Source: Minisyncoccota bacterium (GTDB lineage Bacteria > Patescibacteriota > Minisyncoccia > 2-02-FULL-40-12 > GWA2-44-9). Taken from it: DNA of 64,000 nucleotides. Shown here piece after piece: positions 1-64,000 of this stretch. The position numbers and the translations under genes are program-made. The stretch is from NCBI GenBank assembly GCA_035620375.1, contig DASPGX010000006.1, positions 6,156 to 70,155 of the forward strand. The letters run 5' to 3'. Positions within the stretch are counted from its first letter, which is position 1. Each line of letters starts with the position of its first letter. The notes under the pieces were generated by a model. The model ran no database searches. It saw only the letters and a program-made list of their open reading frames with translations, and was not told where the DNA came from.

Positions 1-28
1 AATCAGATGCCGTCAGGTGAGTGTGGGG

Positions 29-247
29 TCAGCAGGAGTCTATTTTTACGTGCACCTTCTTTCCGCAGTGCTGGCATCTGCGGTGCTTGAGCGCGCAGGC
101 GAAACACAGCAGAAAGTCGCGGCTGGTCGCCGGAGCGCCGCACGCGCACGTGCGCGGGCTGGCGTCCACCCAGCGGCCGTCGCAGTGCGAACAGAGAAGG
201 TATGACTCCTTCAATTGGGTTTTTGTGTGTCCTTTCGGTTCAGCCAT
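29..247 (-). CDS. Small Cys-rich (putative zinc-ribbon) protein, 72 aa
   Basis: ORF with ATG at 245-247 (minus) preceded by GGAGGG Shine-Dalgarno. Eight Cys arranged as CxxC...CxC...CxxC...CxxC. No recognisable family. Confidence 0.3.
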   Translation of the reverse strand: MAEPKGHTKTQLKESYLLCSHCDGRWVDASPRTCACGAPATSRDFLLCFACALKHRRCQHCGKKVHVKIDSC

Positions 248-539
248 GTCCCTCCGATGAGGTATCGCGTTCCGTTGCCGTCATTGTCGTACATTCAGTC
301 CCAACGCAAAGGGCACAACTGTGTATAAGTACACAACCGGCATATGATGCCGGTTGTGCGTCTGTGCCCGAGGTGGGAGACCTCCTCAGTCCGCGCCTCG
401 CCGGCCGCTCAGCGCGGCTTCAGAGCCGGGGATCGCGGTGTCGGTCTGCTGACCGACACATCGCTCCGCCCTTCGACTCCCACCTCTCCGGGTCATAGCA
501 AATCACGCCGTCCCAGAAATGGGACGGCGTGATTCGATG

Positions 540-621
540 TGCCCGAGGTGGGAGTCGAACCCACAATCCTTGCGGAACACGATTTTGAGTCGTGCGTGTA
601 TGCCAGTTCCACCACTCGGGC
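540..621 (-). tRNA. tRNA-Leu (anticodon CAA), type II with long variable arm
   Basis: Reverse complement reads GCCCGAG-UGGUGGAACUGGCA...CUCAAAA anticodon loop...long variable arm...GGUUCGACUCC T-arm...CUCGGGC + A. The 7-bp acceptor stem pairs perfectly. CCA is not encoded. A hairpin at 503-535 follows on the minus strand. Confidence 0.85.
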
Positions 622-741
622 GCAAGAGCTTCGTCGGGCGGTCATATTTCGCGCCGCCGAAGAAGCCCATTATACCACTTTTCGGTGCTTTTTCAACGTT
701 CTCTGAATTGCGTGCCAGCATCGGCACGGTACAATGGACGT

Positions 742-1503
742 ATGGCGCGTGTTATCTCGGTGTGCAATCAGAAGGGCGGCGTGGGTAAGACCACGACCGC
801 GGTGAATCTTGGTGCGTATCTTGCCGCACGCGGAAAGTACGTCCTGCTCGTGGACCTGGATTCGCAGGCGAACGCGACCGTGGGTCTGGGTGCGGGCACG
901 GGAGACGATGTTCCCAACGTCTATCATGCGCTGGTAAACGACCAGAATCCGCACGCGGTCCTGCATAAGACCTCCATGTTCGGCTACGACATCATGCCGG
1001 CATCCCAGGTGCTCGCCGGAGCGACCGTGGAACTGGTCGGCATGCAGGAGCGCGAGTTCCGCCTGCGCAACGTCCTGGCCCATGTACGCAACAACTACGA
1101 CTATATTCTGGTGGATTGTCCGCCGTCGCTCGGTTTATTGACCGTGAATGCGCTCGCGGCGTCCGACCGTGTGCTGATTCCGGTCCAGTGCGAGTACTAC
1201 GCGTTGGAGGGCCTGGGCCAGCTGATGCGCACCATTGAACTGGTGCGGAACGGACTCAATCCCGATTTGCAGGTACTCGGGGTATTGCTTACGATGTATG
1301 ATAAGCGCAACCAGTTGGCACGGCAGGTGCTCAACGAGGTCGCGAAAAATTTTCCCGGTCGCGTCTTCCAGGCGGTGGTGCCGCGTACCATTTCGCTGGC
1401 CGAGGCGCCCAGTTTCGGTAAGACCATCCTGCAGTTCGATCCGGGTTCCAAGGCGGCCAAAGCGTACCGTGAACTGGCGGAAGAGATTCTTTCCCTGAAC
1501 TGA
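742..1503 (+). CDS. parA: ParA/Soj chromosome-partitioning ATPase
   Basis: N-terminal deviant Walker A MARVISVCNQKGGVGKTTTAVNLGAYLA. Full-length ParA-like sequence immediately upstream of parB. True start is taken at ATG 742, not the 592 extension in the ORF track. Confidence 0.9.
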   Translation: MARVISVCNQKGGVGKTTTAVNLGAYLAARGKYVLLVDLDSQANATVGLGAGTGDDVPNVYHALVNDQNPHAVLHKTSMFGYDIMPASQVLAGATVELVGMQEREFRLRNVLAHVRNNYDYILVDCPPSLGLLTVNALAASDRVLIPVQCEYYALEGLGQLMRTIELVRNGLNPDLQVLGVLLTMYDKRNQLARQVLNEVAKNFPGRVFQAVVPRTISLAEAPSFGKTILQFDPGSKAAKAYRELAEEILSLN

Positions 1504-1504
1504 T

Positions 1505-2407
1505 ATGTCGTCAAAGAAACATTTCGGACTCGGCAAGGGGCTGGGTTCGCTCATTCCCGAGAGCGCGGGAGCGGAGCCGGGCGTCGCGCGCAAAGAGAAC
1601 GTGTTCTACGTGGAGGTCGGTATGATAGAGCCGAACCCCGACCAGCCCCGGACGGATTTTGACGAGGATTCGCTCGCCGACTTGGCGCGCAGCATCCGCA
1701 AGTACGGAGTGCTCCAGCCGCTGTTGGTATCCAAGGTTGAGGAGCCCTCCGGCAGGGGACTGAACGTGAAGTATCAGCTTATCGCCGGGGAGCGGCGGTG
1801 GCGGGCGTCCCAGATGGCCGGCCTGCCGCACGTGCCGGTCATCATCCGCGACGACCTGGAGCCCCGTGTGCCGTCCAAGCGCCTGGAGCTGGCGCTGATT
1901 GAAAACCTCCAGCGCGACGACCTGAACGCGATGGAATCGGCGGAGGCGTATGCGCGCCTTGCAGGCGATTTCGGCCTGTCGCAGAAAGAAATCGGCGACA
2001 AGGTGGGCAAGAGCCGTGAGGCGGTTGCCAACACAATGCGACTGTTGAATCTTCCCAAGTACATCAAGGACGCGCTCCGTGCCGGACGCATCACCGGTAC
2101 CCATGCGCGGGGACTGCTGTCGTTCTCCGACGCCAAGAAGCAGGAGGAGATGTACAACGCCATCATCGCGGGCGGATTTTCCACCAAAGACGTGGAGAAT
2201 GTCGCGACGTCCGCGCGTGCAGTCGTCGGCAGGCGCAAGGCAAAGCACAACGCCAAATTCGATGACCTCATGAAGAACCTGACTGAGCGACTGCAGGCGC
2301 CGGTGCTCATCCGCACGGCCGGCTCGTCGGGCAAGGCGGGACAAATCGTCATCCGCTTCTCCTCCGTGGAAGAACTCAACGGGGTGGTGAAGCGGATTGT
2401 GGACTGA
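1505..2407 (+). CDS. parB: ParB chromosome-partitioning protein
   Basis: ParB N-terminal box (LGKGLGSLIPE), ParB/Srx domain (LQPLLV...GERRWRA), HTH. 2-nt gap after parA. Confidence 0.9.
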   Translation: MSSKKHFGLGKGLGSLIPESAGAEPGVARKENVFYVEVGMIEPNPDQPRTDFDEDSLADLARSIRKYGVLQPLLVSKVEEPSGRGLNVKYQLIAGERRWRASQMAGLPHVPVIIRDDLEPRVPSKRLELALIENLQRDDLNAMESAEAYARLAGDFGLSQKEIGDKVGKSREAVANTMRLLNLPKYIKDALRAGRITGTHARGLLSFSDAKKQEEMYNAIIAGGFSTKDVENVATSARAVVGRRKAKHNAKFDDLMKNLTERLQAPVLIRTAGSSGKAGQIVIRFSSVEELNGVVKRIVD

Positions 2408-2408
2408 C

Positions 2409-3074
2409 ATGGAGAAGAGTCCCGAACAACCGAAGCAGGCTACCCGTGAAGAAGTTATCCGGGCGTTCCGTTCCGGCGAGCGTCAGGAAGGCCACCGTCT
2501 GTTTGACGAATGGTACCAGCGGCGCATCCGGGATAATGACAACGCTCCGGATTCCGGTCCACGTCATTTGCTTTCCGTGGAAACCATCGAGGTGTACGCG
2601 GCCGCCGGTGAGATGGACATGCTCATGCTGGAAATGCCGCTCGTCAGACAGGCAATTGATTCGGACGCCACGTTGACCGACGAGCTCCGTACGGAGTTGG
2701 CGGGCCGCTTGGACCGGGCCGGTCTGCCGAACCGGAACACGGTGAACCTTCCCGGGGAGGAGAAGTCCGCACGGGGTCCGATATTTACCCAGGAGGATAC
2801 GGATTTTACGACCTACGAGGGCGCGACGACGAAGGACATGCTCAATCACGAAGCCGACCGGGCCGTGAAGCAGCGGGAGTCGGGCGATCCCACGGGCGCC
2901 GTCACGACGCTTGAACGGGCCCGCAGTTATGCGGCGATGCGGACGCAGGTGCTTCTGGAGCTTGCGCGCAAGGAGCAGGACCCTGAGCGCAAGAATGCCT
3001 TTCTGGAGGAAGTCGGCGAGATTGAGGTCACGGACAAGGCACTGGAGTTCATCCTCAAGGAGTTCAGGGGGTAG
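2409..3074 (+). CDS. Hypothetical protein (221 aa) co-transcribed downstream of parAB
   Basis: ATG 1 nt after the parB stop. Acidic, helical. No recognisable motif. Confidence 0.55.
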   Translation: MEKSPEQPKQATREEVIRAFRSGERQEGHRLFDEWYQRRIRDNDNAPDSGPRHLLSVETIEVYAAAGEMDMLMLEMPLVRQAIDSDATLTDELRTELAGRLDRAGLPNRNTVNLPGEEKSARGPIFTQEDTDFTTYEGATTKDMLNHEADRAVKQRESGDPTGAVTTLERARSYAAMRTQVLLELARKEQDPERKNAFLEEVGEIEVTDKALEFILKEFRG

Positions 3075-3086
3075 GTCTCTCAACAG

Positions 3087-3119
3087 AATTAGCGGCTCAT
3101 TTCATGAGCCGCTAATTCT
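3087..3119. terminator. Bidirectional hairpin terminator between convergent genes
   Basis: Perfect 15-bp inverted repeat GAATTAGCGGCTCAT-ttc-ATGAGCCGCTAATTC between the + gene ending at 3074 and the minus-strand rel/spoT ending at 3132. Confidence 0.6.
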
Positions 3120-3131
3120 GTCCGCACACCC

Positions 3132-5048
3132 TTACGACCAGGCCGCTTCCAGGAGGCGGTTTTTTTCCGCGTTGCGGATGTTCGCGCAGCTGGTCAGATG
3201 CACGGTCACGCCCTTGGAACGCGTGATGTATCCCACGACCATCGTGCCCGCGGCGGGGGAGCAGCAGCGTCCGAGTTTGTGCTCCAGTCCGGCCTGGCCG
3301 CCGATGACCAATGTGCCGGGCCGGGCGGCCGACGGCGCGGGCGCGGACCTGCCGGTCCGCTTGCGCTCCGCGCGGAACGCATCCGGGTACAGTCGTTTGG
3401 CGACGTCCGCGGCGTCCAGGTCGCCCATGCTGACCGTCGTAAGTACGTCGTCCAGGGATTTCGCGGAATAGGCGGCCGTGACGGTATTCACCTCCTCGCG
3501 GGAAAGCTTTTCCACGGACGTGCGCGCCCGTGCGAGTTCGCGGTTCAGCGCCCGTTTGCCGTCGGCGATGGCGATGGACGGGTCGTGCCGTTTGAACCAA
3601 CCGCGGATGAGCCGGCGCGAGCCGGCCGTGCGGACGAATTTCAGCCAGTCCCATGACGGTTTCGCGTTCTTGCTTTTGATGACCTCCACGACGTCGCCGT
3701 TCTGCAGAACCTGGTTCAGCGTGGCGATACGGCCGTTCACGCGGGCGCCGGTGATGCGGTGACCGAGCTCCGAGTGCACCGCGTAGGCGAAGTCCACGGG
3801 CGTAGCGTCCTGGGGCAGGTCCTTGATGTCGCCGTCGGGCGTGAAAACGTAAATCCGGTGCTTGAAGAAGTCCAGGCGGAGCTTCGCCAATCCGGCCGTG
3901 GTCTTCAGGTCCTTCAGGTACTGCTTGAGCTGGTTGACCCAGGCGAGTTCCGCCTCCGCCGCTTTCGCGGCGCGCTTCTTGCCGCCTTCATCGTACGCCC
4001 AGTGCGCGGCGATGCCGTTCTCGGCGTGCTCATGCATCTCCGGCGTGCGTATCTGTATTTCCGCGATGCGGCCTTTCTCACAGAACACCGTCGTGTGCAG
4101 TGAGCGGTACCCGTTCGGCTTGGGAACGGCGATGTAGTCCTTGATGCGCCCCGGCAGGGGGCGGTAGTTGGCGTGAATGGCGCCGAGCGCCTCGTAGCAC
4201 CGCCGGTCGTCGGGGACGATGATGCGGAGCGCGACGAGGTCCATGACCTTGTCGGGGTCCATGCCGTACCGCTGCAGCTTCTGGTACAGCGACCAGTGGC
4301 GCTTGGCGCGTGCATGGATGTCCAGAACGGGAACCGCCGCGTCTTCCAGATGGCGGCGCACGAGCGGTGCGGCGCGCCGGATATAGCGGAGCCGATCCGC
4401 GTATTTGTCGCGCACCATGGACATCAGCTCGCGGTATTCCGCGGGGCGCGCGTGCGGGAAGGCAAGGTCCTCCAGTTCACCCTTGAAGCGGCCCATACCG
4501 AGGCGCGCGGCGATGGGCGCGTAGATATCCATCGTTTCGCGCGCTTTGGTCGTCCGCTTGGCCGGTTCCTGGTATTCCAGGGTGCGCATGTTGTGCAGGC
4601 GGTCGGCGAGCTTGATGATGATGACCCGGATGTCCTCGGCCATCGCCAGGAACATCTTCTTCAGCGATTCCACGTGCGGATCAGACGCTTTCACCAGCCC
4701 CGCGGAGGCCCGGTAGGGAATGGCCTTGAGCTTGGTGACGCCGTCCACGAGCGCGGCGACCTCCGGACCGAACTGAACGGCGATGTCCGCCGTTGTCACT
4801 GCCGTGTCCTCGGCGACATCGTGCAGCAGGGCCGCAGCCACGGCGTCCGCATCGAACCCGAGATCCGCCACGATTGCGGCAACCGCAACGGGGTGGATGA
4901 TGTACGGTTCTCCGCTTGAGCGCATCTGCCCCTCGTGCGCGCGTTTTGCCATGGCATATGCGCGCAGGATGAGCGCCTTGTCGGCGGCCGAAAGATGCGT
5001 ATGCTCAAGCACGGGCGCAAGCAGGTTCGTAGGCACGGAAGTTGACAT
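3132..5048 (-). CDS. rel: Bifunctional (p)ppGpp synthetase/hydrolase Rel/SpoT (638 aa)
   Basis: HD hydrolase domain (HDVAEDT...), RelA/SpoT synthetase domain (RSLHTTV, YIAVPKPNGYRSLHT), TGS and C-terminal ACT-like region. Length is typical of long RSH proteins. Confidence 0.9.
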   Translation of the reverse strand: MSTSVPTNLLAPVLEHTHLSAADKALILRAYAMAKRAHEGQMRSSGEPYIIHPVAVAAIVADLGFDADAVAAALLHDVAEDTAVTTADIAVQFGPEVAALVDGVTKLKAIPYRASAGLVKASDPHVESLKKMFLAMAEDIRVIIIKLADRLHNMRTLEYQEPAKRTTKARETMDIYAPIAARLGMGRFKGELEDLAFPHARPAEYRELMSMVRDKYADRLRYIRRAAPLVRRHLEDAAVPVLDIHARAKRHWSLYQKLQRYGMDPDKVMDLVALRIIVPDDRRCYEALGAIHANYRPLPGRIKDYIAVPKPNGYRSLHTTVFCEKGRIAEIQIRTPEMHEHAENGIAAHWAYDEGGKKRAAKAAEAELAWVNQLKQYLKDLKTTAGLAKLRLDFFKHRIYVFTPDGDIKDLPQDATPVDFAYAVHSELGHRITGARVNGRIATLNQVLQNGDVVEVIKSKNAKPSWDWLKFVRTAGSRRLIRGWFKRHDPSIAIADGKRALNRELARARTSVEKLSREEVNTVTAAYSAKSLDDVLTTVSMGDLDAADVAKRLYPDAFRAERKRTGRSAPAPSAARPGTLVIGGQAGLEHKLGRCCSPAAGTMVVGYITRSKGVTVHLTSCANIRNAEKNRLLEAAWS

Positions 5049-5115
5049 GATGGTATTTTAAGTGTAAACTCAATCCTGCCCTCTGACAAGAACCATCAGC
5101 ACGACCGGAGGAACG

Positions 5116-5994
5116 ATGAAGAAACCGAAAATTGCGGTGTTCAGCGGCGCCAGCGGCGGCTGGCTCGGCACCAAACTCGCGACACGCCTGGACGCCAATA
5201 TGATCAGGGCCGACATCGCGGATGCGCATCGCGTCGGCATGATTCTGGACGCCTACAAGCCCGACGTCATCGTCAACTGCGTCGGCAGAGCGGGTCCGCC
5301 GACCGCCCAGCGGGGGAGGGCGGACATCCCGCAGAACATCGACTGGTGCAACCTGAACGACGCAACGCGCTGGGAGACGGTACGCAGCAATGTGCTGGGT
5401 GTGCGGATCCTCGCCGCCGCATGCAGTGCGCGCGGTATCAAAATCTACCATCTTTCCAGCGGCTGCATCTTCGACGGACCGTCGCCGGGTCCTGATGGGT
5501 GGCGTGAGACCGATGAGCCGGCTCCGGTCAGCTTCTACGGCAGGACCAAGGTGGACGGGGAGCGGGAGCTGCCTCCCGATGCATGCATCATCCGTCTTCG
5601 TCTGCCCGTGGACCGGGAGCCGCATCCGCGGAACCTCATCGACAAGCTCATACGGTACGAGAAGGTCATCGACGTGGAGAACTCGGTGACGGTCATCCCG
5701 TCACTGCTGGACGCCGTCGCGGTGCTCATCAAGGCGGATGCGTCCGGCATTTTTCACGTCACGAACCCCCGTCCCGTGCGGCATACCGAAATCCTGGAGT
5801 GGTACCGCCGGTACGTGGACGCGTCGCACCGGTATGAGCTGGTGCCGGCCGGCGCCATCAGCACGCTGGCGTCCGAGGGGCGCTCAAACTGCGTGCTGGA
5901 CACCTCCAAGCTGGAACGCTACATATCGCTTCCACCGGCCGACCAGGCCATCAGGGCGTGCCTGGTGGCATACCGTCAGTCCCTGCAGGCGTGA
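5116..5994 (+). CDS. NAD(P)-dependent sugar epimerase/reductase, RmlD (dTDP-4-dehydrorhamnose reductase)-like
   Basis: Rossmann N-terminus (KIAVFSGASGGWLGTKL), short-chain/extended SDR architecture, about 290 aa. RBS GGAGGAAC precedes the ATG. Confidence 0.55.
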   Translation: MKKPKIAVFSGASGGWLGTKLATRLDANMIRADIADAHRVGMILDAYKPDVIVNCVGRAGPPTAQRGRADIPQNIDWCNLNDATRWETVRSNVLGVRILAAACSARGIKIYHLSSGCIFDGPSPGPDGWRETDEPAPVSFYGRTKVDGERELPPDACIIRLRLPVDREPHPRNLIDKLIRYEKVIDVENSVTVIPSLLDAVAVLIKADASGIFHVTNPRPVRHTEILEWYRRYVDASHRYELVPAGAISTLASEGRSNCVLDTSKLERYISLPPADQAIRACLVAYRQSLQA

Positions 5995-5998
5995 GTAG

Positions 5999-8062
5999 CT
6001 ACGCCTCGTCCGTTGATTCGGGCGGGGCGTTTTGATTTGAGGAATCCGGAGTTTCCGCCGGTTTGTCTTCCGGTCCGGTGTCACCGTCCGCTTTCGGGAT
6101 TTTCTCCGTGTAGCGGCATTTGGGGAAGTTGCCGCATGCGATGAACTTTCCGAACCGGCTCGAGCGGTAGACCAGTTCGCCGCCGTCCTTGGGGCACTCG
6201 CGTCCCACCTTTTCCGGCTCCTCTTTCTCTTTCTTCTCTTTGAGGATGTTTTTGCACGCCGGAAAATTACTGCATGCGATGAACTTGCCGAACCGTCCGC
6301 GCTTGACGACCATCGGGTTCCCGCACTTTTCGCAGATGATGCCCGTCTGTTCCGTTTCGGCCGCCTTGGCTTCCTTGGCCTCTTCGGTCTTCGTCACCAG
6401 GTCCTTGGCGAACGGTTCGTAGAATCCGCGCACCGTCGGCACCCATTCGCGCTCACCGCGCGCGATTTCGTCCAGGCCGTCTTCCATGGTTGAGGTGAAT
6501 GTGACGTCCACGACGCCCGGGAAGTTCGCGACCAAAAAGTCGTTCACCAGCATGCCCGCCTCCGTGGGGTGGAACTGCCGCGACCGGTCCTTCTCCACGT
6601 ATTTGCGCGTGACGATGGTGGAAATGATGGACGCATAGGTGCTCGGACGGCCGATACCTTCCTTCTCCAGCGTCTTGATGAGCGAAGCTTCCGAATACCG
6701 GGGCGGCGGCTTGGTGAAATGCTGTTCCGGCTTCAGTTCAGTGAGCGACAATGCATCGCCTTCGGCGACCGGCGGCAGTTCGTGTTCCTCAAAGCGCGTC
6801 GGCAGGATTTTCAGGAATCCGTCGAAACGGAGCGTCGTCCCGGTCGCACGGAAGCCGTACGTACCCGCACCGATGTCGATGCTCATGGAATCGAAGACCG
6901 CCTTCGTCATCTGCGAGGCCACCGCACGGCGCCAGATGAGGTCGTAAAGCTTGGCCTGCTGGGGCGTCAGCTGGGAAGTCAGTTCCTGCGGCGTCCGCGA
7001 AATTTCGGTCGGACGGATGGCCTCGTGCGCCTCCTGCGCCGATTTTGATTTTGTGCGGAAGCGCCGGCGCTCGTGGTACTTCGGACCGAGCGAGCCGGTA
7101 ATGTACGCCTCCGCCTGCGCAAGCGCCTGTTCGGACAGGTTCACCGAGTCCGTGCGCATGTAGGTGATGAATCCCGCCTCATACAGCTGCTGGGCAATCG
7201 TCATGGTCTGTTTGCTGGAGAACCGCAGTCGGCGGGCGGCGTCCTGCTGCATCGTGCTGGTCGTGAACGCCGCATGCGGCATGCGCGTCATTTCGGTCCG
7301 CTTGATTCCTTTCACGTTCCACGACGCGCCTGCGAGTTCCGTGACGACGCGGTCCGCTCCCTTCTTGTCGCGTATGGCGAACTTATCCAGATTCTGACCG
7401 TCACGGGAGACGAGCGTTGCAATCAGCGGCTGTCCGCCGGCGGTCCGGAGTTCCGCGGCGAGCGTCCAGTACTCCTCGGGGACGAACGCGGAAATCTCGC
7501 GCTCCCGTTCCACGATGAGCCGTACGGCGACCGACTGGACGCGGCCCGCCGACAATCCGCGCCAGAACCGTTTCCAGAGAATGGGGGAGAGCTTGTAGCC
7601 CACCAGGCGGTCCAGTACGCGGCGCGCCTGCTGGGCGTCCACGAGCCGCTGGTCGATGTCGCGGGGATTCCGGAGCGCGTCCGTAATGGCGGATTCGGTA
7701 ATCTCGTGGAACACGATGCGACGGGTGGGTTTGGGCTCCTTTGCCTTGCCCCGCCCGCTCTTTCCGAATCCGAGCGCCTGGACCAGGTGCCACGCGATGC
7801 TTTCGCCTTCGCGGTCTTCATCAGTTGCGAGAATGATTTCGTCCGCCTTGGCGGCTTCCTTCTTGAGCTCGGTGACGTTTTTTCGGGCCTTGGTGGGGAT
7901 GACGTACTGCGGTTCAAAACCGTGCTCCACGTCGATGCCCAGCTCGGCCTTGGGCAGGTCGCGGACGTGGCCGTACGATGACTTCACGATAAAATCGCTC
8001 CCGAGGAAGCGGGAGATGGTCTTGGCTTTCGTGGGGCTTTCTACGATGACGAGTTTGGTCAT
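5999..8062 (-). CDS. topA: DNA topoisomerase I (687 aa) with C-terminal zinc-ribbon repeats
   Basis: TOPRIM N-terminus MTKLVIVESPTKAKTISRFLG, active-site region, and C-terminal CxxC...CxxC zinc fingers (CEKCGNPMVVKRGRFGKFIACSNFPAC). Confidence 0.93.
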   Translation of the reverse strand: MTKLVIVESPTKAKTISRFLGSDFIVKSSYGHVRDLPKAELGIDVEHGFEPQYVIPTKARKNVTELKKEAAKADEIILATDEDREGESIAWHLVQALGFGKSGRGKAKEPKPTRRIVFHEITESAITDALRNPRDIDQRLVDAQQARRVLDRLVGYKLSPILWKRFWRGLSAGRVQSVAVRLIVEREREISAFVPEEYWTLAAELRTAGGQPLIATLVSRDGQNLDKFAIRDKKGADRVVTELAGASWNVKGIKRTEMTRMPHAAFTTSTMQQDAARRLRFSSKQTMTIAQQLYEAGFITYMRTDSVNLSEQALAQAEAYITGSLGPKYHERRRFRTKSKSAQEAHEAIRPTEISRTPQELTSQLTPQQAKLYDLIWRRAVASQMTKAVFDSMSIDIGAGTYGFRATGTTLRFDGFLKILPTRFEEHELPPVAEGDALSLTELKPEQHFTKPPPRYSEASLIKTLEKEGIGRPSTYASIISTIVTRKYVEKDRSRQFHPTEAGMLVNDFLVANFPGVVDVTFTSTMEDGLDEIARGEREWVPTVRGFYEPFAKDLVTKTEEAKEAKAAETEQTGIICEKCGNPMVVKRGRFGKFIACSNFPACKNILKEKKEKEEPEKVGRECPKDGGELVYRSSRFGKFIACGNFPKCRYTEKIPKADGDTGPEDKPAETPDSSNQNAPPESTDEA

Positions 8063-8916
8063 GATATGCGGAATGTGCCGTCGGCGTTCGCTACCGTGCC
8101 GTCCAGTTCCATTATCGACAATGCGGAGACGATTTGAGCCGCGGTCATGCCCGATGCGGCGACGATGTCGTCCATGTGCTTCGGTCCGTCCTCCAGTATA
8201 GCAACGATGCGCGCATGGACGGGGTCCGATGTGGATACGGGCATGGCGGCGCCGGCGCGCACGCCGTATTCCTCAAGAACGTCGGCCGGAGTGCAAACGG
8301 CCTTTGCGCCCTGCTGAATAAGATAGTTCGTTCCGGCCGAACGCGGCCAATAAATGCCTCCCGGAACCGCGAACACGTCGCGCCCCTGCTCGCCGGCCAG
8401 GCGCGCCGTGATGAGCGCGCCGCTCTTGATGTCGGCCTCAACGATGAGTACGCCCTTGCTCAGACCGCTGATGATGCGGTTGCGTGCGGGGAATGTCCAG
8501 CGGTCGGCGGGCGAGCCCGGCGGATATTCGGAAACGAGCAGTCCGCCGTGCGACAGGATGTCCCGTGCCAGCGGCAGGTTCTGCCGCGGGCCTACCATGG
8601 CGTCGTCAACGCCCGACCCCAGCACGGCGACGGTCGCGCCACCCGCATCCAATGCGGCGCGGTGCGCCACCGCGTCCACCCCGAGCGCAAGGCCGCTGAT
8701 GACGGTGAACCCGGCACGGACGAACGCCTCGCTCATCTGCCGCGCAGCCTGACGGCCGTATTCGCTCATGCGGCGCGTGCCGACGACGGCGATGCCCGGC
8801 CGGGACAGCAGCTCCGCATTCCCGCGGACGTACAGGACGTCCGGCATGCCGGCGACCGCGTTCAGCGCTTCGGGATACCGTGCGTCGTCGCGGGTGATGC
8901 GGAGGATATCGGCCAT
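8059..8916 (-). CDS. dprA: DNA processing protein DprA/Smf
   Basis: DprA Rossmann-like core (GIAVVGTRRMSEYGRQAARQ..., GALITARLA...). 4-nt overlap with topA, the conserved dprA-topA arrangement. Confidence 0.85.
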   Translation of the reverse strand: MADILRITRDDARYPEALNAVAGMPDVLYVRGNAELLSRPGIAVVGTRRMSEYGRQAARQMSEAFVRAGFTVISGLALGVDAVAHRAALDAGGATVAVLGSGVDDAMVGPRQNLPLARDILSHGGLLVSEYPPGSPADRWTFPARNRIISGLSKGVLIVEADIKSGALITARLAGEQGRDVFAVPGGIYWPRSAGTNYLIQQGAKAVCTPADVLEEYGVRAGAAMPVSTSDPVHARIVAILEDGPKHMDDIVAASGMTAAQIVSALSIMELDGTVANADGTFRIS

Positions 8917-8994
8917 CGGAGGCGGATACTACGCGCGAGCCGACCGGGCTGTCAACAAAGGAGACGCGCACGGGGACGCCGTGCGCGGGGATGC

Positions 8995-9234
8995 TTACCA
9001 AACCGGACCTTCGTGGGTCCAGAGACTCACCAGGGCGGCGATGAACAGGATGATTCCGAAAAACTGGAATCCGCCGAGAATCCAGACGCCGAGCCCGGTC
9101 ACCGCGAGGTTCTGCCAGAACCCCTCCGGCTCCAGGAGCGCCCGGGCGCCGAGGAATATCCACGCGGGAATTCCGCAGACCACGAAGACGAGGAACGAAA
9201 GAACCGATTTCTGGAAAAACCGAACCACATGCAC
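8995..9234 (-). CDS. Small two-TM membrane protein (79 aa)
   Basis: Own promoter on the minus strand (TTGACA-18-TATGGT; + coordinates about 9245-9282) and GGAGGTG RBS. Two hydrophobic helices. Confidence 0.55.
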   Translation of the reverse strand: MHVVRFFQKSVLSFLVFVVCGIPAWIFLGARALLEPEGFWQNLAVTGLGVWILGGFQFFGIILFIAALVSLWTHEGPVW

Positions 9235-9339
9235 CTCCGGGTTACGGGAAATACCATAACACTAATAATGTGCATATGTCAAATTTCGTGCCTGAGACGA
9301 AACGTGCCCCGCGCTCAACGAAGAGGGCGGGGCACGGCT

Positions 9340-10215
9340 TTACATGTCGTCCAGCGAGCCGGGGTCCCTGAAGTCGTCGGGCGTAATCCACGCGACAAGA
9401 AAGGGGCGGGCGAGTCCGCGCCGCTCAATCCAGAACAGGAACGGCCGGTCGATGACGTACGGTCGGGGCCGGGGCTGGACCGACGTGCGCATGATGCCCA
9501 GCGCGACGCCGGATTTCGCGCGGAAGCCGAACTGGTTCATTTTCAACTTGGTCTGCTGAACCGCCTGCGCGACCTTGAACCGGTCGCCGGCGTCGTCGTT
9601 GGTCCACAGTTCCAGCATCCAGGAAATGTCCGGTTGGACGTCCAGGTTCACCATCGGAAAGTGCAGTGCATCGTACGTACGCAGCCCGGTGCGTTCGGTC
9701 GCGACCAGTTCCATGAGCGCCAGATCGTCAGGCGCCTGGCGCTTGCTCGGTCCGTCGGGCATCAGGGCGAAGTTGGCGACGTCTCCGCTCTCGGTCATCG
9801 CGTGGGCGATGACGCCCAGGCGGGACAGCGAAAACGTGACGTGCCGTGTGAGGAACACGCCGGGCACCTCGCCGGAGAGGTCCGGGACGTTCAGCGGCCG
9901 GACGGTGCCCATGGTTCTCCACTTGCCCGTTACGTCCAGCACGCTCGCCGTCCCGAATCCGTCGGGCGGGAACGGGTTGAGCGCGATGGCGAACTTCCGT
10001 TCCCGCAGGAACCGGTTGATGACCGCGTGGTCGCGTGACGCCGTGGATTCGATTTCCGGGATGCGCCCCAGCTCACGGCGGCAGGGGACGAAGTGATTCC
10101 CCAGAAACCGACGCTGCGTGTCGTTGACGGCGTGCCAAGTGCGGTCGGGTCCGAGAAACTCATCCGCCTTGTCCAGTGCGCCCGTGATGGGGTACGTACA
10201 GATGGTTCTGCTCAA
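9340..10215 (-). CDS. Hypothetical protein (about 291 aa), start re-assigned to TTG
   Basis: The ORF-track start (10515) overlaps the divergent GT2 gene. A strong minus-strand promoter TTGACC-17-TATTAT followed by GAGGAGA-6nt-TTG at 10213-10215 supports a shorter product. C-terminal motif VIDRPFLFWIERRG noted. Confidence 0.5.
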   Translation of the reverse strand: MSRTICTYPITGALDKADEFLGPDRTWHAVNDTQRRFLGNHFVPCRRELGRIPEIESTASRDHAVINRFLRERKFAIALNPFPPDGFGTASVLDVTGKWRTMGTVRPLNVPDLSGEVPGVFLTRHVTFSLSRLGVIAHAMTESGDVANFALMPDGPSKRQAPDDLALMELVATERTGLRTYDALHFPMVNLDVQPDISWMLELWTNDDAGDRFKVAQAVQQTKLKMNQFGFRAKSGVALGIMRTSVQPRPRPYVIDRPFLFWIERRGLARPFLVAWITPDDFRDPGSLDDM

Positions 10216-10330
10216 TATCCGTCTCCTCGTGTGGTTAAGAGCCGGGAAATAATACCTGAGAAAGTGACCGTGGTCAATCGCGCGTGTCCGCTTTGATTTT
10301 TCGCGCGTTGGATTATTATAGGTAGGAATT

Positions 10331-11056
10331 ATGGATGTATCCGTCGTCATTCCCGCGTACAACGAAGCCAAGCGCATCGGCGCGACCCTGGACGCCGTCT
10401 GTGCGTTTCTGTCGGCGAAGTCCGGACTCCGGTGGGAGGTGGTCGTGGTTGATAACCGTTCCAAGGACGACACCGCGGCCGTCGCGCGTTCCCGGGCGGA
10501 GAAGTGGCCGGGCATCAGGGTCGTCCGCGAAGAACAGCCCGGAAAAGGCTACGCGGTGACCGCGGGCATGCTCGCGGCAACGGGTGCGGCGCGTCTGTTC
10601 ATGGATGCGGACCACTCCACGACCATCGACCACTATGACCGGATGGCCCCGTTCCTCGGTGAGGGTTACGACGTCGTCATCGCGTCGCTGACCGAGCCGG
10701 GGGCTTCAGTGCGCAACGAGGGCAGGGAGCCGCTGTGGCGGGTCATTCTCGGAAAGCTTGGCAACAAGTGGATTCAGGTGTTCGCGGTATGGGGTATCGG
10801 TGATACGCAGCGGGGATTCAAGATGTTCAGTGAGCGTGCCGCGAAGGATATCTTTCCGCGCCTGACCGTATTCGGCTGGGGTTTTGACGTGGAGGTTCTC
10901 GCCATCGCCCGTGCGCGCGGATACCGCATCAAGGAGGTCCCCGTGCATCAGTGGAACAACGCGCCCGACTCCAAGGTGAACGTCTGGGCATATCCGCAGG
11001 TGCTTCTGCAGACCCTGCTGGTGTTCAGGAACCGGCTGTTCGGGAAGTACCGGTAA
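10331..11056 (+). CDS. Family-2 glycosyltransferase (dolichyl/polyprenyl-phosphate sugar synthase-like)
   Basis: MDVSVVIPAYNEAKRIGATL...VVVVDNRSKDDT...DADHS is the classic GT2 N-terminal signature with DxD. Confidence 0.8.
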   Translation: MDVSVVIPAYNEAKRIGATLDAVCAFLSAKSGLRWEVVVVDNRSKDDTAAVARSRAEKWPGIRVVREEQPGKGYAVTAGMLAATGAARLFMDADHSTTIDHYDRMAPFLGEGYDVVIASLTEPGASVRNEGREPLWRVILGKLGNKWIQVFAVWGIGDTQRGFKMFSERAAKDIFPRLTVFGWGFDVEVLAIARARGYRIKEVPVHQWNNAPDSKVNVWAYPQVLLQTLLVFRNRLFGKYR

Positions 11057-11057
11057 T

Positions 11058-12095
11058 ATGGCCGTATCCGAATTCCGCAAAGATCTGGTTTCCGGGGAAT
11101 GGGTGCTCATCGCAAGCGGCCGTGCACGGCGTCCGGACGCGCCGGAGAACAAACGGCCCGCACGCGAACCTTCCCGGAAGGAATCCTGTCCGTTCGAGGA
11201 TCCGCAGGCTTCGGGGAACGCCGCGCCGGTACTCGCGTATCACGGCGGTACGCGTATCCAATGGACGCCGGGGACGGATTGGTCGGTGCAGGTCATCCCC
11301 AACAAGTTTCCCGCACTGACGCCGGGCGTGTGCGGCGCTCCCGAGCGTACCGGGCCGTTCCTTACACACCCCGCACACGGGTTTCATGAACTGGTGGTCA
11401 CGCGGGATCACGAGCGGGGCTTCGCGCAGTTCACCGGCGCGGAGACCGCGGAGGTGCTGAAGGTGTACCGTGAACGTTTCCGGGAAATCGCCAAGGACGA
11501 ATGCGGGGACTATGTCAGTATTTTCCATAACTGGGGGAGGACGGCGGGGGCGAGCGTGTATCACAACCATTCGCAGATTATTTCCACTCCGGTGCTGCCC
11601 CCGGAGGTTCTGCGGAGCGTCAGCGGCGCAGATGCGTTCTACCGGACGCATGATGAGCCCGTACACCGGCGGCTTATCCAGTGGGAGATGAACCAGGGCC
11701 GCCGCATGGTCTACGAGAACGGCGCTTTCGTCGCCTTCTGCCCGTACGTGTCCAAGACGCCGTATGAGGTCCGTATTTTCCCCAAGCGGCATGAGCCGCG
11801 CTTTGAGAATATCCGCGATGACGAGATTGAGGATTGCGCACAGGCGCTGAACGCCGTTCTGGGTTCGGTGTATGACGCTCTCGGCGACCCGGATTACAAC
11901 TTCTATATTCATACGGCTCCGGTGACCAAGGATCCGGCGGTCAGTTATGACTTCTATCACTGGCATATCGAGATTGTACCCCGTATCTCGGTGCCGGCGG
12001 GTTTTGAGCTCGGTACGGCGATATATATCAACGTCGTCGACCCCGACGATGCGGCGGCGAAGCTCCGTGAGGCGGTCCGTAACGGTTCAACATGA
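11058..12095 (+). CDS. GalT-like HIT-family nucleotidyltransferase (galactose-1-phosphate uridylyltransferase family)
   Basis: HxHxQ active-site motif (YHNHSQI) and N-terminal Cys/His zinc region (SCPFED). Tandem half-domains typical of the GalT fold. Confidence 0.6.
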   Translation: MAVSEFRKDLVSGEWVLIASGRARRPDAPENKRPAREPSRKESCPFEDPQASGNAAPVLAYHGGTRIQWTPGTDWSVQVIPNKFPALTPGVCGAPERTGPFLTHPAHGFHELVVTRDHERGFAQFTGAETAEVLKVYRERFREIAKDECGDYVSIFHNWGRTAGASVYHNHSQIISTPVLPPEVLRSVSGADAFYRTHDEPVHRRLIQWEMNQGRRMVYENGAFVAFCPYVSKTPYEVRIFPKRHEPRFENIRDDEIEDCAQALNAVLGSVYDALGDPDYNFYIHTAPVTKDPAVSYDFYHWHIEIVPRISVPAGFELGTAIYINVVDPDDAAAKLREAVRNGST

Positions 12096-12862
12096 AGAAG
12101 TTCATTATCGCCAACTGGAAGATGATGCCGCGCGACGCCGCACATGTCCGGGAGATTCTCGTGCGCACGGACGAGTTCCTCCAGGGCTTCCAGGAGCGTA
12201 CGCCGATGTCGCTCGTGTTCTGTCCGCCGTTCGTGTTCCTGGACGAGGTTGCGGGATTCCTGCGGCAGTCGCACCTGCTGCATGACGCCGAACTCGGCGC
12301 GCAGGACGTTGCCGCCCGCGACGAGGGCGCCGCGACCGGCGAAGTCTCCGGAAGCCAGCTTGTTGCGTCGGGAGTACGCTATGTCATTGTCGGACACAGT
12401 GAGCGGCGGGCGATGGGCGAGGACGATGATGCGGTGAACGCCAAACTCAAGGCCGCGCTCCGGAACGGTCTGGTGCCCATCGTCTGCGTCGGTGAGGTTT
12501 CACGTGACGGGGAATGGGAGGATATGCTCCGTGCACAGCTCAGGGGAACATTCCGGGACTCCGGATCCGATGACGTGTCCCGCTGCCTGATTGCCTATGA
12601 GCCCGTGTGGGCGATAAGTACGACGCCCGGAGCGAAGCCCGATACACCCGCAAGCGCAGCGCAGTCGGCCGGGCTCATACGGGAATTCCTCCGGAGCGAA
12701 TTCGGGAGCGGGGACGTACGGGTACTGTACGGCGGTTCGGTGAAACCGGATAACGCGGCGGGATTTCTGACGGATGAAGCGTTCAACGGCGTGCTGGTGG
12801 GCGGGGCGTCCGTGAAACCTGACGACTTCGCCGCGATTATCAGGGCATCCGTCATCACATGA
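12092..12862 (+). CDS. tpiA: Triose-phosphate isomerase
   Basis: N-terminal IIANWKM motif, catalytic VGHSERR, YGGSV near the C-terminus. Confidence 0.9.
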   Translation: MKKFIIANWKMMPRDAAHVREILVRTDEFLQGFQERTPMSLVFCPPFVFLDEVAGFLRQSHLLHDAELGAQDVAARDEGAATGEVSGSQLVASGVRYVIVGHSERRAMGEDDDAVNAKLKAALRNGLVPIVCVGEVSRDGEWEDMLRAQLRGTFRDSGSDDVSRCLIAYEPVWAISTTPGAKPDTPASAAQSAGLIREFLRSEFGSGDVRVLYGGSVKPDNAAGFLTDEAFNGVLVGGASVKPDDFAAIIRASVIT

Positions 12863-13950
12863 GAACCGTACGCGACATTCCCGGCCTATCGGACGCCACC
12901 GTTCTGCTGCGGGCGGACCTGGATGTGCCGGTCGCGGAGAACGGACTCATCGAAGAGGAGTTCCGCATCATCCAGCAGAAGGAAAACCTGGACTTTCTTC
13001 TTTCCGGCGGCGCGCGGGTCGTCATGGTCGCGCACGCCTCGGATCCCCAGGCGCAGTCATTCCGCGGACTCCTGCCGCAGCTCAAACGGCTGTTCGGACG
13101 GGAGATTTCGTTCCTCGCCGGACTGGAGGATATCCGGAATGTTTCCGGACGGGCAGGTTCCTTCTATCTGTTGGACAACGTGCGGCGATGGCCGGAGGAG
13201 ACGCGCAACGACGCGGCATTCGCCGCAGAACTCGCCGACGGATTCGACGTGTACGTGAACAACGCGTTCGCCGTCGTGCACCGGGAGCACGCATCCGTCT
13301 CCGCTGCCGCGTTTATCAAGCCCGCGTACGCGGGACTGCTGGTGGAGAAGGAGATACGGCAGCTTTCCGACGTCATCGACGCCCCGGCGGAGGGGAAGGT
13401 CCTCATCATGGGCGGGGCCAAGGCGTCCACGAAGGTACCCGTCATCAGTAATCTCATCGCCAAGGCGGAGCACGTGCTGGTCGGCGGCATCGTCGCCAAC
13501 GACATCCTCAAGGCAAAGGGGCAGGATATCGGATCGTCCCGGGTGGATGACAATATCGGGCAGCTGCTCAAGGGACTGGACCTGGATGACCCGCGTCTGC
13601 ACGTTCCCGACGATTCGGTTGTCGAGGAGGGTGCGTACATGGACCTGGGCCCCAATTCCGTGCATGCGTATACGTCCATCATCAAATCGGCGAAGACCGT
13701 CATCTGGAACGGTCCGGTCGGGAAGTTCGAAGATATCCGATTCGCCGGCGGTACGCTGGCCATCGCCAGGGCGATTGTCGACAGCGGCGCGTTCTCCCTC
13801 ATCGGCGGCGGTGATACGATTGCGGCCGTGAGCCAGGCCGGTTTGCTGAACCGCTTCGGTCATGTGTCCACCGGAGGAGGAGCGATGCTTGCGTTCCTGT
13901 CGGGCGAGCGGCTGCCGGGGCTCGTACCGCTGGGCGTCTATCCGAAATGA
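12859..13950 (+). CDS. pgk: Phosphoglycerate kinase
   Basis: LLRADLDVPV N-terminal substrate-binding motif. C-terminal IGGGDTIAAV...STGGGAMLAFLSGERLPGL nucleotide-binding signature. 4-nt overlap with tpiA. Confidence 0.85.
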   Translation: MRTVRDIPGLSDATVLLRADLDVPVAENGLIEEEFRIIQQKENLDFLLSGGARVVMVAHASDPQAQSFRGLLPQLKRLFGREISFLAGLEDIRNVSGRAGSFYLLDNVRRWPEETRNDAAFAAELADGFDVYVNNAFAVVHREHASVSAAAFIKPAYAGLLVEKEIRQLSDVIDAPAEGKVLIMGGAKASTKVPVISNLIAKAEHVLVGGIVANDILKAKGQDIGSSRVDDNIGQLLKGLDLDDPRLHVPDDSVVEEGAYMDLGPNSVHAYTSIIKSAKTVIWNGPVGKFEDIRFAGGTLAIARAIVDSGAFSLIGGGDTIAAVSQAGLLNRFGHVSTGGGAMLAFLSGERLPGLVPLGVYPK

Positions 13951-14852
13951 TGAAATTCACCGAACACCGCGCGACCCGCAGGGCCGCGTCCAAGAAGATT
14001 GTTGTGTTGTACCATGCCGAGTGCACGGACGGCTTTGTTGCGGCGTGGGCGGCATTCCGGCACTTCGGGAAGAAGGCCGAATACCATGCGGTGGAGCACC
14101 AGTACCCGATGCCCGAAAAGCTCACGGGCAAGGAAGTCTATACGCTCGATTTTACGTATCCCGAGGACATCACGCGGGCCCTGATGGCCGATAACGAGCG
14201 GGTTACCAGCATCGACCACCACGTGTCGGTCGCCGATGTGACGCGCATGACCGTCGGCGGGGTGTACGACAACGACCATTCCGGGGCGATGCTCTCGTGG
14301 AAGTATTTTCATCCGGACGTTCCCGCGCCGCTGCTTGTCCGCATCGTGGAGGACTACGACCTGCACCGGTTCAGTCTGCCGGAGACGCGGACCATCATGG
14401 ATTTTCTTGACCTGTATGACTTTGAGTTCACCACGTACACCAAGCTTGCACGGATGCTGGACCGTCCGATGGGCCTCAGGCGGGGACTCCGCACCGGCGG
14501 CATCGTGAGCCTGTACCGTGAGCGGGCGGTGCGGAGCCTGATGGGAAACTCCACGTACGAGGTGCAGTTTGACGAACATAAGGCAGGTGCCATCAATACC
14601 GAGTTTTATCATGCCGAAATTGCCACCCTTCTGGCGGAGAAATACCATGTCGGCATCGCGTGGCGCGTGCGGCCGCACGGAACCTATGTGTCCCTGCGCT
14701 CGGACGGCACGGTGAACGTCGCTGATCTGGCGTCGCGGTACGGGGGCGGGGGACATGCGCGCTCGGCAGGTTTCGTCGTCGCCTCTCCCTCGCATCTGCC
14801 GTTCCAGCAGGCCGCCGGTGAACAGACGGATGCCCCGAACAATGAGCGCTGA
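13947..14852 (+). CDS. DHH-family phosphoesterase (NrnA-like nanoRNase/pAp phosphatase)
   Basis: DHH motif (SIDHHVS) and DHHA1 GGGH motif (YGGGGHARSAG). Confidence 0.7.
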   Translation: MMKFTEHRATRRAASKKIVVLYHAECTDGFVAAWAAFRHFGKKAEYHAVEHQYPMPEKLTGKEVYTLDFTYPEDITRALMADNERVTSIDHHVSVADVTRMTVGGVYDNDHSGAMLSWKYFHPDVPAPLLVRIVEDYDLHRFSLPETRTIMDFLDLYDFEFTTYTKLARMLDRPMGLRRGLRTGGIVSLYRERAVRSLMGNSTYEVQFDEHKAGAINTEFYHAEIATLLAEKYHVGIAWRVRPHGTYVSLRSDGTVNVADLASRYGGGGHARSAGFVVASPSHLPFQQAAGEQTDAPNNER

Positions 14853-15282
14853 CGGATACATTATTTTTGCGGACGGCGGAGCCCGGGGGAACCCGGGTCC
14901 TGCGGCGTACGGCTTCGTGCTCCGCGGCGCGGATATCGCGGAATTCGCCTACGGAAAGGCAATCGGAAAGGCGACGAACAACGTCGCCGAGTACACGGCG
15001 GCCATTGAAGCGCTCAAAAAACTCAAATCGCTCATCGGGGCGGAGCGCGCCGCGGCGGCATCCGTGCAGGTCAACGCGGACAGCGAACTGCTGGTCAAAC
15101 AGATGAACCGCGAGTACCGGGTGAAGGACCCCGACCTCCAGCGCATGTACATGGAACTGCACAATGTGATGATGGACTTCCGCGCCGTCGCCTTCGTGCA
15201 TGTCCGCCGCGAACAGAACAAGCTCGCCGACCATATGGTCAACGACGCTTTGGACAGGGAACAGGCGACCCTGGAACTCTGA
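14842..15282 (+). CDS. rnhA: Ribonuclease HI-like protein
   Basis: Start is taken at the internal ATG (MSADGYIIFADGGARGNPGPAAYGFVL). Catalytic DGG...NNVAEYTAAIEAL...D pattern of the RNase H fold. 11-nt overlap with the upstream gene. Confidence 0.7.
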   Translation: MSADGYIIFADGGARGNPGPAAYGFVLRGADIAEFAYGKAIGKATNNVAEYTAAIEALKKLKSLIGAERAAAASVQVNADSELLVKQMNREYRVKDPDLQRMYMELHNVMMDFRAVAFVHVRREQNKLADHMVNDALDREQATLEL

Positions 15283-15399
15283 TTTTCCGCGTAAAGACGC
15301 CTCCGCATGGCGCGATTCAACGGCTCATCAGGTGAGCCGTTGAACTGTTGATAGTATCTGCGTTTCAGAGGGCGTTTTCGCGTTATACTTACAGGGAAT

Positions 15400-16518
15400 A
15401 TGCCGGAGCCAGCGGAAAAGGAGCCGGTGGTTTTTGAGGGGTCACCCACGGGGCGGCGGGCCGAGTTTGATTGGCTGATGAACCGGGAAAACCCGGAAAG
15501 CACCTATCAGCAGGCGATCGAGGACATCGTCGCCGATGCGCAGGCGATGGAGCGTACGCTCAAGTCCATCGACGCGATGCCGCAGGCGGTGGATGCGACC
15601 GAGGAGAAGCTCCGGAAAGAACACCAGAAAAAGGCTCATGACGACCTCATCAGGCTGAGGGACAAATACGAGGACCTGGTCAACAGCCTGCCTCCCGACC
15701 ACGAGCTGCGTTCCAAGGCGGCGCCTATGGAACAGGCAGCGGCTGAAATCTTCAATTCCATGCTGCGCAAGTCGGCCGGCCAGCTGGAGGAAGGCGCAAT
15801 CGTCAACGTGGGCAGTGACCGTGATTTGAACGGCGAACCCGGCACGCAGGCGCCCGGACAGAACCGGGAGAAGGCCCGTGTGCTGGACAAGGAAAAATAC
15901 GAGCAGCGGGTCTGGGCAATTCTGCAGGACGTCGTGCAAATCGGCGAGATGCTCAATTTCAAGGGCAACGACACGAAGGTCCGCGAGACGATGCTCCGGG
16001 AATTGCTCCGTCTGGAAGAGGTTCTCCGCGACTTGGACGTCAGCGCGCAGTATCCCGATTCGCAAATCCGGAGGGATGCCGAGCGCATCATTGACGAGCT
16101 CGGCAAGCGGTGGCAGGAGCTTGTGCCGCCGGAGAAGCCGTCTCCGCCTTCCGTTCCACGGCCGCGCACGCCTAAGGGAAGCGTCTTCGCCGCGTGGATG
16201 CCCCGTGTTCCGCGTCCGGCCTACGCCGCAAGACCCGACATGCGTGTCATGCTTGCCGCGGTGTCCGCGCTTCCGCCGTTGGCCGTTCCCGCTCCGGCTC
16301 CGGGACGCGCCAAACCCAAGGTTCCGGTTCTGCCGAAGGATTGGGACAGCTTGGACGAGGCCGCCCGTGTCGCCGCGCTGGAAACCTTCCTCGGCGATTT
16401 CATCGCGGAATACTCCCGCATCATGGGGGAGCACCGTGCGGCGTTGCAGGCAATCATTTCCGGGGTCAAAGAGCGGAAGCTCAAGGCGCTCCGTGCTAAA
16501 CTGGACGTATCAGAATGA
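15400..16518 (+). CDS. Hypothetical coiled-coil protein with Pro-rich C-terminal half (372 aa)
   Basis: Long ORF with consistent GC3 codon bias. First of three genes on one strand, each overlapping the next by 4 nt. No known domain. Confidence 0.55.
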   Translation: MPEPAEKEPVVFEGSPTGRRAEFDWLMNRENPESTYQQAIEDIVADAQAMERTLKSIDAMPQAVDATEEKLRKEHQKKAHDDLIRLRDKYEDLVNSLPPDHELRSKAAPMEQAAAEIFNSMLRKSAGQLEEGAIVNVGSDRDLNGEPGTQAPGQNREKARVLDKEKYEQRVWAILQDVVQIGEMLNFKGNDTKVRETMLRELLRLEEVLRDLDVSAQYPDSQIRRDAERIIDELGKRWQELVPPEKPSPPSVPRPRTPKGSVFAAWMPRVPRPAYAARPDMRVMLAAVSALPPLAVPAPAPGRAKPKVPVLPKDWDSLDEAARVAALETFLGDFIAEYSRIMGEHRAALQAIISGVKERKLKALRAKLDVSE

Positions 16519-18851
16519 AAAGATTTTTCTCCGCACTGAAGAATTCATTCGCACTTTCGGAGTCCGGGCCTCCCCGGGTCCGGCTTGCCGCTTCTGACGA
16601 CATGCCCGATCTGCCCAAGCCGCCTGTGCCGCCGAAGCCGGTACGTATGCCCGAGGCTCCGCTCCGGAGCATAGAAGGGGAGAAGGGCGGAGAAGGAGCA
16701 GCCGTGGAATCCGGCCCCGAATCGTCGGCGGAAGTCGCCGGGCAGATTGAACAGGCCATCGGCGAATCCGCGGACCGCGGCATCGCCGAGGCGCACAAGG
16801 CCGCGGATGCTCCCGAACTCGCGGATGATTTGAATGCGCAGACGGAGGCGAAGGGCCTTGGCGATGCCACGGCGGCGGATGTCGCGGGGCTGAAGGCGGG
16901 TGCTGCCGAGAGCCTTGCGGGCGCGAAAGCGGGACAGGCGTCCGTCGGAGAAAAGCCGCTCACCGGTCTCACCGAAAAAGAAGTGGTTGAAAGCGCGCTG
17001 GGCTCACCGCCGCCGCCTCCTCCCGCCGTGAAGCCGGAGAAGCGGGAACCGGACGTTTCAGAAATTGATGTCCTTGAAACGGAAGGCGGGGAACTGCACC
17101 AGGTCCTGGAGCGCGACGCTCAGGGCAGGCCCTCCAAGACGCTCTTCATGGGAAAGAAGGAACAGCCGGCCCCGGCCACGCCCAAGATTCCGGAAGTGCC
17201 CAAGCCGCCGCGGCCTGCCGGAGCACGGGATGCCGGGGGAGAGAGGATTATGGTTCCGGCGCCGCGCGCGACCGAGATGGTGGAACGGGGCGCTGCGGAG
17301 CGTCTCCAAAAGTTGCACGCCAAATGGAAGGCAAGCGGCGCGACCGAACCGACGCCTGAACTCAGGGCCGCACAGAAGGATTTGGCTGACGCGTCGCGTC
17401 GCCGGCAGGAGGCTGCCGCGAAGGAGGCAGCCAAGCTTGTGGAAGAACAGGAACTCAAAGGAACTATCGCTCCGCGCCGCGTGACCGCGGAATCCGGAAA
17501 ACCCAAGGCCGAGGAGCCGCCGGTGCGGAAAACCGTCGGAACGCCGCCTCCGCCTCCGCCTCCGCCTCCGCCGTCCGTCGCCGGAGAGCCGTACGAGAAG
17601 CCCGGGGTGAGCACGTTCAAGAAGGTCGGTTCTCCGCCGCCTCCGGTTTCCGGCCCGGATAAGCCGCCGACCGGTCCCGATAAAGCACCTCCGATCACGG
17701 AGAAGTCCGTTCCCGTCGGAGGTCCGGACAGGCGGAGCGGAGACGAGCAGTATTCCGGCGATCCGCGCTCGTGGTTCGAGCGCAACCTCCCGACGTTCGG
17801 CGGGCGGTGGCTCGGTGCGAAATGGTACGAAATCAAGGTGGAAGCCGCCAAAGGACCGGTCATCCGCGGACAGAAGAATCTTGAAGCGCAACGCGGGGAA
17901 ACGCGGAAGATTCAGGACAATTACGAGAAGTACCGCGGAAGAGGCTTGGGGTTGCGGGCGTCGTGGTACAAGATGCGCCTGAACCGTTCCTTGTCCAAGG
18001 AGCGCGACTATGAGCGGCAGATGAGGGACTACAACGGACGCATGCGCACGCACGAGGAAAACCTCAAGCGCGTCCTCCGTTCCTACGAGCGGGAGTACGA
18101 CGAGAAGCTCCGGCCGTTCGAGCACGAGGTCAAGGCGGAGCGTGAGCGTCTGACGGCGCTCCGGGAGGTGAACGGCAATCTATCAGAATCATTGAAGGTC
18201 GCGCATGAGGAGCTGTTGCGGCTTGAGGACGAGGGGCGCAACCGCCGCGATATCAGACGCACGCCGGAATGGAGTCGTGCGGTCGCTGACGTGCGCAAAG
18301 GAATGCGCGACATTGAACGCCGCATCACGCGGAACGAACTGGAGATTGCGGAACGCAACGCGCGCCTGGTGCGTGCGGACCAGCGGGCCGATGTGTGGCG
18401 CCAGAAGAAGAACGACCTCGCCGAGCGTGCCAAGTCGGAGGAGTTTGAATTTGATCTGCCGAATCCCGAGGAGGCGGCCGGCGAAAAGCCCGGGGCGATG
18501 CCTGAGTATGAGACGACCGGCCAGGGTCCCGTTTTCCGCGAGGGTGCCGAGCCGGAGGACAAGGAGCCGGGTCCCCGCCGACCGGTCGCCGAGCGGTTCA
18601 TTGATAAATGGAACCGGTTGCACAAAAGCATCGCGGGCGAGCAGATTGATGGTAAACTTTTCCTGCAACGGCTTACGGAGCGGCTGAAGGCGCGGGGAAC
18701 GGACGATATCAAACAGGCGACTGTCGCGGAACTCGGCCTGGTACTGAAGAGTATTGCCGATGAAAAAGGGGTTGTCAGGCTGCAGAGCTGGTGGGACCAG
18801 CGCATCGATGAGGCATTCAACGCCGTGAAGCCCAAGAAAAAAACATCATGA
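16515..18851 (+). CDS. Hypothetical large protein (778 aa): disordered Pro/Ala-rich N-terminal half, poly-Pro tracts, C-terminal Arg/Glu-rich coiled coil
   Basis: Overlaps the upstream and downstream genes by 4 nt. Contains PPPPPPPPPP encoded by a (CCGCCT)n microsatellite. No TM segment and no known domain. Confidence 0.55.
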   Translation: MKRFFSALKNSFALSESGPPRVRLAASDDMPDLPKPPVPPKPVRMPEAPLRSIEGEKGGEGAAVESGPESSAEVAGQIEQAIGESADRGIAEAHKAADAPELADDLNAQTEAKGLGDATAADVAGLKAGAAESLAGAKAGQASVGEKPLTGLTEKEVVESALGSPPPPPPAVKPEKREPDVSEIDVLETEGGELHQVLERDAQGRPSKTLFMGKKEQPAPATPKIPEVPKPPRPAGARDAGGERIMVPAPRATEMVERGAAERLQKLHAKWKASGATEPTPELRAAQKDLADASRRRQEAAAKEAAKLVEEQELKGTIAPRRVTAESGKPKAEEPPVRKTVGTPPPPPPPPPPSVAGEPYEKPGVSTFKKVGSPPPPVSGPDKPPTGPDKAPPITEKSVPVGGPDRRSGDEQYSGDPRSWFERNLPTFGGRWLGAKWYEIKVEAAKGPVIRGQKNLEAQRGETRKIQDNYEKYRGRGLGLRASWYKMRLNRSLSKERDYERQMRDYNGRMRTHEENLKRVLRSYEREYDEKLRPFEHEVKAERERLTALREVNGNLSESLKVAHEELLRLEDEGRNRRDIRRTPEWSRAVADVRKGMRDIERRITRNELEIAERNARLVRADQRADVWRQKKNDLAERAKSEEFEFDLPNPEEAAGEKPGAMPEYETTGQGPVFREGAEPEDKEPGPRRPVAERFIDKWNRLHKSIAGEQIDGKLFLQRLTERLKARGTDDIKQATVAELGLVLKSIADEKGVVRLQSWWDQRIDEAFNAVKPKKKTS
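17544..17573 (+). repeat. (CCGCCT)4-5 hexanucleotide microsatellite inside the CDS, encoding a poly-proline tract
   Basis: ccgcctccgcctccgcctccgcctccgccg is visible directly. In-frame, so slippage would change the Pro-tract length without a frameshift. Confidence 0.8.
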
Positions 18852-19186
18852 GCGACCCAGTAAAGAAAATGAGCGACGACGAATTGTTGTCCCGGCTCCG
18901 GGAGCTTGGCGACGGTCTGCAGGAGCTGGACGCCGAAGCAGGTGCCGATTTGGACGGACTCTACGCAGATAGCGATAAATCATTGGCGTATCTTGAGTCA
19001 GCGGATTTGGATTCTGAGCTGGCACCGTCCGAGGAAGCGCTCGCCGGCGACGTGAAGGCGGAACTGGAGCGCACGGATGCAACCATCGTGCGCGAACAGG
19101 GTATTCTGGAACGGATGGAGGCCGAAAGCGCCGCGGAACAGGAGCGGGATGAGGAGGAATCCGCTTCTGCGGACGCGGAAGGATAG
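18848..19186 (+). CDS. Small acidic hypothetical protein (112 aa, Asp/Glu-rich)
   Basis: Third overlapping gene of the 15400-19186 operon. Followed by a strong terminator. Confidence 0.5.
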   Translation: MSDPVKKMSDDELLSRLRELGDGLQELDAEAGADLDGLYADSDKSLAYLESADLDSELAPSEEALAGDVKAELERTDATIVREQGILERMEAESAAEQERDEEESASADAEG

Positions 19187-19194
19187 GGCACTGA

Positions 19195-19222
19195 TTTGCG
19201 GAACCAAAAACCCCCGTGAGGG
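19195..19222. terminator. Bidirectional rho-independent terminator
   Basis: ACCCCCGTGAGGGGGCTTTTGG on the + strand. The same hairpin with a T-run on the minus strand ends rnpB. Confidence 0.7.
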
Positions 19223-19640
19223 GGCTTTTGGTTCGGAGCACTTGTAAGCCGGGTTCTGTGCCCTATGCCTCGCGGCGGTCGGGCGATGACCATTTATCTG
19301 CGATGTGCGTCGCCGCACACCTGTAGCGTACGAACTTTTCGAAGTCGCCGTGGCGACAACGCTGTACTTGCACTCGGGTAAGGATTTAGCCGTTTCACTC
19401 CCGGCCTTTGACCCACGGCCGGGACTGGGCTCCGCTTCTGATGACTCAAAAGCATCGGGTTCGCCCTCCCTCGGCTTTCACCTCGGGACGTCACTGCTCG
19501 CACCTCTCGCCTTACGGCGTGCAGGCGTTACCTGCTACCGTGCTCCCTGCACAGCGTGAAGCTCCGCAGGGGAGTGCCCGGACTTTCCTCCGTCCGCATG
19601 GCGGACAGCGGTCATCCGTGTTCCGAACCCGTACATTATA
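19222..19640 (-). ncRNA. rnpB: RNase P RNA (bacterial type A)
   Basis: Minus strand carries the universally conserved P4 strands GGAGGAAAGUCCGGGC (reverse complement of 19571-19590) and ACAGAACCCGGCUUA (reverse complement of 19237-19255). P1 pairs between about 19624-19635 and 19224-19235. About 415 nt, ending in the terminator above. Confidence 0.85.
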
Positions 19641-19836
19641 CCACATATAGAGAGAAAGTGAAAGTATGCCCTGAGCGCTGATTATGGTACGAAAAGCGCA
19701 TGAAATCCCGACACCTATCGGGCTGATGCCCGGGGCGGCAGGATATTCGTACTGTATTATCTCACGGTGTGTTGGTGTCCTCGTCCCTTGCGAAAGCAGA
19801 GTACGGGCGGCCGCCAGCAGCCCGATAGGTGTAGGG

Positions 19837-21222
19837 ATGAAACGCAGGGAACTTGCGTTCAATGTGCTCCGTGTCCCCGTGGATTACGCCGCGCTTGTGC
19901 TGGCGGGACTCGCGACGTACGTCCTCCGGACACAGGTACTGGACGTATGGCGTCCGGTCCTGTTCTCGTTCAATCTTCCGCTGTCGCGGTATGCGCTGCT
20001 GGTGCTCGGGGTATCGGCACTGTTGGTCAGTGTATATGCGGTCTCGGGCCTGTATTCCATGAGGGTCCGCCTGACCACGGTACAGGAAGTCGCGCGGGTG
20101 TTCGTCGCGACCTCCGCGGGCATTCTGGCCGTGATTCTGTTCATTTTCCTGCGTCAGGAACTGTTTGATTCGCGGTTTCTCATCATCGGCTATTGGTTTG
20201 TCGCGTTCGTGTTCGTGGCATCCGGCCGCGTGGCGTTCCGGTACGGATTCCGGTCGTTCCTGTCCCGGCACGGCTGGGGACGTCACCGGGTCATGATTAT
20301 CGGCAATGACGGGGTCACGGACACCGTTGCCCGTACCGTGGCGGACGACCCGGCATGGGCGTACGACGTGGTGAAACGGCTTGCGGACCCGGATATCGAG
20401 GAAGTCCGTGCCGCGGTCGGAAATCCCGGGGTGGACGAGGTTATTCTGGCGAATCCGGATTATCCCGCGGAGCGTATCGTCGCGCTGGTGGACTTCTGCC
20501 ACGAGCGGCATATCGCGTTCTCGTTCGTGCCGAACATCTATCAGACGCTGACGACGCATTACCAGGTGGACGCCATCGGCAAGGTTCCGGTCGTCCAGCT
20601 CATGCGGACATCGCTGGACGGATGGGGCAGGGTATTCAAGCGTGCGATGGATGTCTCCGCGGCCGCTCTCGGACTCGTGCTGCTCTCGCCCGTGCTCGCC
20701 GCCGTCGCATTCGCCATTAAATGGGAGACCGCGGGGCCGGTGTTCGTCGGACTGACGCGGGTGTCGGGAACCCGTGAATTCCGACTCTACAAATTCCGTT
20801 CCATGATTGAGAACGCGGAGATTTTGAAGCCGTTCCTGGCCGCGTTCAACGAACGTTCGGACGGGCCGTTGTTCAAGATGCGGGACGATCCGCGGGTGAC
20901 GCGCACGGGCCGCTTCATCCGCCGGTTCCGTCTGGATGAATTGCCTCAACTGTACAATGTTCTGCGGGGCGATATCTCGCTTGTGGGCCCCCGGCCGCAC
21001 CAACCCGACGAAATCGCGCGCTACCGGCGCCACCATAAGAAACTCCTTGCCATCAAGGCGGGGGCGACGGGCCTCGCGCAGGTGAGTGGCTCAAGCGATT
21101 TGCCGTTCGAGGAGGAGGTGCAGCTGGATACGTTCTATATCGAGAACTGGTCCCTCGGGATGGATGTCCGCATTATCTGTAGAACGGCACTGAAGATGCT
21201 CAGTGACCGGTCGGCAGTATGA
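19837..21222 (+). CDS. Polyprenyl-phosphate sugar phosphotransferase (WbaP/bacterial sugar transferase family), initiating enzyme
   Basis: Multiple N-terminal TM helices. C-terminal catalytic domain with RxxRxDELPQLxNVLxGDISLVGPRP signature. Start is uncertain (track start 19684; ATG 19837 preferred). Confidence 0.8.
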   Translation: MKRRELAFNVLRVPVDYAALVLAGLATYVLRTQVLDVWRPVLFSFNLPLSRYALLVLGVSALLVSVYAVSGLYSMRVRLTTVQEVARVFVATSAGILAVILFIFLRQELFDSRFLIIGYWFVAFVFVASGRVAFRYGFRSFLSRHGWGRHRVMIIGNDGVTDTVARTVADDPAWAYDVVKRLADPDIEEVRAAVGNPGVDEVILANPDYPAERIVALVDFCHERHIAFSFVPNIYQTLTTHYQVDAIGKVPVVQLMRTSLDGWGRVFKRAMDVSAAALGLVLLSPVLAAVAFAIKWETAGPVFVGLTRVSGTREFRLYKFRSMIENAEILKPFLAAFNERSDGPLFKMRDDPRVTRTGRFIRRFRLDELPQLYNVLRGDISLVGPRPHQPDEIARYRRHHKKLLAIKAGATGLAQVSGSSDLPFEEEVQLDTFYIENWSLGMDVRIICRTALKMLSDRSAV

Positions 21223-22304
21223 AACTCGCGCTTGTCCATGAATATCTGAATCAGTACGGGGGCGCCGAGCGCGTTCTCCAGTTGCTTTGTGCGCGGTGGC
21301 CCGATGCGCCGGTGTACACGATGCTGTATGACCGGCGGGCGACGGGAGGGGTGTTCGACGGCAGGGATGTCCGGACGTCATTCCTTCAGCGTCTTCCGGG
21401 AAGCATCAGGTGGCACCATGCGTATACCGCGCTGATGCCGCTCGCGGTGGAGCAGTTCGATACCGGCGCGTTCGATACCGTGTTGTCGGTTTCCGCGTCG
21501 TTCGCCAAGGGCATCGTCACTAAGCCGCTGTCCCGCCACGTCTCGTACTGTCTGACGCCGCCGCGCTTTCTCTGGGACGACAGTCAGCGGTTCGTCCGGC
21601 GCTTCGCGCTCCCGTCATTTCTCCGCACGGCGTCGCCCCTGCTGTTGTCGTACCTCCGCGTCTGGGATCGCCAGGCGGCGGACCGCGTGGACGAGTTCGT
21701 CGCTATCTCGCGGTGCGTCGCCGACCGCATCGCCAAATACTACGGCCGGCAGGCATCGGTGGTGTATCCGCCCGTGGACGTGAACCGCTTTGTGCCCCGG
21801 GAGATTCCCGGCGTGGAGCCGTACTTCCTGATGGTCGGCCGGCTGGTCGCGTACAAACGTTTTGACATCGCCATCAGGGCCGCGAACCGCATGCGGTTCA
21901 ATCTGCTCATCGTCGGCGCCGGGGTTCAGGAACGAAAACTGCGGAAGCTTGCGGGACCGACCGTGACGTTTCTCGGGCAGGTGGACGACGAAGCGCTCGC
22001 CGCGCTGTACGCGGGGTGCCGCGCGGTCATCTTTCCCCAGGAGGAGGACTTCGGCATCGTTCCGCTTGAAGCGATGGCGGCGGGCCGGCCCGTCATTGCC
22101 TTCGGCGGCGGGGGCGCCCTGGAGACGGTGGTGGACGGCACGACGGGCCTCTTTTTTCCCGAGCAGTCCGAAGATTCGCTCATGCAGGCGGTGGAATCTT
22201 TCCGCGGCCGTTCCTGGAGCGTGTCGGCGTGCCGCGCCCGCGCGGAATCATTCGGTACGGAGCGGTTCGTGCGCGAGATGGAGAACGCGCTTAATCCGTC
22301 ATGA
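21219..22304 (+). CDS. Family-4 glycosyltransferase
   Basis: GT4 C-terminal motif EEDFGIVPLEAMAAGRPVIAF. 4-nt overlap with the upstream gene. Confidence 0.8.
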   Translation: MKLALVHEYLNQYGGAERVLQLLCARWPDAPVYTMLYDRRATGGVFDGRDVRTSFLQRLPGSIRWHHAYTALMPLAVEQFDTGAFDTVLSVSASFAKGIVTKPLSRHVSYCLTPPRFLWDDSQRFVRRFALPSFLRTASPLLLSYLRVWDRQAADRVDEFVAISRCVADRIAKYYGRQASVVYPPVDVNRFVPREIPGVEPYFLMVGRLVAYKRFDIAIRAANRMRFNLLIVGAGVQERKLRKLAGPTVTFLGQVDDEALAALYAGCRAVIFPQEEDFGIVPLEAMAAGRPVIAFGGGGALETVVDGTTGLFFPEQSEDSLMQAVESFRGRSWSVSACRARAESFGTERFVREMENALNPS

Positions 22305-23464
22305 CCACCATAGCGGTAGACGTCCGGGCACTGGGAGGGGGCAGAGAGAGCGGGGTACAGGAATATACGCGGCAGGTGGTGACCCATATGCTCGCGCTCG
22401 CCCCGGACATCAGGTTCATCCTGTTTAACGCCGGCCGCCGGCAGACACCCGTTCCGTGGAACGGGCCGAACGTGACGGTTTTCCGGTATCCGCGTTCCAA
22501 CCGCATGCTGGCGATGACGATGCGCGCGGCCGGCCGGCCGTCGCTGGATCGGCTCGTCGGCGGCGCCGATGCGTTCTTCTTTCCGCATATCCTGTACGGA
22601 ACAGTGTCGCGGTCATGCCGGAAGGTCATCACGTTCCACGATCTCTCATTTGAGCGCTTCCCGGAATTCTTCACGCTGCGCCAACGCATCTGGCACCGGG
22701 CACAGATGGCGCCGCGCCGGCAGGCGGAATCCGCCGACCGACTTATCGCGGTCTCCGCTTCCACGGCCAGGGACCTGACGGGAATGTACGGCATTCCCGA
22801 AGAACGTATCTCCGTCATCCGTTCCGGCGTGGATGCCGGCCTGCGCCGGGAACCGGAAGCGCGCGTCAGGGCATTCCGCCGCTATCAGGCGCTGCCCGGG
22901 CGCTTTGTGCTCGGGTTGTGCACGCGGGAGCCGCGCAAAAACCTTGCCGGGCTCATCGCGGCCTTTGAGGCACTGGTATCCGCGCCGGGATATGCGGACA
23001 TGGCGTTGGTGCTGGTGGGTCCGGGCGGCTGGCGGGAAGGGGAAATCCGAGCCGCGCTCGCACGGTCGCCGGTGGCGTCGCGCATCCGGCTTGCGGGGCA
23101 GGTGTCTCCCGCCGAACGGGCACTATGGTATTCGGCGGCATCGTTGTTCGTCTATCCGTCGTTTTTTGAGGGGTTCGGTTTTCCTCCTCTGGAGGCGATG
23201 GCGTGCGGCACGCCGGTCATCGCCTCATACGGCTCTTCGCTTCCGGAGGTTGTCGGCGATGCGGGTGTGCTTGTGGACCCGCACGATGTGCGGGAAATGG
23301 CGGCGGCGATGCATTCAATTCTGTCCGAGCCCGGTTTGGCGTCCGTGCTGTCGGACAGGGGCGCCAAGCGCGCCGCGAAATTCACCTGGACCTCTGCGGC
23401 GGAGCGTACGCTTTCGGTTCTGACTGCAGCCCATTCTCCACACGGGGACGCGCCCGGAGCCTGA
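22301..23464 (+). CDS. Family-4 glycosyltransferase
   Basis: FEGFGFPPLEAMACGTPVIAS motif. 4-nt overlap with the upstream gene. Confidence 0.8.
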   Translation: MTTIAVDVRALGGGRESGVQEYTRQVVTHMLALAPDIRFILFNAGRRQTPVPWNGPNVTVFRYPRSNRMLAMTMRAAGRPSLDRLVGGADAFFFPHILYGTVSRSCRKVITFHDLSFERFPEFFTLRQRIWHRAQMAPRRQAESADRLIAVSASTARDLTGMYGIPEERISVIRSGVDAGLRREPEARVRAFRRYQALPGRFVLGLCTREPRKNLAGLIAAFEALVSAPGYADMALVLVGPGGWREGEIRAALARSPVASRIRLAGQVSPAERALWYSAASLFVYPSFFEGFGFPPLEAMACGTPVIASYGSSLPEVVGDAGVLVDPHDVREMAAAMHSILSEPGLASVLSDRGAKRAAKFTWTSAAERTLSVLTAAHSPHGDAPGA

Positions 23465-23476
23465 TATCATACGGGT

Positions 23477-25600
23477 ATGCCCCGTAGTCCGGAAACCTCT
23501 TCAGGGGCGTTTGACGGCGTCAGGACGACTGACGGGATTTCGGTCGTGCGGGAGCGCAATTCCGGACCCGCGCGGGTTCCTGACGACGCACTCGTTCATG
23601 AGCTTCTTGCCGCGATCCGGGACGACGTTCCCGCTTCAGGTGCGGAGCCGGTTACCGCGCCCGGGAAAACGGGACAGCCCGTCGGTACCGGCGGTACGCG
23701 TCCGAAACGTCCCGGATGGCTTTCGGTGACCCCCTGGTTTATCGGAGCTGCGTGTGTCGTCGCCGGACTGCTTATCGTGAGCAATCAGGGCATCAAAGTC
23801 CGGGACCGCGTCGTTCAGGGCGGCAGAGCAGCCATCGCGCATCTGTTCCGGGCCCGTGAATCGGTGGAATCGTTCCGGTTTGACGAGGCATCGGACGGCT
23901 TCGCGCTCGCGTATGCGCAATTTTCAACCGCGCGCGACGACCTCGCGGTATTCGACTCATGGCTGGGGACCGTGCTGTCGCGACTTCCCGGAGGGGGAAG
24001 TATCGCGTCGGCACGGAACCTCATTGAGGCGGGGACGCTTCTTTCGCGCGCCGGCGGACGGTTAAGCGACCTGGTGGCGGCGTTGAGCGAATCCGGGTCC
24101 ATCCTGGATCCGGCGAATGACGGAAGAGCGTCGTTCGCGATGGTGCTCCTGCCCATGCAGGAAGCGCTGACCGGCGCCGCAGAAGACCTTGCGCGTGCCC
24201 GTCAGCTCCTTGCCGGTGTGGACCCCTCCCATGTGCCCGAGGAATACCGTGAAGAGCTCGCGTCGTTCGGCGCGCGGATTCCCGAAATGGAGGCGCTGGT
24301 GCACCGGGGTGCGGGCTATGTCCGTTTTCTGGAAGACGTCATCGCGGGAAGCGGCGAGAAGACGTATCTCATTCTCTTCCAGAACGCCAGTGAGCTGCGC
24401 CCGACCGGAGGGTTTCCGGGCAGTTATGGCGTCGCGGTGTTCCGCGACGGACGTCTGATGTCCTTTGAAGCCGACGACGTCTACAATCCCGACGGACAAA
24501 TCGATGAACTCATCGTCCCTCCGCTGGCGTTGCAGCGTATCACGCCTGATTGGGGTCTCCGCGATTCCACATGGTTTGCCGATTTCCCCTTGTCCGCCGC
24601 CAAGGCGGTACGGATGTACGAGCTCGGGTCGGGCAGGCGCGTGGACGGCGTTTTGGCGGTGACGCCTGAAATCGTCCGCGGACTCCTGGAGATTTCCGGT
24701 CCGGTGTCCATGCCGCAATACGACCTGGTGCTGGATGCGGACAATTTCCTGCCTGAACTGCAGGCGGAAGTGGAGTACGGCATCAACAAGCAGGTGAACA
24801 AGCCGAAGAAAATAGTAATGGAGCTGACGCCCATCGTACTCCGCAAGTTGTACCAGGCGCCCCGTGCGGAGTGGCTGAAAGTTCTTTCGGTATTTTCCCG
24901 CGGATTGCAGGAGCGGGATATCATGATGTATTCGGCGGACCCGAAGATTCAGGAATTCATCGCCGGCGAGGGTTTTGACGGAAGCGTGCACCGCGGTCCG
25001 GAGGATTTCCTCATGGTCGTCATGGCGAACGTCGCCGGCGCCAAAGCCGACTATGTCACGGATACGACCCTGGGCCTGGAGACGACGCTGTCGGGCGACG
25101 GCGTCGCACATTCGCTGGTCATTACCCGGTCGCATGAGGGCGGCGATAGTCCGTACGGGTTCTATAACCAGCCGAACCGGAGCTACATCCGCGTGCTGGT
25201 TCCCGAGGGGAGCATGTTGACCGGCATATCGGGAAACACAGTCCGCGGTTTCCGTGCGCTGACGTCGTATGCGGGAGCTGTGCGGGACCCGGATTTAGAT
25301 GCCATGGAGGGAACGGCGGTCACCGATGCGGGGAGCGACGTGACGACCTACCGCGAATCCGGGAGGACGGCGTTCGGTTTCTGGCTTGATGTCCGGCCGG
25401 GCGGGCGGGAACAGGTGACCCTTTCATGGACCGTACCCTCCCGGTATGCGGCGTCCGACTATGCCCTGTACGTGCAAAAACAGCCGGGCCTGAATGTTTC
25501 GGAGTTCTCGTGGGACGTCCGCGGTCCTGCGGACATGCGGCAGGATTCACCCCCGTACCGTCCGTGGAAGACGGACGCGGTGCTGCGGGCGGTCCGGTAA
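23477..25600 (+). CDS. Membrane-anchored extracytoplasmic protein, DUF4012-like (707 aa)
   Basis: Single N-terminal TM (WLSVTPWFIGAACVVAGLLIV) then a large domain with YLILFQNASELRPTGGFPGSYG motif recalled from DUF4012 family members in polysaccharide loci. Family assignment is from memory, not searched. Confidence 0.55.
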   Translation: MPRSPETSSGAFDGVRTTDGISVVRERNSGPARVPDDALVHELLAAIRDDVPASGAEPVTAPGKTGQPVGTGGTRPKRPGWLSVTPWFIGAACVVAGLLIVSNQGIKVRDRVVQGGRAAIAHLFRARESVESFRFDEASDGFALAYAQFSTARDDLAVFDSWLGTVLSRLPGGGSIASARNLIEAGTLLSRAGGRLSDLVAALSESGSILDPANDGRASFAMVLLPMQEALTGAAEDLARARQLLAGVDPSHVPEEYREELASFGARIPEMEALVHRGAGYVRFLEDVIAGSGEKTYLILFQNASELRPTGGFPGSYGVAVFRDGRLMSFEADDVYNPDGQIDELIVPPLALQRITPDWGLRDSTWFADFPLSAAKAVRMYELGSGRRVDGVLAVTPEIVRGLLEISGPVSMPQYDLVLDADNFLPELQAEVEYGINKQVNKPKKIVMELTPIVLRKLYQAPRAEWLKVLSVFSRGLQERDIMMYSADPKIQEFIAGEGFDGSVHRGPEDFLMVVMANVAGAKADYVTDTTLGLETTLSGDGVAHSLVITRSHEGGDSPYGFYNQPNRSYIRVLVPEGSMLTGISGNTVRGFRALTSYAGAVRDPDLDAMEGTAVTDAGSDVTTYRESGRTAFGFWLDVRPGGREQVTLSWTVPSRYAASDYALYVQKQPGLNVSEFSWDVRGPADMRQDSPPYRPWKTDAVLRAVR

Positions 25601-25645
25601 AAAAAACGGCGACCCCTGCGCGTGCCTGCCGGGGGCAGGATACTG
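25601..25645. terminator. Bidirectional terminator hairpin between convergent genes
   Basis: AAAAAAAACGGCGACCCCTGCGCG...CTGCAGGGGTC stem (GACCCCTGC/GCAGGGGTC). Confidence 0.55.
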
Positions 25646-25670
25646 CAGGGGTCAGATGGCCGGCCGGCGG

Positions 25671-26084
25671 TCAGGCCGTCGCGGCTGTGCGCATGCGCCA
25701 GTCGTCTTCCAGCTTCTTGTTGAAACGGTTCCAGTCGTTCTCGCTCACGAACAGTGCGCGTCGCTCCGAACGGGACTCCATCCACTGGTAGAACCGGGCC
25801 ACCGTGTTCACGGTCCGCGGCACGACCAGACGGAGGCGGCATTTCTCACACAGCAGACAGACCGACTCCGGGCTCAGGTCGCGTTTCGTGAAATACCCGC
25901 CGCAATCCTGATACCCCTTGCCGTGCTGCACGTTGACGCTCCGGAACGGATTGGCGCCGAGGAACTCCCCGCGTCCGCCCACGAGCGGCAGTGCGTCTTC
26001 GAAGAGCCACAGCACCAGCGTTCCTTCGCCTCCAAGCATCAGGAATTGTGCGAGGTGCACGGGCGTCCTTTGCTTCTCGCTCAT
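25671..26084 (-). CDS. Hypothetical protein (137 aa) with CxxCxxC motif
   Basis: Strong RBS AGGGAGGA 6 nt before the ATG (minus). Own promoter TTGATA-17-TATAAT on the minus strand. Divergent from lepA. Confidence 0.6.
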   Translation of the reverse strand: MSEKQRTPVHLAQFLMLGGEGTLVLWLFEDALPLVGGRGEFLGANPFRSVNVQHGKGYQDCGGYFTKRDLSPESVCLLCEKCRLRLVVPRTVNTVARFYQWMESRSERRALFVSENDWNRFNKKLEDDWRMRTAATA

Positions 26085-26120
26085 GGCAAATCCTCCCTTT
26101 GCCGATGTGACGATACGAAT

Positions 26121-26163
26121 ATTATAGCACACTAATTGCGCTATATCAAACTTCTGGTATAGT
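26121..26163. promoter_or_regulatory. Divergent overlapping sigma70-like promoters (lepA on +; small gene on -)
   Basis: + strand: TTGCGC(26136-26141)-16-TATAGT(26158-26163). Minus strand: TTGATA (rc of 26143-26148)-17-TATAAT (rc of 26121-26126). AT-rich island in a GC-rich genome. Confidence 0.5.
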
Positions 26164-26183
26164 GTATGCTTTGCGCACGTCCC

Positions 26184-27977
26184 ATGAGCAATATCCGCAA
26201 CTTCTGCATCATCGCCCACATTGACCACGGCAAATCCACGCTGGCGGACCGTTTTTTGGAATTGACCGAAACGGTCGCCAAGCGGCAGATGAAGGAGCAA
26301 TACCTGGACCAGATGGAGCTGGAGCGCGAGCGCGGCATCACCATCAAGCTTCAGCCCGTCCGGATGAAGTACGTCGCGGACGGCACAACGTACGAACTGA
26401 ATCTCATTGATACGCCGGGCCACGTGGACTTTTCCTATGAGGTTTCCCGTTCCCTCGCCGCCGTTGAGGGCGCGATTCTTCTCGTGGACGCGACGAAGGG
26501 CATCCAGGCACAGACGCTGGCGAACCTGAACCTGGCACGGCGCCAGGAGCTGGTCATCATACCGGCGGTCAACAAAGTGGACATGCCGACGGCGCGCACG
26601 GCGCAGGTCAAGGAAGAGCTCGCGTATCTGCTTGAGGTTGAGCCGGGGGATATCATGGAGGTTTCCGGCAAGACGGGGAAAAACGTGCGGGAACTGCTGG
26701 ATTCGGTGGTCCGGCGCGTGCCCTCCCCGCAGGCGTCGCACGGCGACGGCATCCCGCGGGCGGTTATTTTTGACTCCACGTTTGATGCGTACAAGGGAGT
26801 TATCGCGTTCGTCCGCGTCACCTCGGGCGTGCTCCGTAAAGGGGAGCGTCTGCTCGCCTGGGCGACGGGTGCCCGTCCTGACGCGCTGGAGGTCGGTTCG
26901 TTCGCACCCCGCCTGACGCCGGGCACGGAACTCCGCGAGGGACAAATCGGCTACGTGGCGACCGGACTGAAGGACCCGGGGCAAATCCGCGTCGGCGATA
27001 CGCTCACCCGTGCGGATGTCGACCGGACAAGATTCACGCCCCTGCCGGGATACCGGGAGATGCGGCCCATGGTGTTCGCGAGCCTGTTCCCCGAGAACGC
27101 CGAACAGTACGATGAGCTCAAGGACGCGCTCGGCAAGCTGAAGCTTACCGATGCGGCATTGCAGTACGAACCGGAGTCGTCCGCGGGCCTGGGCAGGGGA
27201 TTCCGGCTCGGATTCCTCGGGATGCTCCACGTGGAAATCGTCACGGAGCGTTTGTCGCGCGAATTCGGTCTCAAGCTCATCGTGACGACGCCGTCGGTTG
27301 AATATCTCGTGAAGCTCAAGGACGGTTCCACGGAGTCCGTGCGTTCCGCGGCATTGCTGCCTGACCCGTCGCGCATTGCGGAGATTGCCGAGCCCGTCAC
27401 GGAACTGGAAGTTATCTGTCCCTCGGAATACGTCGGACCGGTCATGGAACTCATTTCCGGCATCCGGAACACCTACATCGCCACCGATTATCTGGGTACG
27501 GAGACCGCGGTGCTCAAGTACCGGGTGCCGTTGGCGGAAATCGTCACGGATTTTTATGACCGGCTCAAGTCAGTGTCCCAGGGATACGCGTCCATGGGAT
27601 ACGAACCGTCGGGACACGAGCCGTACGACCTTGTCCGGCTGGATATTCTGGTCGCCGGCGAGCCGGTTGAGGCATTCGCGCGCATCGTTCCGCGGGAACA
27701 GGCCCAGCGTATCGGGCGGCTCATGGTGGAGAAGCTCAAGGAGACCCTGCCGCAACAGTGGTTCCAGGTGACCTTGCAGGCCGCCGTCGGCGGCAAGGTG
27801 CTGGCGCGCGAGGACATCCGTGCGCTACGCAAGGACGTTACCGGATACCTGTACGGCGGTGACGTGACGCGGAAGATGAAATTGCTCAAGAAACAGAAAG
27901 AAGGCAAGGCGAAGATGAAAGAGCAGGGAAAGGTACAGATTCCGCACGACGTGTTTCTGAAGATGCTGAAGAAGTAG
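26184..27977 (+). CDS. lepA: Elongation factor 4 (LepA)
   Basis: [21 protein letters not shown]1 motif, [12 protein letters not shown], and the LepA-specific C-terminal domain. About 598 aa. Confidence 0.93.
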
Positions 27978-28046
27978 GGGTTGAATCCGTCCGGACAGGC
28001 ATGCAGATAACACAAAGGGACGCGATGCGTCCCTTTGTGTTATCTG

Positions 28047-28119
28047 AGCCACCTCCCGGATTCGAACCGGGGACCTTCACTTTACGAAAGTGCTGCTCTA
28101 CCAGCTGAGCTAAGGTGGC
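28047..28119 (-). tRNA. tRNA-Thr (anticodon CGT)
   Basis: Reverse complement GCCACCUUAGCUCAGCUGGUAGAGCA...anticodon loop UUCGUAA...GGUUCGAAUCCGGGAGGUGGCU. Cloverleaf pairs. Confidence 0.85.
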
Positions 28120-28128
28120 CTACCGCAG

Positions 28129-28199
28129 AGCGGGATACGGGAATCGAACCCGTCTCTGTTGCTTGGGAAGCAACCGTACTACCACTGTACTAATCCCGC
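28129..28199 (-). tRNA. tRNA-Gly (anticodon CCC)
   Basis: Reverse complement GCGGGAUUAGUACAGUGGUAGUAC...anticodon loop UUCCCAA...GGGUUCGAUUCCCGUAUCCCGCU. Confidence 0.85.
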
Positions 28200-28576
28200 G
28201 AATCACCGCCGAACCAATTTTTCAGGCGCTCCCAGAACGTCGGTTCCGCAGGCACGGAAGGACTCGCGACGGGTGATATTGTACCAGAATTTTCCTTTTT
28301 GTACACCACCATGACCTTCTCGTCCGGCTGCCGGTAATTCAGCCGCAGGCGGGCCTGGTATTCAAGCCAGGCCGGGTCATCCGTCCGTTCCAGGTGCATC
28401 CGCAGACGGGAGATATCCCGCTCGTATTCCTCCGTCCGTTCGCTGATTCGGGCGAATTCCTGCCCCGTTCCGTGCACGGACACGAGAATACGGGCACCCC
28501 GGTACGCAAGCCAGCCCGCAAGGACGACCAAAAGGACGGTCAGCCAGCGCGATGCGAGTGTGGTCCTGAATGTCAT
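28190..28576 (-). CDS. Septum-formation initiator family protein (FtsB/DivIC-like)
   Basis: N-terminal TM, coiled coil, C-terminal DPAWLEYQARLRLNYRQPDEKVMVV motif typical of FtsB/DivIC. The stop overlaps the tRNA-Gly 5' end by about 10 nt. Confidence 0.55.
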   Translation of the reverse strand: MTFRTTLASRWLTVLLVVLAGWLAYRGARILVSVHGTGQEFARISERTEEYERDISRLRMHLERTDDPAWLEYQARLRLNYRQPDEKVMVVYKKENSGTISPVASPSVPAEPTFWERLKNWFGGDSRD

Positions 28577-28626
28577 TGGTTTCAGCGCTTGTTCATTCGC
28601 TCCGCGGAGGATAGGATGGAGATATC

Positions 28627-28728
28627 ATGATGCTGGACCGCAAGACTCTGCGCATTGTTTCGGCGTTCGTCGCCGTCGTCACCATCCTCGGGATGGTGCT
28701 GTTCCTCCTGATTCCGCTCCTGTACTGA
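28627..28728 (+). CDS. Putative 33-aa single-TM micro-protein (not in ORF track)
   Basis: GGAGG RBS 9 nt upstream of ATGATG. MMLDRKTLRIVSAFVAVVTILGMVLFLLIPLLY is almost entirely one hydrophobic helix. Confidence 0.3.
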   Translation: MMLDRKTLRIVSAFVAVVTILGMVLFLLIPLLY

Positions 28729-28786
28729 CCAGTATAGCCCAATTGTACGCAACGGGAACGCATGCGCGGGCCGCGTTCCTGTAACT

Positions 28787-28813
28787 TGCGAAAATATAGA
28801 ATCTATTGTATAA
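28787..28813 (+). promoter_or_regulatory. Sigma70-like promoter TTGCGA-17-TATAAT
   Basis: Near-consensus hexamers with 17-nt spacing. 38 nt upstream of AGGAGG-5nt-GTG of the gene at 28852. Confidence 0.6.
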
Positions 28814-28851
28814 TATGACCCGCTGTACTTTTCCGGCCCGAGGAGGTCAGT

Positions 28852-29499
28852 GTGAAGCTTTTCGTCCCTACGTTCGTATTCGTTCTGGCGGCCGCCGGCG
28901 CCGGTGCGCAAACCGGAGAGGAGTCCGGTTCCGGGACATGTCCGCCGGGATTCGACTGCACCGGCGTGGTGGTCCGGAGCGCAACGCCCATCCGTGACAG
29001 CATACCCGGGGCGGTTTCCCGTGCGGCCCGGGACCTTCCGACCGTCCGGGTGCGCCGTGAGCACCTGGAGCTGTGCCCGGCCGGGTTCGTCCGGTGCGTG
29101 GAGCGTGAATCGTTCTGGAGCCCGACCAACCTGCTTCTGACGTCGTTCCAGTGGGGCGGGGCGTTCTACGACAGCAAGACGACGATGAACGCCGACGCCC
29201 TCAACGGATCGTACGAGGTGACCCGCGACGGACGGCCGGTGCGGCTGGTCGTTACCGTCAGAGAGGAAGCCGGTCCCGAGCAATGGTTCATCGACCGGGG
29301 TCCGGTGGCCCTGGGCGGGTACAAGGCGCTGTACAACGTGCCCTTTGCGGTCGCTTCCCACAAGCTCCGGCAGAGCAACAGCTCGTTCGGCCGTGTTGTC
29401 GGCTATGCCGTGCCAATCGTACTGGGCGCGCTACAGTGGAAGGCTGGGTTGGACAACAAAAAGGAAATCGACCGCATCAACGGCCTCATCGCCCCCTGA
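28852..29499 (+). CDS. Secreted hypothetical protein (215 aa, signal peptide, 4 Cys)
   Basis: GTG start with AGGAGG RBS. Signal peptide MKLFVPTFVFVLAAAGAGAQ. Confidence 0.6.
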   Translation: MKLFVPTFVFVLAAAGAGAQTGEESGSGTCPPGFDCTGVVVRSATPIRDSIPGAVSRAARDLPTVRVRREHLELCPAGFVRCVERESFWSPTNLLLTSFQWGGAFYDSKTTMNADALNGSYEVTRDGRPVRLVVTVREEAGPEQWFIDRGPVALGGYKALYNVPFAVASHKLRQSNSSFGRVVGYAVPIVLGALQWKAGLDNKKEIDRINGLIAP

Positions 29500-29523
29500 A
29501 GCCCGACGGGTTCCCGCTGTACA

Positions 29524-30279
29524 GTGGGGGCCCGTTTTTGTTACGATTTTCCCGTGTTTGATTACGATACGAACAAGGTCGTTCTTTCGGTGTACGCGGG
29601 AGCCGGGGGAGTGGATGCCCAGGACTGGGCATCCATGCTTCTGCGGATGTACCAGCGTTTCGCCGCCCGGAGAGGGTGGTCGTTTTCCGTTCTTGACCAG
29701 TCGCTGGGCGAACAAAAGGGAATTAAAAGCGCATCGGCGGAACTGGCGGGTGCGGGTGTCTATGATACACTGAAGGGCGAGAGCGGGGTGCACCGGCTGG
29801 TGCGTATCAGTCCGTTCTCGGCAAAACAGCTCCGGCACACGTCTTTCGCGCTCATTCAGGTCATGCCGGAGATCAAGGCCCAGGCATTGCACATCAATCC
29901 CGCGGACCTTGAATATGATACGTTCCGCGCCTCGGGGAAGGGAGGTCAGAACGTCAATAAAGTGGAAACCGCGGTCCGCGTGCGGCACAAGCCGACGGGG
30001 CTGGTGGTCGCCGTGCAGACGGAGCGCTCCCAGGCACAGAACCGTGAGAAGGCCCTGCAGCTGCTCGCATCGCGCCTCGCGGTGATGATGGAAGAGGCCA
30101 AAGTCAGCCAGCTGGACCAGCTCAAGCCCGAACTGAAGTCCGGTTCGGTGGACTGGGGAAGCCAAATCCGTTCGTATGTCCTGCACCCGTACCAGATGGT
30201 CAAGGACCACCGGACGGGCGTGAAGAGTTCCCAGCCGGACAAGGTACTGGACGGCGACCTGTCCAAATTTATTCCGTGA
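29524..30279 (+). CDS. prfB: Peptide chain release factor 2 homologue lacking N-terminal domain 1
   Basis: Contains [14 protein letters not shown] codon-recognition tripeptide, GGQ ([19 protein letters not shown]) and the conserved C-terminus ([21 protein letters not shown]). Only about 250 aa; the ORF begins at the region equivalent to E. coli RF2 residue about 105. Confidence 0.8.
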
Positions 30280-30959
30280 TAGAGCTCAACAACGTCTCCA
30301 CCGTCTATGATGACGATTTCGTCGCCCTGCACGGGGTGAGTCTTGCCATCAATCCCGGCGAGTTCGTCTCCATCGTCGGTCCGGCGGGAGCGGGCAAGTC
30401 CACGCTTCTGCGTCTGTTGACGCGCGAGTTGCGGCCGACCGAAGGGGTCGTCACCGTTGACGGCGTGGACCTTTCGCATATTCCCGACGACGACGTACCG
30501 TTGCTCCGGCGTAAAATCGGCACGGTATTCCAGGACTTCAAGCTGTTGTCCAACCGCAACGCGTTTGAGAACGTCGGCTATGCCATGGAGGTAGCGGGCG
30601 CCACGGAGGACGAGATTGCCGAAGACGTACCCAAGGCGCTGGACATCGTCGGTCTCGGGGACAAGCGGAACAATTTTCCGCACCAGCTCTCGGGTGGCGA
30701 GAAACAGCGTCTGGCAATCGCGCGTGCCCTTATTCACCGGCCGCGCATCATTCTTGCCGATGAGCCCACGGGAAACCTGGACATGGTCAACAGCCACGAC
30801 GTGATACAATTGCTCCTGAAGATTAACGCGCTGGGCACCACCGTCCTGCTCGTCACGCATAACCGCGACATCGTGAATACCGTGAACCGGCGCGTGGTGA
30901 CCATGGAGACCGGGCGCATCGTCCGGGACCAGACGCAGCACGGTAAATACATCATTTAG
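30276..30959 (+). CDS. ftsE: Cell-division ABC ATPase FtsE
   Basis: Walker [15 protein letters not shown], signature [15 protein letters not shown], Walker [12 protein letters not shown]. Directly upstream of ftsX. Confidence 0.88.
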
Positions 30960-30968
30960 TCCGCATTT

Positions 30969-31880
30969 ATGCTGAAAGAAAAGCTCCGAAGGGTATTCGC
31001 GGCCGGGTGGAAGAATTTCCGCCGGAACCGGTACGTCAGCATCGGCACGACCGGGGTGATGTCGCTCGTTCTGCTGCTGTTCCTGTGCCTGGTCGGAGTC
31101 AACTTCCTGGGCTCGGTGCTGGTACAGAACCTGGAGGGGAAGGTTGACGTGCGGCTGTATCTGAAGAACGAGGCGACGGACGACGAAGTGAAGACCATCC
31201 GCACGGAACTGGAAGCGCTCAATTCGGTGAAGTACGTGGACTTCGTGTCCCGCGAACAGGCATTGGCCGAGTTCAAGGAACGGCACGCCAACGACGCGCT
31301 CATTCAGCAATCGCTGTCCGAGCTTCCCGACAACCCGTTGCAGGCGTGGTTGAACATCAAAGCGACTGACGCGACGCAGTACGCGTCCATCGTCGGATTC
31401 CTTGAGGCCAGCCGCATGCGCAGCGTCATTGATAAAATCAACTATTACGACAACGAGGCGGTCATCGGCCGCATCCAGGGAATCTCGCACGCAGTGCAGA
31501 ACTGGGGAATGATCGGTACCTTGCTGCTCGCCTTCATCTCGGTGCTGGTCGCGTTCAACACGGTCAGGCTCACCATATACAACCAGAAGCAGGAGATTGA
31601 GATTCAGCGGCTCGTGGGTGCGTCCAACTGGTATATCCGGGCGCCGTATATGATAGAAGGGGTACTGTACGGCGGATTCGCAACTGCCATCGCGCTGGTG
31701 CTCTTCTTCGGGGGACTGCAGTTCGCATCTCCGAAGGTCGCCGTGCTGATGCCCGGCGTGTCGCTCATGGGATACTTCGCCGGCAACGTCGTTCAGATTA
31801 TCGGCATGACCCTGTTTGCCGGCATCGCCCTGGGAGTCGTTTCATCGCTTGTTGCCATCCGGCGCTTCCTCAACGTATAG
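30969..31880 (+). CDS. ftsX: Cell-division permease-like protein FtsX
   Basis: N-terminal TM, large extracytoplasmic loop, three C-terminal TMs of the FtsX fold. Adjacent to ftsE. Confidence 0.85.
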   Translation: MLKEKLRRVFAAGWKNFRRNRYVSIGTTGVMSLVLLLFLCLVGVNFLGSVLVQNLEGKVDVRLYLKNEATDDEVKTIRTELEALNSVKYVDFVSREQALAEFKERHANDALIQQSLSELPDNPLQAWLNIKATDATQYASIVGFLEASRMRSVIDKINYYDNEAVIGRIQGISHAVQNWGMIGTLLLAFISVLVAFNTVRLTIYNQKQEIEIQRLVGASNWYIRAPYMIEGVLYGGFATAIALVLFFGGLQFASPKVAVLMPGVSLMGYFAGNVVQIIGMTLFAGIALGVVSSLVAIRRFLNV

Positions 31881-31939
31881 AATCTTCGCGACAGTTGCGC
31901 ATACAAAATTTGAACGGGCCCCGAGGGGCCCGTTGGCGT

Positions 31940-32935
31940 TCATTTCTCCTTTGCGACCAGATACCAGTCGGAGCGGACCATAATGTTCACCATCTGACGG
32001 AATCCGTACGCCGGCCGCCAATCCAGCACGCGGTATGCCTTTGCCGGATTGCCGACCAGGAGGTCCACCTCTGCGGGGCGTAGGTCCGCGGGATTGTTCC
32101 AGACGATGTGTTTCCCGGGGTTCAGGCCGGCAGACTCGAACGCAGCCTCGGCGAACTCCCGTACCGTGCGTGTCTCGCCCGTGGCGACGACGAAATCGTC
32201 CGGCCGTTCCTGCTGAAGCATCAGCCACATTGCCCGGACGTAATCCGGGGCGTATCCCCAGTCGCGGCGCGCATCGGGGTTGCCCAGCTCCAGCCGGTCG
32301 GCCTTGCCGTGCGCGATGCGCGCGGCACCGTGCGTGATTTTCCGTGTGACGAATTCCATGCCGCGCCGCTGGGATTCATGGTTGAACAGAATGCCCGTGG
32401 ACACGAAGAGGGGCGGGTCGTTCCGTTCTCGGTAGTACCGGGCGAGATGGAACCCGGCGACCTTGCTGATGCCGTACGGAGAACGGGGATGCAGGGGAGT
32501 TTCCTCGTCCTGCGGGACGCGCTCCGCCTTGCCGAACATCTCGCTTGAGCCGGCGAAGTATACCCGCGCCTCCGGCGCGTACCGCCGGCATGCGTCCAGG
32601 ACGAAGTGCACGCCGTTGATGTTCGTGTTCATCGTGGAGAACTCGTCCTCGAACGATGCCGCGACAAACGACTGCGCCGCAAGGTGGTACACCTCGTCCG
32701 GCCGGATGTCCTGCACGACACGGCAGATGCTCGGGTAGCTCTCCAGCGAGCCCTGGTGCAGGGTGACGGAGCCTCCTTGGACGTGGTCCGCGATGCGTGA
32801 CAGCCGCTGCCGCTGGTCCTCGGCGGCGACGCGCCGGACCATGCCGTGCACGTCGTACTGCAGGCTAACCAGGAGTTCGGCCAGATACGAACCGTCCTGG
32901 CCGGTGATTCCCGTGATGAGTGCTTTCTTTCTCAC
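31940..32935 (-). CDS. gmd: GDP-mannose 4,6-dehydratase
   Basis: MRKKALITGITGQDGSYLAELL N-terminus, catalytic Tyr region SPYGISKVAGFHLARYY, about 330 aa. Confidence 0.9.
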   Translation of the reverse strand: MRKKALITGITGQDGSYLAELLVSLQYDVHGMVRRVAAEDQRQRLSRIADHVQGGSVTLHQGSLESYPSICRVVQDIRPDEVYHLAAQSFVAASFEDEFSTMNTNINGVHFVLDACRRYAPEARVYFAGSSEMFGKAERVPQDEETPLHPRSPYGISKVAGFHLARYYRERNDPPLFVSTGILFNHESQRRGMEFVTRKITHGAARIAHGKADRLELGNPDARRDWGYAPDYVRAMWLMLQQERPDDFVVATGETRTVREFAEAAFESAGLNPGKHIVWNNPADLRPAEVDLLVGNPAKAYRVLDWRPAYGFRQMVNIMVRSDWYLVAKEK

Positions 32936-32985
32936 GCTGCCTCTCCTTGGAAAGGAATGGTGGATAATACCACATTTTCATAGAA

Positions 32986-33014
32986 TTGCAAAATGTGAGT
33001 CCGCCATGTATACT
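32986..33014 (+). promoter_or_regulatory. Candidate promoter TTGCAA-17-TATACT upstream of tRNA-Gln
   Basis: Hexamers with 17-nt spacing, in the AT-rich divergent region between gmd and tRNA-Gln. Confidence 0.35.
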
Positions 33015-33090
33015 TTTCAGGTCATTCCAGTAAGTTGTAGCCCCTCGGCTACGCTCGGGGCAATTTCACCCGGGCGATGCCGGGTCAAAT

Positions 33091-33161
33091 TGCGGGGTCG
33101 TCTAATGGTAGGACACGTGCCTCTGGAGCACGGTATCTTGGTTCGAGTCCAAGCCCCGCAG
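33091..33161 (+). tRNA. tRNA-Gln (anticodon CTG)
   Basis: UGCGGGGUCGUCUAAUGGUAGGAC...anticodon stem CGUGC/GCACG with loop CUCUGGA...GGUUCGAGUCCAAGCCCCGCA-G. Followed by hairpin terminator AACGGCTCAC-cgc-GTGAGCCGTT (33178-33200). Confidence 0.88.
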
Positions 33162-33334
33162 CAATTATAATTAACGGCTCACCGCGTGAGCCGTTAAAGA
33201 GCCGCCATCCGGCGCCTTGCGCCGGCCCACATCCAAACCCGAAATCCTACGGCCCGTTGGCCTCAGGATGATCTGCAACGGGGACGCAAATCAAAAGGAG
33301 CGGGGGTGAGCCCGCTCCCGTGAAACGGAAGACG

Positions 33335-34171
33335 TCAGTCGGTGTCGCTCAGATGCTCCATGAACGTGGACTGGACGGCGCCGAAGCGCTCGAATCCCTC
33401 CATGATCCAGGACGCGGCGAGCCCGCGGGAGTCCTTGCCGGCGTAGAACCGCAGTGCCGTGTTGGCGGCGTCGGCGGCGTACTCGAAGTGGTCCGCCTCC
33501 ACGCTGGTGTGGATGAACACCCAGTAGTAGGCGTTGTGCTTGTTCCCGGACAGCCGGACGGTCGTCTTTTCCAGGTGAGCGGCCAGCGCCTGCCACTGCT
33601 CCTTCAGGTAGGCGTCCAGGATGTTGAACTCGGCGTCCGCCAGGATTTCCGAACCCATGTGGAAACCCAGACCCCGGAACAGGCGCTGGTCGTTCAACGT
33701 CTCGCTGATTCCGTAGCCGGCCTTGACCCGCTCGATCGCCAGCGTCGTGGCGTGGGCCCCGCGGGAGATGAGCTCCACCACGGTTCCGGGCGCGATGCCC
33801 AGGTACTCCGCGGTCGCCTTCAGGGTCGCCTGGGCCAGCATCCGGTGCGTGTCCAGATGCGGCATCCTGCGGTCGTCGAACTCGTCGATGGCGGCGGCGA
33901 AGACGCGGGCGGCCACCTCCGTGCTCTTGTCCGCGATGTTCGCGATGGGCTCCTCCGGGTCGCGGAACAGGTCGCGGCGGATGGCCAGCTCGCCGGCCAG
34001 ATTCGCCACGCCTCCGCCGAAGATACCGTTGAACTGGATGTAGCGGCCCAAAACCCTGATGAGGTCCTCCGGTCCGGCGATTGTCTCCAGCTGGTTCCGG
34101 AAGGTCCGGTTGCCCACGTGCTTGTCCACGAGGGGCTGCACCATCTCGCGGGTGATTGCGGTCGTCCCCAT
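33335..34171 (-). CDS. Hypothetical all-helical protein (278 aa), possibly heme-oxygenase-like/iron-containing redox enzyme fold
   Basis: AGGAGGA RBS before the ATG on the minus strand. A minus-strand terminator lies at 33296-33325. Fold guess is from E/H spacing only. Confidence 0.5.
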   Translation of the reverse strand: MGTTAITREMVQPLVDKHVGNRTFRNQLETIAGPEDLIRVLGRYIQFNGIFGGGVANLAGELAIRRDLFRDPEEPIANIADKSTEVAARVFAAAIDEFDDRRMPHLDTHRMLAQATLKATAEYLGIAPGTVVELISRGAHATTLAIERVKAGYGISETLNDQRLFRGLGFHMGSEILADAEFNILDAYLKEQWQALAAHLEKTTVRLSGNKHNAYYWVFIHTSVEADHFEYAADAANTALRFYAGKDSRGLAASWIMEGFERFGAVQSTFMEHLSDTD

Positions 34172-34326
34172 GAATCCTCCTGAGCTTTCAGTGTTCTTGC
34201 GACGGGCATATCATACACCATAAACTTGTATCCGGCAAGGATGTCTTGACGCAACCGTATATATAATGTATTTTCCTTCCGCGTCAGGTCCGCTTTCCGG
34301 CACCTGAACAACCCAGAGGAGGGTCA

Positions 34327-34926
34327 ATGAAGTTCGTCACCGGCCTGCTTGCCGCGTCGTTCCTGCTCGCCGCGGGCGCCGCGTCCGCGCAGGTACTCAC
34401 CCCCGCGGAGACGCTGGGCAAGGGAAACGACACGTTTTTCCTGTCGGAGAACCATCTCTTCGTGGACGGCGACCGCCTGAACATCGCCTACGCCGGCTAC
34501 ATGCGCGGCGTGACGGAGCGCGCGGACGTCTACGGGTACGCCGGCGTCACGCACATCTTCGGCGAGGACCAGGTCTGGCTGGGCATCGGCGGCAACGTGC
34601 GCCTGTTCCGGTACAAGGGCTTCACCGTCTCGTCGTTCAACGTCCTGTCCACCGGTCTGCACCGGCGGAGCGAGTCCTCCACGGTGCTGTGGAACACGGC
34701 CGCCGTGGTCAGCCGCAACCTGTCGCAGTCGGTGTCCGTCTGGAGCGGCGTGAATGCACTCCTGCCGCTGGGCAACCGCGAGCAGGGCCTGTTCACCCCG
34801 CCCGACTACGAGTGGAACGTCCCCGTCGGGGCGTCCTGGCTCATCAACGACCGGTTCGGCGTGTACGGCGAGGTGGACTTCGGCCACGTCACCGCCGTCG
34901 GCGTCGGGCTCTCCATCGCCAACTGA
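34327..34926 (+). CDS. Secreted beta-rich hypothetical protein (199 aa)
   Basis: Signal peptide MKFVTGLLAASFLLAAGAASAQ. AGGAGGG RBS. AT-rich promoter-like stretch at 34246-34267. Confidence 0.55.
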   Translation: MKFVTGLLAASFLLAAGAASAQVLTPAETLGKGNDTFFLSENHLFVDGDRLNIAYAGYMRGVTERADVYGYAGVTHIFGEDQVWLGIGGNVRLFRYKGFTVSSFNVLSTGLHRRSESSTVLWNTAAVVSRNLSQSVSVWSGVNALLPLGNREQGLFTPPDYEWNVPVGASWLINDRFGVYGEVDFGHVTAVGVGLSIAN

Positions 34927-34992
34927 ACCCCGCCCGCCCGATCGCTTCCGCGAGAGGGCGGGTTCCTGTTTTCCGGAGTTGTCCGCGGACTA

Positions 34993-35020
34993 TTGACTTT
35001 TATATATAATATTGTAGTAT
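34993..35020 (+). promoter_or_regulatory. Candidate promoter TTGACT-16-TAGTAT for the 35.1-38.7 kb module
   Basis: Sharply AT-rich (ttgacttttatatataatattgtagtat) in a GC-rich context, about 70 nt upstream of the first gene of the cluster. Confidence 0.45.
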
Positions 35021-35090
35021 CTTGCCGCAACATGGACGTTCACAACTGAGTAAAGGACCCTACGAAAACCGCAGAAAGAGAGGTGGCAAT

Positions 35091-35345
35091 GTGACATCAG
35101 GCGGCAAGGCACCTCTCCGGGCCATCGTGCAGGGCACCTATGGGCCGTCCGGCGGCAGGTATGCCGTCGGGACCGCGACGACCGTTACCGGCTCCATCAC
35201 GTTCTCCCTGAAACGGGACGTGTGGGGCGAGGGGCGGGAGCCGCGGGCAGGCGAAGAGGTGTTTCTGGACGACATCACCCGGAACAGAGAAGGGTGGCGG
35301 GCCAACAGGGCGCGGCTCATCCGGCTCGGCGACGGGCAGGGATAG
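35091..35345 (+). CDS. Small hypothetical protein (84 aa)
   Basis: GTG start with GAGAGGTGG RBS. Gly/Thr-rich N-terminus. Confidence 0.4.
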   Translation: MTSGGKAPLRAIVQGTYGPSGGRYAVGTATTVTGSITFSLKRDVWGEGREPRAGEEVFLDDITRNREGWRANRARLIRLGDGQG

Positions 35346-35387
35346 CCGTTCAAGCAACGAGCAACGAGAAGTGAGAAAGGAGAACCG

Positions 35388-36047
35388 ATGAGTTTTCTGG
35401 CAAGACTGAAGGAGACGCTGAATCCGTTCGAAGAGGTGCCCGACAAGGGCGCCGCCGCCGAGACGGAGGACGCTCCGGAGACGCCGGTCCGCACGGGCCG
35501 GGGCCGTGGCGCTCCGTCCGTCATCTTCCCGAAGGTCGCCCCGACGGCGGCCGGCGTGGACGACGGCACGGTGGACGACTTCCTCAAGCAGCTCCGTGCC
35601 GAGACGGCGAGCAGGCGCTCGGCAGGACACACCGCGTTCTACGAAAAGCTGGACGCGCTGGTGGAGTTCGTTCCCGATCCGGGCAGCCGGTACAAGGCCG
35701 CCCTCAAGACGGCCAAGGGCGTGACCGCCAAGGACCTCCTGGCTTCCATCACCGCCGTGGAAACGGCGCTCGGTGAGGAGTCCAAGGAGTTCGAGGCGGA
35801 AATCGGCTCGGCCGAGGAGCGGGAAGTCATCGGCGCGCGCGCCGAGGCGGAGGCAATCGACGGTCAGATCGAGACGCTCAACCAGCAGCTCGGCGAGCTG
35901 CGGGCCAAGCGTACGTCGCTGGCCGGCGGCATCTCCAACGCGGAGCGCAAGTACGCGGGTCTCCGCGCGGCGTTCAGCAAGGCGCTCGGCACGTTCAAGA
36001 GAGAGCTGGACGCCGAGCGGACCAACATCACGACCCACCTGGGCTGA
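35388..36047 (+). CDS. Soluble coiled-coil hypothetical protein (219 aa)
   Basis: AAAGGAGAA RBS. Acidic disordered N-terminus then a long helical/coiled-coil region. Confidence 0.55.
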   Translation: MSFLARLKETLNPFEEVPDKGAAAETEDAPETPVRTGRGRGAPSVIFPKVAPTAAGVDDGTVDDFLKQLRAETASRRSAGHTAFYEKLDALVEFVPDPGSRYKAALKTAKGVTAKDLLASITAVETALGEESKEFEAEIGSAEEREVIGARAEAEAIDGQIETLNQQLGELRAKRTSLAGGISNAERKYAGLRAAFSKALGTFKRELDAERTNITTHLG

Positions 36048-36077
36048 CATCCGGGCACGGAAGAAAGGAGAACAGAC

Positions 36078-37136
36078 ATGCACGGTATGGAAATTCCGGG
36101 CTCGGGGCAGGGGAAGTCGTTCTGGGAGCGGCCGGAGGGCACTGCCGGAATGATTTTCGGCCTCCTGGCCATCGCGGCCGGCGTGGTCGGTCTGGGCTTG
36201 GCCCTGCCGTTCCTCATCGGCCTGGTGCAGAACCTCATCACGCTCGTCGGGCTCGGCCTGACGCTCATTCCGATGGCGGTCCTGCTTTTCGCGATGCTCT
36301 GGGTCGTCATGGACAAGCGCTTCTGGACGCTCGGCTGGTACCTCTACAAGTCGGCGATGCGGAAGATCACTTCGATGTTCGTGGAGATCGACCCCATCGG
36401 CATCATGAAGAGCTACGTGGAGAGCCTGCAGGACAAGCGGAACGAGATGGCCAGGAACATCAAGGACCTGTCCGGACAGTTCCGCGTCCTCGGCGAGAAG
36501 ATCCAGGCCAATCAGCGCGAGGGCGAAGCCGCCCTCAAGATGGCCGCAGTCGCCCGCCGGGAGAACGAGAAGACGACGGTCGCCCTGGAGTCCCGCAAGG
36601 CCGGAAGGCTCAAGCGGGCCAACATCGACCTCATCGACTTGCACAAGAAGATCGAGCTGACGCTGCGGGTGCTCAAGAAGTACCACGACGTCGCCGGCGT
36701 CATCATCGCCGACATCGAGCACGAGGTGAAGGTGCAGGAGGACAAGCGGAGCAGCATCCGCAAGGCCTACGGCGCCTTCAAGCAGGCGATGGCCATCTTC
36801 AACGGCGACCCCGACAAGATGGAGATGTTCAACATGGCGATGGAGAGCGTCGCCAACGACTACGGACAGAAGCTCGGCGAAATCGAGTACTTCATCGACT
36901 CGTCCGAGTCCATTATCAAGGGCATCGACCTGCAGAACATGCAGTTCGAGGAAGAGGCCCTGGCGATGCTGGACGAGTGGGAGTCCAAGGCCGACGACCT
37001 GCTCATGGACCCCGTCGAAAAGCGGAACATCATGTCCCAGTCATACAGCGACACCGAAGTTCTCGACGTCGATGCGCTCGGGAGCCAGGTGACGGAGCAG
37101 CCGGTCAGGCGCAGCAAGTACCTGTCCGGCAACTGA
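36078..37136 (+). CDS. Membrane protein with two N-terminal TM helices and about 280-aa coiled-coil domain (352 aa)
   Basis: Hydrophobic helices GMIFGLLAIAAGVVGLGLALPFLIGLV and LTLIPMAVLLFAMLWVV. The remainder is heptad-rich. Faint TelA-like flavour only. Confidence 0.55.
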   Translation: MHGMEIPGSGQGKSFWERPEGTAGMIFGLLAIAAGVVGLGLALPFLIGLVQNLITLVGLGLTLIPMAVLLFAMLWVVMDKRFWTLGWYLYKSAMRKITSMFVEIDPIGIMKSYVESLQDKRNEMARNIKDLSGQFRVLGEKIQANQREGEAALKMAAVARRENEKTTVALESRKAGRLKRANIDLIDLHKKIELTLRVLKKYHDVAGVIIADIEHEVKVQEDKRSSIRKAYGAFKQAMAIFNGDPDKMEMFNMAMESVANDYGQKLGEIEYFIDSSESIIKGIDLQNMQFEEEALAMLDEWESKADDLLMDPVEKRNIMSQSYSDTEVLDVDALGSQVTEQPVRRSKYLSGN

Positions 37137-37182
37137 TTCGCGCATCACTCATCGGACAACGAACAGAAAGGAGCATTGAGCA

Positions 37183-38730
37183 ATGGCAAGGCAAATGAAG
37201 GCCGGGCACAAGTTCGTCCTGATCCTGCTCGTCATGAGCGGCATCGGCGCGGCCGGGTGGTTCGGCTGGCCGTACCTGGAGAAGCTGGCTCCGCCCAGCA
37301 GGGGCGCCTCGGGCGGTTCGTCCGCCCCCGTCGCCATCCCGAACAACAGCAAGTACGACCTGGTGCGGGTCGCGGTGGTCACCTGGGGTGGCTACGCCGG
37401 CGGCCAGTACTTCAACCGCGGATTCAAGCCGAATCCGGACTCCCGGTACATCCAGGAGTACGGACTCCCGGTGGAGTTCGTGGTGATGGACGACTACCTG
37501 GCGTCGCGCGAGGCGTGGAAGGCCGGCGAGGTCCACCTGTTGTGGGCTACCGCCGACTCGTTCCCGACCGAGGCGTCCAGCATGGCGTCCTTCGAGCCCA
37601 CCATCGTCTTCCAGTCCGACTGGTCCCGCGGCGGCGACGTCATCGTCTCCCGCGAGGGCATCGGTTCCATGCGCGACCTGCGGGGCAAGCGGGTGTCGGT
37701 GGCGTTCGGTACGCCGTCGCACACGTTCCTGCTGCGCATGCTGGAGTCCGCGGGCATGAGCGTCCGCGACATCCAGATCGTGGAGGTCCCTTCGGCCATC
37801 GACTCCGCCGCGGCCTTCAAGGCCGGTCAGGTGGAGGCGGCGGTCGTCTGGTCCCCGGACGACGAGGACTGCGTCCAGTCCGTCCGCGGGTCCAAGCGCC
37901 TGGTCAGCACCAAGGAAGCGGCCTACATCATCGCGGACGTCTTCTACGGAAAGAAGGGCTGGGTGGAAAGCCACCAGGAAGAGCTCAAGGCGCTCGTCGA
38001 GGGATGGCTGCGCGGCGCGGCCGAGGTCAACACGAACCCGTCCGCCAAGGCGCAAGCCGTCCGCATCCTCGCCGAGGGCCTGAACCAGCCGGAGAGCTTC
38101 ACGGAGATCGCCATCAACAACGCGCGTCTGACGACGTACGGCGACAACGTGAACTTCTTCAACCTCAGCGGTAACGCCACCGGCGTGACCGGCGAGCGGC
38201 TGTACATGGAGACCGGAGCGCTCTACCAGGCCAACACGAACCTCGTGTCCGGCCGGCTGCCCAACTGGCGGCAGGTCACCGACACGAGCGCCCTGCGGGC
38301 GGTCAACCTGAACGGACCGGAGCACGCCGCCGAAGGGCAGTTCCAGTTCGCCAAGGCCACGCAGGCCCAGGCGTCCGCCGAGGCGTTCTCGTCCAAGGCG
38401 GTGTCGGTGAGCTTCCCGACGGGTTCGGCCACGCTGGACCCGAACGCGAGGACCATCATCGACCTGGGATTCGTTCCCACGGCCAAGGCGTTCGCCAGCG
38501 TGCGTATCCGCATCGAGGGCAACACGGACGTCACCGGCTCGTACGACACCAACAAGCGGCTGTCCGAAGCCCGCGCCCGCGCCGTCGCCGACTACCTCGC
38601 ACAGGAGTACGGCTTCGACCGGAACCGGTTCATCGTGGTCGGCAACGGCCCCGACAAGCCGGTGTGCCGCGACGATTCGGCGGACTGCTACGCCAGGAAC
38701 CGCCGGACCGACTTCGAGCTGCTGCAGTAG
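37183..38730 (+). CDS. Membrane-anchored SsuA/NMT1-like substrate-binding protein fused to C-terminal OmpA-like peptidoglycan-binding domain (515 aa)
   Basis: N-terminal signal anchor (KFVLILLVMSGIGAAGWFGW). Periplasmic-binding-protein region (VRVAVVTWGGYAGGQYF..., NitT/TauT SBP-like). C-terminal OmpA_C signature (IRIEGNTDVTGSYDTNKRLSEARARAVADYL...NRRTDFELL). Confidence 0.7.
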   Translation: MARQMKAGHKFVLILLVMSGIGAAGWFGWPYLEKLAPPSRGASGGSSAPVAIPNNSKYDLVRVAVVTWGGYAGGQYFNRGFKPNPDSRYIQEYGLPVEFVVMDDYLASREAWKAGEVHLLWATADSFPTEASSMASFEPTIVFQSDWSRGGDVIVSREGIGSMRDLRGKRVSVAFGTPSHTFLLRMLESAGMSVRDIQIVEVPSAIDSAAAFKAGQVEAAVVWSPDDEDCVQSVRGSKRLVSTKEAAYIIADVFYGKKGWVESHQEELKALVEGWLRGAAEVNTNPSAKAQAVRILAEGLNQPESFTEIAINNARLTTYGDNVNFFNLSGNATGVTGERLYMETGALYQANTNLVSGRLPNWRQVTDTSALRAVNLNGPEHAAEGQFQFAKATQAQASAEAFSSKAVSVSFPTGSATLDPNARTIIDLGFVPTAKAFASVRIRIEGNTDVTGSYDTNKRLSEARARAVADYLAQEYGFDRNRFIVVGNGPDKPVCRDDSADCYARNRRTDFELLQ

Positions 38731-38758
38731 ACACACCGTTCCCGGGGTGGGGCGCAAC
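38722..38758 (+). terminator. Rho-independent terminator/attenuator after the binding-protein gene
   Basis: GGGGTGGGGCG-caa-CGCCCCACCCC followed by TTTTCC. Confidence 0.6.
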
Positions 38759-38793
38759 GCCCCACCCCTTTTCCTTAATCAAGGAGAAGTCGC

Positions 38794-39588
38794 ATGAAGG
38801 GATTGTTCACGCTCCGCGGCGAGCTGACGAGGGTCCAGGAGATCGTGCTCGCCGCCGCCGGGACGGTGCTGCTGCTTGCGGGATGGTCCGCCGTGTCATC
38901 CACGGTCGGCCAGCCCAAGCTGCTTCCGTACCCGTCCGCGGTACTCGCCTCGTTCGCCGAGCTGCACTTCGAGGACGCGCTGGTACGCAACACCTTCGCG
39001 TCCATCAAGCTCAACGTGCTCGGCTACCTGGAGGCAATCGCCATCGCGCTGCCCCTGGGGTTCCTCATCGGCCTCGTGCCGTTGTTCCGGGGACTGTTCC
39101 ACCGGCACGTCGTCGCCCTGCGGTATCTGCCGCTGACGGCGGTCGTGGGGTTGTTCATCCTCTGGTTCGGCATCTACGGGACCATGAAGGTGCAGTTCCT
39201 CACGCTGGGCATCCTCGTCTACCTGCTTCCGGTGGTCGTGGACCGCATCGACGAGGTGCAGAGGGTCTACCTGGATACGGTCAAAACGCTGGGCGCAAGC
39301 GCCCTGCAGACCATCCGGACCGTGTACGTGCCCGACGTCTTGTCGCGCGTGTACGGGGACGTCGTGACGCTGGTGGCCATCAGCTGGACCTACATCATCA
39401 TCGCGGAAATCATCAACCTCGGTCAGGGCGGCATCGGCGCGCTGGTCTACCAGTCGGCGCGGCAGAGCCGGCCGGACAAGGTGTTCGCGGTCCTGGTGGT
39501 CATCATCGCCATCGGGTTCGTGCAGGATAAGGCGCTCAAGGGTCTGGGAAGGGTGCTCTTCCCGTACCGCTACGGCGCGGGGAGGTGA
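38794..39588 (+). CDS. ABC transporter permease, NitT/TauT (SsuC/TauC-like) family
   Basis: Six TM segments. Conserved cytoplasmic loop of binding-protein-dependent permeases. AAGGAGAAG RBS. Confidence 0.8.
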   Translation: MKGLFTLRGELTRVQEIVLAAAGTVLLLAGWSAVSSTVGQPKLLPYPSAVLASFAELHFEDALVRNTFASIKLNVLGYLEAIAIALPLGFLIGLVPLFRGLFHRHVVALRYLPLTAVVGLFILWFGIYGTMKVQFLTLGILVYLLPVVVDRIDEVQRVYLDTVKTLGASALQTIRTVYVPDVLSRVYGDVVTLVAISWTYIIIAEIINLGQGGIGALVYQSARQSRPDKVFAVLVVIIAIGFVQDKALKGLGRVLFPYRYGAGR

Positions 39589-40412
39589 CCGCCATGGAGA
39601 ACATCCGGTTCGTAAACCGCGAGGAGTTCACGGACGCCATCGAGCTCCGGGACGTCTCGCACACGTACGACGGCGGAACGACCTGGACCATCCGGGACTG
39701 CAACCTGCTCATCGAGAACGAGACCGGCAAGGGGGAGTTCGTGGTCCTGCTCGGCCTGTCCGGCTGCGGCAAGTCCACGCTTCTGCGGTTCATCGCAGGA
39801 CTGGCGAAGCCGACCAAGGGCCAGGTCCTCATCGGCGGCAAGCCGCGGACGGACCGGGACGTCATCAGCATGGTGTTCCAGCAGTACTCGTCCCTGCCGT
39901 GGTACACGGTCCTGGACAACGTGGCGCTTGCGCTCCGGTACCAGGGCGTGCCCCGGAAGGAGAAGTACGAACGGGCGCGTGAGATGATCCGGCGGGTCGG
40001 CCTGGCGGGACACGAGCACAAGTACTCCACCGAGCTGTCCGGCGGACAGCTCCAGCGGGTCGCCATCGCAAGGAGCCTGGTATCCAACCCGGGGATGGTC
40101 CTGATGGACGAGCCGTTCGGCGCCCTGGACGTGGTGACGCGGTACGAGATGCAGATGCTGGTCAACGATCTCTTCGAGAGTATCCAGCCGACCATCATCT
40201 TCATCACCCACGACATCCGCGAGGCCGTGTTCCTGGCCAACCGCATCTACGTCATGTCGCCGCGGCCGGGACGCATCACGCACAAGATTGACGTGGACCC
40301 GGTGCTGAGCTGGCACCGTGACAAGAGCACGCTGCGCGACCCCGCGTTCACCGACCTGGTGCATGAGGTGGACGCGGCGCTTGCCGCGACGGTCAACAAC
40401 GCGAAGTTCTGA
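39585..40412 (+). CDS. ABC transporter ATP-binding protein, NitT/TauT (SsuB/TauB-like) family
   Basis: Walker A GLSGCGKSTLLRFIAG, signature LSGGQLQRVAIARSL, Walker B LMDEPFGALD. 4-nt overlap with the permease. Terminator at 40420-40450. Confidence 0.85.
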   Translation: MTAMENIRFVNREEFTDAIELRDVSHTYDGGTTWTIRDCNLLIENETGKGEFVVLLGLSGCGKSTLLRFIAGLAKPTKGQVLIGGKPRTDRDVISMVFQQYSSLPWYTVLDNVALALRYQGVPRKEKYERAREMIRRVGLAGHEHKYSTELSGGQLQRVAIARSLVSNPGMVLMDEPFGALDVVTRYEMQMLVNDLFESIQPTIIFITHDIREAVFLANRIYVMSPRPGRITHKIDVDPVLSWHRDKSTLRDPAFTDLVHEVDAALAATVNNAKF

Positions 40413-40511
40413 ATCGCGAAGGCGGGACGCTCCGGCGCCCCGCCTTTTACTTTTGACGATTTTAATAAATTGTTGTATTCTATGCCATCTTTGACGTTGG
40501 AGGTGGTTCAC

Positions 40512-41153
40512 ATGGGTCAGGCCGAATGGGCCCGGAAGCAGTACAATAGCTGGGAAGCGTACGACGCGGACCTCAAAGAAGCCGGATGGGAGGTTCCTGA
40601 CGAGTTGTCCCGTGCCGTGGCGCCGTACCTGCGGAGGTATGACATTACCCTGGACGTCGGTTGCGGAACCGGGCTTCTGGGCGCCGGCCTCCGGTTCCAG
40701 GGGTATGCCGGCAGGCTCATCGGGCTGGATGCCGCCGAAGAGCGCCTTGCCGAAGCGCGGGCGCGGACATTCGCCGGCCGGACGGTGTACGACCTGACGA
40801 GGACGGGGGATGCCTATCGGCTCCCGTGGCATCCGCGTTCGTTCAACGCGGTCGTCTCTTCGGCGATGCTGGGCCTGACCGGTCCCCGCTCGCTGGTGCA
40901 GATGCTCCGCGTTCTGCGGAAAGACGGAATTCTCGGCATCGTACCGGCGCGCCTGCTGGGCAACCGGCAGCACGAGACGAGATATCGCAGGGTACTCGAT
41001 ACCCTGGAGACTTTTGTCGGTTCCCGGCTTCTGGAAGTTCTGGAACAGCGGAGTCTGGGCACCGGCTACCACGGACCGGACCGCGATGAGCGGTACGTGC
41101 TGTACATCTGCCGGCTGACCCGGCCGTACCGCACGGGGCGGCCATGGCGATAA
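40512..41153 (+). CDS. Class I SAM-dependent methyltransferase
   Basis: Motif I LDVGCGTGLLGAGL. GGAGGTGG RBS before ATG 40512. Confidence 0.7.
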   Translation: MGQAEWARKQYNSWEAYDADLKEAGWEVPDELSRAVAPYLRRYDITLDVGCGTGLLGAGLRFQGYAGRLIGLDAAEERLAEARARTFAGRTVYDLTRTGDAYRLPWHPRSFNAVVSSAMLGLTGPRSLVQMLRVLRKDGILGIVPARLLGNRQHETRYRRVLDTLETFVGSRLLEVLEQRSLGTGYHGPDRDERYVLYICRLTRPYRTGRPWR

Positions 41154-41887
41154 AAAACGCGGTTGTCGCGTTTGCACTGCTCACGGCAGCCGCGAACGCG
41201 GCGCCCGTGGACGGTCCGGAACGGCACGAGTTCGCATTCGCGCGGCTGGAGTACCGTGGCTGCAACAGCGGATGGGACTTCCAATTTCCGCCGTGGGCGA
41301 CGGACTATCCTAAGGCCGACGAGCAGTTCATTCTCGGTGTCCGCCGCCTGGCAAACCTGGACATCTATCCGCGGGCGCATGTCGTGCGCATCGGCGACGA
41401 ACTGCACCGGTATCCGTTCCTGTACGCGGTGGAGGTCGGCAACATGTGTCTGACGGACATCGAGGCCGCTCAGCTTGCCCGCGTATTGGACGGAAGGGGC
41501 GGATTCCTGATGGTGGACGACTTCTGGGGCGAGTTACAATGGGACCAATTCGCCGGACAGATGGCGAAGGTCCTGCCCGGCCGGCCCATCCGCGAACTGC
41601 CGATGAGCCACCCGGTATTCCGCTCGTTCTACGATGTGCGGGAGACCGTACAGATTCCGAACATCATACAGGCGCTTGCCGGCGGTTCCACTGCCGAGTG
41701 CGAGGGCTGCGAGCACCGCGTGTACGGCATAGAGGATGAGCGCGGCCGACTGGTGGTGCTCATCCTGCACAACACGGACCTCGGCGATGCCTGGGAATGG
41801 GCGGAAAATCCGTACTTCCCGCTGGCGATGTCCAACTACGCGTTCAAGATGGGCATCAACGCCATCGTCTACGCGATGACGCATTGA
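41144..41887 (+). CDS. Secreted protein, DUF4159-like (247 aa)
   Basis: Signal peptide. Motifs PFLYAVEVG, GGFLMVDDFWG, HPVFRSF resemble DUF4159 (glutamine-amidotransferase-like fold) as recalled. Terminator at 41888-41928. Confidence 0.5.
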   Translation: MAIKNAVVAFALLTAAANAAPVDGPERHEFAFARLEYRGCNSGWDFQFPPWATDYPKADEQFILGVRRLANLDIYPRAHVVRIGDELHRYPFLYAVEVGNMCLTDIEAAQLARVLDGRGGFLMVDDFWGELQWDQFAGQMAKVLPGRPIRELPMSHPVFRSFYDVRETVQIPNIIQALAGGSTAECEGCEHRVYGIEDERGRLVVLILHNTDLGDAWEWAENPYFPLAMSNYAFKMGINAIVYAMTH

Positions 41888-41945
41888 GGGGTTGGCCACA
41901 GCGGCAACCCCTCATTTTTTTTGCGGAGTGGTATACTTGAACCGT

Positions 41946-42275
41946 ATGAGTCACCGCGCCGTACTGGAGTACATCACCGCGGGCCGTGCATGCGGGCTGA
42001 CCGACCACGATATCGCCGTGCGTCTTGAGGGCGCGGGATGGACATCCGCGGACGTGCAGGACGCGTTCACCCTTGCGGCAAAGATGGACGACGTTCCCGC
42101 GAAGCCGGAGGAGAAGGCGTGGTGCCCTCCCGACAATGCGCGGAGCGCGCCGGTACCGACCGTCAAGGATAAAGTACTCGGTTCGCGTACACCCCGCACG
42201 AGCGCCGTCCGGTACGCCGCCTGGCTTTCCGTCGCCCTTGTCGCGTTTCTGTTCGGTTTTTCAATCATGCGCTGA
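41946..42275 (+). CDS. Tail-anchored small membrane protein (109 aa)
   Basis: ATG 41946 lies 7 nt after TATACT, so possibly leaderless. Single C-terminal TM (AAWLSVALVAFLFGF). Confidence 0.45.
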   Translation: MSHRAVLEYITAGRACGLTDHDIAVRLEGAGWTSADVQDAFTLAAKMDDVPAKPEEKAWCPPDNARSAPVPTVKDKVLGSRTPRTSAVRYAAWLSVALVAFLFGFSIMR

Positions 42276-43279
42276 TGCTTCCGCTGCGTGCTTTCGGTAT
42301 CGCCGGCTGTGCAGCCGCCCTCGCCGGGGCGGCTTTCATCGTCGGTCCACAGACGGCCTCGGAGACACATATCTTCAATGACCGTGCCCGGCCCGATCCG
42401 ATTATCATGCCGGAAACCGTCACGCTTCTCTTCGCCGGCGACATCATGCTCTCACGCTCGGTGGGGGACGTCATGGCGCGCAGCGGCGACTGGCTGCTGC
42501 CGTTCCGTGACATCGCGTCCGTGACCGCGGGGGCGGACGCGGCGTTCGCAAATCTGGAGACGACAATTTCGCTACGTGGTTCGCCCGCGGGATGCGGGTA
42601 CTGTTTCCGCGCTGACCCGCGCGCGGTGGACGGCCTGGTGTATGCGGGATTCGACGTCGTGTCGGTGGCGAACAACCACATCTTCGACTACGGTCCGGAG
42701 GCGTTTACCGACACGCTGGCGAATCTTGATGCGGCGGGTATCCGTTATGCCGGCGGGGGAGCGGATGCTCCGTCGGCGCGGGAGCCGGTTGTCCTGGAGC
42801 TGGGAAGGACGCGGGTCGCGTATCTGGCGTACACGAACCTGCTTCCCGCAGGTGCGGGTGCCGCGTATGGCAGGGCGGGAGCGAGCCTGTACGACGCGGA
42901 AACGATGGCGGGAGACATCGTGCGGGCACGGGGTCTTGCCGATATCGTCGTCGTTTCGTTCCATGCCGGCGAGGAGTACGAAACGGAACCGGGCGAGTGG
43001 CAGGAGCGCGTCTACCGCGAGGCGGTTGATGCGGGAGCCGACCTGGTCATCGGTCACCATCCCCATGTGGTGCAACCCGTTGTTGCGTACGGAGAGGGCT
43101 GGATCGCGTACTCGCTCGGAAACTTCGTCTTTGATCAGACGTTCTCGGAGGCGACCATGCGGGGACTGCTTCTGGAGGCGACTGTGCGCGGAAACGAGGT
43201 GCTGGACGTCCGCGAGATTTCCGTGGACATCTCCCGGCAATACCGGCCGTCCCTTGCGGATGACGGCGCCGGGCGATAG
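42275..43279 (+). CDS. CapA/PGA-cap family metallophosphoesterase-like protein
   Basis: Signal peptide. Metallophosphatase motifs GDIML, ANNH, GHHPH, and CapA-like overall order. ATGA overlap with the upstream gene. Confidence 0.7.
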   Translation: MLPLRAFGIAGCAAALAGAAFIVGPQTASETHIFNDRARPDPIIMPETVTLLFAGDIMLSRSVGDVMARSGDWLLPFRDIASVTAGADAAFANLETTISLRGSPAGCGYCFRADPRAVDGLVYAGFDVVSVANNHIFDYGPEAFTDTLANLDAAGIRYAGGGADAPSAREPVVLELGRTRVAYLAYTNLLPAGAGAAYGRAGASLYDAETMAGDIVRARGLADIVVVSFHAGEEYETEPGEWQERVYREAVDAGADLVIGHHPHVVQPVVAYGEGWIAYSLGNFVFDQTFSEATMRGLLLEATVRGNEVLDVREISVDISRQYRPSLADDGAGR

Positions 43280-43310
43280 GGTAGGGCATTCATTCACACC
43301 GGAGGTGGTC

Positions 43311-44282
43311 GTGAAGCAGGAACTTTCCGTCGTCACCATAGGCGGCGGCTCGGGACAGTCCACGCTCCTGGCGGCGCTCCGCCGCCTGCCGTATGTCCGG
43401 CCTGCCGCAATCGTTACGACGTTCGACAGCGGCGGCTCCAGCCGGGTCCTCAAAGACCAGTACGGCGTCCTGCCGTACGGGGACATTCAGCGGTGCGTGT
43501 TCGCGCTGTCGCCGTACGAGCATGTGCGGGACATTTTCAGCGCCCGCCTGGACATGCCCGAACTGGCTCCGCCCTACCATACGGGCGGGAACCTCCTGCT
43601 GTCCGCACTGGAGCAGGACTTCAGCCGGCACATGGATACTGCGCAGGCGCGCCGTCTGGCGGTACGCGCGTTGGAGCGGATGTTCGCGGCACAGGGACGG
43701 GTCATTCCCGCGTCCCTGGAGAATGCGAATCTGTGCGCGACGTTCGCCGGAGATTTCGCCGGTGACGAGCCGCGGGTGGATGAGCTTCTCCAGCGGGGGC
43801 GTTCCATCCGGGATATATTTCTGAGGCCCGAGGTACCGGCGAATCCGGACGCGCTTGCGGCGGTGAGTGCCGCTGATGTCATCATCGTCGCGCCGGGGAG
43901 CTTTTACACCAGCATACTCCCGCCGCTTCTTCCCGCAGGGATGCCCGGCGCAATTGCCGCTTCCGCCGCGCCCGTATTGTGGGTGATGAACCTGCTGACC
44001 GAGGGTGAGGAAATGGCGGTGTACCGGGGCCTGGATTTTGTCCGTACCCTTTCGCGCTACGCGGGCAGGGCGCCCCGGCATCTGCTGGTGAACAGCGAGG
44101 TTCATGAGCTGCCTGCACGGTATTTGGGCGCGGAGTGCAAACGCGTTCTGCGTCCCGAGCTGTTCGGGCGGACCGACGCATACCATGTGTTCAAGTATCC
44201 GCTCTGGACCGACCCGGCCACGCCCCGTCACGACACGGACGCCCTGGCATCGGCGTTGGGTCTCATTCTTCCGGCGTTGTGA
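43311..44282 (+). CDS. YvcK/UPF0052 (CofD-like) family protein
   Basis: GTG start after GGAGGTGG. N-terminal VVTIGGGSGQSTLL...TTFDSGGSSRVLKD motif typical of UPF0052/gluconeogenesis factor. Confidence 0.7.
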   Translation: MKQELSVVTIGGGSGQSTLLAALRRLPYVRPAAIVTTFDSGGSSRVLKDQYGVLPYGDIQRCVFALSPYEHVRDIFSARLDMPELAPPYHTGGNLLLSALEQDFSRHMDTAQARRLAVRALERMFAAQGRVIPASLENANLCATFAGDFAGDEPRVDELLQRGRSIRDIFLRPEVPANPDALAAVSAADVIIVAPGSFYTSILPPLLPAGMPGAIAASAAPVLWVMNLLTEGEEMAVYRGLDFVRTLSRYAGRAPRHLLVNSEVHELPARYLGAECKRVLRPELFGRTDAYHVFKYPLWTDPATPRHDTDALASALGLILPAL

Positions 44283-44361
44283 CCGGCAGCCCCCGCGAGC
44301 GCGGGGGCTTTGATTTTTATATATTTTGTGGCATAATGTGCCTTTCCAACGGAGGTGATGT

Positions 44362-45348
44362 TTGCGGACAGACGGTACGGAGTTTCCCAAGGGCCTCGTT
44401 CTTGCCAAACCAATCGGGCAGGAGTCCTACAAGGAATCGGTCCTGCATACGCTGGAACAGCAGGGTAACCTCATTATCCAGCAGAAGCACGACGGCTATA
44501 AACTCATCGCCATCAGGGGCGGTGACGGGCGGTTCCGCATCTGGACGGTGGGAGGCAGGCCGGTGCACGGCCGTCTGGGACATGTCATGAAGGTCCTGGA
44601 AAGCCGGCCCTTTCCCTGGGGTACGGTACTGGTCGGCGAAGGCCTGATGTTTGAGGAGGATGCTGAGCGCTACGAGTGGACCGCCAAGGTTTTCCAGGGC
44701 GGAGACGAAAGCGGACTCAGTGCGCAGAAAGAGCATGGCCGTGCGGTATTCCGTATTTTTCAGGCGTTCAATCTGGAGGATTTGAGCGCCGGAGTCGCGG
44801 GGAGGTCCTACGGCGAGACGCTCGCGTGGCTTTCCGAAACCGCCGGCCCGAGAAACCGCGCGGTAAGCGTGGTTCCATCGCTCAGCATGAAGCTGGATGA
44901 CGCCAAAACGGTTGTCGCCGCGCAGGGATGGGAGGGTCTCGTCCTCACCGATGCGCGGTATCGTCTGACCTGGCGCACCGACGGCGGCACGGAGCCCCGG
45001 CCCAAGGGCTGCTACAAATTCAAGCCGCTGACCGAAGATGATTTTGTCATCCTCCCTGACGGCCGTATCTGGCACAAGGACGGTCGCCTGAAAGAAGTCG
45101 TACTCTATCAGCGCGACCCCGGGACGGGAAAACTCTTCTCCTGCGGAAAGCTCGGAACGTTCTCACGGGAGGTTCGGGATAAGCTCTCGTCACCGTCACT
45201 TGCGCCGTCGGTCATGCAGGTGGCATTTGAGCGGCGTAATCCGGATACGGGCAAGCTCCGGTTCGCCCGGTTCATGCGGCTTCGGGACGACAAGCTCGCC
45301 GCGTCCTGCGTCGCGCCCGCGTCGTATCCGAAATCGGAGACGGTCTGA
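44362..45348 (+). CDS. ATP-dependent DNA ligase-like nucleotidyltransferase (compact, about 328 aa)
   Basis: Motif I KxDG (IIQQKHDGYKLIAI), followed by adenylation-domain motifs and an OB-like C-terminus. TTG start after GGAGGTG. Confidence 0.6.
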   Translation: MRTDGTEFPKGLVLAKPIGQESYKESVLHTLEQQGNLIIQQKHDGYKLIAIRGGDGRFRIWTVGGRPVHGRLGHVMKVLESRPFPWGTVLVGEGLMFEEDAERYEWTAKVFQGGDESGLSAQKEHGRAVFRIFQAFNLEDLSAGVAGRSYGETLAWLSETAGPRNRAVSVVPSLSMKLDDAKTVVAAQGWEGLVLTDARYRLTWRTDGGTEPRPKGCYKFKPLTEDDFVILPDGRIWHKDGRLKEVVLYQRDPGTGKLFSCGKLGTFSREVRDKLSSPSLAPSVMQVAFERRNPDTGKLRFARFMRLRDDKLAASCVAPASYPKSETV

Positions 45349-45433
45349 AGACGTCCCTCATCCGCTGCGGCGGGTGAGGGGCTTTTCGTATCAACAATGA
45401 CAGCCGGAACACGGATGCTACAATGGACGTATC

Positions 45434-45973
45434 ATGAAACGCACACTACTGGTCTCCGCGGTTCTGACGGGACTGTTGCTGGTGAGCACCGGAGTTTCTG
45501 CGCAGAGCCCGAGTCCCACGGCGACTCCCGGAACCCGGTTTCTCCGCGTCCGCAATGAATCGCGCCGCATCAGCGCGGAGCGCATCGCGCAGCACCTGCA
45601 GAATATCAGCGAACGGAGGCTGAACGCGTACGGACACCTTCTGGACCGGCTGTATGCCATCCTGGACCGCATCGTTGCGGCGGCCGACCGGCGCGCGGCC
45701 GGCGGTGCGGACGTATCGGAAGTGCAGGATGCGATTGCCAAAGCGCGGCGTGCGCTGGACGATGCCCGCGCGGCCATTCGGGATCTGGCGAGCAAGAAAT
45801 ATGTGTTCGCTGACGCGACGGACCTGACGATTGCCGACCTGCTCCGCGCGGCGCGGCATGAGCTGCAGGAGGACCTGGAGAACGTGGCGGCCAAGCTCCG
45901 CGCGGCGCATCAGGCGTTACGTGAAGCGGTGCGGGTACTGCATCAGACGCGGATTTCCGCCGACGAATCATGA
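45434..45973 (+). CDS. Secreted helical hypothetical protein (179 aa)
   Basis: Signal peptide MKRTLLVSAVLTGLLLVSTGVSAQ. Helical Arg/Ala-rich. Confidence 0.5.
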   Translation: MKRTLLVSAVLTGLLLVSTGVSAQSPSPTATPGTRFLRVRNESRRISAERIAQHLQNISERRLNAYGHLLDRLYAILDRIVAAADRRAAGGADVSEVQDAIAKARRALDDARAAIRDLASKKYVFADATDLTIADLLRAARHELQEDLENVAAKLRAAHQALREAVRVLHQTRISADES

Positions 45974-46233
45974 TGAAGGTCTCCGGTAAACCGCTGAACG
46001 CGCATTTCTGGATGGCGGTCGCCGCCATCGCGCTTGCCGGCGGACTCATTCTCGGCCAGGCCACCGGCATCAATGACGACATGAGCGAATACTCGGGAGT
46101 TCTGGGAACGGCGAATCTGTATGAATCGGAGCGCCTGGAGGTTAGGCGGCTGAACATGGACCTTCAGGACGCTGAACCGGAACCGCTGGAAGGCGAGTTC
46201 GACGAGGTGGACGGGGAGCTGGAAGCGCTTTAA
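45970..46233 (+). CDS. Small membrane hypothetical protein (87 aa)
   Basis: 4-nt overlap with the upstream gene. One TM (HFWMAVAAIALAGGLILG). Terminator follows at 46240-46275. Confidence 0.45.
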   Translation: MMKVSGKPLNAHFWMAVAAIALAGGLILGQATGINDDMSEYSGVLGTANLYESERLEVRRLNMDLQDAEPEPLEGEFDEVDGELEAL

Positions 46234-46333
46234 CGGCTGCACAGCGTGACAACCGCGCCCGGGCGCGGTCTTTACTTTTTCATAAAGTAATGTACAGTAG
46301 GCCGGTTCAGACCGTTCCCAAACGAGGTGAATA

Positions 46334-47743
46334 ATGATCAGTGTCATTCTGACCGCCATTCTGGCGGCGGCCCTGGCGGGCCTGGTCATCCGGTACGCGC
46401 TGCTCCGCTGGAGCCGCGACCTGCGCATCACCTGGAGCGAGTATACGGTCGGGATGCTTGCCATCTCGTTCGTCGTCTCGCCGGTCGTCGCGGTCGTCGG
46501 CTGGAAGGTGGTGCAGGGGAATAACCTGTCGTTCAACGAGTACTGGAACGGCTGGGAGACCAAGGCCGTCAAGCAGCGTATCGAGTGTACGCGCGACGGT
46601 CCGTGCTATTGGGAGTACAACTGCGACCCGTACCGGTGTAACCCGCACGACTGCAACTGTGTGTGCGTGAGCCGGGACGAGGACGGCCGTTGTACGAGCG
46701 AGAGCTGCGATACATGCTGGGACACGTGCTACCACGACTGTCCGTACGTCACGGACGAGTACGATTACCTCGTGGACAGCACCATCGGTCCGTTCACCAT
46801 CGCATCGCACGTCTTTCCCGTGAATCCGGACTCCCACCGCTGGCGCGCCGGCACCCGCGTGCCCGATGAGGTCATCGCGCGCGCGGGAGTCGGCGACCCG
46901 CTGTTCTGGACGGACGCCAAGCGCAGATGCGACGCGGACGTTCCCGGACCGGTAACCCGCCGTTCGGCCTACGACAACTACGTTCTGGCGAGCGAGGGCA
47001 CCATCCTGAAAGAGTACTCCGGAGACATCGCGGATTACCGCGATGCCGGGCTCCTCCCGCGCCTGAACGGGAGCGTGCAGGAGTATTACCACGCGGACAA
47101 GGTGTACTTCGTCGGCTTCCGGCCGGCGGATGCACCGGCGTGGAACCGCGCCGCGGAGTTCCTGAACGCGCAGCTGGGCAGGGAGCTTCAGGGCGACCTG
47201 CATCTGGTCGTCATCAGGGACGGCAAGGTTACGGCGAATCCCGACCGCTACGCGTATGCCCTGAAAGCGCACTGGCAGGACAAGGCCGAATACGGCGACG
47301 ACACGCTCGCCAAGAACGGCATCGTCATTCTCATCGGCACCGCGGACGGCGCAACGGTCGCCTGGTCACGGGCGTTCACGGGAATGCCCATGGGGAACGA
47401 AAAGCTGCTGGTGGTTCTGCGTGACGGGCTTAAGGGCCTGCCGCTGCACGCCGTGGACCTCATCGGTCCCGGCGCAAGCCAGCGTGTCGGCGCCGTAACA
47501 CGGCATCCCCGGAACATCGCGCCGGCGGCGCTGGAGCGCGTGCTCTGGGGCCTGGACGACGCGTCCACGAAGTTCACCCGCCTGGAGATGACCGGTCCGG
47601 ACGGTCAGAGCGGGTATCTGTACCTCCGGGACGAGATACGGCTGTCGGAAAACCAGACGTACGGCGTGTTCGCCGTCGTCCTGGCCGCCTGCCTGCTCGT
47701 GTGGCTGTTCTTCGCGTTCTTCGAACACCGGCGGCTGCAGTAG
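46334..47743 (+). CDS. Membrane protein with extracytoplasmic Cys-rich knot (469 aa)
   Basis: Two N-terminal TMs and one C-terminal TM. About 45-aa segment containing 16 Cys (CYWEYNCDPYRCNPHDCNCVCVSRDEDGRCTSESCDTCWDTCYHDCPY). No known domain. Confidence 0.55.
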   Translation: MISVILTAILAAALAGLVIRYALLRWSRDLRITWSEYTVGMLAISFVVSPVVAVVGWKVVQGNNLSFNEYWNGWETKAVKQRIECTRDGPCYWEYNCDPYRCNPHDCNCVCVSRDEDGRCTSESCDTCWDTCYHDCPYVTDEYDYLVDSTIGPFTIASHVFPVNPDSHRWRAGTRVPDEVIARAGVGDPLFWTDAKRRCDADVPGPVTRRSAYDNYVLASEGTILKEYSGDIADYRDAGLLPRLNGSVQEYYHADKVYFVGFRPADAPAWNRAAEFLNAQLGRELQGDLHLVVIRDGKVTANPDRYAYALKAHWQDKAEYGDDTLAKNGIVILIGTADGATVAWSRAFTGMPMGNEKLLVVLRDGLKGLPLHAVDLIGPGASQRVGAVTRHPRNIAPAALERVLWGLDDASTKFTRLEMTGPDGQSGYLYLRDEIRLSENQTYGVFAVVLAACLLVWLFFAFFEHRRLQ

Positions 47744-47787
47744 CACCGGTACGGAACCATGTCCATAAAACAAAAGGAGAAGCAAAG

Positions 47788-48429
47788 ATGACGTTCAGGA
47801 CAAACGAGCGCGGCGGCGCCGCGCTCTTCGTGGTACTGGCCATCGCGGCCGCCTTCGTCGTGTTCGGCGTCGCGCTCTACGGGTACGCCGTGAGCATCCG
47901 CAACGCCGCACTGGACCGTGAGCTGCAGCTGGTCGCCCAGTACAAGGTGAACCAGACGGAGCTTTCCTCCTACGTCTCCACGTTCTACGAGCAGGTCGGC
48001 GTCGCCAACCTGAAGTCGGCAAAGGTGGACGAAGTCATCCGCGGCGCCCTGCAGGGCCGCTTCGGAGACGACGGTTTCCAGGGCGGCTCACTGTTCGCGG
48101 CGTTTCACGAGGCGTATCCGGACGTGCAGGCGCTGAACATCTACGACCAGATCCTGCCGACCATCGCCGCCGGGCGCGAGGGCTTCCGCAACAAGCAACA
48201 GAAGATCATCGACGAAGCGCGCGCCTACGACCGGTGGCGCAAGGACGGCATCTTCCGCGCCTGGGTCCTGTCCGGCATCTATCCGAGCAGCGACCTGGCC
48301 ATCGACGTCGGCGGCGAGACGCTGTACGCCGAGGCCGCGCTGAAGCATCTGGCCAATCCCGTGCTGGACTCGAGGACCAACAAGGCCTACGAGACGCACG
48401 AGCTGGAGCCGCTCGCTCCGCCGCGGTAA
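47788..48429 (+). CDS. N-terminally anchored membrane/extracytoplasmic hypothetical protein (213 aa)
   Basis: AAGGAGAAG RBS. TM GAALFVVLAIAAAFVVFGVALYGY. Terminator GAAGGGGGCGC-cat-GCGCCCCCTTC + T-run at 48440-48480. Confidence 0.55.
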   Translation: MTFRTNERGGAALFVVLAIAAAFVVFGVALYGYAVSIRNAALDRELQLVAQYKVNQTELSSYVSTFYEQVGVANLKSAKVDEVIRGALQGRFGDDGFQGGSLFAAFHEAYPDVQALNIYDQILPTIAAGREGFRNKQQKIIDEARAYDRWRKDGIFRAWVLSGIYPSSDLAIDVGGETLYAEAALKHLANPVLDSRTNKAYETHELEPLAPPR

Positions 48430-48473
48430 CGACCGCCAAGCACCCGAAGGGGGCGCCATGCGCCCCCTTCTTT

Positions 48474-49073
48474 TTATTTTCCGTCGCGGTACAGGCCCCG
48501 TTCCCGGATATAGCGGGCGACGGCCGGCGTCAGATACGGAACGCCGGACTGTCCGGCGTTGATGAGCCGGCGGATGAACGTGCTGGAAACGTCTATCCAG
48601 GCGAATGCGTTGTCGATGAGCGCGGACCGGGGAGGAAGCCGGTCATTGAGCATCGTGCCCGGACGCTGGATGACCGCGAACTTACCCTCTTCAAAAAGCT
48701 CCAGCCCCTTTTCCCATGTCCGGGTCATGTCATGCAGCAGTTCGGAACTGATGATGAAATGGAATTCATGGCCGGGATGAGCCGATTCCAGCTCCTTCAT
48801 CGTGTCGTACGTCAGGGTGTGCACGGGGCGGTCCAGTTCCGCCCGCGAAACCGTCACCGGGACCGCAGCGTCGGTGAACAGCTCCTCGGCCATCCGGGTG
48901 AGCATGGCGAAGCGGTCTTCGCCCGGGGCGGAGATGAGCTTGTCGGCGCGGTCCGCGGACGGCATGAGCCACACCTCGTCGCAGGGAAAAAGGCGGATAA
49001 CCGCTTCAATGACTGATGCATGTCCGATGTGGGGAGGGGAGAACGACCCTCCGTATATGGCGATTCGTTTCAT
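48474..49073 (-). CDS. nadD: Nicotinate-nucleotide adenylyltransferase
   Basis: MKRIAIYGGSFSPPHIGH (HxGH cytidylyltransferase motif), about 199 aa. Start is taken at the internal ATG, not the track extension. Confidence 0.8.
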   Translation of the reverse strand: MKRIAIYGGSFSPPHIGHASVIEAVIRLFPCDEVWLMPSADRADKLISAPGEDRFAMLTRMAEELFTDAAVPVTVSRAELDRPVHTLTYDTMKELESAHPGHEFHFIISSELLHDMTRTWEKGLELFEEGKFAVIQRPGTMLNDRLPPRSALIDNAFAWIDVSSTFIRRLINAGQSGVPYLTPAVARYIRERGLYRDGK

Positions 49074-49141
49074 ACGGCAATGATATATGGAAACGGGTCC
49101 CGTCGTCACGACGGGACCCGGTGAACACTTCCGGCGTCGGC

Positions 49142-50440
49142 CTAATACCTCGGCTGTTTGCTGAAGGTACCGGTGTAGCCGAAGATGCGCTTGAACCGCT
49201 CCACGTCTTCGGGCTTGCCCATGGCCTTGTCCAGGTTGTCCGAGAGCTTCACGGTTTTGTGTCCGTTGCACTCCAGGAGTTTCATGACCAGGGACAGCGG
49301 CTCCAGATCCGGACCGAAATCGTTGGTCAGGTTGGTGCCCCAGCCGAACGTCACGGTGATGCGGCCGGAGAACCGCTCGTACAGCTCGCGGATGGTGTCC
49401 ACGTCCAGGCCGTCCGAGAAGACGATGAGCTTGGTACGCGGACTCACGCCGACTGACTCGTAGTACCGGATGAGCTTCTCGCCGTAGGCGAACGGGTCTC
49501 CCGAGTCCTGCCGCGTGCCTTTCCAGGCCGCGGCGCGCTCGGGGCCGAATGACTTCAGGAAGAAGTCCGTCCCGTACGTGTCCGACAGGGCCACCGACAG
49601 CGGCTGGGCGAAGTGTTCGTACCAGCGGTCAAACGTCGCGTTCTGGCTGGCCACGATGTCCTCGTTGCTGCCGTGCATGATGCCGGACATCCCCATGACC
49701 AGCTCGTGGGCGAACGTGCCCATGGGCACCGTGTGGTTTTCCATGGAGAGCATCACGTTGCTCGTGCCGCGGTACTGCGCCGGCCCCAGCTCGTTGAGCA
49801 GGACCTCGTTGACGTACCGCTGCCATGCCAGACAGGCGCGGCGGCGGGTGCCGAAGTCCACGATCGTAATGCCCGGGTACCGCTTGAGGATGTTGACCTT
49901 CTCCAGTAGACGGCTCTGCGCCTGGGCCCACACGCACTGCCGCTCGAACGGCGACAGCTTGGCGATGCAGTGCTCGAAGTACAGCTGGGCCACGACCTGC
50001 AGGACATGAATCTCCCACAGGGTCACCTCAAACCAGGAACCGCGGGCCTCGATGCTGTACGTCCCGTTGATTTCCCTGGTGAGCCGGTAGTCCGGCAGGC
50101 GGTAGTCACGGAGCGCGTCCACGAACGGCTGCTCGAACATCCGTCGGTTCACCTCGCCGTCCGCCGTCGTCTCGCTGGCGAAATGGCCGCCGAGGTACCG
50201 CAGCTCGGTCTCGTTGAACGACAGCGTCCGCGCATGGTCCAGCTCGCGCCTGATGTCCTCCTCGCGGAGAATGTGGCCGAGCTCCACGCGGGACGTGCGG
50301 TTCTTGAAGGCGAACTGCACCTGCGCGTGATGCATGTCCGGACGCGCATGGATGAGCGCCAGCATACTGAGCTTGTAGAAGTCATCGTCCGCCAGCGAGG
50401 TGACGATGGGACCTTCTCTGCGGAACGGGTCGTGCAGCAC
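49142..50440 (-). CDS. pncB: Nicotinate phosphoribosyltransferase
   Basis: PncB-family length and motifs (DFGTRR region). GTG start 6 nt after GAGGAGGAGG. Hairpin GGGTCCCGTCGTCACGACGGGACCC lies downstream at 49093-49117. Confidence 0.75.
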   Translation of the reverse strand: MLHDPFRREGPIVTSLADDDFYKLSMLALIHARPDMHHAQVQFAFKNRTSRVELGHILREEDIRRELDHARTLSFNETELRYLGGHFASETTADGEVNRRMFEQPFVDALRDYRLPDYRLTREINGTYSIEARGSWFEVTLWEIHVLQVVAQLYFEHCIAKLSPFERQCVWAQAQSRLLEKVNILKRYPGITIVDFGTRRRACLAWQRYVNEVLLNELGPAQYRGTSNVMLSMENHTVPMGTFAHELVMGMSGIMHGSNEDIVASQNATFDRWYEHFAQPLSVALSDTYGTDFFLKSFGPERAAAWKGTRQDSGDPFAYGEKLIRYYESVGVSPRTKLIVFSDGLDVDTIRELYERFSGRITVTFGWGTNLTNDFGPDLEPLSLVMKLLECNGHKTVKLSDNLDKAMGKPEDVERFKRIFGYTGTFSKQPRY

Positions 50441-50441
50441 G

Positions 50442-51050
50442 TTACGCCTCCTCCTCGGCGATGACCTGTGCGGTCGTGGTGAGGATGGCGCCCGCGGCGC
50501 GCATCTCCTCCAGGGCACGGTCGCCGTCACCGGGGTTCACGTCGACCGCTGCGACGGCGTCGGTGAGGACGCGTACCCGTCTGATGAACGGGAGCCGGCA
50601 TGCGTCCAGGACGCCGTCCTTGTCGCAGTAGTCGGTCGCCAGACCGCCGAGAAGCACGTCGTCCACACCTGCGTCTTCCAGGAACTGCACCGAGGTCCTG
50701 CCGTCGGGAACGTAGGCGTTCGCGCAAAGCGGGGAGTATCCGTCCTCGTCGTCGCGCATCGCCTTGGAGACGATGACCGCGTTCCGGCTGACCCTGAGGT
50801 CGTCGTGGAACTCGGCCCCGCGCGTGCCCTGGACGCAGTGCACGGGCCAGGGACCGCCGAACTCCGCGAAGTGGGTGGTCCGGCGGGGATGCCAGTCGCG
50901 GCTGATGAGCACCAGCCAGCCCTTGCGTTCCGCCAGGTCCTGCATCGCGTTGAGCGGACCCATTACGGCGTCGCCTCCCGCGACGGGCAGGGCGCCGCCC
51001 GGACAGAAGTCCTTCTGGGGGTCCACAATAATCAGCGCTGTTTTCGGCAT
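50442..51050 (-). CDS. pncA: Nicotinamidase (isochorismatase family)
   Basis: MPKTALIIVDPQKDFCPGGAL N-terminus and catalytic Cys region of isochorismatase-like hydrolases. Start coordinate is uncertain: the PncA-like ATG (MPKTALIIVD) reads as 51047-51049, which is 1 nt out of register with the ORF-track frame; probably a hand-indexing slip that could not be resolved. Confidence 0.75.
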   Translation of the reverse strand: MPKTALIIVDPQKDFCPGGALPVAGGDAVMGPLNAMQDLAERKGWLVLISRDWHPRRTTHFAEFGGPWPVHCVQGTRGAEFHDDLRVSRNAVIVSKAMRDDEDGYSPLCANAYVPDGRTSVQFLEDAGVDDVLLGGLATDYCDKDGVLDACRLPFIRRVRVLTDAVAAVDVNPGDGDRALEEMRAAGAILTTTAQVIAEEEA

Positions 51051-51101
51051 GGCTTGCCTTCCTTTCAAAATGTACGGTACACCGGCCGCTTCGGGCTCGG
51101 A

Positions 51102-51120
51102 TAGTGTACTGTATACACTA
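51102..51120. promoter_or_regulatory. Putative NrtR operator 1: TAGTGTA-ctgta-TACACTA (plus nearby TGTACgGTACA palindrome at 51071-51081)
   Basis: Perfect 7-bp arms with GT-N7-AC core, located between the Nudix-fusion gene stop and the pncA start. Confidence 0.55.
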
Positions 51121-51182
51121 TATACCCCCCGGCTCGGGAATGCAAGCGGCAAAAAGCCCCTCCGTTTCCGGAGGGGCCGTTG

Positions 51183-52205
51183 TCAGATGAGCCCGCGTGA
51201 GTGCAGGACGGGCAATGCCGCCAGGAGCTTCATGTCCACGAGCTGGTTCGCGGGCGGACGCTCCACGAACTCCACCAGGCCGTCCAGCGGGACGAGCAGT
51301 GTACGCAGGTCCTCGCTGCTTTCCAATTGCGGCTCGTGCAGCTGCACGACGTCCTTGGTGAAGAACACCGACATGACGTCGCTGCTGGCGCCGGCATTGA
51401 ACGGTCCCCGGAGGACCAGTTCCATCGGAGTGCCTCCGCCGTACCCGGTTTCCTCGGCCAGCTCGCGTTCGGCGAGCTTTTCGGCCGGTTCGCCGTCCCG
51501 GTCGGCAAGTCCCGCCGGCTTCTCTACGACCCACGCGTCATGCGGGACGCGGTAGGAGCTGACCAGGACGACCTGCCGGTCGCGGGTGAGCGCGAACACG
51601 GAGACGATGTCGCCGAACGTATTCCGGCGCACCGTTTCGTACCAGCGGACCTTACCGAGCTTATCCAGGTACTTCGTCGTCTCCACGCGGACATAGCCGC
51701 CGTTCCAGGCGACGGGCCGCGATAGGATGCGCTCTGAGCCGGTAGGCAGGGTCGCCTGCGCCACCGCCGCGCCGACGGCGCCCTGCAGTGACCATGAGTA
51801 GGGGATGCCGTACTCGTGACTGGCCGCTTCCCAGTACTGCATGTGCGGCGCATGGCGCGGAGCTCCGACGACCGCCTTGCCCGAGCGCATGAACATGCCG
51901 AACTCCACATTGGTGGTCATCGCCGGCATGGTGACCATGTCCCGGGGAACCCAGAACAGGACGACGTCCGCACGGTTCAGCCACCGGTGCTCCCAGCGGA
52001 CCTGCTCGGCATACTCCGGCCATCCGTCGCCCGGCGCGGGTTCGGGAACGATGACATTCCCGTTGAATCCCGTGTCTGCCAGTATCTGAAGAGCGGCGGG
52101 CCGCCACGAGGGGACCGGCCGTTCTTTGCGCGGGGTCGGCCCCGCCAGGAAGATGGTGGGCAGCCGCGCGTCGCGCGGCTCACCCGGAGTGTATACGATG
52201 TCCAT
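51183..52205 (-). CDS. Fusion protein: nucleoside 2-deoxyribosyltransferase-like (DNPH1/YtoQ-type) N-domain + NUDIX hydrolase C-domain (340 aa)
   Basis: N-terminal TIFLAGPTP...VVLFW pattern of the NDT-like fold. C-terminal Nudix box E-x7-REUxEExGU (GEPAEKLAERELAEETGY). AGGAG RBS. Confidence 0.65.
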   Translation of the reverse strand: MDIVYTPGEPRDARLPTIFLAGPTPRKERPVPSWRPAALQILADTGFNGNVIVPEPAPGDGWPEYAEQVRWEHRWLNRADVVLFWVPRDMVTMPAMTTNVEFGMFMRSGKAVVGAPRHAPHMQYWEAASHEYGIPYSWSLQGAVGAAVAQATLPTGSERILSRPVAWNGGYVRVETTKYLDKLGKVRWYETVRRNTFGDIVSVFALTRDRQVVLVSSYRVPHDAWVVEKPAGLADRDGEPAEKLAERELAEETGYGGGTPMELVLRGPFNAGASSDVMSVFFTKDVVQLHEPQLESSEDLRTLLVPLDGLVEFVERPPANQLVDMKLLAALPVLHSRGLI

Positions 52206-52208
52206 GGG

Positions 52209-53261
52209 TTACTCCTTGATGCCCAGCCGTGCGCACAGGCGTTCGGCGGTGTCCAGGATGCGTTCGCGGTGCGCCAGGCCGGCGACGAGATGCTCCGGGA
52301 ACAGCGCGGCGCCGTGCACGGCGCCCAGCATGCCGCCGACGATGGACGCGTTGGTGTCCGTATCCCCGCCGGCACTGATGGTGTCATAGAGCGTTTCCAC
52401 GCTGTCCGGATTGCGCAGGAACATGCCGTAGCAGAAGGGGAGCGTGAAGTTGACATGAAACCGGTCGCCGCCGAGGGTCGCATCCCATGCCTGGGGTGTG
52501 ACGAACGGCAGCATCGTTTTGAACGCGTTCAGGCCTTCCAGCCGCCAGTACAACTCCTGGCCGTGGTGCGAGACCGGACCGAAATCCGGTACGCCGTCCA
52601 GGGTTTCCACGATCTCACTGACCAGATACCGTCCGATGAGACCGGAGTGGCGCCGGGAGGAGAACGTCAGACAGAGGGCGATAGCCGATGCGTGCGCCAC
52701 GGCCGACATCCCGCCGACGTCGGTGCCGTGTGTCATGTGCGCCAAAGCGATGATGTCATGCTCCAGTCCTTCCCAGGACTGCCGGGGCCCGTCCCAGGGT
52801 CCGGGGGACGCCAGATACAGGCCGACAGGCGCCACCTTCATGGGCAGGGCATTTCCCATGCCCCGCTTGGGGTTGTTGCTGATGCCTGATTCCGTGGGCT
52901 TCTCGCCCTCGCGCAGGCGCCGCAAAGCGTCCCGCGTAGAACCTCCAAGACCGAGGTCGCCGAACTCGTCCAAAAGGACGAGGTGCCACTTCGCCTGGTT
53001 CTCCAGGTCCAGGCGCCCCGTCTCGATGATGCTCTCGGCGACGGCCAGCGTCAGCTGGGTGTCATCCGACCACATGCCCGCCGGTTTTTCCGAGGACCAC
53101 TTGTGGGTCGGGTTCTGCCGGTAATCGGTGATGCGTCCGAACTCCGTCCGGATGCGGCCCGCGTCGTACGTTTCCACGGGAACGCCCAGAGCATCGCCGA
53201 TGGCGACGCCCAGAAACATGCCCCGGACCTGGTCACGGACCGGCGAATCTCCCAGTCGCAT
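52209..53261 (-). CDS. ADP-ribosylglycohydrolase family protein
   Basis: N-terminal VRGMFLGVAIGDALGVPVE metal-binding motif and overall ARH/DraG-like helical architecture, about 350 aa. Confidence 0.75.
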   Translation of the reverse strand: MRLGDSPVRDQVRGMFLGVAIGDALGVPVETYDAGRIRTEFGRITDYRQNPTHKWSSEKPAGMWSDDTQLTLAVAESIIETGRLDLENQAKWHLVLLDEFGDLGLGGSTRDALRRLREGEKPTESGISNNPKRGMGNALPMKVAPVGLYLASPGPWDGPRQSWEGLEHDIIALAHMTHGTDVGGMSAVAHASAIALCLTFSSRRHSGLIGRYLVSEIVETLDGVPDFGPVSHHGQELYWRLEGLNAFKTMLPFVTPQAWDATLGGDRFHVNFTLPFCYGMFLRNPDSVETLYDTISAGGDTDTNASIVGGMLGAVHGAALFPEHLVAGLAHRERILDTAERLCARLGIKE

Positions 53262-53277
53262 AATTACCTTCCTTTTT

Positions 53278-53296
53278 AGTGTACGAGATACACTAT
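53278..53296. promoter_or_regulatory. Putative NrtR operator 2: TAGTGTA-cgaga-TACACTA
   Basis: Same 19-bp palindrome, 17 nt upstream of the ARH start codon (minus strand). Confidence 0.55.
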
Positions 53297-53319
53297 ATTA
53301 TCACCGCGGAGGGCCGGAT

Positions 53320-53856
53320 TCAAGAGGACGGACCACCCGGCGAGAACTCGGAGGCGAGAAGACCCATGCGCACAATATCGTGGTATTCGCCCTGCCAGAA
53401 ATATTCCTCGCGGAGGACGCCTTCTTGCCGGAAGCCCAATTTTTCGTAAATATGCAGCCCCTTTTTGTTTTCAGCCCAGACCATAAGCCACACCTTATTG
53501 AGCCCGAATTCGCCGAACGCTTTCTCCAGGAGCAGTCCAAGCGCGTGTTGCGCATAGCCCATGCCTGAGTGCTCCGGTTTGATGAAGAGTGACAATCTGC
53601 CGAGCTTGTTCTCCCAGCTGATCTGATTCACGGCCGTCTGTCCGACGTACGCCCCGTTGCCGGAACGGAAGATGGAAAACACACGGTCGTTAGGACTGGC
53701 GATGAGTCGTCCGATGAACGCCGCTTCCTCCTCCCGTGAAATGGAACGGTCGAAATGCTGGAAATTTTTGACGACGTCCGGGTCATTGACCCACGTCATC
53801 ACGTCGTCCAGGTGCTCGGCGGCCAGAGGCCGTAATTCCAAGCTTGAAGTGTTCAT
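53320..53856 (-). CDS. GNAT-family N-acetyltransferase (RimJ/RimL-like)
   Basis: Acetyl-CoA-binding motif region (RSGNGAYVGQTAV...GMGYAQHALGLLLEKAF). Confidence 0.7.
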   Translation of the reverse strand: MNTSSLELRPLAAEHLDDVMTWVNDPDVVKNFQHFDRSISREEEAAFIGRLIASPNDRVFSIFRSGNGAYVGQTAVNQISWENKLGRLSLFIKPEHSGMGYAQHALGLLLEKAFGEFGLNKVWLMVWAENKKGLHIYEKLGFRQEGVLREEYFWQGEYHDIVRMGLLASEFSPGGPSS

Positions 53857-54039
53857 CGGTATTTATGATTGACCGGATATGCGCTTGCGCGAGGCCGAGG
53901 CACGGGGAATGCGGCGAGGGAGTCGTACTCAACGTACGTCGACCGAGCCGCAGGGGCCCCGTAACGAAGGTATCGCGCAAGCCCGGAGGGTCCGGCCTGG
54001 CAGGGCATCAGTCCCGCCCTGAGGCCGGACGCGCGCCGG

Positions 54040-54714
54040 TCAGAGCGCTTTAGTGAGTTCCGTCGGCTGCTTGGAGACAAACGCATACAGCCGTGCCGGC
54101 CGGCGCTGGCCGCCCTTCGTGGTGCGGCCCGTGGACCGGATGAGTCCCAGGGACAGGAATTTCTTGCGGAAGTTCCGTTTGTCCAGCTTCCGGCCGAGCA
54201 CCGCCTCGTACACGCGCTGAAGTTCGGTCAGCGTGAACGTCCGGGGGAGCAGGGAATAAGCCGCGTTCGTGTAGCCGAGTTTGGCGCGTACGCGCTTGAG
54301 CGCGTAGCCGATGATGCGCTTATGGTCAAACGCCAACTTGGGCGGCCGCGAAGCCGGAAACAGCGTGGGCGACTGCAGCGTTGCCGATGTCCGCGGCTTG
54401 AGCCGGGAAACCGGCACCAGGGCGACGTAGGCGACCGAAGGGATGTCTCCCCGCGGGTCACGGCCGGACGAGTCGAACGTATACAACTGTTCCACATACA
54501 CGCCCCGTACTCCCGACTTCTCGCGCAGGACGCGCTCCACCGTTCCCGTCAGCGTTTCTCCGGTTCTCGGAAATCCTCCCGGAAGCGCCCAGGCGCCTTT
54601 GAACGGCACCTTTGCACGCTTAATAAGGAGGACGTTGAGCGCGTCATCGTGCACGGTGAAAACAACCACGTCCGTGGAGATGGAGAGTTCGCGGTATCCG
54701 GGAAAACGTTTCAT
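54040..54714 (-). CDS. nrtR: NrtR-like Nudix-related transcriptional regulator
   Basis: N-terminal Nudix fold with degenerate Nudix box (GETLTGTVERVLREKSGV). C-terminal winged-helix with FTLTELQRVYEAVLGRKLDKRNFRKK motif characteristic of the NrtR DNA-binding domain. Immediately downstream of nadE. Confidence 0.7.
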   Translation of the reverse strand: MKRFPGYRELSISTDVVVFTVHDDALNVLLIKRAKVPFKGAWALPGGFPRTGETLTGTVERVLREKSGVRGVYVEQLYTFDSSGRDPRGDIPSVAYVALVPVSRLKPRTSATLQSPTLFPASRPPKLAFDHKRIIGYALKRVRAKLGYTNAAYSLLPRTFTLTELQRVYEAVLGRKLDKRNFRKKFLSLGLIRSTGRTTKGGQRRPARLYAFVSKQPTELTKAL

Positions 54715-54724
54715 GATATGTATG

Positions 54725-56683
54725 TTACTTCGTCGCGTTCAACTCGGCCAGCCACGCGTCGGCCCCGACGTCCGACGGCATCCGCCAGTCCCCGCGCGGG
54801 GAAAGGGCGACCGAGCCGACCTTGGGACCGTCAGGCATCACCGAGCGCTTGAACTGGTTGCCGAAGAACCGCGCGATGAAGACCTTCAGCCATTTTGTGA
54901 TGACCGCCGGGCGGTAGGTGTCCCTGAATGCCTGCTCGGCGAGCCAGCGGACTTTGCGCGGGTCCGAGCCCCAGCGCTGGGAGTGATACAGGAAGAAGTC
55001 GTGCAGTTCGTAGGGGCCGATGATGTCCTCCGTCTTCTGGCCGATGTCCTGGCCGTTCCGGTTCGCCAGTTCCGGCGATACCGGCGTGTCCAGAACGTCC
55101 AGCAGGGCCCGCCGCGCGCGTGAGAATTCCTTCTGTTCGGCCGCCCAGGCGACCACGTAGCGCACAAGCGTCTTGGGAACCGACGCGTTCACGCCGTAGT
55201 GGCTGATGTGGTCGCCGTTGAACGTGCACCATCCCAGAGCGATTTCCGAGAGGTCCCCGGTTCCCACGACGATGCCGCCTTTCTGGTTGGCGCGGTCGAA
55301 CAGCAGCATCGTCCGGTACCGGGCCTGTGCGTTCTCAAACGTAACATCCTCCGTTTTTCCGTCATGGCCCAAATCCGCCAGATGCCGGCGCACGCCCTTG
55401 GTGATGTCGATTTCATCCAGCGTGACGCCGAGCGCGTTGGCCAGCGCGTAGGCATTGCCCTTGGTCCGGCGCGACGTGGCGAATCCCGGCATCGTCAGGC
55501 AGTTGAGGTTCCGCGCCGGAAGACCCGAGATGCGCAATGCGCGGACGGCCACCAATAGCGCGAGCGTGGAATCCAGTCCGCCGGAGAGCCCGAGAACAAG
55601 CTTGCCGGAGCCCGCGACGCGCATCCGGCGCGCAAGGCCGGCAGCCTGTATGGCGAGAATCTCCCGGGCCCGCCGGTCGCGTTCAGCGGGGTCCGACGGA
55701 ACGAACGGATGAGCGTCAATGAATCGCGCCGTCGACGTCTGTGTCGCCGGACGCACGGGAACCTCAATCCGCCGCCACTGCGCGGCGGGAAGATGATGCA
55801 GGCTCTCCTTGAAACTGGTCGTTCTCCGGCGTTCCAGCATCAGGTGCTGGACGTCCACGTCGGTGACCGCCATGGACGGGCCGGGGATGAAGCGCTCGGT
55901 CTGCGCGAGCACCGAGCCGTTCTCGGCGATGACCGCGTGTCCTCCGAACACCACGTCCGTCGTGCTTTCACCGGCACCGCACGACGTGTAGATGTAGGCG
56001 GACATCGTACGCGCGGACTGCTGGCGGATGAGCTCCAGGCGGTAATCCGCCTTACCGACCAAATCATTGGATGCCGAAAGATTAACGATAACCGTCGCTC
56101 CGGCCAGAGCGGCGGCGGTGCTCGGGGGCAGGGGAGCCCACAGGTCCTCGCAAATTTCCACGGCGAGCATCGCGCCGGGCAGCGCGGGTATGTCGAACAG
56201 CAGGTCGGTGCCGACGGGAACATCACGGCCGCCGAAACGGACCGTGTTTTGCGGAAGATCGCGGGCCGAAGCGAACCACCGCTCTTCATAGAACTCCTTA
56301 TAGTTGGGGATGTACGTCTTGGGCACGATTCCGAGCACCCGGCCTCCGTGCAGAATCGCGGCGCAGTTGTACAGCGCCCCGCCGATCTGCAACGGCAAAC
56401 CGACGGCGGTAAGCGCACGGACGCGTGCGGTGCGCCGCGCAAGCTCCGCAAGACCGGCGCGGGACCGGGCGAGCAGGGTCTCCTGGTGGAACAGGTCGCC
56501 CGCCGTATAGCCGGTCAGCGCGAGCTCGGGTAGCACGATGACGGCCGCTCCGGCGTCCGCCGCGCGTTTCACCGCAGCCGCGCAATGCCCGACATTTGCG
56601 GGGACGTCTGCCACGGCGACATCGGGAACGGCGGCGGCGACCCGCAGGAGTCCGAATGCAGTGATGGAATCGCGTATCGGCAT
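54725..56683 (-). CDS. nadE: Glutamine-dependent NAD+ synthetase (nitrilase + synthetase domains, 652 aa)
   Basis: N-terminal CN-hydrolase domain and C-terminal PP-loop (VLGLSGGLDSTLALL). Confidence 0.88.
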   Translation of the reverse strand: MPIRDSITAFGLLRVAAAVPDVAVADVPANVGHCAAAVKRAADAGAAVIVLPELALTGYTAGDLFHQETLLARSRAGLAELARRTARVRALTAVGLPLQIGGALYNCAAILHGGRVLGIVPKTYIPNYKEFYEERWFASARDLPQNTVRFGGRDVPVGTDLLFDIPALPGAMLAVEICEDLWAPLPPSTAAALAGATVIVNLSASNDLVGKADYRLELIRQQSARTMSAYIYTSCGAGESTTDVVFGGHAVIAENGSVLAQTERFIPGPSMAVTDVDVQHLMLERRRTTSFKESLHHLPAAQWRRIEVPVRPATQTSTARFIDAHPFVPSDPAERDRRAREILAIQAAGLARRMRVAGSGKLVLGLSGGLDSTLALLVAVRALRISGLPARNLNCLTMPGFATSRRTKGNAYALANALGVTLDEIDITKGVRRHLADLGHDGKTEDVTFENAQARYRTMLLFDRANQKGGIVVGTGDLSEIALGWCTFNGDHISHYGVNASVPKTLVRYVVAWAAEQKEFSRARRALLDVLDTPVSPELANRNGQDIGQKTEDIIGPYELHDFFLYHSQRWGSDPRKVRWLAEQAFRDTYRPAVITKWLKVFIARFFGNQFKRSVMPDGPKVGSVALSPRGDWRMPSDVGADAWLAELNATK

Positions 56684-56701
56684 AGTGTATTTTATACACT
56701 A
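56683..56701. promoter_or_regulatory. Putative NrtR operator 3: TAGTGTA-tttta-TACACTA overlapping the nadE start codon
   Basis: Same palindrome. The first T of its reverse complement is the A of the nadE ATG. Confidence 0.55.
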
Positions 56702-56893
56702 ATTCTATGCCTGCGGGGCCGGTATGTCAACCCCACACCCATGCGGCCAGATTGCTTCCGGCCGCTCATGAAAAGGACTCGGTTAGTCCTCGCGTCGGTT
56801 GCGCCCGGGCCTGACGAGGTATGCGCACGAAGCATCGGGGCGGCTGGCCGATGGGTGAGGGTCAAGCTCCCGGATTTCTGATAGCATGGGCGC

Positions 56894-58081
56894 ATGGCGA
56901 CGGCTCCCGAACCCGTATTCTCGGTATCCGAATTCCTGGACCTGGTCATTGAACTGCTCGGACAGCGGGACTTTGAGGTTCAGGGAGAGGTGACCGGCGC
57001 GAAATCCCATCCGACCGGATTCTATTTTTCCCTCAAGGACGAGCGGGGCGGGGGCCTCATGGACTGTTACATGAGTCCGTATGCATACCGCGGGGCGGGT
57101 ATCGCGCTGGAGGACGGCATGCTGGTTAAGGTGGGCGGTATCGCCTCCATATACAAACCCAAGGGCCGGTTCTCATTCCGCGTGCAGACCATCCAGTTGG
57201 CGGGAGAGGGGTCGCTGAAGAAGGCGTACGAGGCGCTCAAGAAAAAACTCACGGAAGAGGGATTGTTTGACCGCAAACGGGCCTTGCCGGAATTCATTTC
57301 CCGCGTCGGGCTCATTACTTCTCGGACGGGAGCCGTTATTGACGATTTCCGCCGGAATCTCGCTCCGTTGGGCCTGTCGGTTCTGCATTACGATGTCCGG
57401 GTGGAGGGCGCGCAGGCGGTGCCGCAGGTCAAGCGGGCGCTTGAATGGTTCGGCAGGCATGCCGAACGGGTGGATGCCCTGGTGTTGGTCCGGGGAGGCG
57501 GTTCCATGGAGGACCTGCAGGCGTTTAACGACGAGTACGTGGTCCGCGGGGTATTCGGTTCGCGGGTGCCGACCGTCGTGAGCATCGGCCATGACCGTGA
57601 TGTGCCGCTGGCGCAGATGGCGGCGGACGCCTCGGCATCCACGCCGACGGCGACGGCGCACGTCATTAACGCGAGCTGGGACCGGCTCCGGCGGCTTCCC
57701 GAGACGTCACAAAAATTGGTGTTCGCGTACGACACCGCCCTTTCGGCCGTCCGCGCCGATGTGGGCGGCCATGCGCACCGGCTGGCGACGCAGATGGCGC
57801 GCATCGCCGGCGCGGCGGACCGTATTCAGCAGCGATTAGGTCATGCGCTTGCGCATGTGGGCCACCGCATCGGACATCTTCGCGACGCCGTGGAGCGCCA
57901 CGACAGGTTCCTGGCGTCGGTCAGTCCGGAACGGCAACTCCGGTTGGGGTACAGCATCGTCACGGACGGAGCGGGGTCCGTTATCCGCGATGCGGCACAG
58001 CTGAAGCCGGGACACGCGGTGCGGACGCGCCTGGCAAGGGGGGCTTTCGTTTCGGAGGTGAAAGAATTATCATCGGAATAA
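56894..58081 (+). CDS. xseA: Exodeoxyribonuclease VII large subunit
   Basis: N-terminal OB fold (VSEFLDLVIELL...VQGEVTG), catalytic domain, about 395 aa. Directly followed by xseB. Confidence 0.85.
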   Translation: MATAPEPVFSVSEFLDLVIELLGQRDFEVQGEVTGAKSHPTGFYFSLKDERGGGLMDCYMSPYAYRGAGIALEDGMLVKVGGIASIYKPKGRFSFRVQTIQLAGEGSLKKAYEALKKKLTEEGLFDRKRALPEFISRVGLITSRTGAVIDDFRRNLAPLGLSVLHYDVRVEGAQAVPQVKRALEWFGRHAERVDALVLVRGGGSMEDLQAFNDEYVVRGVFGSRVPTVVSIGHDRDVPLAQMAADASASTPTATAHVINASWDRLRRLPETSQKLVFAYDTALSAVRADVGGHAHRLATQMARIAGAADRIQQRLGHALAHVGHRIGHLRDAVERHDRFLASVSPERQLRLGYSIVTDGAGSVIRDAAQLKPGHAVRTRLARGAFVSEVKELSSE

Positions 58082-58299
58082 TGCCGAAGACAACAGAGAA
58101 AAATGACATCGCCAAGTCGCTCCGGGAACTGGAGCGCATCGTCGCGTGGTTTGACGAACAGGAGCAGGTGGACGTCCAGCAGGGACTGGAGAAGGTTCGT
58201 GAAGGGGCGGTGCTGGTCAAGGAACTCCGCACGCGCCTGAAGGAAGTGGAAAACGAATTCAACGAGGTCAAGAAGGAACTGGAGGATGATGACGAATAA
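58081..58299 (+). CDS. xseB: Exodeoxyribonuclease VII small subunit
   Basis: 72-aa helical protein with LEEALKKLEEIV-type N-terminus (SLRELERIVAWFDEQE). Confidence 0.8.
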   Translation: MPKTTEKNDIAKSLRELERIVAWFDEQEQVDVQQGLEKVREGAVLVKELRTRLKEVENEFNEVKKELEDDDE

Positions 58300-59476
58300 C
58301 CGGTGGGTTATCTCGGGCGTTGCGGCCGTCCTGCTGGGTATCGGCCTGTGGCGCGCCGTCCCGGTTATCCGCGGCATCTGGCCCGCGTGGGGTCCCGCAG
58401 CGCCGGTACCGACGGTTGCGGGCTCGCCGTCTCCTGCGGTTTCCGGTCCGGCATTACCCGTTGCGCCGCTGACGGCCGCTCCCGGCTGGAAGGCTTTCCT
58501 GCTCACCGATGACGTGCCCGGTGCGCGGGACATGGCGCTGGATGCGTTCGGGAACGTCTGGGTGAGTCAGCCTTCCGAGGGAACGGTATCGCTCGTATAT
58601 CTTAAGGACACCAATCCCGGTGTTCCGCCGGTCGTTTCTTCCGTGCTTCGTGACCTGGACCGTCCCCACGGTTTGGTTTTTGACCCGGCAAACGGATTCT
58701 CGCTCTATGTCGCGGAAGTGACCCGCATCATCCGGGTGGCTACGTACGGAGACGGCGCTCCCGAGCATGTCGCCGACCTTCCCGCGGGAGGCCGGCATTT
58801 CACGCGGTCGCTGGCGTTCGGACCCGACGCCCGGCTGTACGTTTCCCTGGGCTCCACTTGCGACGTGTGTTACGAGGCACATCCGGAAATCGCGACCGTC
58901 ATCTCCATGAATCGGGACGGTTCTGACCGGAGGACGGAGGCGACCGGACTGCGCAACGCGGTATTCATCGCGTTCCATCCGCAATTCACGGAATCGTTGT
59001 GGACCACCGAGATGGGACGCGACCGCCTCGGCGACAACCTGCCGCCCGACGAAATCAACGTCATTGACGTGGGAGGCGTCACCGAAGATTACGGTTGGCC
59101 CATCTGCTACGGAAACCACGTGCATGATGCCGACTTTGACAAAAATCAGTACATACGCGACCCGTGCGAGGATACCGTGCCGCCGCTGATTGAGCTTCCC
59201 GCGCACGTCGCTCCTCTGGGTCTGGCATTCCTGGATGACGGCGACCTCTTGGTCGCGTATCACGGCTCGTGGAATTCCACGGTACCGGTCGGGTATAAGG
59301 TCGTGCGGTGGCACTGGGACGGCACCGGCTGGACGTCATCGGATTTTCTGACCGGGTTCCTCCTGAATGGTTCCGCATTCGGACGTCCGGTTGATGTTTT
59401 GCCGATGCCGGACGGTTCCGTGCTTGTTTCCGATGACAAGGCCGGCGCCATCTGGAAAATGATGCGGACCGAATAA
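58286..59476 (+). CDS. PQQ-dependent sugar dehydrogenase-like beta-propeller protein (glucose/sorbosone dehydrogenase family), membrane-anchored
   Basis: N-terminal TM, then motifs DGRLYVSLGS and GWPICYG typical of soluble aldose sugar dehydrogenases. Confidence 0.55.
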   Translation: MMTNNRWVISGVAAVLLGIGLWRAVPVIRGIWPAWGPAAPVPTVAGSPSPAVSGPALPVAPLTAAPGWKAFLLTDDVPGARDMALDAFGNVWVSQPSEGTVSLVYLKDTNPGVPPVVSSVLRDLDRPHGLVFDPANGFSLYVAEVTRIIRVATYGDGAPEHVADLPAGGRHFTRSLAFGPDARLYVSLGSTCDVCYEAHPEIATVISMNRDGSDRRTEATGLRNAVFIAFHPQFTESLWTTEMGRDRLGDNLPPDEINVIDVGGVTEDYGWPICYGNHVHDADFDKNQYIRDPCEDTVPPLIELPAHVAPLGLAFLDDGDLLVAYHGSWNSTVPVGYKVVRWHWDGTGWTSSDFLTGFLLNGSAFGRPVDVLPMPDGSVLVSDDKAGAIWKMMRTE

Positions 59477-60399
59477 TGCCCGAACCTACGCCACAACCGT
59501 CGCCGGAGAAACGGGAGCATCCGGTGATTATGTCATACGGGGAAACGCGCCCCAAAGAAGGCGGCAACGGCATAAATGAGGATGCAATTATCAGCGACGA
59601 TGCGGAACGCTTATACGGCGTATTTGACGGCATGGGCGGGCACGATGCGGGCGAAATTGCATCCGCGGAGGCCGTCAAAGCCGTCCGTGAAGCTGTGGCT
59701 CAGTGGGATACCGTCGTGGACGAGGACGTTTCTGACCTTCCGAATTCACTGGGAAGGGCGCTCGTCCAGGCGCACCGGGCGGTGCGCACCGCGGCAGGAG
59801 GGGGAAACATGGGAACGACGGCATCCGTCGCCAAGCTGGTTGAACGGAGCGACGGTACGTTTGCCGCCGTGGTTTCCACTGTGGGCGACAGTCCAGCGTA
59901 TGTCTGGCGGGCGGAGGCGAAAACGCTTGAGCTTGTCGGCGGAGATGACGACATGCTCGTCGGCGGGGAACTGTATATCCGACTGGGACTCGGGCTGAAG
60001 CCCGCCGAAGCCCTGCCGACGGACGAAGAAATCGGAGAAATCCGCCGTGAGATCAGGAATGCGACAACGGAGGCGGAGCTATCGCCCCGGGCACAGGAGC
60101 TCTGGAAGCGCAGGAACATCGTGGGACAGAATCTCGGCAATGAAGACCACGAGCCGGATCCCCGGAGCCGGCTTGTGGAGCTTGCCAAGGGCGATAAACT
60201 TCTGCTGATGTCCGATGGCATCTCCGACTTCGTGGGCGAGCAGGACATCGCGTCGGCCGCCGCGGGTACCCGGACCCCGAAGGAGCTATCCGTGCTCCTT
60301 GTGGAATCTGCACTCGCTACGAGCCAGGACAAAGCGCAATTTCGGACCACAGGCAAAAATCCGGACGATTTGAGCGTCGTTGTTGTGCAGATATCATGA
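59476..60399 (+). CDS. PP2C-family Ser/Thr protein phosphatase
   Basis: GVFDGMGGHDAGEIAS motif and C-terminal DG..D metal-binding residues. Confidence 0.75.
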   Translation: MPEPTPQPSPEKREHPVIMSYGETRPKEGGNGINEDAIISDDAERLYGVFDGMGGHDAGEIASAEAVKAVREAVAQWDTVVDEDVSDLPNSLGRALVQAHRAVRTAAGGGNMGTTASVAKLVERSDGTFAAVVSTVGDSPAYVWRAEAKTLELVGGDDDMLVGGELYIRLGLGLKPAEALPTDEEIGEIRREIRNATTEAELSPRAQELWKRRNIVGQNLGNEDHEPDPRSRLVELAKGDKLLLMSDGISDFVGEQDIASAAAGTRTPKELSVLLVESALATSQDKAQFRTTGKNPDDLSVVVVQIS

Positions 60400-61106
60400 C
60401 CAAACTTCACCGATTCATCGGCCCCTGGCAGCTGGCGCACGGAAACGTGCGTCTGGACGATGCGGATTTGGCGCATCAGATGCGCTCGGTACTGAAGCTC
60501 AAGGCCGGCGAGACCGTTATTCTGGGCGACGGCACCGGTCAGGAGGCTCACTGCAGCATTCTGTCCTATGAGCGCGACGCGGTGGTCGTCCAGTGTAACA
60601 GCATCGGCCGGAACGCAGCCGAACCGCAGGCGCATCTGGTTCTGTATTGCGCGGTGCTCAAGCATGAGCACTTTGAGCTCGCCGCGGGCAAAGTCACGGA
60701 AATCGGCGCAAGATCCATTGTGCCGGTCATCACGGCGCGCACAGTCAAGCTGAATCTGCGCACGGACCGCGTGGAGCGCATCGTGCGCGAGGCCGCGGAG
60801 CTGGCGGGGCGCGGACTGGTGCCGGAGGTCAGGGACGTCATGACCTTCGACCAGGCGCTTTCGGATGCGCATCACAACGACGCCAACCTGTTTCTGGACC
60901 CCGAAGGCAAGCCGCTGGACCGGCTCGGCGCGGGGAACCGGAAGGTCGGCATCTTTATCGGGCCCGAAGGCGGCTGGGACGAAAACGAGAAGCGTGCCGC
61001 TCACGAATACGGGATGCGCATCATTTCCCTGGGCCCGCTGGTCATGCGTGCCGAGACCGCCGCCGTCGTCGCGGCATATTTGACACTACACACATTGCGT
61101 AGTTAA
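60396..61106 (+). CDS. rsmE: 16S rRNA (uracil1498-N3)-methyltransferase RsmE
   Basis: PUA-like N-terminus (LHRFIGPW), SPOUT C-terminal domain (IFIGPEGGWDENE), about 236 aa. Confidence 0.8.
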   Translation: MTKLHRFIGPWQLAHGNVRLDDADLAHQMRSVLKLKAGETVILGDGTGQEAHCSILSYERDAVVVQCNSIGRNAAEPQAHLVLYCAVLKHEHFELAAGKVTEIGARSIVPVITARTVKLNLRTDRVERIVREAAELAGRGLVPEVRDVMTFDQALSDAHHNDANLFLDPEGKPLDRLGAGNRKVGIFIGPEGGWDENEKRAAHEYGMRIISLGPLVMRAETAAVVAAYLTLHTLRS

Positions 61107-61114
61107 ATATCCGC

Positions 61115-61405
61115 ATGAAGAAGATATATCGCGCCCCGCGTGAGGGCATTCTCGGCGGAGTCGCCGCCGGATTCGCCCAATATTTCGACACGGACCCGGT
61201 GTTCGTCCGTTTGGGCGTCGCGGTGCTGGCCATCGTTACCGAGGTCTGGCCGGTCCTGCTGCTGTACGTATTTTTGTACATCATCATGCCTGTGGATCCG
61301 GCCCAGGAGACGGTCCAATCCAATCAGGAGCCCAAGGACGTGACCCCGGCGGGGGACAGAAAGGAAGAGCCGGTGGAGCGCATGGACTCGGGGCAGAACA
61401 TGTAG
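61115..61405 (+). CDS. PspC-domain membrane protein
   Basis: LYRAPREGILGGVAAGFAQYFDTDPVFVRLGVAV consensus PspC domain followed by a TM. Confidence 0.7.
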   Translation: MKKIYRAPREGILGGVAAGFAQYFDTDPVFVRLGVAVLAIVTEVWPVLLLYVFLYIIMPVDPAQETVQSNQEPKDVTPAGDRKEEPVERMDSGQNM

Positions 61406-61464
61406 GCACGAAAGAGAAAGGGCGATCCCCATGGGGATCGCCCTTTGCGTTCTTCCGTCCGGAC

Positions 61465-61740
61465 TCAGACCGGATGCGCCGGAAACTCGTCCGTGAGCGC
61501 GCTTATCACGCGCCGGAACTCCGTTCCCGCCTCCAGGGTCCGGGTTCGGAACCTGGCGTGCGCCTCCGCCAACCGTACGTTGACGGGGTCGTCTCCCGGG
61601 TCGGTGTCCAGTACTTCGCGCTGAAACTCCTCCAGTGCGCCCTGAGTGACCTTCCGGAACCGGTCCCGGGCACGGATGACCGGGTCTTCTCCGCCGTGCC
61701 GCGCGATGGCGGTCTCCAGCGGTTCGCTTGCGGTGCTCAT
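61465..61740 (-). CDS. Small hypothetical protein (91 aa)
   Basis: Downstream partner (10-nt gap) of a zinc-ribbon micro-protein. Confidence 0.4.
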   Translation of the reverse strand: MSTASEPLETAIARHGGEDPVIRARDRFRKVTQGALEEFQREVLDTDPGDDPVNVRLAEAHARFRTRTLEAGTEFRRVISALTDEFPAHPV

Positions 61741-61749
61741 TGAACCTCC

Positions 61750-61938
61750 TCAGGGCCCCAAGTCCGCGGGACGGAACGTGCCGTCGGCACGGGGAAGGAA
61801 CCCTTCGTCCACCATCCAGTGGTATTCGTCCCCGGCGCACGGAAGGCAGATGCCCCCGTTGTCGTCCAGGTCCGACTTCTTGGTGAACCGCGTGCATTGC
61901 GCGCAACGCGGTTGCTTTCGCTTCTTCCTTGTTGTCAT
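61750..61938 (-). CDS. Zinc-ribbon micro-protein (62 aa, CxxC...CxxC)
   Basis: GGGAGG RBS before ATG 61936-61938 (minus). Four Cys in two CxxC pairs. Confidence 0.45.
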   Translation of the reverse strand: MTTRKKRKQPRCAQCTRFTKKSDLDDNGGICLPCAGDEYHWMVDEGFLPRADGTFRPADLGP

Positions 61939-62019
61939 GGAACCTCCCAGATAACTTTTATTATAGCACAAAATAACTCTAAAATCAACCGCTTTTTGTC
62001 ATGTAAAATCCGTGCGAAA

Positions 62020-62673
62020 ATGGCTGATATGCCGTATACGCCCCGGCCGACGGCGGCACAGAAAAGGCGCGCTGAACGCATCCTTGGCATTCTCAAGAAC
62101 CTGTTCCCCGATGCCGGTATCGTCCTGAATTACCGCACGCCGTGGGAGCTCATGGTCGCCGTCCAGTTGTCCGCCCAATGCACCGACAAGAAAGTGAACG
62201 AGGTCACCGAGAAACTGTTCACGAAGTACCGGAACCTGGACGACTATGTGAACGCGGACGCCGGGGAATTTCAGAAGGATATCTATCAGACCGGTTTCTA
62301 TAAGAATAAGACCAAGAACATTCTCGCCGCCGCGAAAATGGTGAAGAAGGACTTCGGCGGCAAGCTCCCGCGGTCAATGGAAGAGATGCTGAAAATTCCG
62401 GGCGTGGCCCGCAAGACGGCGAACGTTGTGCTCGGCAACGCGTTCGGTGTCGTTGAGGGCATCGCTGTGGATACGCATGTCCTTCGCCTGTCCCGCCAGC
62501 TTGGCCTGACCGTGCATGAGGATCCGGTGAAGGTGGAACGGGACCTGATGGCGCTGTTCCCCGAACAGGAATGGCTCCGGCTGACCTACCGGCTCATTGA
62601 GTACGGACGGAAGTATTCACCGGCACACAAGAAGGACCATAGCGGAGAGCCGCTGGAATCATTGTATGTCTGA
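62020..62673 (+). CDS. nth: Endonuclease III family DNA glycosylase (HhH-GPD) without the C-terminal 4Fe-4S Cys cluster
   Basis: HhH motif LPGVARKTANVVL and catalytic region. Ends without the Cx6CxxCx5C cluster. Confidence 0.75.
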   Translation: MADMPYTPRPTAAQKRRAERILGILKNLFPDAGIVLNYRTPWELMVAVQLSAQCTDKKVNEVTEKLFTKYRNLDDYVNADAGEFQKDIYQTGFYKNKTKNILAAAKMVKKDFGGKLPRSMEEMLKIPGVARKTANVVLGNAFGVVEGIAVDTHVLRLSRQLGLTVHEDPVKVERDLMALFPEQEWLRLTYRLIEYGRKYSPAHKKDHSGEPLESLYV

Positions 62674-64000
62674 ACGGAACAGCCCGGAGAATCACTGGCA
62701 TGCGCGGGGGGCGGACGAGGTGGTCCGCGTATTCGGTTCATCTCCGGACGGGCTGTCCGAGGGCGAGGCCGCAGCCCGCATGGAGCGGTACGGACGGAAT
62801 GAGTTCCCGGAGCACGGACGGGGCGAGTTCCGGGACATCGTCGTCCGCCAGTTCACCGACCCGCTCATTCTCATCCTGTTGGCGGCGGGTGCCGCGTCGT
62901 TCGCTCTGCATGCCCGCGTGGATGCCATCATCATCTTCGGTGCGGTCCTGATTAACGCCGCCATCGGATTTTGGCAGGAATACAAGGTATCCGCCGTGCT
63001 CGCGGAGCTCCGGGGCAAACTCAAATCCAGCGCCACCGTCATCCGCGACGGGCGCGCACATATCGTTGACGCCACGGGCCTGGTCCCCGGGGACATTATC
63101 GCGCTCCGGCAAGGTGAGCGTGTTCCGGCGGACGGACGCGTCATCGCGCAGTCCGGCCTGAAGACCAACGAGGCCGTGCTAACCGGAGAATCCATGCCCG
63201 TCGCCAAGCAGACGGAGCCCGTGGACCGCGATATGGGCGTCAGCGACCAGCACAGTATGGTATTCACCGGTTCGTTGGTCGCCGAGGGAACGGGCACGGT
63301 CGTCGTTACCGGTACGGGGCTGAAGACGGAGTTCGGCGCGATTGCGGGCATGGTGATGCGCGAGCGCGGAAAAGACGTGACCCGTCTGCAGGTACGCATG
63401 CGGAATCTCGCCAAGACGCTCGGTACGGTATTTGTCGTGGTGACGATGGCCCTGTTCGTTGTCGGCGTGGCAACGGGCAGAGATCCTCTCCTGATGCTGC
63501 TGACCGCCGTTGCGACAGCTGTCGCGGCGGTTCCGGAAAGCCTGCCGGTTTCCCTGGGTATCGTGCTTGCCATCGGTGCCCGCCGGATACTGGATCACGG
63601 CGGTCTCGTACGGAAAATGTCGGCCGCCGAATCGCTGGGGAGCGTAACACTCATTGCAACCGACAAGACCGCGACGCTGACCGAGGGCGTTATGGAGGTG
63701 GTACGTCTCGTTTCGCAGGAGGGCACTGAATGGGATGCCGGGGATTTCGGCAAAGCCGTGGCCAGCGACCGCGACCCGCTCCGGGATGTCATTGAACGTC
63801 TGGCGCTCTCCAGCAGTTCGGCGGTGGAGAATCCGTCGGCGCCGCAGACGGAATGGAAGATGAGCGGCACTCCGGTGGACCGGGGAATACTCCGCATGGC
63901 GCTCAAGGCGGGATTGAATCATGAGGAGCTTCCCCGTCGCCGCCGACAGATGGCCGAACTTCCGTTTGATGCGCGCCGGAAGAATTCAGCGGTGGTTTCG
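62666..64000 (+). CDS. P-type cation-transporting ATPase (N-terminal part, continues beyond window)
   Basis: Cation_ATPase_N region, TGES motif (VLTGESMPV), phosphorylation-site region near the window end. No stop within the window. Confidence 0.8.
   Translation, partial: MSERNSPENHWHARGADEVVRVFGSSPDGLSEGEAAARMERYGRNEFPEHGRGEFRDIVVRQFTDPLILILLAAGAASFALHARVDAIIIFGAVLINAAIGFWQEYKVSAVLAELRGKLKSSATVIRDGRAHIVDATGLVPGDIIALRQGERVPADGRVIAQSGLKTNEAVLTGESMPVAKQTEPVDRDMGVSDQHSMVFTGSLVAEGTGTVVVTGTGLKTEFGAIAGMVMRERGKDVTRLQVRMRNLAKTLGTVFVVVTMALFVVGVATGRDPLLMLLTAVATAVAAVPESLPVSLGIVLAIGARRILDHGGLVRKMSAAESLGSVTLIATDKTATLTEGVMEVVRLVSQEGTEWDAGDFGKAVASDRDPLRDVIERLALSSSSAVENPSAPQTEWKMSGTPVDRGILRMALKAGLNHEELPRRRRQMAELPFDARRKNSAVVS

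Follow-up and report, generated by a model that had tools for sequence, protein, structure and literature searches.

A widespread operon of two coiled-coil proteins, a binding protein-OmpA fusion and an ABC importer in a Minisyncoccota genome

Gene content and borders of the locus

The window, a 64,000-nucleotide stretch of a Minisyncoccota genome that belongs to the Patescibacteria and is listed by NCBI as Candidatus Paceibacterota, harbors eight consecutive genes, all on the plus strand, which the first-pass annotation had described as one envelope module and which the ORF check recovered at the same positions. The first, g1 (35091-35345), encodes 84 amino acid residues from a GTG start behind AGAGGTGG. 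It is followed by g2 (CC1, 35388-36047), encoding a coiled coil of 219 residues, g3 (CC2, 36078-37136), encoding 352 residues with two predicted transmembrane (TM) helices and a Vipp1/PspA-like helical hairpin, and g4 (37183-38730), encoding an NMT1/SsuA-type binding protein of 515 residues fused to an OmpA-like domain. An ABC importer permease and ATPase of 264 and 275 residues are encoded by g5 (38794-39588) and g6 (39585-40412), respectively, a methyltransferase by g7 (40470-41153) and a DUF4159 protein by g8 (41144-41887). The intergenic gaps from g1 to g8 are, in order, 42, 30, 46, 63, -4, 57 and -10 nt. Public gene calls on an identical contig agree on the products of 84, 219, 352, 515 and 264 residues, every domain call made earlier for the eight genes was matched by Pfam, and the tRNA-Gln said to lie near the module was located at 33091-33162. 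Pfam matches to LepA, GMD, PGA_cap and CofD, together with TopA, ParB, TPI, PGK, XseAB and NAD synthetase identified by eye among the window ORFs, rule out that the window is itself a huge phage.

A hairpin at 34932-34963, recognized by folding, closes the gene preceding g1, and the AT-rich spacer 5' of g1 holds a plus-strand sigma-70-like promoter candidate, TTGACT-16-TAGTAT (34993..35020), found by consensus scan only. The Rfam gathering scan yielded four tRNAs and no riboswitch or RNA leader 5' of the operon. In the g4-g5 spacer, a G+C-rich plus-strand hairpin of 11 bp followed by UUUUCC (38744-38768; -29 kcal/mol, z = -4.4) confirms the structure previously called a terminator after the binding-protein gene, and may act as an attenuating terminator or stabilize the mRNA. 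It fits differential expression, as in the stoichiometric control proposed for it, and the spacer between binding protein (SBP) and permease is the most structured one of the operon across loci (median MFE/nt of -0.29 vs. -0.09 for CC1-CC2 and -0.13 for CC2-SBP). Two features had been overlooked, namely a putative hairpin terminator on the plus strand directly 3' of g6 (40418-40447; -22.7 kcal/mol, z = -3.4), followed by UUUUACUUUU, and a promoter-like site 5' of g7 (40453-40481, consensus scan). As judged from sequence and predicted folds, g1-g6 (35091-40412) form one transcription unit bounded by hairpin terminators.

The genes g7 (Pfam Methyltransf_25/11) and g8 (DUF4159, 2.4e-39) constitute a separate, unrelated transcription unit and are mere neighbors of the core. 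An eight-gene system, in which the methyltransferase and the secreted DUF4159 protein would cooperate with the coiled coils and the transporter, has in its favor the shared strand and the close packing, with g7 starting 57 nt past g6 and overlapping g8 by 10 nt; this packing, however, extends to genes with no relation to the module, PGA_cap and CofD among them, the terminator and the promoter-like site intervene between g6 and g7, and GC3 falls from 0.93 to 0.76 at the same border (0.84-0.94 for g1-g6 vs. 0.76-0.80 for g7/g8). The lack of co-conservation that the first-pass annotation had itself named as speaking against its module was looked up across related loci and is what they show for g7 and g8, whose homologues adjoin the core in none of ~290. 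The eight-gene grouping is thus already contradicted by the co-occurrence data and can hardly be right, and the methyltransferase and DUF4159 genes of the window should not be annotated together with the module. At the other end, g1 has no match in Pfam, PHROGs or PADLOC, and no more than 7-8 related loci have a homologue directly 5' of CC1 (L051, L176, L178, L180, L189, L195, L203); it is a lineage-specific first operon gene, found again only in the nearest relatives.

The coiled-coil proteins CC1 and CC2

Neither coiled-coil protein matches a Pfam family. An invariant KSFWxRPEG motif at the N-terminus of CC2 is followed by a predicted TM hairpin with helices at about residues 23-50 and 53-78 (nt 36144-36311). 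Next come an amphipathic helix and an 'IDP' motif, and then a long helical hairpin predicted to be of the PspA/Vipp1/ESCRT-III type; the C-terminal peptide of CC2 has the pattern [D/K]Y..[L/F]. Vipp1 and PspA are the best solved-structure matches to the predicted hairpin and subsequent helices, and CC2 shares with the PspA/Vipp1/LiaH proteins the amphipathic helix and (E/I)DP motif ahead of helix 1, as well as a presumed action at the membrane. Whereas PspA is a peripheral protein that PspBC or LiaI brings to the membrane, CC2 is predicted to be integral by virtue of its own TM hairpin, and it stays under the threshold of the PspA/IM30 family (PF04012). The CC2 of the window does not match PF04012 at E<=0.1, and only 4 of 32 homologues match it, the best with 2e-05 and 24.7 bits against a curated cut-off of 33.9. 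The hhalign comparison of the CC2 family with E. coli PspA (sequence verified as 100% identical) gave a probability of 2%, and the CC2 profile retrieved no PspA or Vipp1 chain among PDB sequences. The exhaustive HMM search delineated a discrete family of ~1100-1400 clusters that stays apart from canonical PspA. Neither the window nor any of six annotated neighborhoods has an AAA+ gene within ~7-9 kb of the module.

In the LiaI-LiaH pair of Bacillus subtilis, LiaI serves as the small membrane anchor to which the PspA homologue LiaH is recruited, and the pair resembles the core in that a membrane anchor and a PspA-like scaffold are encoded side by side. In CC2, by contrast, anchor and scaffold would be a single polypeptide; moreover, CC1 has no Lia counterpart and LiaFSR-type regulators are absent nearby. 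A holin or spanin reading of CC2 was rejected, only 5 of 32 homologues matching a holin family (E ~0.15) and the coiled coil lying on the cytoplasmic side by the positive-inside rule. The PspA matches in the plasmid collection are nearly all one enterobacterial pspA.

CC1 is predicted to be cytoplasmic and to combine a short, conserved helix at its N-terminus with a disordered linker, one small region of helices and a single helix of ~105 residues, the AF2 model having a pLDDT of 66 overall and ~90 in the long helix. A single-sequence search returned only CC1 itself, and a profile built from neighboring ORFs was needed for its homologues; with an iterated HMM, one was found immediately 5' of CC2 in 98 of 122 loci. 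Apart from generic heptad coiled coils, no fold or family match was obtained. The identification of CC1 as PspA has neither sequence nor fold support, and paralogy of CC1 and CC2 is likewise unsupported (hhalign probability 22%).

The predicted wall-binding solute receptor and its putative importer

The g4 protein is predicted to consist of an N-terminal TM anchor, an NMT1/SsuA/TauA-type substrate-binding domain and a C-terminal OmpA-like domain (residues 408-515). Pfam assigns NMT1/Phosphonate-bd and OmpA (PF00691), the latter with 56.5 bits against a cut-off of 27.2, a PHROG match was found to phrog_25518 (7.7e-37), and the nearest solved relatives are NrtA-like 3e4r, TauA 6ssy, SsuA 2x26 and YiaD 2k1s. 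In the g4 alignment (A4; 52% mean column identity), the GNTDxxG...LSxxRA and NRRTDFEL motifs are conserved in 21 orthologues. The profile score and the conserved contact motif qualify the C-terminus as an OmpA-like peptidoglycan-binding domain, with binding itself predicted. Like the OmpA-like anchors MotB/PomB, YiaD, TssL and Pal, g4 carries the NTD...G...LS..RA and NRR motifs, and YiaD is the best PDB match of this domain (6.9e-12); it differs from them in that the domain is joined to a solute-binding domain and not to a stator, lipoprotein or secretion component.

The permease g5 matches BPD_transp_1 and is TauC/SsuC-like, while the ATPase g6, which overlaps g5 by 4 nt, matches ABC_tran, with TauB and ProV as best NCBIfam models, each under its equivalog cut-off. 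With all Pfam matches above cut-off, the gene content of g4-g6 corresponds to a putative binding-protein-dependent ABC importer of the NitT/TauT family, and the earlier description of an envelope module combining coiled-coil proteins, a binding-protein-OmpA fusion and such an importer is borne out. The importer shares with TauABC, SsuABC and NrtABCD the NMT1/SsuA-type binding domain, the BPD_transp_1 permease and the TauB-like ATPase. It differs from them in that every NCBIfam match lies far below equivalog level (best matches SsuA_fam, TauC/SaoP and TauB; 72.7 vs. 163.5 bits for SsuA_fam and 205.8 vs. 357 bits for TauB), and no characterized substrate class is assigned by these models; in addition, g4 is predicted to be anchored in the membrane by its N terminus and in the wall by its C terminus, and linked genes for the catabolism of sulfonate, nitrate or taurine are absent. 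A TenA/haem-oxygenase-like identity of u278, which would hint at a thiamine-precursor substrate, was discarded after searches of Pfam and PDB without a match. The DE..H and E..H patterns of u278 remain, in a three-sequence alignment only.

Distribution of the core and its interpretation

The core, CC1-CC2-SBP-permease-ATPase (g2-g6), is a widespread and so far uncharacterized operon, encoded in the same order at several hundred loci of Bacteroidota, Betaproteobacteria, Geobacter, candidate phyla and huge phages. When loci were collected by way of the binding protein, CC2 was found 5' of it in 46 of 47 viral loci and in 61 of 62 evaluable metagenome loci, and the permease and the ATPase beside the core in 46 and 44 of the 47 viral loci, respectively; both transporter genes were present in 48 of 58 evaluable metagenome cases. 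All five genes occur in the Prevotella Lak megaphage. A literature search (Lak, jumbo phage, ABC transporter, PspA) returned no report of a phage-borne module.

The first-pass annotation had stated that the combination matches no system it could name. This no longer holds entirely, since a related operon type, consisting of PspA, a Snf7-like protein with a TM anchor, a PBPB+OmpA binding protein and an ABC permease and ATPase, also with AAA+, is covered by one sentence and two table rows in section 18 and Table S3 of Ravi et al. (2024; PMC11237479). These passages give the order PspA, PBPB, TM+Snf7 for Archangium and suggest that membrane remodelling and solute transport are linked; they report no figures on distribution and make no reference to phages. 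Shared with the operon as described there are a membrane-anchored protein of the ESCRT-III superfamily, putatively so in CC2, a soluble helical partner, the binding protein-OmpA fusion and the ABC permease and ATPase, as well as the occurrence in uncultivated phyla; the anchored ESCRT-III-like protein, SBP-OmpA, permease and ATPase are all present and co-conserved here. Set against those passages, the present operon has a different order (CC1-CC2-SBP-permease-ATPase), neither a canonical PspA nor a double AAA+ ATPase, no AAA+ gene near its core, and a CC1 that is not recognizably PspA, the comparison of CC2 with 'TM+Snf7' being one of descriptions.

Bacterial ESCRT-III relatives such as PspA and Vipp1 are central to membrane integrity, and little is known of their partners beyond a few models. 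On balance, we favor the interpretation that g2-g6, with g1, form one operon for a trans-envelope assembly that stabilizes or remodels the membrane at wall-attached sites and couples this to solute uptake. CC2 would be held in the cytoplasmic membrane by its TM hairpin, with the PspA/Vipp1/ESCRT-III-like hairpin facing the cytoplasm, and would probably polymerize with soluble CC1 on the inner membrane face. On the outer face of the same membrane, the anchored g4 may bind a small solute through its TauA/SsuA-type domain, grip peptidoglycan through its OmpA-like domain and pass the solute to g5 and g6, acting as a type-I ABC importer. The hairpin after g4 probably allows the three non-transporter/binding components to outnumber permease and ATPase. 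For the assembly, the most likely role would be to stabilize or remodel the cytoplasmic membrane where it is riveted to the wall, coupled to solute uptake, and this would benefit cells that face envelope stress as well as huge phages in the course of long infections. With its strict order and near-obligate co-occurrence, the five-gene operon would tie a permanently membrane-anchored PspA/ESCRT-III-like protein to a wall-tethered transporter, and provides a concrete system in which a coupling of membrane remodelling to transport can be tested.

An ordinary TauT/NitT importer for a nutrient (a sulfonate, a nitrate-like anion or a pyrimidine precursor), with CC1 and CC2 scaffolding, localizing or gating the transporter and forming no remodelling polymer, seems unlikely, even if its transporter parts are canonical, the binding protein almost never occurs without CC2 and the PspA assignment of CC2 is under threshold. 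The binding domain, furthermore, is highly conserved from phylum to phylum and in phages (45-62% identity), and aromatic and acidic residues are conserved at many positions of the g4 alignment, a pattern that fits one specific ligand. CC1 and CC2 nevertheless occur without an adjacent transporter in many Bacteroidota and in one jumbo phage (Ralstonia phage RsoM2USA, with CC1 and CC2 only), and in Polaromonas they are paired with an SBP_bac_3-LysM protein with no ABC genes nearby; CC2 identity, moreover, is ~40-48% regardless of the binding-protein subtype alongside. The coiled-coil pair therefore appears to be the invariant element and not an accessory.

The megaphage distribution bears on a different explanation, a huge-phage cassette serving infection by membrane remodelling, energizing the infected cell or excluding competitors, with the cellular copies as acquired passengers. 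Among IMG/VR contigs of 100-550 kb and in 15 of the 15 listed Lak records, the module occurs near-universally and in its most complete form, the closest relative of the window's g4 (62% identity) lies on a 332-kb viral contig beside phage-type NAD-salvage genes, the window's module sits in a GC3-rich block beginning right after tRNA-Gln, and an IS110 transposase lies 5' of one proteobacterial copy. Against this, a CC2 relative is encoded in at least 560 stretches of the species-representative genome set, isolates included, the Polaromonas and betaproteobacterial contig copies lie among chromosomal genes (HSP20, NorB, GlyS, LptD, SurA), and no direct repeat of the tRNA-Gln end, as expected of island attachment sites, flanks the window's block. 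PADLOC-DB gave generic domain matches only (MotB-like to ZorB, ABC/methyltransferase to mads components) and no defence family, and a defence system was rejected on these grounds; as a whole, the phage-cassette explanation appears distinctly improbable. Highly speculative is a hitherto unrecognized trans-envelope machine, shared by bacteria and huge phages, in which the binding-protein and ATPase cycle of the peptidoglycan-riveted ABC transporter would, beyond importing a solute, sense or drive the assembly of a membrane-anchored ESCRT-III-like lattice of CC2 and CC1, replacing the missing Vps4/AAA+, and by which megaphages would reshape or protect the cytoplasmic membrane of the host during infection.

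Under the favored reading of a wall-attached membrane assembly coupled to uptake, the operon, which spans distant phyla and is complete on many megaphage-sized contigs, is also a candidate for the management of the host envelope by huge phages. Cultivable carriers are available in RsoM2USA, Polaromonas, Collimonas, Undibacterium and Flavilitoribacter. As to annotation, VD862_00570 and VD862_00575, two products labelled 'hypothetical proteins', can be placed in definable families.

Gene content and transcription units

Eight open reading frames (g1 to g8) lie on the + strand between 35091 and 41887, where the first-pass annotation had placed them, separated by gaps of 42, 30, 46, 63, -4, 57 and -10 nt, respectively. 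The first starts with GTG at 35091, with a purine-rich ribosome-binding site in front, and public gene calls on an identical 6.9-kb contig yield the same products. Pfam and NCBIfam upheld the domains originally proposed, namely an NMT1/SsuA-type binding domain fused to an OmpA-like domain (g4), a BPD_transp_1 permease (g5), a TauB/ProV-like ABC ATPase (g6), a class-I SAM methyltransferase (g7) and DUF4159 (g8), and matched no family to g1, to the 219-aa coiled-coil protein CC1 (g2) or to CC2 (g3), a 352-aa protein with a transmembrane hairpin and long helices. The tRNA-Gln reported upstream was located at 33091-33162. The window is cellular DNA, its source named Candidatus Paceibacterota by NCBI; it encodes LepA, GDP-mannose dehydratase, PGA_cap and CofD (Pfam-confirmed), and further ORFs identified by eye presumably encode TopA, ParB, TPI, PGK and XseAB.

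The region is bracketed and divided by three hairpins. The first (34932-34963) is the terminator of the 199-aa ORF preceding g1; the second, 3' of g4 (38744-38768), had been proposed as a terminator and is real and strong (-29 kcal/mol, z = -4.4); the third (40418-40447), which had been missed, lies directly 3' of g6 and is followed by UUUUACUUUU. Promoter-like sites precede g1 (34993-35020) and g7 (TTGACG-17-TATTCT, 40453-40481). Third-position GC is 0.84-0.94 in g1-g6 and 0.93-0.95 in the two genes between tRNA-Gln and g1, compared with 0.76-0.80 in g7 and g8 and 0.71-0.82 in the remaining window genes measured. Hairpins, promoter-like sites and third-position GC therefore make g1-g6 one transcription unit and g7-g8 another. 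A near-identical AGAAAGGAG context (repeat family D8) is common to g2, g3 and g4.

Conservation of a five-gene core in cells and huge phages

Close homologues of CC2 number several hundred. When 1.84 billion cluster representatives were searched exhaustively with an HMM, 1443 matched at E<=1e-3 and 1141 at E<=1e-10; at the level of sequence, CC2 forms a discrete family that does not merge into canonical PspA. Scanning one genome per species revealed at least 560 CC2-encoding stretches, with carriers among Saprospiraceae, Lewinellaceae, Burkholderiales (Polaromonas, Undibacterium, Collimonas, Massilia), Chitinimonas, Geobacter and Calditrichota, including isolates such as Flavilitoribacter nigricans. 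When ORFs were called in all fetched loci and searched with the eight proteins of the window, a g4 homologue was found 3' of CC2 in 52 of 73 evaluable cellular loci and both permease and ATPase in 26 of 63; an iterated CC1 HMM placed CC1 immediately 5' of CC2 in 98/122 loci. The reciprocal test, for which 21 aligned g4 orthologues served as the starting point, gave the same partners: the 47 viral loci contained CC2 (46), CC1 (45), permease (46) and ATPase (44), and, among the best 80 metagenome loci, those that could be evaluated contained CC2 (61/62), CC1 (52/57) and the ABC pair (48/58). Homologues of g7 and g8 were found 3' of CC2 in none of the evaluable cellular loci, and were likewise absent from the viral loci and from the best 80 metagenome loci. 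The eight-gene module initially described is thus reduced to a five-gene core, CC1-CC2-g4-g5-g6 (six genes with g1, 35091-40447); g1 homologues lie directly 5' of CC1 only in 7-8 of the closest relatives.

Median intergenic gaps within the core are 18, 50, 67 and 1.5 nt, and across loci no other spacer is nearly as structured as the one 3' of the binding-protein gene, so that the terminator recognized there in the window generalises. Some loci carry CC1 and CC2 alone. In Polaromonas (L002/L003, 9096-10241) the pair is followed by a membrane-anchored protein of ~370 aa that replaces the g4 type, matching SBP_bac_3 weakly and carrying LysM where g4 has NMT1 and OmpA, and no ABC genes adjoin; a membrane-anchored ~370-aa protein likewise stands 3' of the pair in locus L113 (9075-10166). 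The plan of anchor, binding domain and peptidoglycan-binding domain seems to be conserved more strongly than the individual domains that fill it. On proteobacterial chromosomes, stress genes were seen beside the module, namely a universal stress protein (L127, 7181-8113, with an IS110 transposase 5' of the module) and two HSP20 (Polaromonas L002, 4006-4927).

Among the GenBank phage matches listed by tblastn with CC2 were 15 Prevotella Lak megaphage records and the Ralstonia jumbo phage RsoM2USA. Lak-B7 (MK250026.1, 271653-290627), a 550-kb megaphage whose record is without annotation, carries all five core genes in order (8048-15415 of the fetched locus), its g4 homologue matching that of the window at 2e-91. 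RsoM2USA (MG752970.1; 8344-9909 of the fetched locus) encodes CC1 as gp55 (7.8e-25 against the family HMM) and CC2 as gp54 (2.5e-68), both annotated as hypothetical, with no more of the core and no adjoining transporter gene; it is an isolated, cultivable phage, usable for experiments. In IMG/VR the module occurs on contigs of 100-550 kb, and its phage neighbours (HNH endonuclease, RNA and DNA ligases, NUDIX, NAMPT and PRPP synthetase) are genes that large phages typically have. The g4 protein of the window is most similar (62% identity) to the copy on a 332-kb viral contig, L151, where genes for a nicotinamide phosphoribosyltransferase, seemingly broken into two ORFs, and a PRPP-synthetase-like protein lie directly 3' of the module ATPase (11237-13525); NAD-salvage genes of this kind are typical of large phages. 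In PHROGs the fusion protein is phrog_25518, with its function listed as unknown, and our literature search found no paper mentioning the module in phages. Some phage-like copies (L005, 12204-13043 and 14501-15412; L125, 14582-15685) have a Band_7 (SPFH) gene inserted between permease and ATPase and a second, free-standing NMT1_3 binding-protein gene 3' of the module.

Core proteins, proposed working and related systems

CC2 carries an invariant KSFWxRPEG motif at its N-terminal end, followed by two hydrophobic helices with a very short loop between them, a basic amphipathic helix, an EIDPIGIM motif, the long helices and, behind a variable linker, a C-terminal [D/K]Y..[L/F] peptide. The positive-inside rule suggests that both ends are cytoplasmic. 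PF04012 was matched by 4 of 32 CC2 homologues, each below cut-off, and the module does not qualify for that family; hhalign of CC2 against E. coli PspA was negative; in our own reading, the PF04012 register would pair the CC2 IDP with the EDP motif of PspA. Given this weaker sequence evidence, it is graded as probable, short of proof, that CC2 belongs to the ESCRT-III/PspA superfamily as a membrane-anchored member. CC1 comprises a conserved short N-terminal helix (consensus MxKNLKSLFIxEEE), a disordered linker, a conserved helical segment (GFDYLEFK...DExTR...AFAMAQ) and a single helix of ~105 residues; fold and family searches matched it to nothing other than heptad coiled coils, and it has no detectable relatedness to CC2. 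In g4, an N-terminal anchor precedes a binding domain whose nearest relatives are NrtA, TauA and SsuA, and an OmpA-like domain nearest to YiaD that retains the peptidoglycan-binding motifs in its sequence. Two 30-nt stretches (family D7), in the first CC2 transmembrane helix (36199-36228) and the permease gene (39050-39079), are 87% identical and both encode ALP(L)(G)FLIGLV, probably a chance likeness of G+C-rich hydrophobic segments.

The best-supported reading, whose functional steps are all inferred, is that the system supports or remodels the membrane where it is riveted to the wall and couples this to solute uptake: CC2 with CC1 would act on the cytoplasmic face of the membrane, g4 would be fixed to membrane and wall alike on the outer face, and g5 and g6 would take up whatever g4 binds. 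Linkage in phages and across phyla is near-obligate from both directions, an argument for joint action of the core parts. The same linkage would suit a rival in which an ordinary importer has CC1 and CC2 as accessory subunits; the pair also occurs independently, which argues that it is the functional heart. Another rival, a phage-origin cassette with a function in infection, would draw on the megaphage copies and is to be read beside the chromosomal ones, and an eight-gene system including g7 and g8 is contradicted by the data. The original observation is confirmed and its interpretation supported in part.

The first-pass annotation could match the module to no nameable system. The system is indeed uncharacterised, and NCBIfam gave no equivalog-level assignment to any characterised TauT/NitT transporter; the association itself had already been noted, the closest published description being an operon type of Handelsmanbacteria and Archangium (Ravi et al., 2024; PMC11237479). 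As described there, that operon has component classes in common with the module, whose genes stand in another order and include no AAA+ ATPase, and whose soluble partner is not recognisably PspA; the coupling of membrane remodelling to transport appears there as a one-sentence idea for the related operon. On component classes, we rate the module as a relative of this computationally noted, experimentally untouched kind. New, as far as searched, are the co-occurrence statistics taken from both sides, the CC1 family as defined here and the megaphage distribution. The system is widespread and amenable to experiment, its connection to phages was unexpected, and its function and substrate are putative.

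Flanking genes

Every gene lying between tRNA-Gln and the terminator after g6 belongs to a GC3-rich block (33335-40447, GC3 0.84-0.95), which, with its ~7.2 kb beside a tRNA gene, looks like horizontally acquired DNA; a search for direct repeats found none flanking it. Inside the block, a 278-aa protein (33335-34171, - strand) had no match in Pfam or PDB, and homologues of it stand directly 3' of the module ATPase in L112 (viral contig, 13185-14114) and L251 (metagenome contig, 6047-6922). The DE(F/Y), H, SE and VE..H positions conserved in the three-sequence alignment resemble, by our own reading and with no database match, those of haem-oxygenase-like di-iron enzymes. The 199-aa protein (34327-34926, + strand) has an apparent N-terminal signal peptide and the highest GC3 in the window (0.95), belongs to no family and has a homologue in no fetched locus except the identical contig. 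Finally, g7 and g8 (40453-41887) overlap by 10 nt, have their own promoter-like site and, in g8, an apparent N-terminal signal peptide; they may be a functional pair of their own.

Follow-up and report, generated by a model that had tools for sequence, protein, structure and literature searches.

A putative membrane-tethered NitT/TauT-type binding protein with an OmpA-like domain, encoded in a conserved module with a predicted PspA/Vipp1-like gene and ABC importer genes

Membrane-tethered substrate-binding proteins (SBPs) of monoderm bacteria and archaea include lipoproteins and substrate-binding domains fused to the permease (as in OpuA/GlnPQ), and the receptor stays at the membrane beside the transporter. 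Little is understood of what activates bacterial PspA/Vipp1/ESCRT-III-type proteins, the Psp system of proteobacteria excepted. Both kinds of protein appear together in operons described by Ravi et al. 2024 (mSystems, PMC11237479), in which PBP+OmpA proteins are encoded with PspA, TM-Snf7 and ABC genes, as exemplified by OGG56892.1 of Candidatus Handelsmanbacteria. These are PspA/TM-Snf7/double AAA+ operons with an ABC ATPase, a permease and PBPB+OmpA, the double AAA+ proteins having an inactive and an active classical AAA+ domain, and the study treated them in one interpretive sentence, on computational grounds.

In the current study, we analysed a gene encoding an SBP with a C-terminal OmpA-like domain (SBP-OmpA) in a 64,000-nucleotide stretch of DNA from a Minisyncoccota bacterium, hereafter the window. 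The gene lies within the following set of features:

35022..35345, + strand: small ORF encoding 107 aa, which probably opens the unit
35388..36047, + strand: CC, cytoplasmic coiled-coil protein of 219 aa, conserved module member
36078..37136, + strand: TMCC of 352 aa, with a pair of TM helices at the N-terminus and then a predicted cytoplasmic PspA/Vipp1-like (ESCRT-III superfamily) helical-hairpin domain
37183..38730, + strand: SBP-OmpA gene, 515 aa, predicted membrane-tethered NitT/TauT-type SBP with an OmpA-like, putatively peptidoglycan-binding domain
38744..38768, + strand: GC-rich hairpin located after the SBP-OmpA stop and ahead of the permease start, with 10 GC pairs in its 11 bp stem and TTTTCCTT directly behind it
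38794..39588, + strand: ABC importer permease of 264 aa, BPD_transp_1, SaoP/TauC/SsuC-like by Pfam and NCBIfam
39585..40412, + strand: TauB-like ABC ATPase of 275 aa, Pfam ABC_tran at 105 bits

The unit resembles the operon of PMC11237479 in having a coiled-coil or PspA-like protein, a TM protein of the ESCRT-III superfamily, a signal/TM segment joined to a binding fold and an OmpA domain, an ABC permease and an ABC ATPase, and the co-occurrence of the TM ESCRT-III-like, PBP+OmpA, permease and ATPase genes was found in the window. However, the gene order differs, being CC, TM-PspA-like, SBP-OmpA, permease and ATPase in the window, and the first gene (CC) gives no PspA signal here; the likeness to OGG56892.1 is one of description only. 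The double AAA+ ATPase is absent from the 64-kb window, as judged by tblastn and by Pfam scans of the neighbours at 29.5-45 kb. A protein fitting the description of this double AAA+ ATPase, 634 aa long and matching AAA and AAA_lid_6 in the C-terminal half, is encoded behind the ABC genes in 7 of 81 loci, including Aquimarina.

The SBP-OmpA ORF starts with ATG and has AAAGGAG 9 nt upstream, and a full-length identical protein from a 'Candidatus Paceibacterota' MAG is present at NCBI. AlphaFold2 modelled the whole chain with a mean pLDDT of 91 and a pTM of 0.86, showing a helix at residues 7-27, disorder at 30-60, an alpha/beta binding fold from 61 to about 385 and an OmpA-like unit at 401-514. 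The protein can be divided as follows:

37210..37269, + strand: N-terminal hydrophobic helix (about residues 10-29), probable uncleaved signal anchor, from sequence and model
37270..37362, + strand: variable, Pro/Gly/Ser-rich tether (residues 30-60), from alignment and model
37363..38337, + strand: type II periplasmic binding fold (residues 61-385), from Pfam, NCBIfam, the fold match to TauA/SsuA and invariant columns
38338..38403, + strand: conserved and ordered connector (residues 386-407), with conservation starting near residue 360
38404..38730, + strand: OmpA-like domain (residues 408-515), from PF00691, the YiaD match and invariant columns

The protein is not a lipoprotein, because residues 1-60 contain no Cys, lipobox or other. 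Considering the hydrophobic stretch of 19 residues and that no conserved AXA site occurs in the family alignment, the N-terminal helix is likely an uncleaved signal anchor, in agreement with the putative anchor noted in the sequence-only reading of this DNA. The tether is the least conserved region of the alignment, varies in length and drops to a pLDDT below 50 at residues 35-46. Residues 360-410 have a pLDDT of 91-98, and P360, W362, R363, G378, E384, F389 and K405 in the connector region are near-invariant in the family. The pTM and pLDDT values are consistent with an OmpA-like domain packed rigidly on the binding fold through this connector. No signalling domain was found in the window's SBP-OmpA protein.

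Regarding the C-terminal domain, Pfam OmpA (PF00691) matched residues 411-507 over positions 2-98 of the 98 in the model, with 56.5 bits against a gathering threshold of 27.2 (E 3.6e-15). The OmpA_C signature proposed by the sequence-only reading (IEGNTD...N..LS..RA...NRRTDFEL) is present verbatim, and the threshold at which that proposal might have failed was passed. Sequence matches to solved domains comprised YiaD (2k1s, E 7e-12), PA0833, OprF and Pal. The modelled unit has a beta-alpha-beta-alpha-beta-beta fold (elements E401-407, H420-436, E441-446, H454-476, E483-487, H500-506 and E509-514, with pLDDT of about 84-97). The domain invariants are N447-T448-D449, L460-S461, R464 and N506-R507-R508; the motifs NTD, LS..R and NRR are kept down to relatives of 30% identity, and neither D449 nor R464 varies across 70 sequences. 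In the structures of A. baumannii OmpA and Pal, the Asp of the N/H-T-D motif and the Arg of L-S-x-x-R hold the diaminopimelate of the stem peptide. We infer from these residues that the domain would bind peptidoglycan non-covalently.

The binding fold was recognised by three Pfam families within residues 91-297, each above its gathering threshold (NMT1, 46.5 vs 20.5; Phosphonate-bd, 44.2 vs 27; NMT1_2, 34.8 vs 24.7). A Foldseek search of the PDB with the model returned TauA (6ssy) as the best match (TM-score on target 0.81, E 6.7e-18), followed by SsuA and then by ThiY, PqqT and CmpA, so that the two-lobe Venus-flytrap fold of the TauA/SsuA kind was found in the SBP-OmpA model. The NitT/TauT-type fold assigned in the sequence-only reading was thus confirmed. 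The family alignment pointed to W68, Q144, D146-W147-S148-R149-G-G-D152, P178-S179-H180, W223-S-P-D226-D227, D252 and D321-N322 as invariant pocket candidates. In a pairwise HMMER alignment with TauA (E 9e-9), we compared the residues that contact the sulfonate (Gln30, Gly61, Gly79 and Thr132) and the amine (Glu106 and Asp205). TauA Glu106, Asp205 and Trp176 align with D152, D252 and W223, all invariant, while the sulfonate positions are not conserved, aligning with Y105, T123 and P178, and with Gln30 falling outside the alignment. Since the residues aligned to the amine contacts are invariant, the comparison suggests that the ligand carries an amine, and an anionic group could be accommodated by Arg149 and His180, a pair that is likewise invariant. 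In the NCBIfam scan, SBP-OmpA scored below every equivalog cut-off, including those of TIGR03427 (urea-carboxylase-associated SBP; 75.5 vs 333.9), SsuA_fam (72.7 vs 163.5) and TauA (46.8 vs 304). The phosphate specificity implied by an NCBI label ('phosphate ABC transporter substrate-binding') is unsupported, with no PstS or PhnD model among the best 25 of 47 matched NCBIfam families.

The transporter genes follow directly, as expected for the ABC-importer receptor that had been proposed from the sequence. The permease starts 63 nt downstream of SBP-OmpA and the permease and ATPase genes share 4 nt at the permease stop codon; the best NCBIfam models are SaoP, TauC and SsuC for the permease and TauB (206 bits) for the ATPase, all under their cut-offs. 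The hairpin between SBP-OmpA and the permease gene may act as an attenuator or as an mRNA-stabilising element, and the region contains no more terminator-like sites than expected from shuffling. At the other end of the unit, a sigma-70-like site (34993-35020) precedes the 107-aa ORF. This ORF is conserved only in CPR-type loci, with same-position ORFs of 45% identity (E 3e-23) in locus L002 and 42% (E 2e-15) in locus L060 and counterparts in L049 and L058, and no Pfam, NCBIfam or PADLOC match was obtained for it. A CC homolog is found upstream of SBP-OmpA in 65 of 73 loci; the window's CC shares 26% identity (E 9e-13) with its counterpart in locus L001, and the family has a conserved N-terminal motif, (L/I)K(S/G)LF(I/V). 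An identity of CC as PspA was rejected, with Pfam scans of 34 members yielding generic coiled-coil matches and no PspA match. Besides, a profile-profile comparison of the CC and TMCC families gave no meaningful match (probability 33% over 33 columns).

For TMCC, fold comparison revealed a Vipp1-like fold with the long alpha1 and alpha2-3 hairpin. By sequence, PF04012 was matched by 3 of 50 TMCC homologs (best E 2e-5), and the window's TMCC had no PF04012/Snf7 match in Pfam even at E<=10. A profile search of PDB sequences returned nothing significant, and neither phmmer with the single PF04012-positive homolog nor hhalign against an approximate sequence of E. coli PspA gave significance. We therefore use the term PspA/Vipp1-like for TMCC as a prediction from fold comparison only.

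The order of the five genes (i.e., CC, the 2-TM PspA/Vipp1-like TMCC, SBP-OmpA, TauC-like permease and TauB-like ATPase) is kept across phyla, with all other flanks differing; the sequence-only reading had not described this module. The PspA-like gene adjoins SBP-OmpA in 67 of 73 loci, and the permease and ATPase genes lie downstream in 50 of 67. The most constant neighbour of SBP-OmpA is thus the PspA/Vipp1-like gene and not the transporter. In the other 17 of 67 loci, no ABC genes occur within 6 kb, yet the PspA-like gene is retained there and the SBP-OmpA pocket is fully conserved. According to a rough NJ tree, several distinct subclades lost the adjacency to ABC genes independently, with the pocket still invariant. 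Also encoded in the window are ftsEX, gmd, tRNAs and an RF2-like gene. A programmed +1 frameshift behind the short RF2-like gene was discarded, no CTTTGAC being present near it. A phage or mobile-element origin of the module, an idea prompted by patchy MAG labels and by many small same-strand ORFs in locus L001, was also rejected, given the RF2-like gene, ftsEX, gmd and tRNAs in the window and the lack of a GC anomaly over the module; the grouping of the NJ tree by lineage and the presence of the module on complete Aquimarina chromosomes further argue against it. Known anti-phage defence systems were likewise dismissed, PADLOC giving nothing beyond generic matches (to ZorB by way of the OmpA/MotB domain, and to ABC ATPases).

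The fusion itself had been considered unusual in the sequence-only reading, which does not hold: it is present in all of the 120 best database relatives, in 267 clusters at 50% identity (E<=1e-30) and in at least 592 loci of GTDB species-representative genomes, NCBI already names the architecture, and it appears in PMC11237479. Considering the case foreseen there of an architecture both common and already characterised, the first part applies, and characterisation is limited to computational mention (PMC11237479); we found no experimental work on the family. SBP-OmpA is thus a member of a known, experimentally uncharacterised family, and the bare domain fusion is not new. Carriers span CPR bacteria, Bacteroidota, Fibrobacteres and others; members from different phyla share 50-60% identity, and about 55 residues are invariant. 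The CPR copies group together in the rough NJ tree, as do those of Bacteroidota, and appear to be a clade of their own within one SBP-OmpA family. Retention of a binding protein in a monoderm envelope, as the sequence-only reading had suggested, is not a general rationale for the architecture, because most members come from diderm Bacteroidota (63 of the 80 loci listed) and Fibrobacteres. In distant relatives with 32-41% identity, a TM helix joins the SBP-OmpA unit to a cytoplasmic caspase (P0293) or an AAA_35/STAND NTPase (P0381). They have no ABC genes nearby and diverge from the family at several pocket positions, and P0381 adjoins a TIR-STAND protein. Long relatives were rejected as Rosetta-stone fusions of the PspA-like protein and SBP-OmpA, their N-terminal extensions being caspase, STAND or unknown domains and not TMCC or CC.

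Overall, we propose, with moderate confidence, that SBP-OmpA serves a NitT/TauT-type ABC importer as its receptor subunit, is tethered at its two ends and contributes to envelope maintenance coupled to an ESCRT-III-type protein. The N-terminal helix would remain uncleaved as a membrane anchor, and the OmpA-like domain, rigid on the binding fold through the connector, would grip peptidoglycan non-covalently. The binding fold would capture a small amine-bearing, probably zwitterionic solute and deliver it to the permease immediately beneath. Membrane and wall would then be bridged by the assembly as a whole. From its place as the third gene in the conserved CC/PspA-like/SBP-OmpA/ABC module, the most likely role would be envelope maintenance, in which solute capture on the wall side is coupled to an ESCRT-III-type membrane stabiliser or remodeller on the cytoplasmic face. 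We count in favour of this proposal the Pfam domains above threshold, the pTM and ordered connector, the TauA and SsuA fold matches, the invariant residues aligned with the TauA amine contacts, the invariant OmpA motifs, the TauC/TauB-type genes, the synteny across phyla, the Vipp1-like fold of TMCC, the operon of PMC11237479 and the AAA+ protein found in 7 loci. Against it we count the loci without ABC genes, the missed NCBIfam equivalog cut-offs, the non-conserved TauA sulfonate positions, the missing PspA signal in CC and the missing significant Pfam PspA match in the window's TMCC. A geometric difficulty is also counted against it, since a receptor fixed to the wall would have to reach the permease.

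A role in ordinary nutrient uptake, in which the OmpA domain prevents the receptor from diffusing away and the upstream coiled-coil genes are unrelated neighbours, would fit the origin of the window in a CPR (Paceibacterota) MAG, CPR bacteria being generally regarded as lacking an outer membrane, and the classical importer genes. The hairpin after SBP-OmpA also resembles the arrangement of classical ABC operons, where a hairpin behind the binding-protein gene gives an excess of binding protein. However, periplasmic proteins need no retention in the diderms that make up most of the family, the TM anchor already holds the protein, the two upstream genes are syntenic across phyla where all other flanks differ, and the cross-phylum identity and number of invariant residues were judged excessive for a scavenging receptor. 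We thus regard ordinary nutrient scavenging as unlikely. Still far less probable is a purely structural tether between membrane and wall, like Pal, YiaD or MotB, in which the binding fold has lost ligand binding and serves as a rigid spacer: the TM anchor and C-terminal OmpA-like domain follow the MotB/YiaD/TssL layout and the model is compact and rigid, but the cleft positions aligned with the TauA ligand contacts are invariant and a cognate permease and ATPase are linked.

SBP-OmpA might instead be primarily a doubly tethered sensor that informs the PspA/Vipp1-like protein of a ligand from the periplasm or the wall, or of the membrane-wall spacing, with the ABC proteins as accessory or relay. 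Some sensing role is plausible, because distant relatives fuse the unit to a cytoplasmic caspase or STAND NTPase, and gains support because SBP-OmpA keeps its PspA-like neighbour more constantly than it keeps the ABC genes, whose adjacency was lost in several subclades with the pocket invariant; SBPs acting as sensors are also established in general (PMC8050422). On the other hand, a complete importer lies directly downstream in the window, as it does in three quarters of the loci, with the 4-nt overlap of its two genes, the window's protein carries no signalling domain, a contact with the PspA-like protein is conjectural, and several pocket positions differ in the fused relatives. We consider this primarily sensory function a tentative possibility. 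A more specific version is rather doubtful, i.e., a portable envelope-integrity sensor in which a wall- or membrane-derived amine ligand, or lost membrane-wall contact, would direct the ESCRT-III/Vipp1-like polymer to sites of damage with the ABC proteins serving relay or salvage, and which elsewhere would arm caspase or STAND/TIR effectors.

The module pairs a PspA/Vipp1-like protein with a ligand-binding protein predicted to contact both membrane and wall. It is common in Bacteroidota and Fibrobacteres, with further carriers among CPR bacteria, and its presence in cultivable Aquimarina makes it open to experiment. If SBP-OmpA is the input, the state of the wall or a specific solute would be linked to membrane remodelling, and the reuse of the unit on caspase and STAND proteins would be explained. 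If the envelope-integrity sensor were true, bacterial ESCRT-III homologs would gain a defined extracytoplasmic input.

Among known systems, TauABC/SsuABC (NitT/TauT, TC 3.A.1.17) resemble the importer part of the module most in the fold, nearest to TauA (6ssy) and SsuA (2x26/3ksx), in the permease, nearest to TauC/SsuC/SaoP, and in the ATPase, nearest to TauB, and the amine-binding Glu106 and Asp205 of TauA align with invariant Asp residues in SBP-OmpA. However, SBP-OmpA shares only about 18% identity with TauA/SsuA, misses the equivalog cut-offs and does not conserve the sulfonate-binding positions. While TauA and SsuA are free periplasmic proteins without a TM anchor or an OmpA domain and are regulated by sulfur starvation, SBP-OmpA has a putative anchor and an OmpA-like domain and is linked instead to PspA-like genes. 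Lipoprotein SBPs and OpuA/GlnPQ, in turn, lack a wall-binding domain and are fixed at a single end, whereas the SBP-OmpA family would be held at two and is mostly diderm. With respect to PspA, Vipp1 (IM30) and ESCRT-III proteins, TMCC differs in being anchored by two TM helices and not by an amphipathic helix alpha-0, in its length of 352 aa and in that the window copy has no significant Pfam match. The C-terminal domain of SBP-OmpA matches models or structures of YiaD, Pal, MotB and TssL, and places the protein beside the MotB/PomB, ZorB, TssL, YiaD and Pal group of binders; it shares with MotB an N-terminal membrane anchor, a periplasmic spacer and a C-terminal OmpA-like domain. In contrast to these MotB-type binders, SBP-OmpA has an entire ligand-binding fold of 325 residues as its spacer, and a type I ABC importer takes the place of a MotA/ExbB-type partner.

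The protein encoded at 37183-38730 (SBP-OmpA) joins a NitT/TauT-type substrate-binding fold to a C-terminal OmpA-like domain, and this fusion, proposed in the sequence-only reading, was borne out by Pfam thresholds, an AlphaFold2 model and a Foldseek match to TauA/SsuA. OmpA (PF00691) matches residues 411-507 with 56.5 bits vs a gathering score of 27.2, and NMT1, Phosphonate-bd and NMT1_2 each exceed their Pfam thresholds over residues 91-297. Below the NCBIfam thresholds, the N-terminal part partially matches urea-carboxylase-associated SBP, SsuA and TauA, and the C-terminal part YiaD, Pal, MotB and TssL; the solved sequence relatives are SsuA/TauA for the binding fold (E 1e-11 to 1e-8) and YiaD for residues 408-513 (E 7e-12). 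In the AlphaFold2 model, built from 70 homologs (mean pLDDT 91, pTM 0.86), a helix (7-27) and a disordered stretch (30-60) precede a two-lobe alpha/beta fold (61 to ~385) and an OmpA-type unit (401-514). The best solved folds are TauA (TM-score on target 0.81) and SsuA, and none of the 50 Foldseek matches listed is a solved chain fitting both domains well. A full-length identical protein from a 'Candidatus Paceibacterota' MAG is named 'phosphate ABC transporter substrate-binding/OmpA family protein' in NCBI.

The N-terminal hydrophobic stretch spans 19 residues and lacks a conserved cleavage motif, and residues 1-60 contain no Cys, so an uncleaved signal anchor is likely. The connector (~360-407) is conserved and modeled at pLDDT 91-98 which, considering the whole-chain pTM, suggests that the OmpA domain is docked rigidly onto the binding fold rather than carried on a flexible linker. 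The sole flexible element would be the 30-residue tether following the transmembrane (TM) helix. A Cys pair, C494 and C501 (38662-38685), lies in the final loop of the OmpA-like unit; in a 22-sequence alignment, five members (the window's, P0015, P0097, P0055 and P0101) share PVCxxDxxxCY, with an insertion separating the two Cys in P0055 and P0101, and most members have PVAxNxTxEGR. A C494-C501 disulfide would be compatible with an extracytoplasmic location.

In OmpA-like domains, the Asp and Arg equivalent to D449 and R464 here bind the peptidoglycan stem peptide. The motifs N-T-D449, L-S-x-x-R464 and N-R-R are invariant across the 70 homologs and are kept even at 30% identity. About 55 residues are invariant in this alignment, many of them aromatic or acidic (including W68, W121, W147, W223, D146, D152, D226, D227, D252 and D321), and R149 and H180 are invariant or nearly so. 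To map the pocket, a pairwise alignment with TauA was overlaid with the published TauA contacts, in which Glu106 and Asp205 hold the amine of taurine and Gly61, Gly79 and Thr132 are among the sulfonate contacts (PMC6906117). Glu106 and Asp205 correspond to D152 and D252, Trp176 to W223, and Gly61, Gly79 and Thr132 to Y105, T123 and P178. The candidate pocket residues are invariant, which indicates strong selection on the cleft, and the ligand probably bears a protonated amine and perhaps also an anionic group. Among the candidates are aminoalkyl-sulfonates or -phosphonates, choline- or ethanolamine-type headgroups, polyamines and wall-derived amino acids.

The architecture had been considered unusual, which the family size refutes. 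In each of the best 120 relatives from a collection of 5.8 billion proteins (~510 aa, 50-62% identity), Pfam finds OmpA together with NMT1-type domains (120/120). A search of 1.84 billion representatives of clusters at 50% identity gave 267 matching clusters (E<=1e-30), almost all of which align over residues ~60-514 in a single stretch, and scanning one genome per GTDB species with two family motifs confirmed at least 592 loci. Retention of a binding protein in a monoderm envelope does not hold as a general rationale: 63 of the 80 loci listed are labelled Bacteroidota (Saprospiraceae, Chitinophagales, Bacteroidales and cultured Aquimarina, including one complete chromosome), and the remainder Fibrobacteres, CPR lineages, Spirochaetia and a few others, some labels being doubtful. 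A rough NJ tree puts the window's copy in one group with the other CPR copies and the Bacteroidota in a large clade of their own, so the gene looks resident in both envelope types. Some MAG labels look unreliable: in the same tree a 'Thiotrichaceae' copy (L053) pairs with a Bacteroidales copy (L063) on very short branches, and a 'Nanoarchaeota' MAG (L049) and a 'Gammaproteobacteria' 2.7-kb contig (L004) fall in mostly-CPR clades.

The gene lies among the following features:
35022-35345, + strand: small ORF, 107 aa, no family assignment
35388-36047: upstream coiled-coil protein (CC), 219 aa, without Pfam hits
36078-37136: upstream two-TM protein (TMCC), 352 aa, without Pfam hits
37183-38730, + strand: SBP-OmpA, ATG start, 515 aa, AAAGGAG 9 nt upstream
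38744-38768: GC-rich hairpin, then a T-run, between SBP-OmpA and permease genes
38794-39588: downstream ABC permease (Pfam BPD_transp_1; best NCBIfam SaoP/TauC/SsuC, all below cut-off)
39585-40412: ABC ATPase (Pfam; best NCBIfam TauB, below cut-off), 4-nt overlap with the permease

Sigma-70-like sites, which are consensus matches only, precede the small ORF (35022) and a methyltransferase (40470) and suggest one unit at 35022-40412. Four loci, with the labels Minisyncoccia, Paceibacteria, Moranbacteria and 'Nanoarchaeota', have a homolog of the small ORF in the corresponding place; two of the four were compared pairwise. When ORFs were called and clustered in 81 related loci, the order CC, TMCC, SBP-OmpA, permease, ATPase recurred with varying flanks. 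A tblastn census, counting loci with enough flank, placed TMCC directly upstream in 67 of 73 loci, CC in 65/73, and permease plus ATPase in 50/67. In five Saprospiraceae/Lewinellaceae loci (L061, L029, L064, L073, L078), the gene immediately upstream of TMCC, the PspA-like gene, encodes a protein of ~1400 aa that has SprB repeats and a CHU_C signal for type IX secretion (L061 54-4262); no CC-family match occurs in the four inspected (L061, L064, L073, L078).

Other features of the window are:
29524-30279, + strand: short class-I release-factor gene, 251 aa, SPF and GGQ motifs, directly upstream of ftsE/ftsX (30276-31880)
41144-41887: DUF4159 gene
42275-43279: CapA/PGA_cap gene

Because its PCRF match covers the profile only from position 96 of 194 onward, the release factor seems to lack its N-terminal domain. 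The ORF before it (28852-29499) is unrelated, and no CTTTGAC frameshift site lies near the gene. GC content is 59-66% across 1-64000, under a Candidatus Paceibacterota label, which is high for a CPR genome.

TMCC has two hydrophobic helices (~22-47 and 51-76) with basic flanking residues, and by the positive-inside rule both its ends should be cytoplasmic. Its AlphaFold2 model (pLDDT 77; >90 over residues 110-230) forms a long hairpin from helices 106-161 and 165-242, followed by 245-309. The top eight Foldseek matches in the PDB are all Vipp1 (prob 1.00, 185-231 aligned columns), with E-values of only 5e-3 to 8e-2; lower-ranked are Asgard ESCRT-IIIB and CHMP2A-CHMP3. PF04012 matches 3 of 50 homologs, and JGI annotates some relatives as 'phage shock protein A'; sequence-level searches with the window's own copy gave no significant PspA-type relationship. 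TMCC probably belongs to the PspA/Vipp1/ESCRT-III superfamily and would be anchored by its two TM helices. CC, a generic coiled coil, gives no PspA signal in Pfam. Its N-terminus (35388-35420) carries a conserved (L/I)K(S/G)LF(I/V) and then an acidic linker, and TMCC has a conserved KSFWERPEGTTGM immediately before TM1 (36111-36140); both motifs could be docking peptides. Seven of the 81 loci, from Aquimarina and a few other Bacteroidota, encode after the module a 634-aa protein whose C-terminal half contains AAA and AAA_lid_6 (L076 9819-11723; also L077, L081, L074, L041, L068, L024); this protein is absent throughout the 64-kb window.

The analysis shows the domain composition, the importer genes, a conserved module of five genes, a Vipp1-like fold for the neighbor, and invariant pocket and peptidoglycan-binding residues; the role that we propose goes beyond these. 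SBP-OmpA would span the gap between membrane and wall, anchored in the one and bound to the other; it would capture an amine-bearing solute, hand it over to the TauC-like permease and help to maintain the envelope jointly with the PspA/Vipp1-like protein on the cytoplasmic side. Only moderately less probable is that the unit chiefly serves as a sensor for the PspA-like protein, wall sensing having been raised in the sequence-only reading. The linkage to TMCC is tighter than to the ABC genes, and 17 loci, mainly Saprospiraceae and Chitinophagales and spread over several subclades of the rough NJ tree, retain TMCC without ABC genes within 6 kb; P0042, possibly the protein of one of them (L005), retains all invariant residues. 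The sensor reading also draws on relatives at 32-41% identity, in which a TM segment and cytoplasmic N-terminal domains precede the unit (L082, L083 6001-8592; L084 6001-8571). P0293 has a Peptidase_C14 caspase domain and stands alone, with no ABC genes nearby; in P0381, which adjoins a TIR-AAA_35 protein, the domain is an AAA_35/STAND-type NTPase. These fusions keep Q-x-DWSRGGD and the OmpA motifs, with several pocket positions changed, and suggest that the unit can provide input from outside the cytoplasm. A weak lead to the ligand comes from the caspase-fused relative, whose divergent neighbors are Puu-like genes of the putrescine-catabolism type (amino-acid permease, Gln-synthetase-like, SDR, aldehyde dehydrogenase, GATase/C26). 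A scavenging receptor that is simply retained, or a structural tether without a ligand, is less likely.

The family is common and already known, having been described computationally; a full-text literature search found no experimental work, so it is characterized in the former sense only. Ravi et al. (PMC11237479) described PBP+OmpA proteins in operons with PspA, TM-Snf7 and ABC genes and gave them one interpretive sentence. Our analysis adds a census in which the PspA-like gene accompanies SBP-OmpA more constantly than any other partner, structural support for the Vipp1-like fold of TMCC, an apparently rigid SBP-OmpA unit, a conserved amine-type pocket, and the reuse of this unit on caspase and STAND proteins. 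The assignment of TMCC is consistent with the 'TM + divergent Snf7' component of Ravi et al., and the 634-aa protein matches their 'inactive AAA + AAA' partner (PMC11237479).

Follow-up and report, generated by a model that had tools for sequence, protein, structure and literature searches.

Three palindromes in a Paceibacterota NAD gene cluster as probable operators of the NrtR repressor encoded among them

A cluster of NAD genes, all on the minus strand, carries three copies of the same palindrome, and the question raised by this locus is what reads them. An exact search of the window (the whole 64-kb stretch of DNA that was analysed) finds TAGTGTA-N5-TACACTA three times, with no match in any of 100 dinucleotide-preserving shuffles, and no further copy of the 19-mer is found in the 64 kb at up to three mismatches (0.15 expected). 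A first-pass annotation had taken the three copies to mark a putative NrtR regulon. Its count stands, as do its coordinates for the first and third sites, but the second, given as 53278-53296, was shifted by one nucleotide and lies at 53277-53295. It had also raised the prospect of the motif being abundant away from NAD genes, whereas all three copies in the 64 kb lie in the NAD cluster.

The sites do precede pncA-pncB, the ADP-ribosylglycohydrolase gene and nadE-nrtR, as had been proposed. The ATG of pncA (51050) follows O-pncA at a distance of 51 nt, and that of the ADP-ribosylglycohydrolase gene (53261) follows O-ADPRGH at 15 nt; the start codon of nadE takes its A from the final base of O-nadE on the gene strand (plus-strand base 56683). 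The window was also scored with a 21-column weight matrix that was trained on sites from other genomes only. The next-best position after the three operators reaches 6.6 bits, which is noise, given that shuffled windows peak at 3.7-8.2 bits with this matrix. Within the 19-mer, positions 5-6 and 14-15 hold the GT and AC of the GT-N7-AC core noted earlier, and the half-site and spacing of the operator are GTGT-N7-ACAC. The search of the window also agrees with the annotation that no copy precedes nadD. A shorter, fourth palindrome that it had listed, TGTACgGTACA, does exist at 51071-51081, but was rejected as a meaningful site, since palindromes of this 5+1+5 class are common in the window (n=112, 1.75 per kb) and this one is absent from the equivalent place in the related loci L008, L006 and L082.

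Table 1. Coordinates of the predicted operators, promoters, terminator and genes of the cluster
Feature	Position	Strand	Details
nadE-nrtR promoter	56702..56730	-	TTGACA-17-TAGAAT, 11/12; promoter scan and script
Operator O-nadE	56683..56701	.	TAGTGTATTTTATACACTA; exact match, 36.6 bits
nadE, glutamine-dependent NAD+ synthetase, 652 aa	54725..56683	-	Pfam CN_hydrolase and NAD_synthase
nrtR, Nudix-related transcriptional regulator, 224 aa	54040..54714	-	PF21906 1e-25, PF00293 1.3e-11
GNAT acetyltransferase, 178 aa	53320..53856	-	Pfam Acetyltransf_3 7e-21
Putative promoter at O-ADPRGH	53295..53323	-	TTGAAT-17-TAATAT, 8/12; script
Operator O-ADPRGH	53277..53295	.	TAGTGTACGAGATACACTA; exact match, 28.1 bits
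ADP-ribosylglycohydrolase, DraG/ARH3-like, 350 aa	52209..53261	-	PF03747 2.5e-52
Ndt-like/Nudix fusion, 340 aa	51183..52205	-	PF15891 2e-14, PF00293 4e-8
Intrinsic terminator of ADPRGH/Ndt-Nudix operon	51150..51178	-	10-bp GC stem, GAAA loop, UUUUU tail
Putative pncA promoter	51117..51145	-	TTGCAT-17-TATAGT, 8/12; script
Operator O-pncA	51102..51120	.	TAGTGTACTGTATACACTA; exact match, 30.6 bits
pncA, nicotinamidase, 202 aa	50442..51050	-	Pfam Isochorismatase 7e-23
pncB, nicotinate phosphoribosyltransferase	49142..50440	-	Pfam NAPRTase
nadD, nicotinate-nucleotide adenylyltransferase	48474..49073	-	Pfam and NCBIfam; without its own operator

The annotation had also placed an NrtR-like, Nudix-related regulator in the cluster, and had asked whether it might lack the NrtR winged helix. 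The nrtR product contains both a NUDIX domain and the winged helix, scoring 90 bits for PF21906 (cut-off 27). It matches P0001 of a Candidatus Paceibacterota MAG at 100% identity. Its Nudix box is degenerate (G..E..RVLREKSGV, with RVLREK in place of REUXEE), a described trait of NrtR regulators (PMC4666351). Its closest solved relatives are BtAraR (5bs6, 1e-35) and the Shewanella NrtR (3gz5, 2e-31). The BtAraR-DNA crystal structure contains the DNA GCAAAAGTGTTACTTTTACACCCATGC, and residues K179, R180, N181, K184, K204 and R205 “define the GTGT motif” (PMC4666351). An ungapped alignment to BtAraR places K179, R180, N181, K184, R204 and R205 at these positions in the window NrtR, such that five of the six contacts are identical and K204 is replaced by R.

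These residues bear on whether some other DNA-binding protein reads the palindromes, with the proximity of nrtR a coincidence, which is very improbable. Every comparison locus used below was chosen for carrying nrtR, a point in favour of such a protein, but in the solved NrtR-family/DNA complex identical recognition residues read a half-site and spacing equal to these. The motif also fits the published NrtR family consensus, as the annotation had claimed for its core; NrtR motifs are described as 21-bp palindromes with a GT-N7-AC core, situated within promoters or immediately downstream of them (PMC2330246). A search of the window found no NadR homologue, and the window motif differs from the enterobacterial NadR box, TGTTTA-N6-TAAACA.

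The peptide patterns used to fetch the comparison loci cover the recognition helix (DKRNF[RQ]KK), and therefore the NrtRs of all these loci share one DNA-reading type. The 80 NrtR loci (1.17 Mb) contain 10 sites that match exactly, 32 with one mismatch and 36 with two, against a simulated expectation of 0, 0.2 and 1.6. Genes downstream of these sites encode NadE, PncA, PncB, NadA, PnuC, an NAMPT-like protein, NrtR and, transcribed divergently, NAD kinase. The syntenic locus L082, with an NrtR that is 62% identical, has sites at the same three positions (0.03 expected), including one 16 nt upstream of the ADP_ribosyl_GH gene. Sites precede both nadE and pncA in L008 and L006, orthologous sites before pncA or pncB occur in L006, L008, L082 and many others, and L008 has an extra site before a pnuC operon that includes the Ndt-Nudix gene. 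The operator/ATG junction TACACTAtg at nadE recurs in L008 and L082. Motif positions T4, G5, T6, A14, C15 and A16 are about 98-100% conserved across genomes, and positions 0 and 20, which were unused for selection, hold T/A at 69%, so that the motif extends to 21 bp. This comparative footprinting is independent support, and so is the agreement with the DNA that the same recognition residues contact in a crystal structure. The three palindromes are very probably operators of the NrtR repressor encoded in the cluster. The putative NrtR regulon of the first-pass annotation is supported, and survived both of its proposed refutations.

A sigma-70-like promoter is predicted at each of the three operators, its -10 box touching or overlapping the operator. 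The -10 box of the nadE-nrtR promoter stops at the edge of O-nadE, and the layout of TTGAC(A/T/C)-17-(-10) followed by an operator is common to L008, L006, L004, L012 and L082. The -10 box of the putative pncA promoter overlaps operator positions 1-4, and the overlap of TATAGT with the operator is also present in L008 (TTGACA-18-TATAGT, 11/12) and L082 (TTGACG-18-TATAGT, 10/12). At O-ADPRGH, the -10 box overlaps operator position 1; this promoter is put forward as putative because it falls below the standard scan threshold. The standard promoter scan makes no call for either of the 8/12 promoters, at sites 1 and 2.

It is exceedingly improbable that the palindromes are not DNA operators but act as RNA hairpins in 5' leaders, with an effect on translation or stability. 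If fully transcribed, they would form hairpins of 8-9 bp (-6.7 to -7.8 kcal/mol, z -2.9 to -7.1), and the nadE hairpin would take in the A of its AUG. However, the left arm adjoins or shares bases with the predicted -10 box at each site, such that transcription should start within the palindrome and the left arm should be missing from the RNA. The arm sequence itself is conserved across genomes, whereas an RNA stem would predict pairing with free sequence, and in loci labelled archaeal the TATA box precedes the motif and the ATG follows it.

Three units are predicted to be served by these operators: nadE-nrtR, possibly with the GNAT gene; the ADP-ribosylglycohydrolase gene with the Ndt/ADP-ribose-pyrophosphatase fusion; and pncA-pncB, possibly with nadD. 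In the first, NadE matches NCBIfam NF002730 at 876 bits (cut-off 473), and nrtR is probably autoregulated through O-nadE. The GNAT gene lies directly 3' of nrtR, as it does in L002, L003 and L008, but its membership of the nadE-nrtR transcript is uncertain because a structured spacer of 183 nt follows nrtR. In the second, the PDB relatives of the ADP-ribosylglycohydrolase are DraG and ARH3. The fusion protein joins an N-terminal nucleoside 2-deoxyribosyltransferase-like domain to a C-terminal ADP-ribose/ADP-sugar pyrophosphatase Nudix domain, with matches to NUDT5 and ADPR pyrophosphatases in the PDB (4e-14) and to NCBIfam NudE (2.5e-9), and its Nudix box, GLADRDGEPAEKLAERELAEETGY, keeps REUXEE intact. 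The terminator of this operon folds at -23.5 kcal/mol (z = -3.3), and L082 has an equivalent hairpin and T-run at the same place. In the third, PncA matches the NCBIfam nicotinamidase model at 2.8e-40, under its cut-off, and PncB matches NF003704 at 399.7 (cut-off 379). The pncB start, placed by aligning to the N-terminus of the L082 PncB, is a GTG 1 nt past the pncA stop codon. The gap between pncB and nadD holds a 12-bp hairpin (49094-49120, -25 kcal/mol) and, by promoter scan, a weak promoter-like GTGACG-18-TATCAT at 49109-49080; nadD is probably in the regulon only via read-through from pncA-pncB, if at all.

In the proposed mechanism, the two half-sites (A-GTGT ... ACAC-T) would each be occupied by one winged-helix domain of an NrtR dimer. 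Given that the operators abut or overlap the -10 hexamers and cover the expected transcription starts, bound NrtR is proposed to keep RNA polymerase off the promoters of all three units, including its own; we infer both repression itself and the exact transcription starts. A nucleotide effector would bind the catalytically dead Nudix domain and bring NrtR off the DNA, and its release would induce ADP-ribose turnover together with nicotinamide salvage and the amidation that completes NAD synthesis. The effector is probably ADP-ribose, a product of NAD consumption, although this is not certain because the window NrtR scores far under the cut-off of the NCBI NrtR equivalog model (153.6 bits against 400) and the closest of its relatives with a solved structure senses arabinose. 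The second operon is predicted both to release ADP-ribose, by the glycohydrolase, and to destroy it, by the active Nudix domain, and so could reset the signal.

NrtR might bind these sites and yet respond to NAD (or NaAD/NMN) as a co-repressor, or to another ribose-containing ligand, which we consider unlikely. Effectors do vary in the family, from ADP-ribose in Shewanella and Synechocystis to NAD for Corynebacterium NdnR and L-arabinose for BtAraR (PMC4666351), and the window NrtR is nearer in sequence to BtAraR than to the Shewanella NrtR and misses a cut-off set for an ADPR-responsive equivalog. However, the phosphate and ribose contacts made to ADP-ribose by R41, K76 and R98 of the Shewanella NrtR are kept as R33, K66 and R88, and the cleft-filling substitutions L67 and G89 of arabinose-binding BtAraR, which stand where the window NrtR has K66 and R88, are absent. 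The presence in the regulon of enzymes that release and hydrolyse ADP-ribose also fits ADP-ribose as the signal.

The Shewanella oneidensis NrtR (PDB 3gz5/3gz6/3gz8) is an ADP-ribose-responsive repressor of prs-nadV. It shares its fold and domain order with the window NrtR, but its recognition helix is QGKSFRRR rather than DKRNFRKK, its group has a divergent operator in the literature, and its targets also differ. BtAraR from Bacteroides thetaiotaomicron, also of the NrtR family (PDB 5bs6/5dd4/5ddg/5deq; PMC4666351), has an identical recognition helix (DKRNFRK), the same wing (K/R-R) and the same DNA half-site and spacing. BtAraR senses L-arabinose and controls arabinose utilisation, and its nucleotide cleft is filled (F36, L67, G89) where the window protein has K35, K66 and R88, as in ADP-ribose-binding NrtR. 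The Mycobacterium smegmatis NrtR represses NAD biosynthesis genes as well as its own gene and is likewise released by ADP-ribose, but its targets are the de novo genes nadABC and not those of salvage (PMC6800001). Its acetylated K134 (LVAkLSYTN) aligns to a conserved K145 in the window NrtR (RAKLGYTN); its acetylation is non-enzymatic, via acetyl phosphate (PMC6800001), whereas the window has a putative GNAT gene after nrtR.

The regulons described by Rodionov et al. 2008 (PMC2330246) share with the window the regulator architecture of a Nudix-like domain and a winged helix, the GT-N7-AC palindrome in or just after promoters, and the targets pncA, pncB, nadE, nadD, nrtR and a draG-type ADP-ribosylglycohydrolase. 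The host here is a Patescibacteria/CPR (Paceibacterota) MAG, a group outside that study, and no mention of NrtR in CPR or DPANN was found in the literature searched for that pairing. The window regulon also has the Ndt-like/ADPR-pyrophosphatase fusion, “deoxyribosyltransferase” having no occurrence in PMC2330246, and, unlike the regulons described there, it would join NAD salvage, nadE and a draG-like gene in one regulon. The cluster adds one more case, well supported but ordinary, to a known regulatory system.

The palindrome TAGTGTA-N5-TACACTA occurs in three exact copies in the 64-kb window. The first-pass annotation had reported three identical 19-bp sites, and an exact search recovers all of them, with the second displaced by one nucleotide from the position first assigned to it. 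None of 100 dinucleotide-preserving shuffles of the window yields an exact match, and no further copy is found in the window at up to three mismatches, where 0.15 would be expected. A weight matrix of 21 columns, built exclusively from sites in genomes other than that of the window, scores the three copies at 36.6, 30.6 and 28.1 bits, and the next best position in the window reaches 6.6 bits, inside the range of 3.7-8.2 bits given by shuffled windows. In a window of 63% G+C, chance cannot account for three copies of an A+T-rich pattern of 14 bases. Neither the mismatch search nor the matrix scan detects a weaker site before nadD, the GNAT gene or xseA or elsewhere in the window, in keeping with the original remark that no copy precedes nadD.

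According to Rodionov et al. (PMC2330246), most NrtR motifs are palindromic over 21 bp, share a GT-N7-AC core and are located within promoters or immediately behind them. The core, also noted in the first pass, is present in the window palindromes as G5-T6 and A14-C15 with seven nucleotides between. Positions 0 and 20, which were outside the search pattern, are T and A at 69% in the sites of relatives, such that the motif reaches the published 21 bp. Judged by sequence, the three palindromes are predicted NrtR operators, matching the definition, which calls for roughly 19-21 palindromic bp and a conserved GT-N7-AC core. The operator of the enterobacterial, HTH-bearing NadR (18 bp, TGTTTA-N6-TAAACA) was considered and rejected, as it differs from the window motif in both sequence and spacing; a tblastn search of the window with the NadR-like protein of comparison locus L008 finds nothing. 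A fourth palindrome, TGTACgGTACA at 51071-51081, had also been singled out but proves ordinary, being one of 112 such palindromes in the window. In its best register it differs from the operator at 4 of 14 positions and has the wrong spacing (N3), and it is absent from the related loci L008, L006 and L082. It is at most a degenerate remnant.

The 224-aa regulator encoded in the cluster consists of a Nudix-like domain (PF00293, residues 16-114, 1.3e-11) fused to an NrtR-type winged-helix DNA-binding domain (PF21906, residues 153-212, 1e-25; score 90 bits, cut-off 27). The earlier description of an NrtR-like, Nudix-related protein is therefore upheld, including the winged helix expected on HMM search. 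In its Nudix box, GFPRTGETLTGTVERVLREKSGV, RVLREK stands in place of REUXEE, and two of the three glutamates of that motif have been substituted. This impaired signature, in which GX5EX7REUXEEXGU is not conserved, would fit a role as sensor rather than enzyme, and a degenerate Nudix signature is a described property of NrtR regulators (PMC4666351). The protein is 100% identical to P0001, a homologue from a Candidatus Paceibacterota MAG. It scores 153.6 bits against NCBIfam NF050029, an equivalog model for ADPR-responsive repressors with a curated cut-off of 400, and so it is a family member rather than an equivalog of the gammaproteobacterial protein or the seed group of that model.

The best solved relative is BtAraR (5bs6; 1e-35, residues 12-215), followed by the NrtR of Shewanella (3gz5; 2e-31, residues 10-212), and either alignment spans the whole length of the window regulator. 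The DNA in the BtAraR crystal structure is GCAAAAGTGTTACTTTTACACCCATGC, that is GTGT-N7-ACAC, and the GTGT motif is defined by K179, R180, N181 and K184 of the recognition helix and K204 and R205 of the wing (PMC4666351). The window operators read A-GTGT-N7-ACAC-T, and an ungapped alignment with this region of BtAraR places K179, R180, N181, K184, R204 and R205 in the window regulator; position 204 is thus the only one to differ, as a K/R exchange. Half-site, spacing and contact residues of the window pair all agree with the BtAraR-DNA complex.

Genes and predicted operators in the window and in comparison loci (L numbers) that encode NrtR relatives
Feature	Locus	Position	Strand	Annotation
nadD	window	48474-49073	-	Pfam + NCBIfam
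pncB	window	49142-50440	-	Pfam + NCBIfam, above cut-off
pncA	window	50442-51050	-	Pfam + NCBIfam
nucleoside-2-deoxyribosyltransferase-like (Ndt-like)/Nudix fusion	window	51183-52205	-	Pfam
ADP-ribosylglycohydrolase	window	52209-53261	-	Pfam; resembles DraG and ARH3
GNAT acetyltransferase	window	53320-53856	-	Pfam
nrtR	window	54040-54714	-	NUDIX + PF21906
nadE	window	54725-56683	-	glutamine-dependent NAD synthetase; Pfam + NCBIfam, above equivalog cut-off
operator, pncA	window	51102-51120		exact copy
operator, glycohydrolase	window	53277-53295		exact copy
operator, nadE	window	56683-56701		exact copy
Ndt-like gene	L082	9484-10500
Ndt-like gene	L008	10381-11592
Ndt-like gene	L006	11653-12825
Ndt-like gene	L005	10760-11161
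Ndt-like gene; nearby 181-aa gene	L054	8390-8905, 6723-7268
GNAT gene	L002	1199-1693
GNAT gene	L003	7469-8023
GNAT gene	L008	8093-8599
pncA operator	L016	10678		Saccharibacteria label
pncA operators	L018	12637, 12685		Saccharibacteria label
pncA operators	L028	9758, 9806		Saccharibacteria label
pncA operators	L031	10687, 10728		Saccharibacteria label
pncA operators	L034	696, 737		Saccharibacteria label
pncA operators	L045	11562, 11606		Saccharibacteria label
pncA operators	L051	15775, 15808		Saccharibacteria label
operators	L010	5973, 9941		DPANN label
operator	L017	1995		DPANN label
operators	L022	5693, 7539		DPANN label
operator	L040	3374		DPANN label
operator	L050	9962		DPANN label
operators	L054	2870, 9970		DPANN label
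operator	L058	2116		DPANN label
operators	L080	8595, 9913		DPANN label

All genes of the NAD cluster are on the minus strand, and the divergent neighbour of nadE, about 190 nt away, is xseA (56894-58081). With a strong terminator (-23.5 kcal/mol, U5 tail) behind the fusion gene, each of the three operators heads a transcription unit of its own. In the fusion, the Nudix half is similar to ADP-sugar and ADP-ribose pyrophosphatases (NUDT5 and bacterial ADPRases, 4e-14) and, unlike the regulator with its degenerate box, retains an intact Nudix box, RELAEETGY. The gap between pncB and nadD (49074-49141) contains a GC hairpin of 12 bp (49094-49120) with UUUCC behind it. A weak promoter-like sequence, GTGACG-18-TATCAT, precedes nadD with its -10 ending 6 nt 5' of the ATG, and no Shine-Dalgarno sequence is present at the nadD start; by these features nadD may be expressed independently of NrtR, from a leaderless transcript of its own. 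The 183-nt spacer between nrtR and the GNAT gene (53857-54039) is very G+C-rich and forms long hairpins, with 140 nt folding at -72.9 kcal/mol (z = -3.0). It has no U-tract and no Rfam match, and may serve in termination or processing or be a repeat element. An Rfam scan of the window returns only four tRNAs, with no riboswitch near the cluster. No match in the window was found by tblastn with the PnuC, NadR-like, Prs, NadA, NadK, NAMPT-like, FAD-oxidoreductase, HD and radical-SAM proteins of relatives. The G+C contents of the window (63%), L082 (65%) and the Patescibacteria locus L067 (67%) are unusually high for this group.

By a promoter scan and script, the -10 boxes of the three window units end at 0 to +4, counted from the first base of the operator. 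The nadE promoter, TTGACA-17-TAGAAT (11/12), ends on the base directly preceding the operator. The glycohydrolase promoter, TTGAAT-17-TAATAT, overlaps operator position 1 and the pncA promoter, TTGCAT-17-TATAGT, overlaps positions 1-4; both are putative, given that their matches (8/12) are below the threshold of a standard scan. The same design as at the window pncA is seen as TTGACA-18-TATAGT in L008 and TTGACG-18-TATAGT in L082, and TTGAC(A/T/C)-17-(-10) followed by the operator precedes nadE in L008, L006, L004, L012 and L082. The operators are thereby predicted to overlap promoter elements or to sit between promoter and start codon of the NAD genes and nrtR. The A of the nadE start codon doubles as the final base of the operator (TACACTAtg) in the window (56681-56701), L008 (5434-5454) and L082 (4490-4510), and the same junction occurs at nrtR in L050 (9962-9982). 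No Shine-Dalgarno sequence is found at this nadE start, and the other two window operons have GGAAGG; therefore the nadE leader would be very short or absent.

An NrtR dimer bound at the operator would mask the edge of the -10 box and the transcription start, and repression would occur by classical occlusion, in agreement with the proposal in the family literature (PMC2330246). The palindromes could instead act as RNA hairpins, as they could fold if transcribed whole, yet the predicted starts fall inside them and it is arm sequence, not pairing, that is conserved, and so an RNA role was rejected.

The comparison set comprises 80 loci (1.17 Mb) retrieved by peptide patterns, the recognition helix among them, and is thereby biased towards regulators that read this DNA. 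Within it the motif is present in 10 exact, 32 one-mismatch and 36 two-mismatch copies, where first-order Markov simulation predicts 0, 0.2 and 1.6; at up to one mismatch there are 42 sites against about 0.2 expected. Genes directly 3' of these 42 sites include those for NadE, PncA, PncB, NrtR, NadA, PnuC, a NAMPT-like protein and NH3-dependent NadE, and NAD kinase is divergent from some. The best relative is L082, with an NrtR 62% identical to that of the window and the gene order xseA, nadE-nrtR, ADP-ribosylglycohydrolase and Ndt/Nudix fusion, terminator, pncB; all three of its operators are at window-equivalent positions (0.03 expected). The gene orders of L008 and L006 are like that of the window, with operators before nadE and pncA in both, and a third in L008 precedes a pnuC-nadR-Ndt/Nudix operon. 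Spacers vary between genomes and arms are kept, as expected of a protein-binding site. By this comparison, the operator is conserved at the orthologous places in further regulator-encoding genomes. The locus of P0002, the closest relative at 72% identity, is uninformative, as its 2.8 kb (L081) lack upstream regions and contain no sites.

NAD kinase is divergent from nadE in L008 (4587-5423, minus strand) and L006 (7166-8005, minus strand) and starts 11-20 nt from the shared operator, so that in these two relatives the regulon may extend to NADP synthesis. Saccharibacteria-labelled loci have two operators before pncA, 33-48 nt apart, and the spacer of the upstream one holds a perfect -35 box (TAGTG-TTGACA-ATACAaTA), and the regulator would thereby occupy the -35 as well as the -10/start region.

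The ADP-ribose contacts of Shewanella NrtR, as relayed in PMC4666351, are R41, N43, K76 and R98. By alignment, R41, K76 and R98 are conserved as R33, K66 and R88 of the window regulator and N43 is replaced by K35; the adenine contacts Y10 and F15 named for the same protein fall outside the aligned region. R33, K66 and R88 are invariant across 27 CPR homologues, whereas the arabinose-sensing BtAraR has F36, L67 and G89 at the places of K35, K66 and R88. Domain predictions give the second operon one ADP-ribose-releasing and one ADP-ribose-hydrolysing enzyme. An NAD-type ligand might act as co-repressor instead, as it does for NdnR of Corynebacterium (PMC4666351); with the contact residues and operon content as they are, ADP-ribose is the most likely inducer of the window NrtR.

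The uncharacterised Nuc_deoxyri_tr2-like domain of the fusion recurs in NrtR clusters of CPR loci. In the window and L082 an ADPR-pyrophosphatase-type Nudix domain is fused to it; the Nudix match is weak in the L008 homologue, none is found in that of L006, and L054 has a separate 181-aa gene nearby with no Pfam match. The L008 gene sits in one operon with pnuC and a NadR-like gene, and a radical-SAM gene adjoins the Ndt-like gene in L006 and L054. The Ndt-like protein may cleave an N-glycosidic bond of an NAD-related nucleotide.

In the window, and likewise in the Paceibacteria-like loci L002, L003 and L008, the gene directly 3' of nrtR encodes a GNAT. Acetylation of K134 (LVAkLSYTN) has been described in the NrtR of M. 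smegmatis, where this lysine is needed for full DNA binding (PMC6800001), and its equivalent, window K145, is invariant. The GNAT protein scores far below the cut-offs of all its nearest NCBIfam models, spermidine and PseH-type acetyltransferases, which leaves a link to NrtR acetylation as guesswork; a dedicated NrtR acetyltransferase was rejected as a reading and kept as speculation.

Loci labelled Woesearchaeota, Pacearchaeota and Nanobdellati (DPANN) have the same TAGTGTA-N5-TACACTA box. Here a BRE/TATA-like element takes the place of the -10 box and lies 0-5 nt 5' of the operator, for example aaaACATTTATATAttggt; no TTGACA box was found at these operators, and in most an ATG follows within 0-10 nt. 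The targets include nadA, an Mqo/DAO-like FAD oxidoreductase, pncB-pncA-nadE-...-nrtR, a NAMPT-like gene and nrtR, and one locus contains an STT3/AglB-type oligosaccharyltransferase. If the labels hold, the regulator/operator pair appears to be used with archaeal-type promoters. These operators and the GNAT/K145 points are leads, not findings. A wider reading, which we hold tentatively and consider somewhat doubtful, is that the window regulon is one instance of an NrtR/operator pair shared between the two domains by ultrasmall episymbiont lineages, the CPR bacteria and DPANN archaea, both with an ADP-ribose cycling module (ADP-ribosylglycohydrolase, Ndt-like domain and ADPR pyrophosphatase), and that the Paceibacteria GNAT could acetylate K145.

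Among the papers listed by non-exhaustive searches on NrtR in CPR or DPANN, none mentions NrtR. Patescibacteria have tiny genomes with few regulators, and genetic systems are not known for most of their lineages. Therefore, a regulon whose regulator, operator, promoters and targets can be read from sequence gives annotation a useful anchor. The regulon suggests that these cells sense NAD consumption, coordinating nicotinamide salvage with ADP-ribose turnover, and it yields a precise operator, GTGT-N7-ACAC, and a context for the uncharacterised Ndt-like/ADPR-pyrophosphatase fusion. Understanding of how NrtR acts is unchanged. The regulator type, operator type and mode of action were described in the 2008 reconstruction in other phyla, with pncA, pncB, nadE, nadD, a draG-like gene and autoregulation among the targets (PMC2330246). 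New relative to that work are the Patescibacteria host, the combination of NAD salvage and ADP-ribose turnover in one regulon, and the inclusion of the Ndt-like/ADPR-pyrophosphatase fusion.
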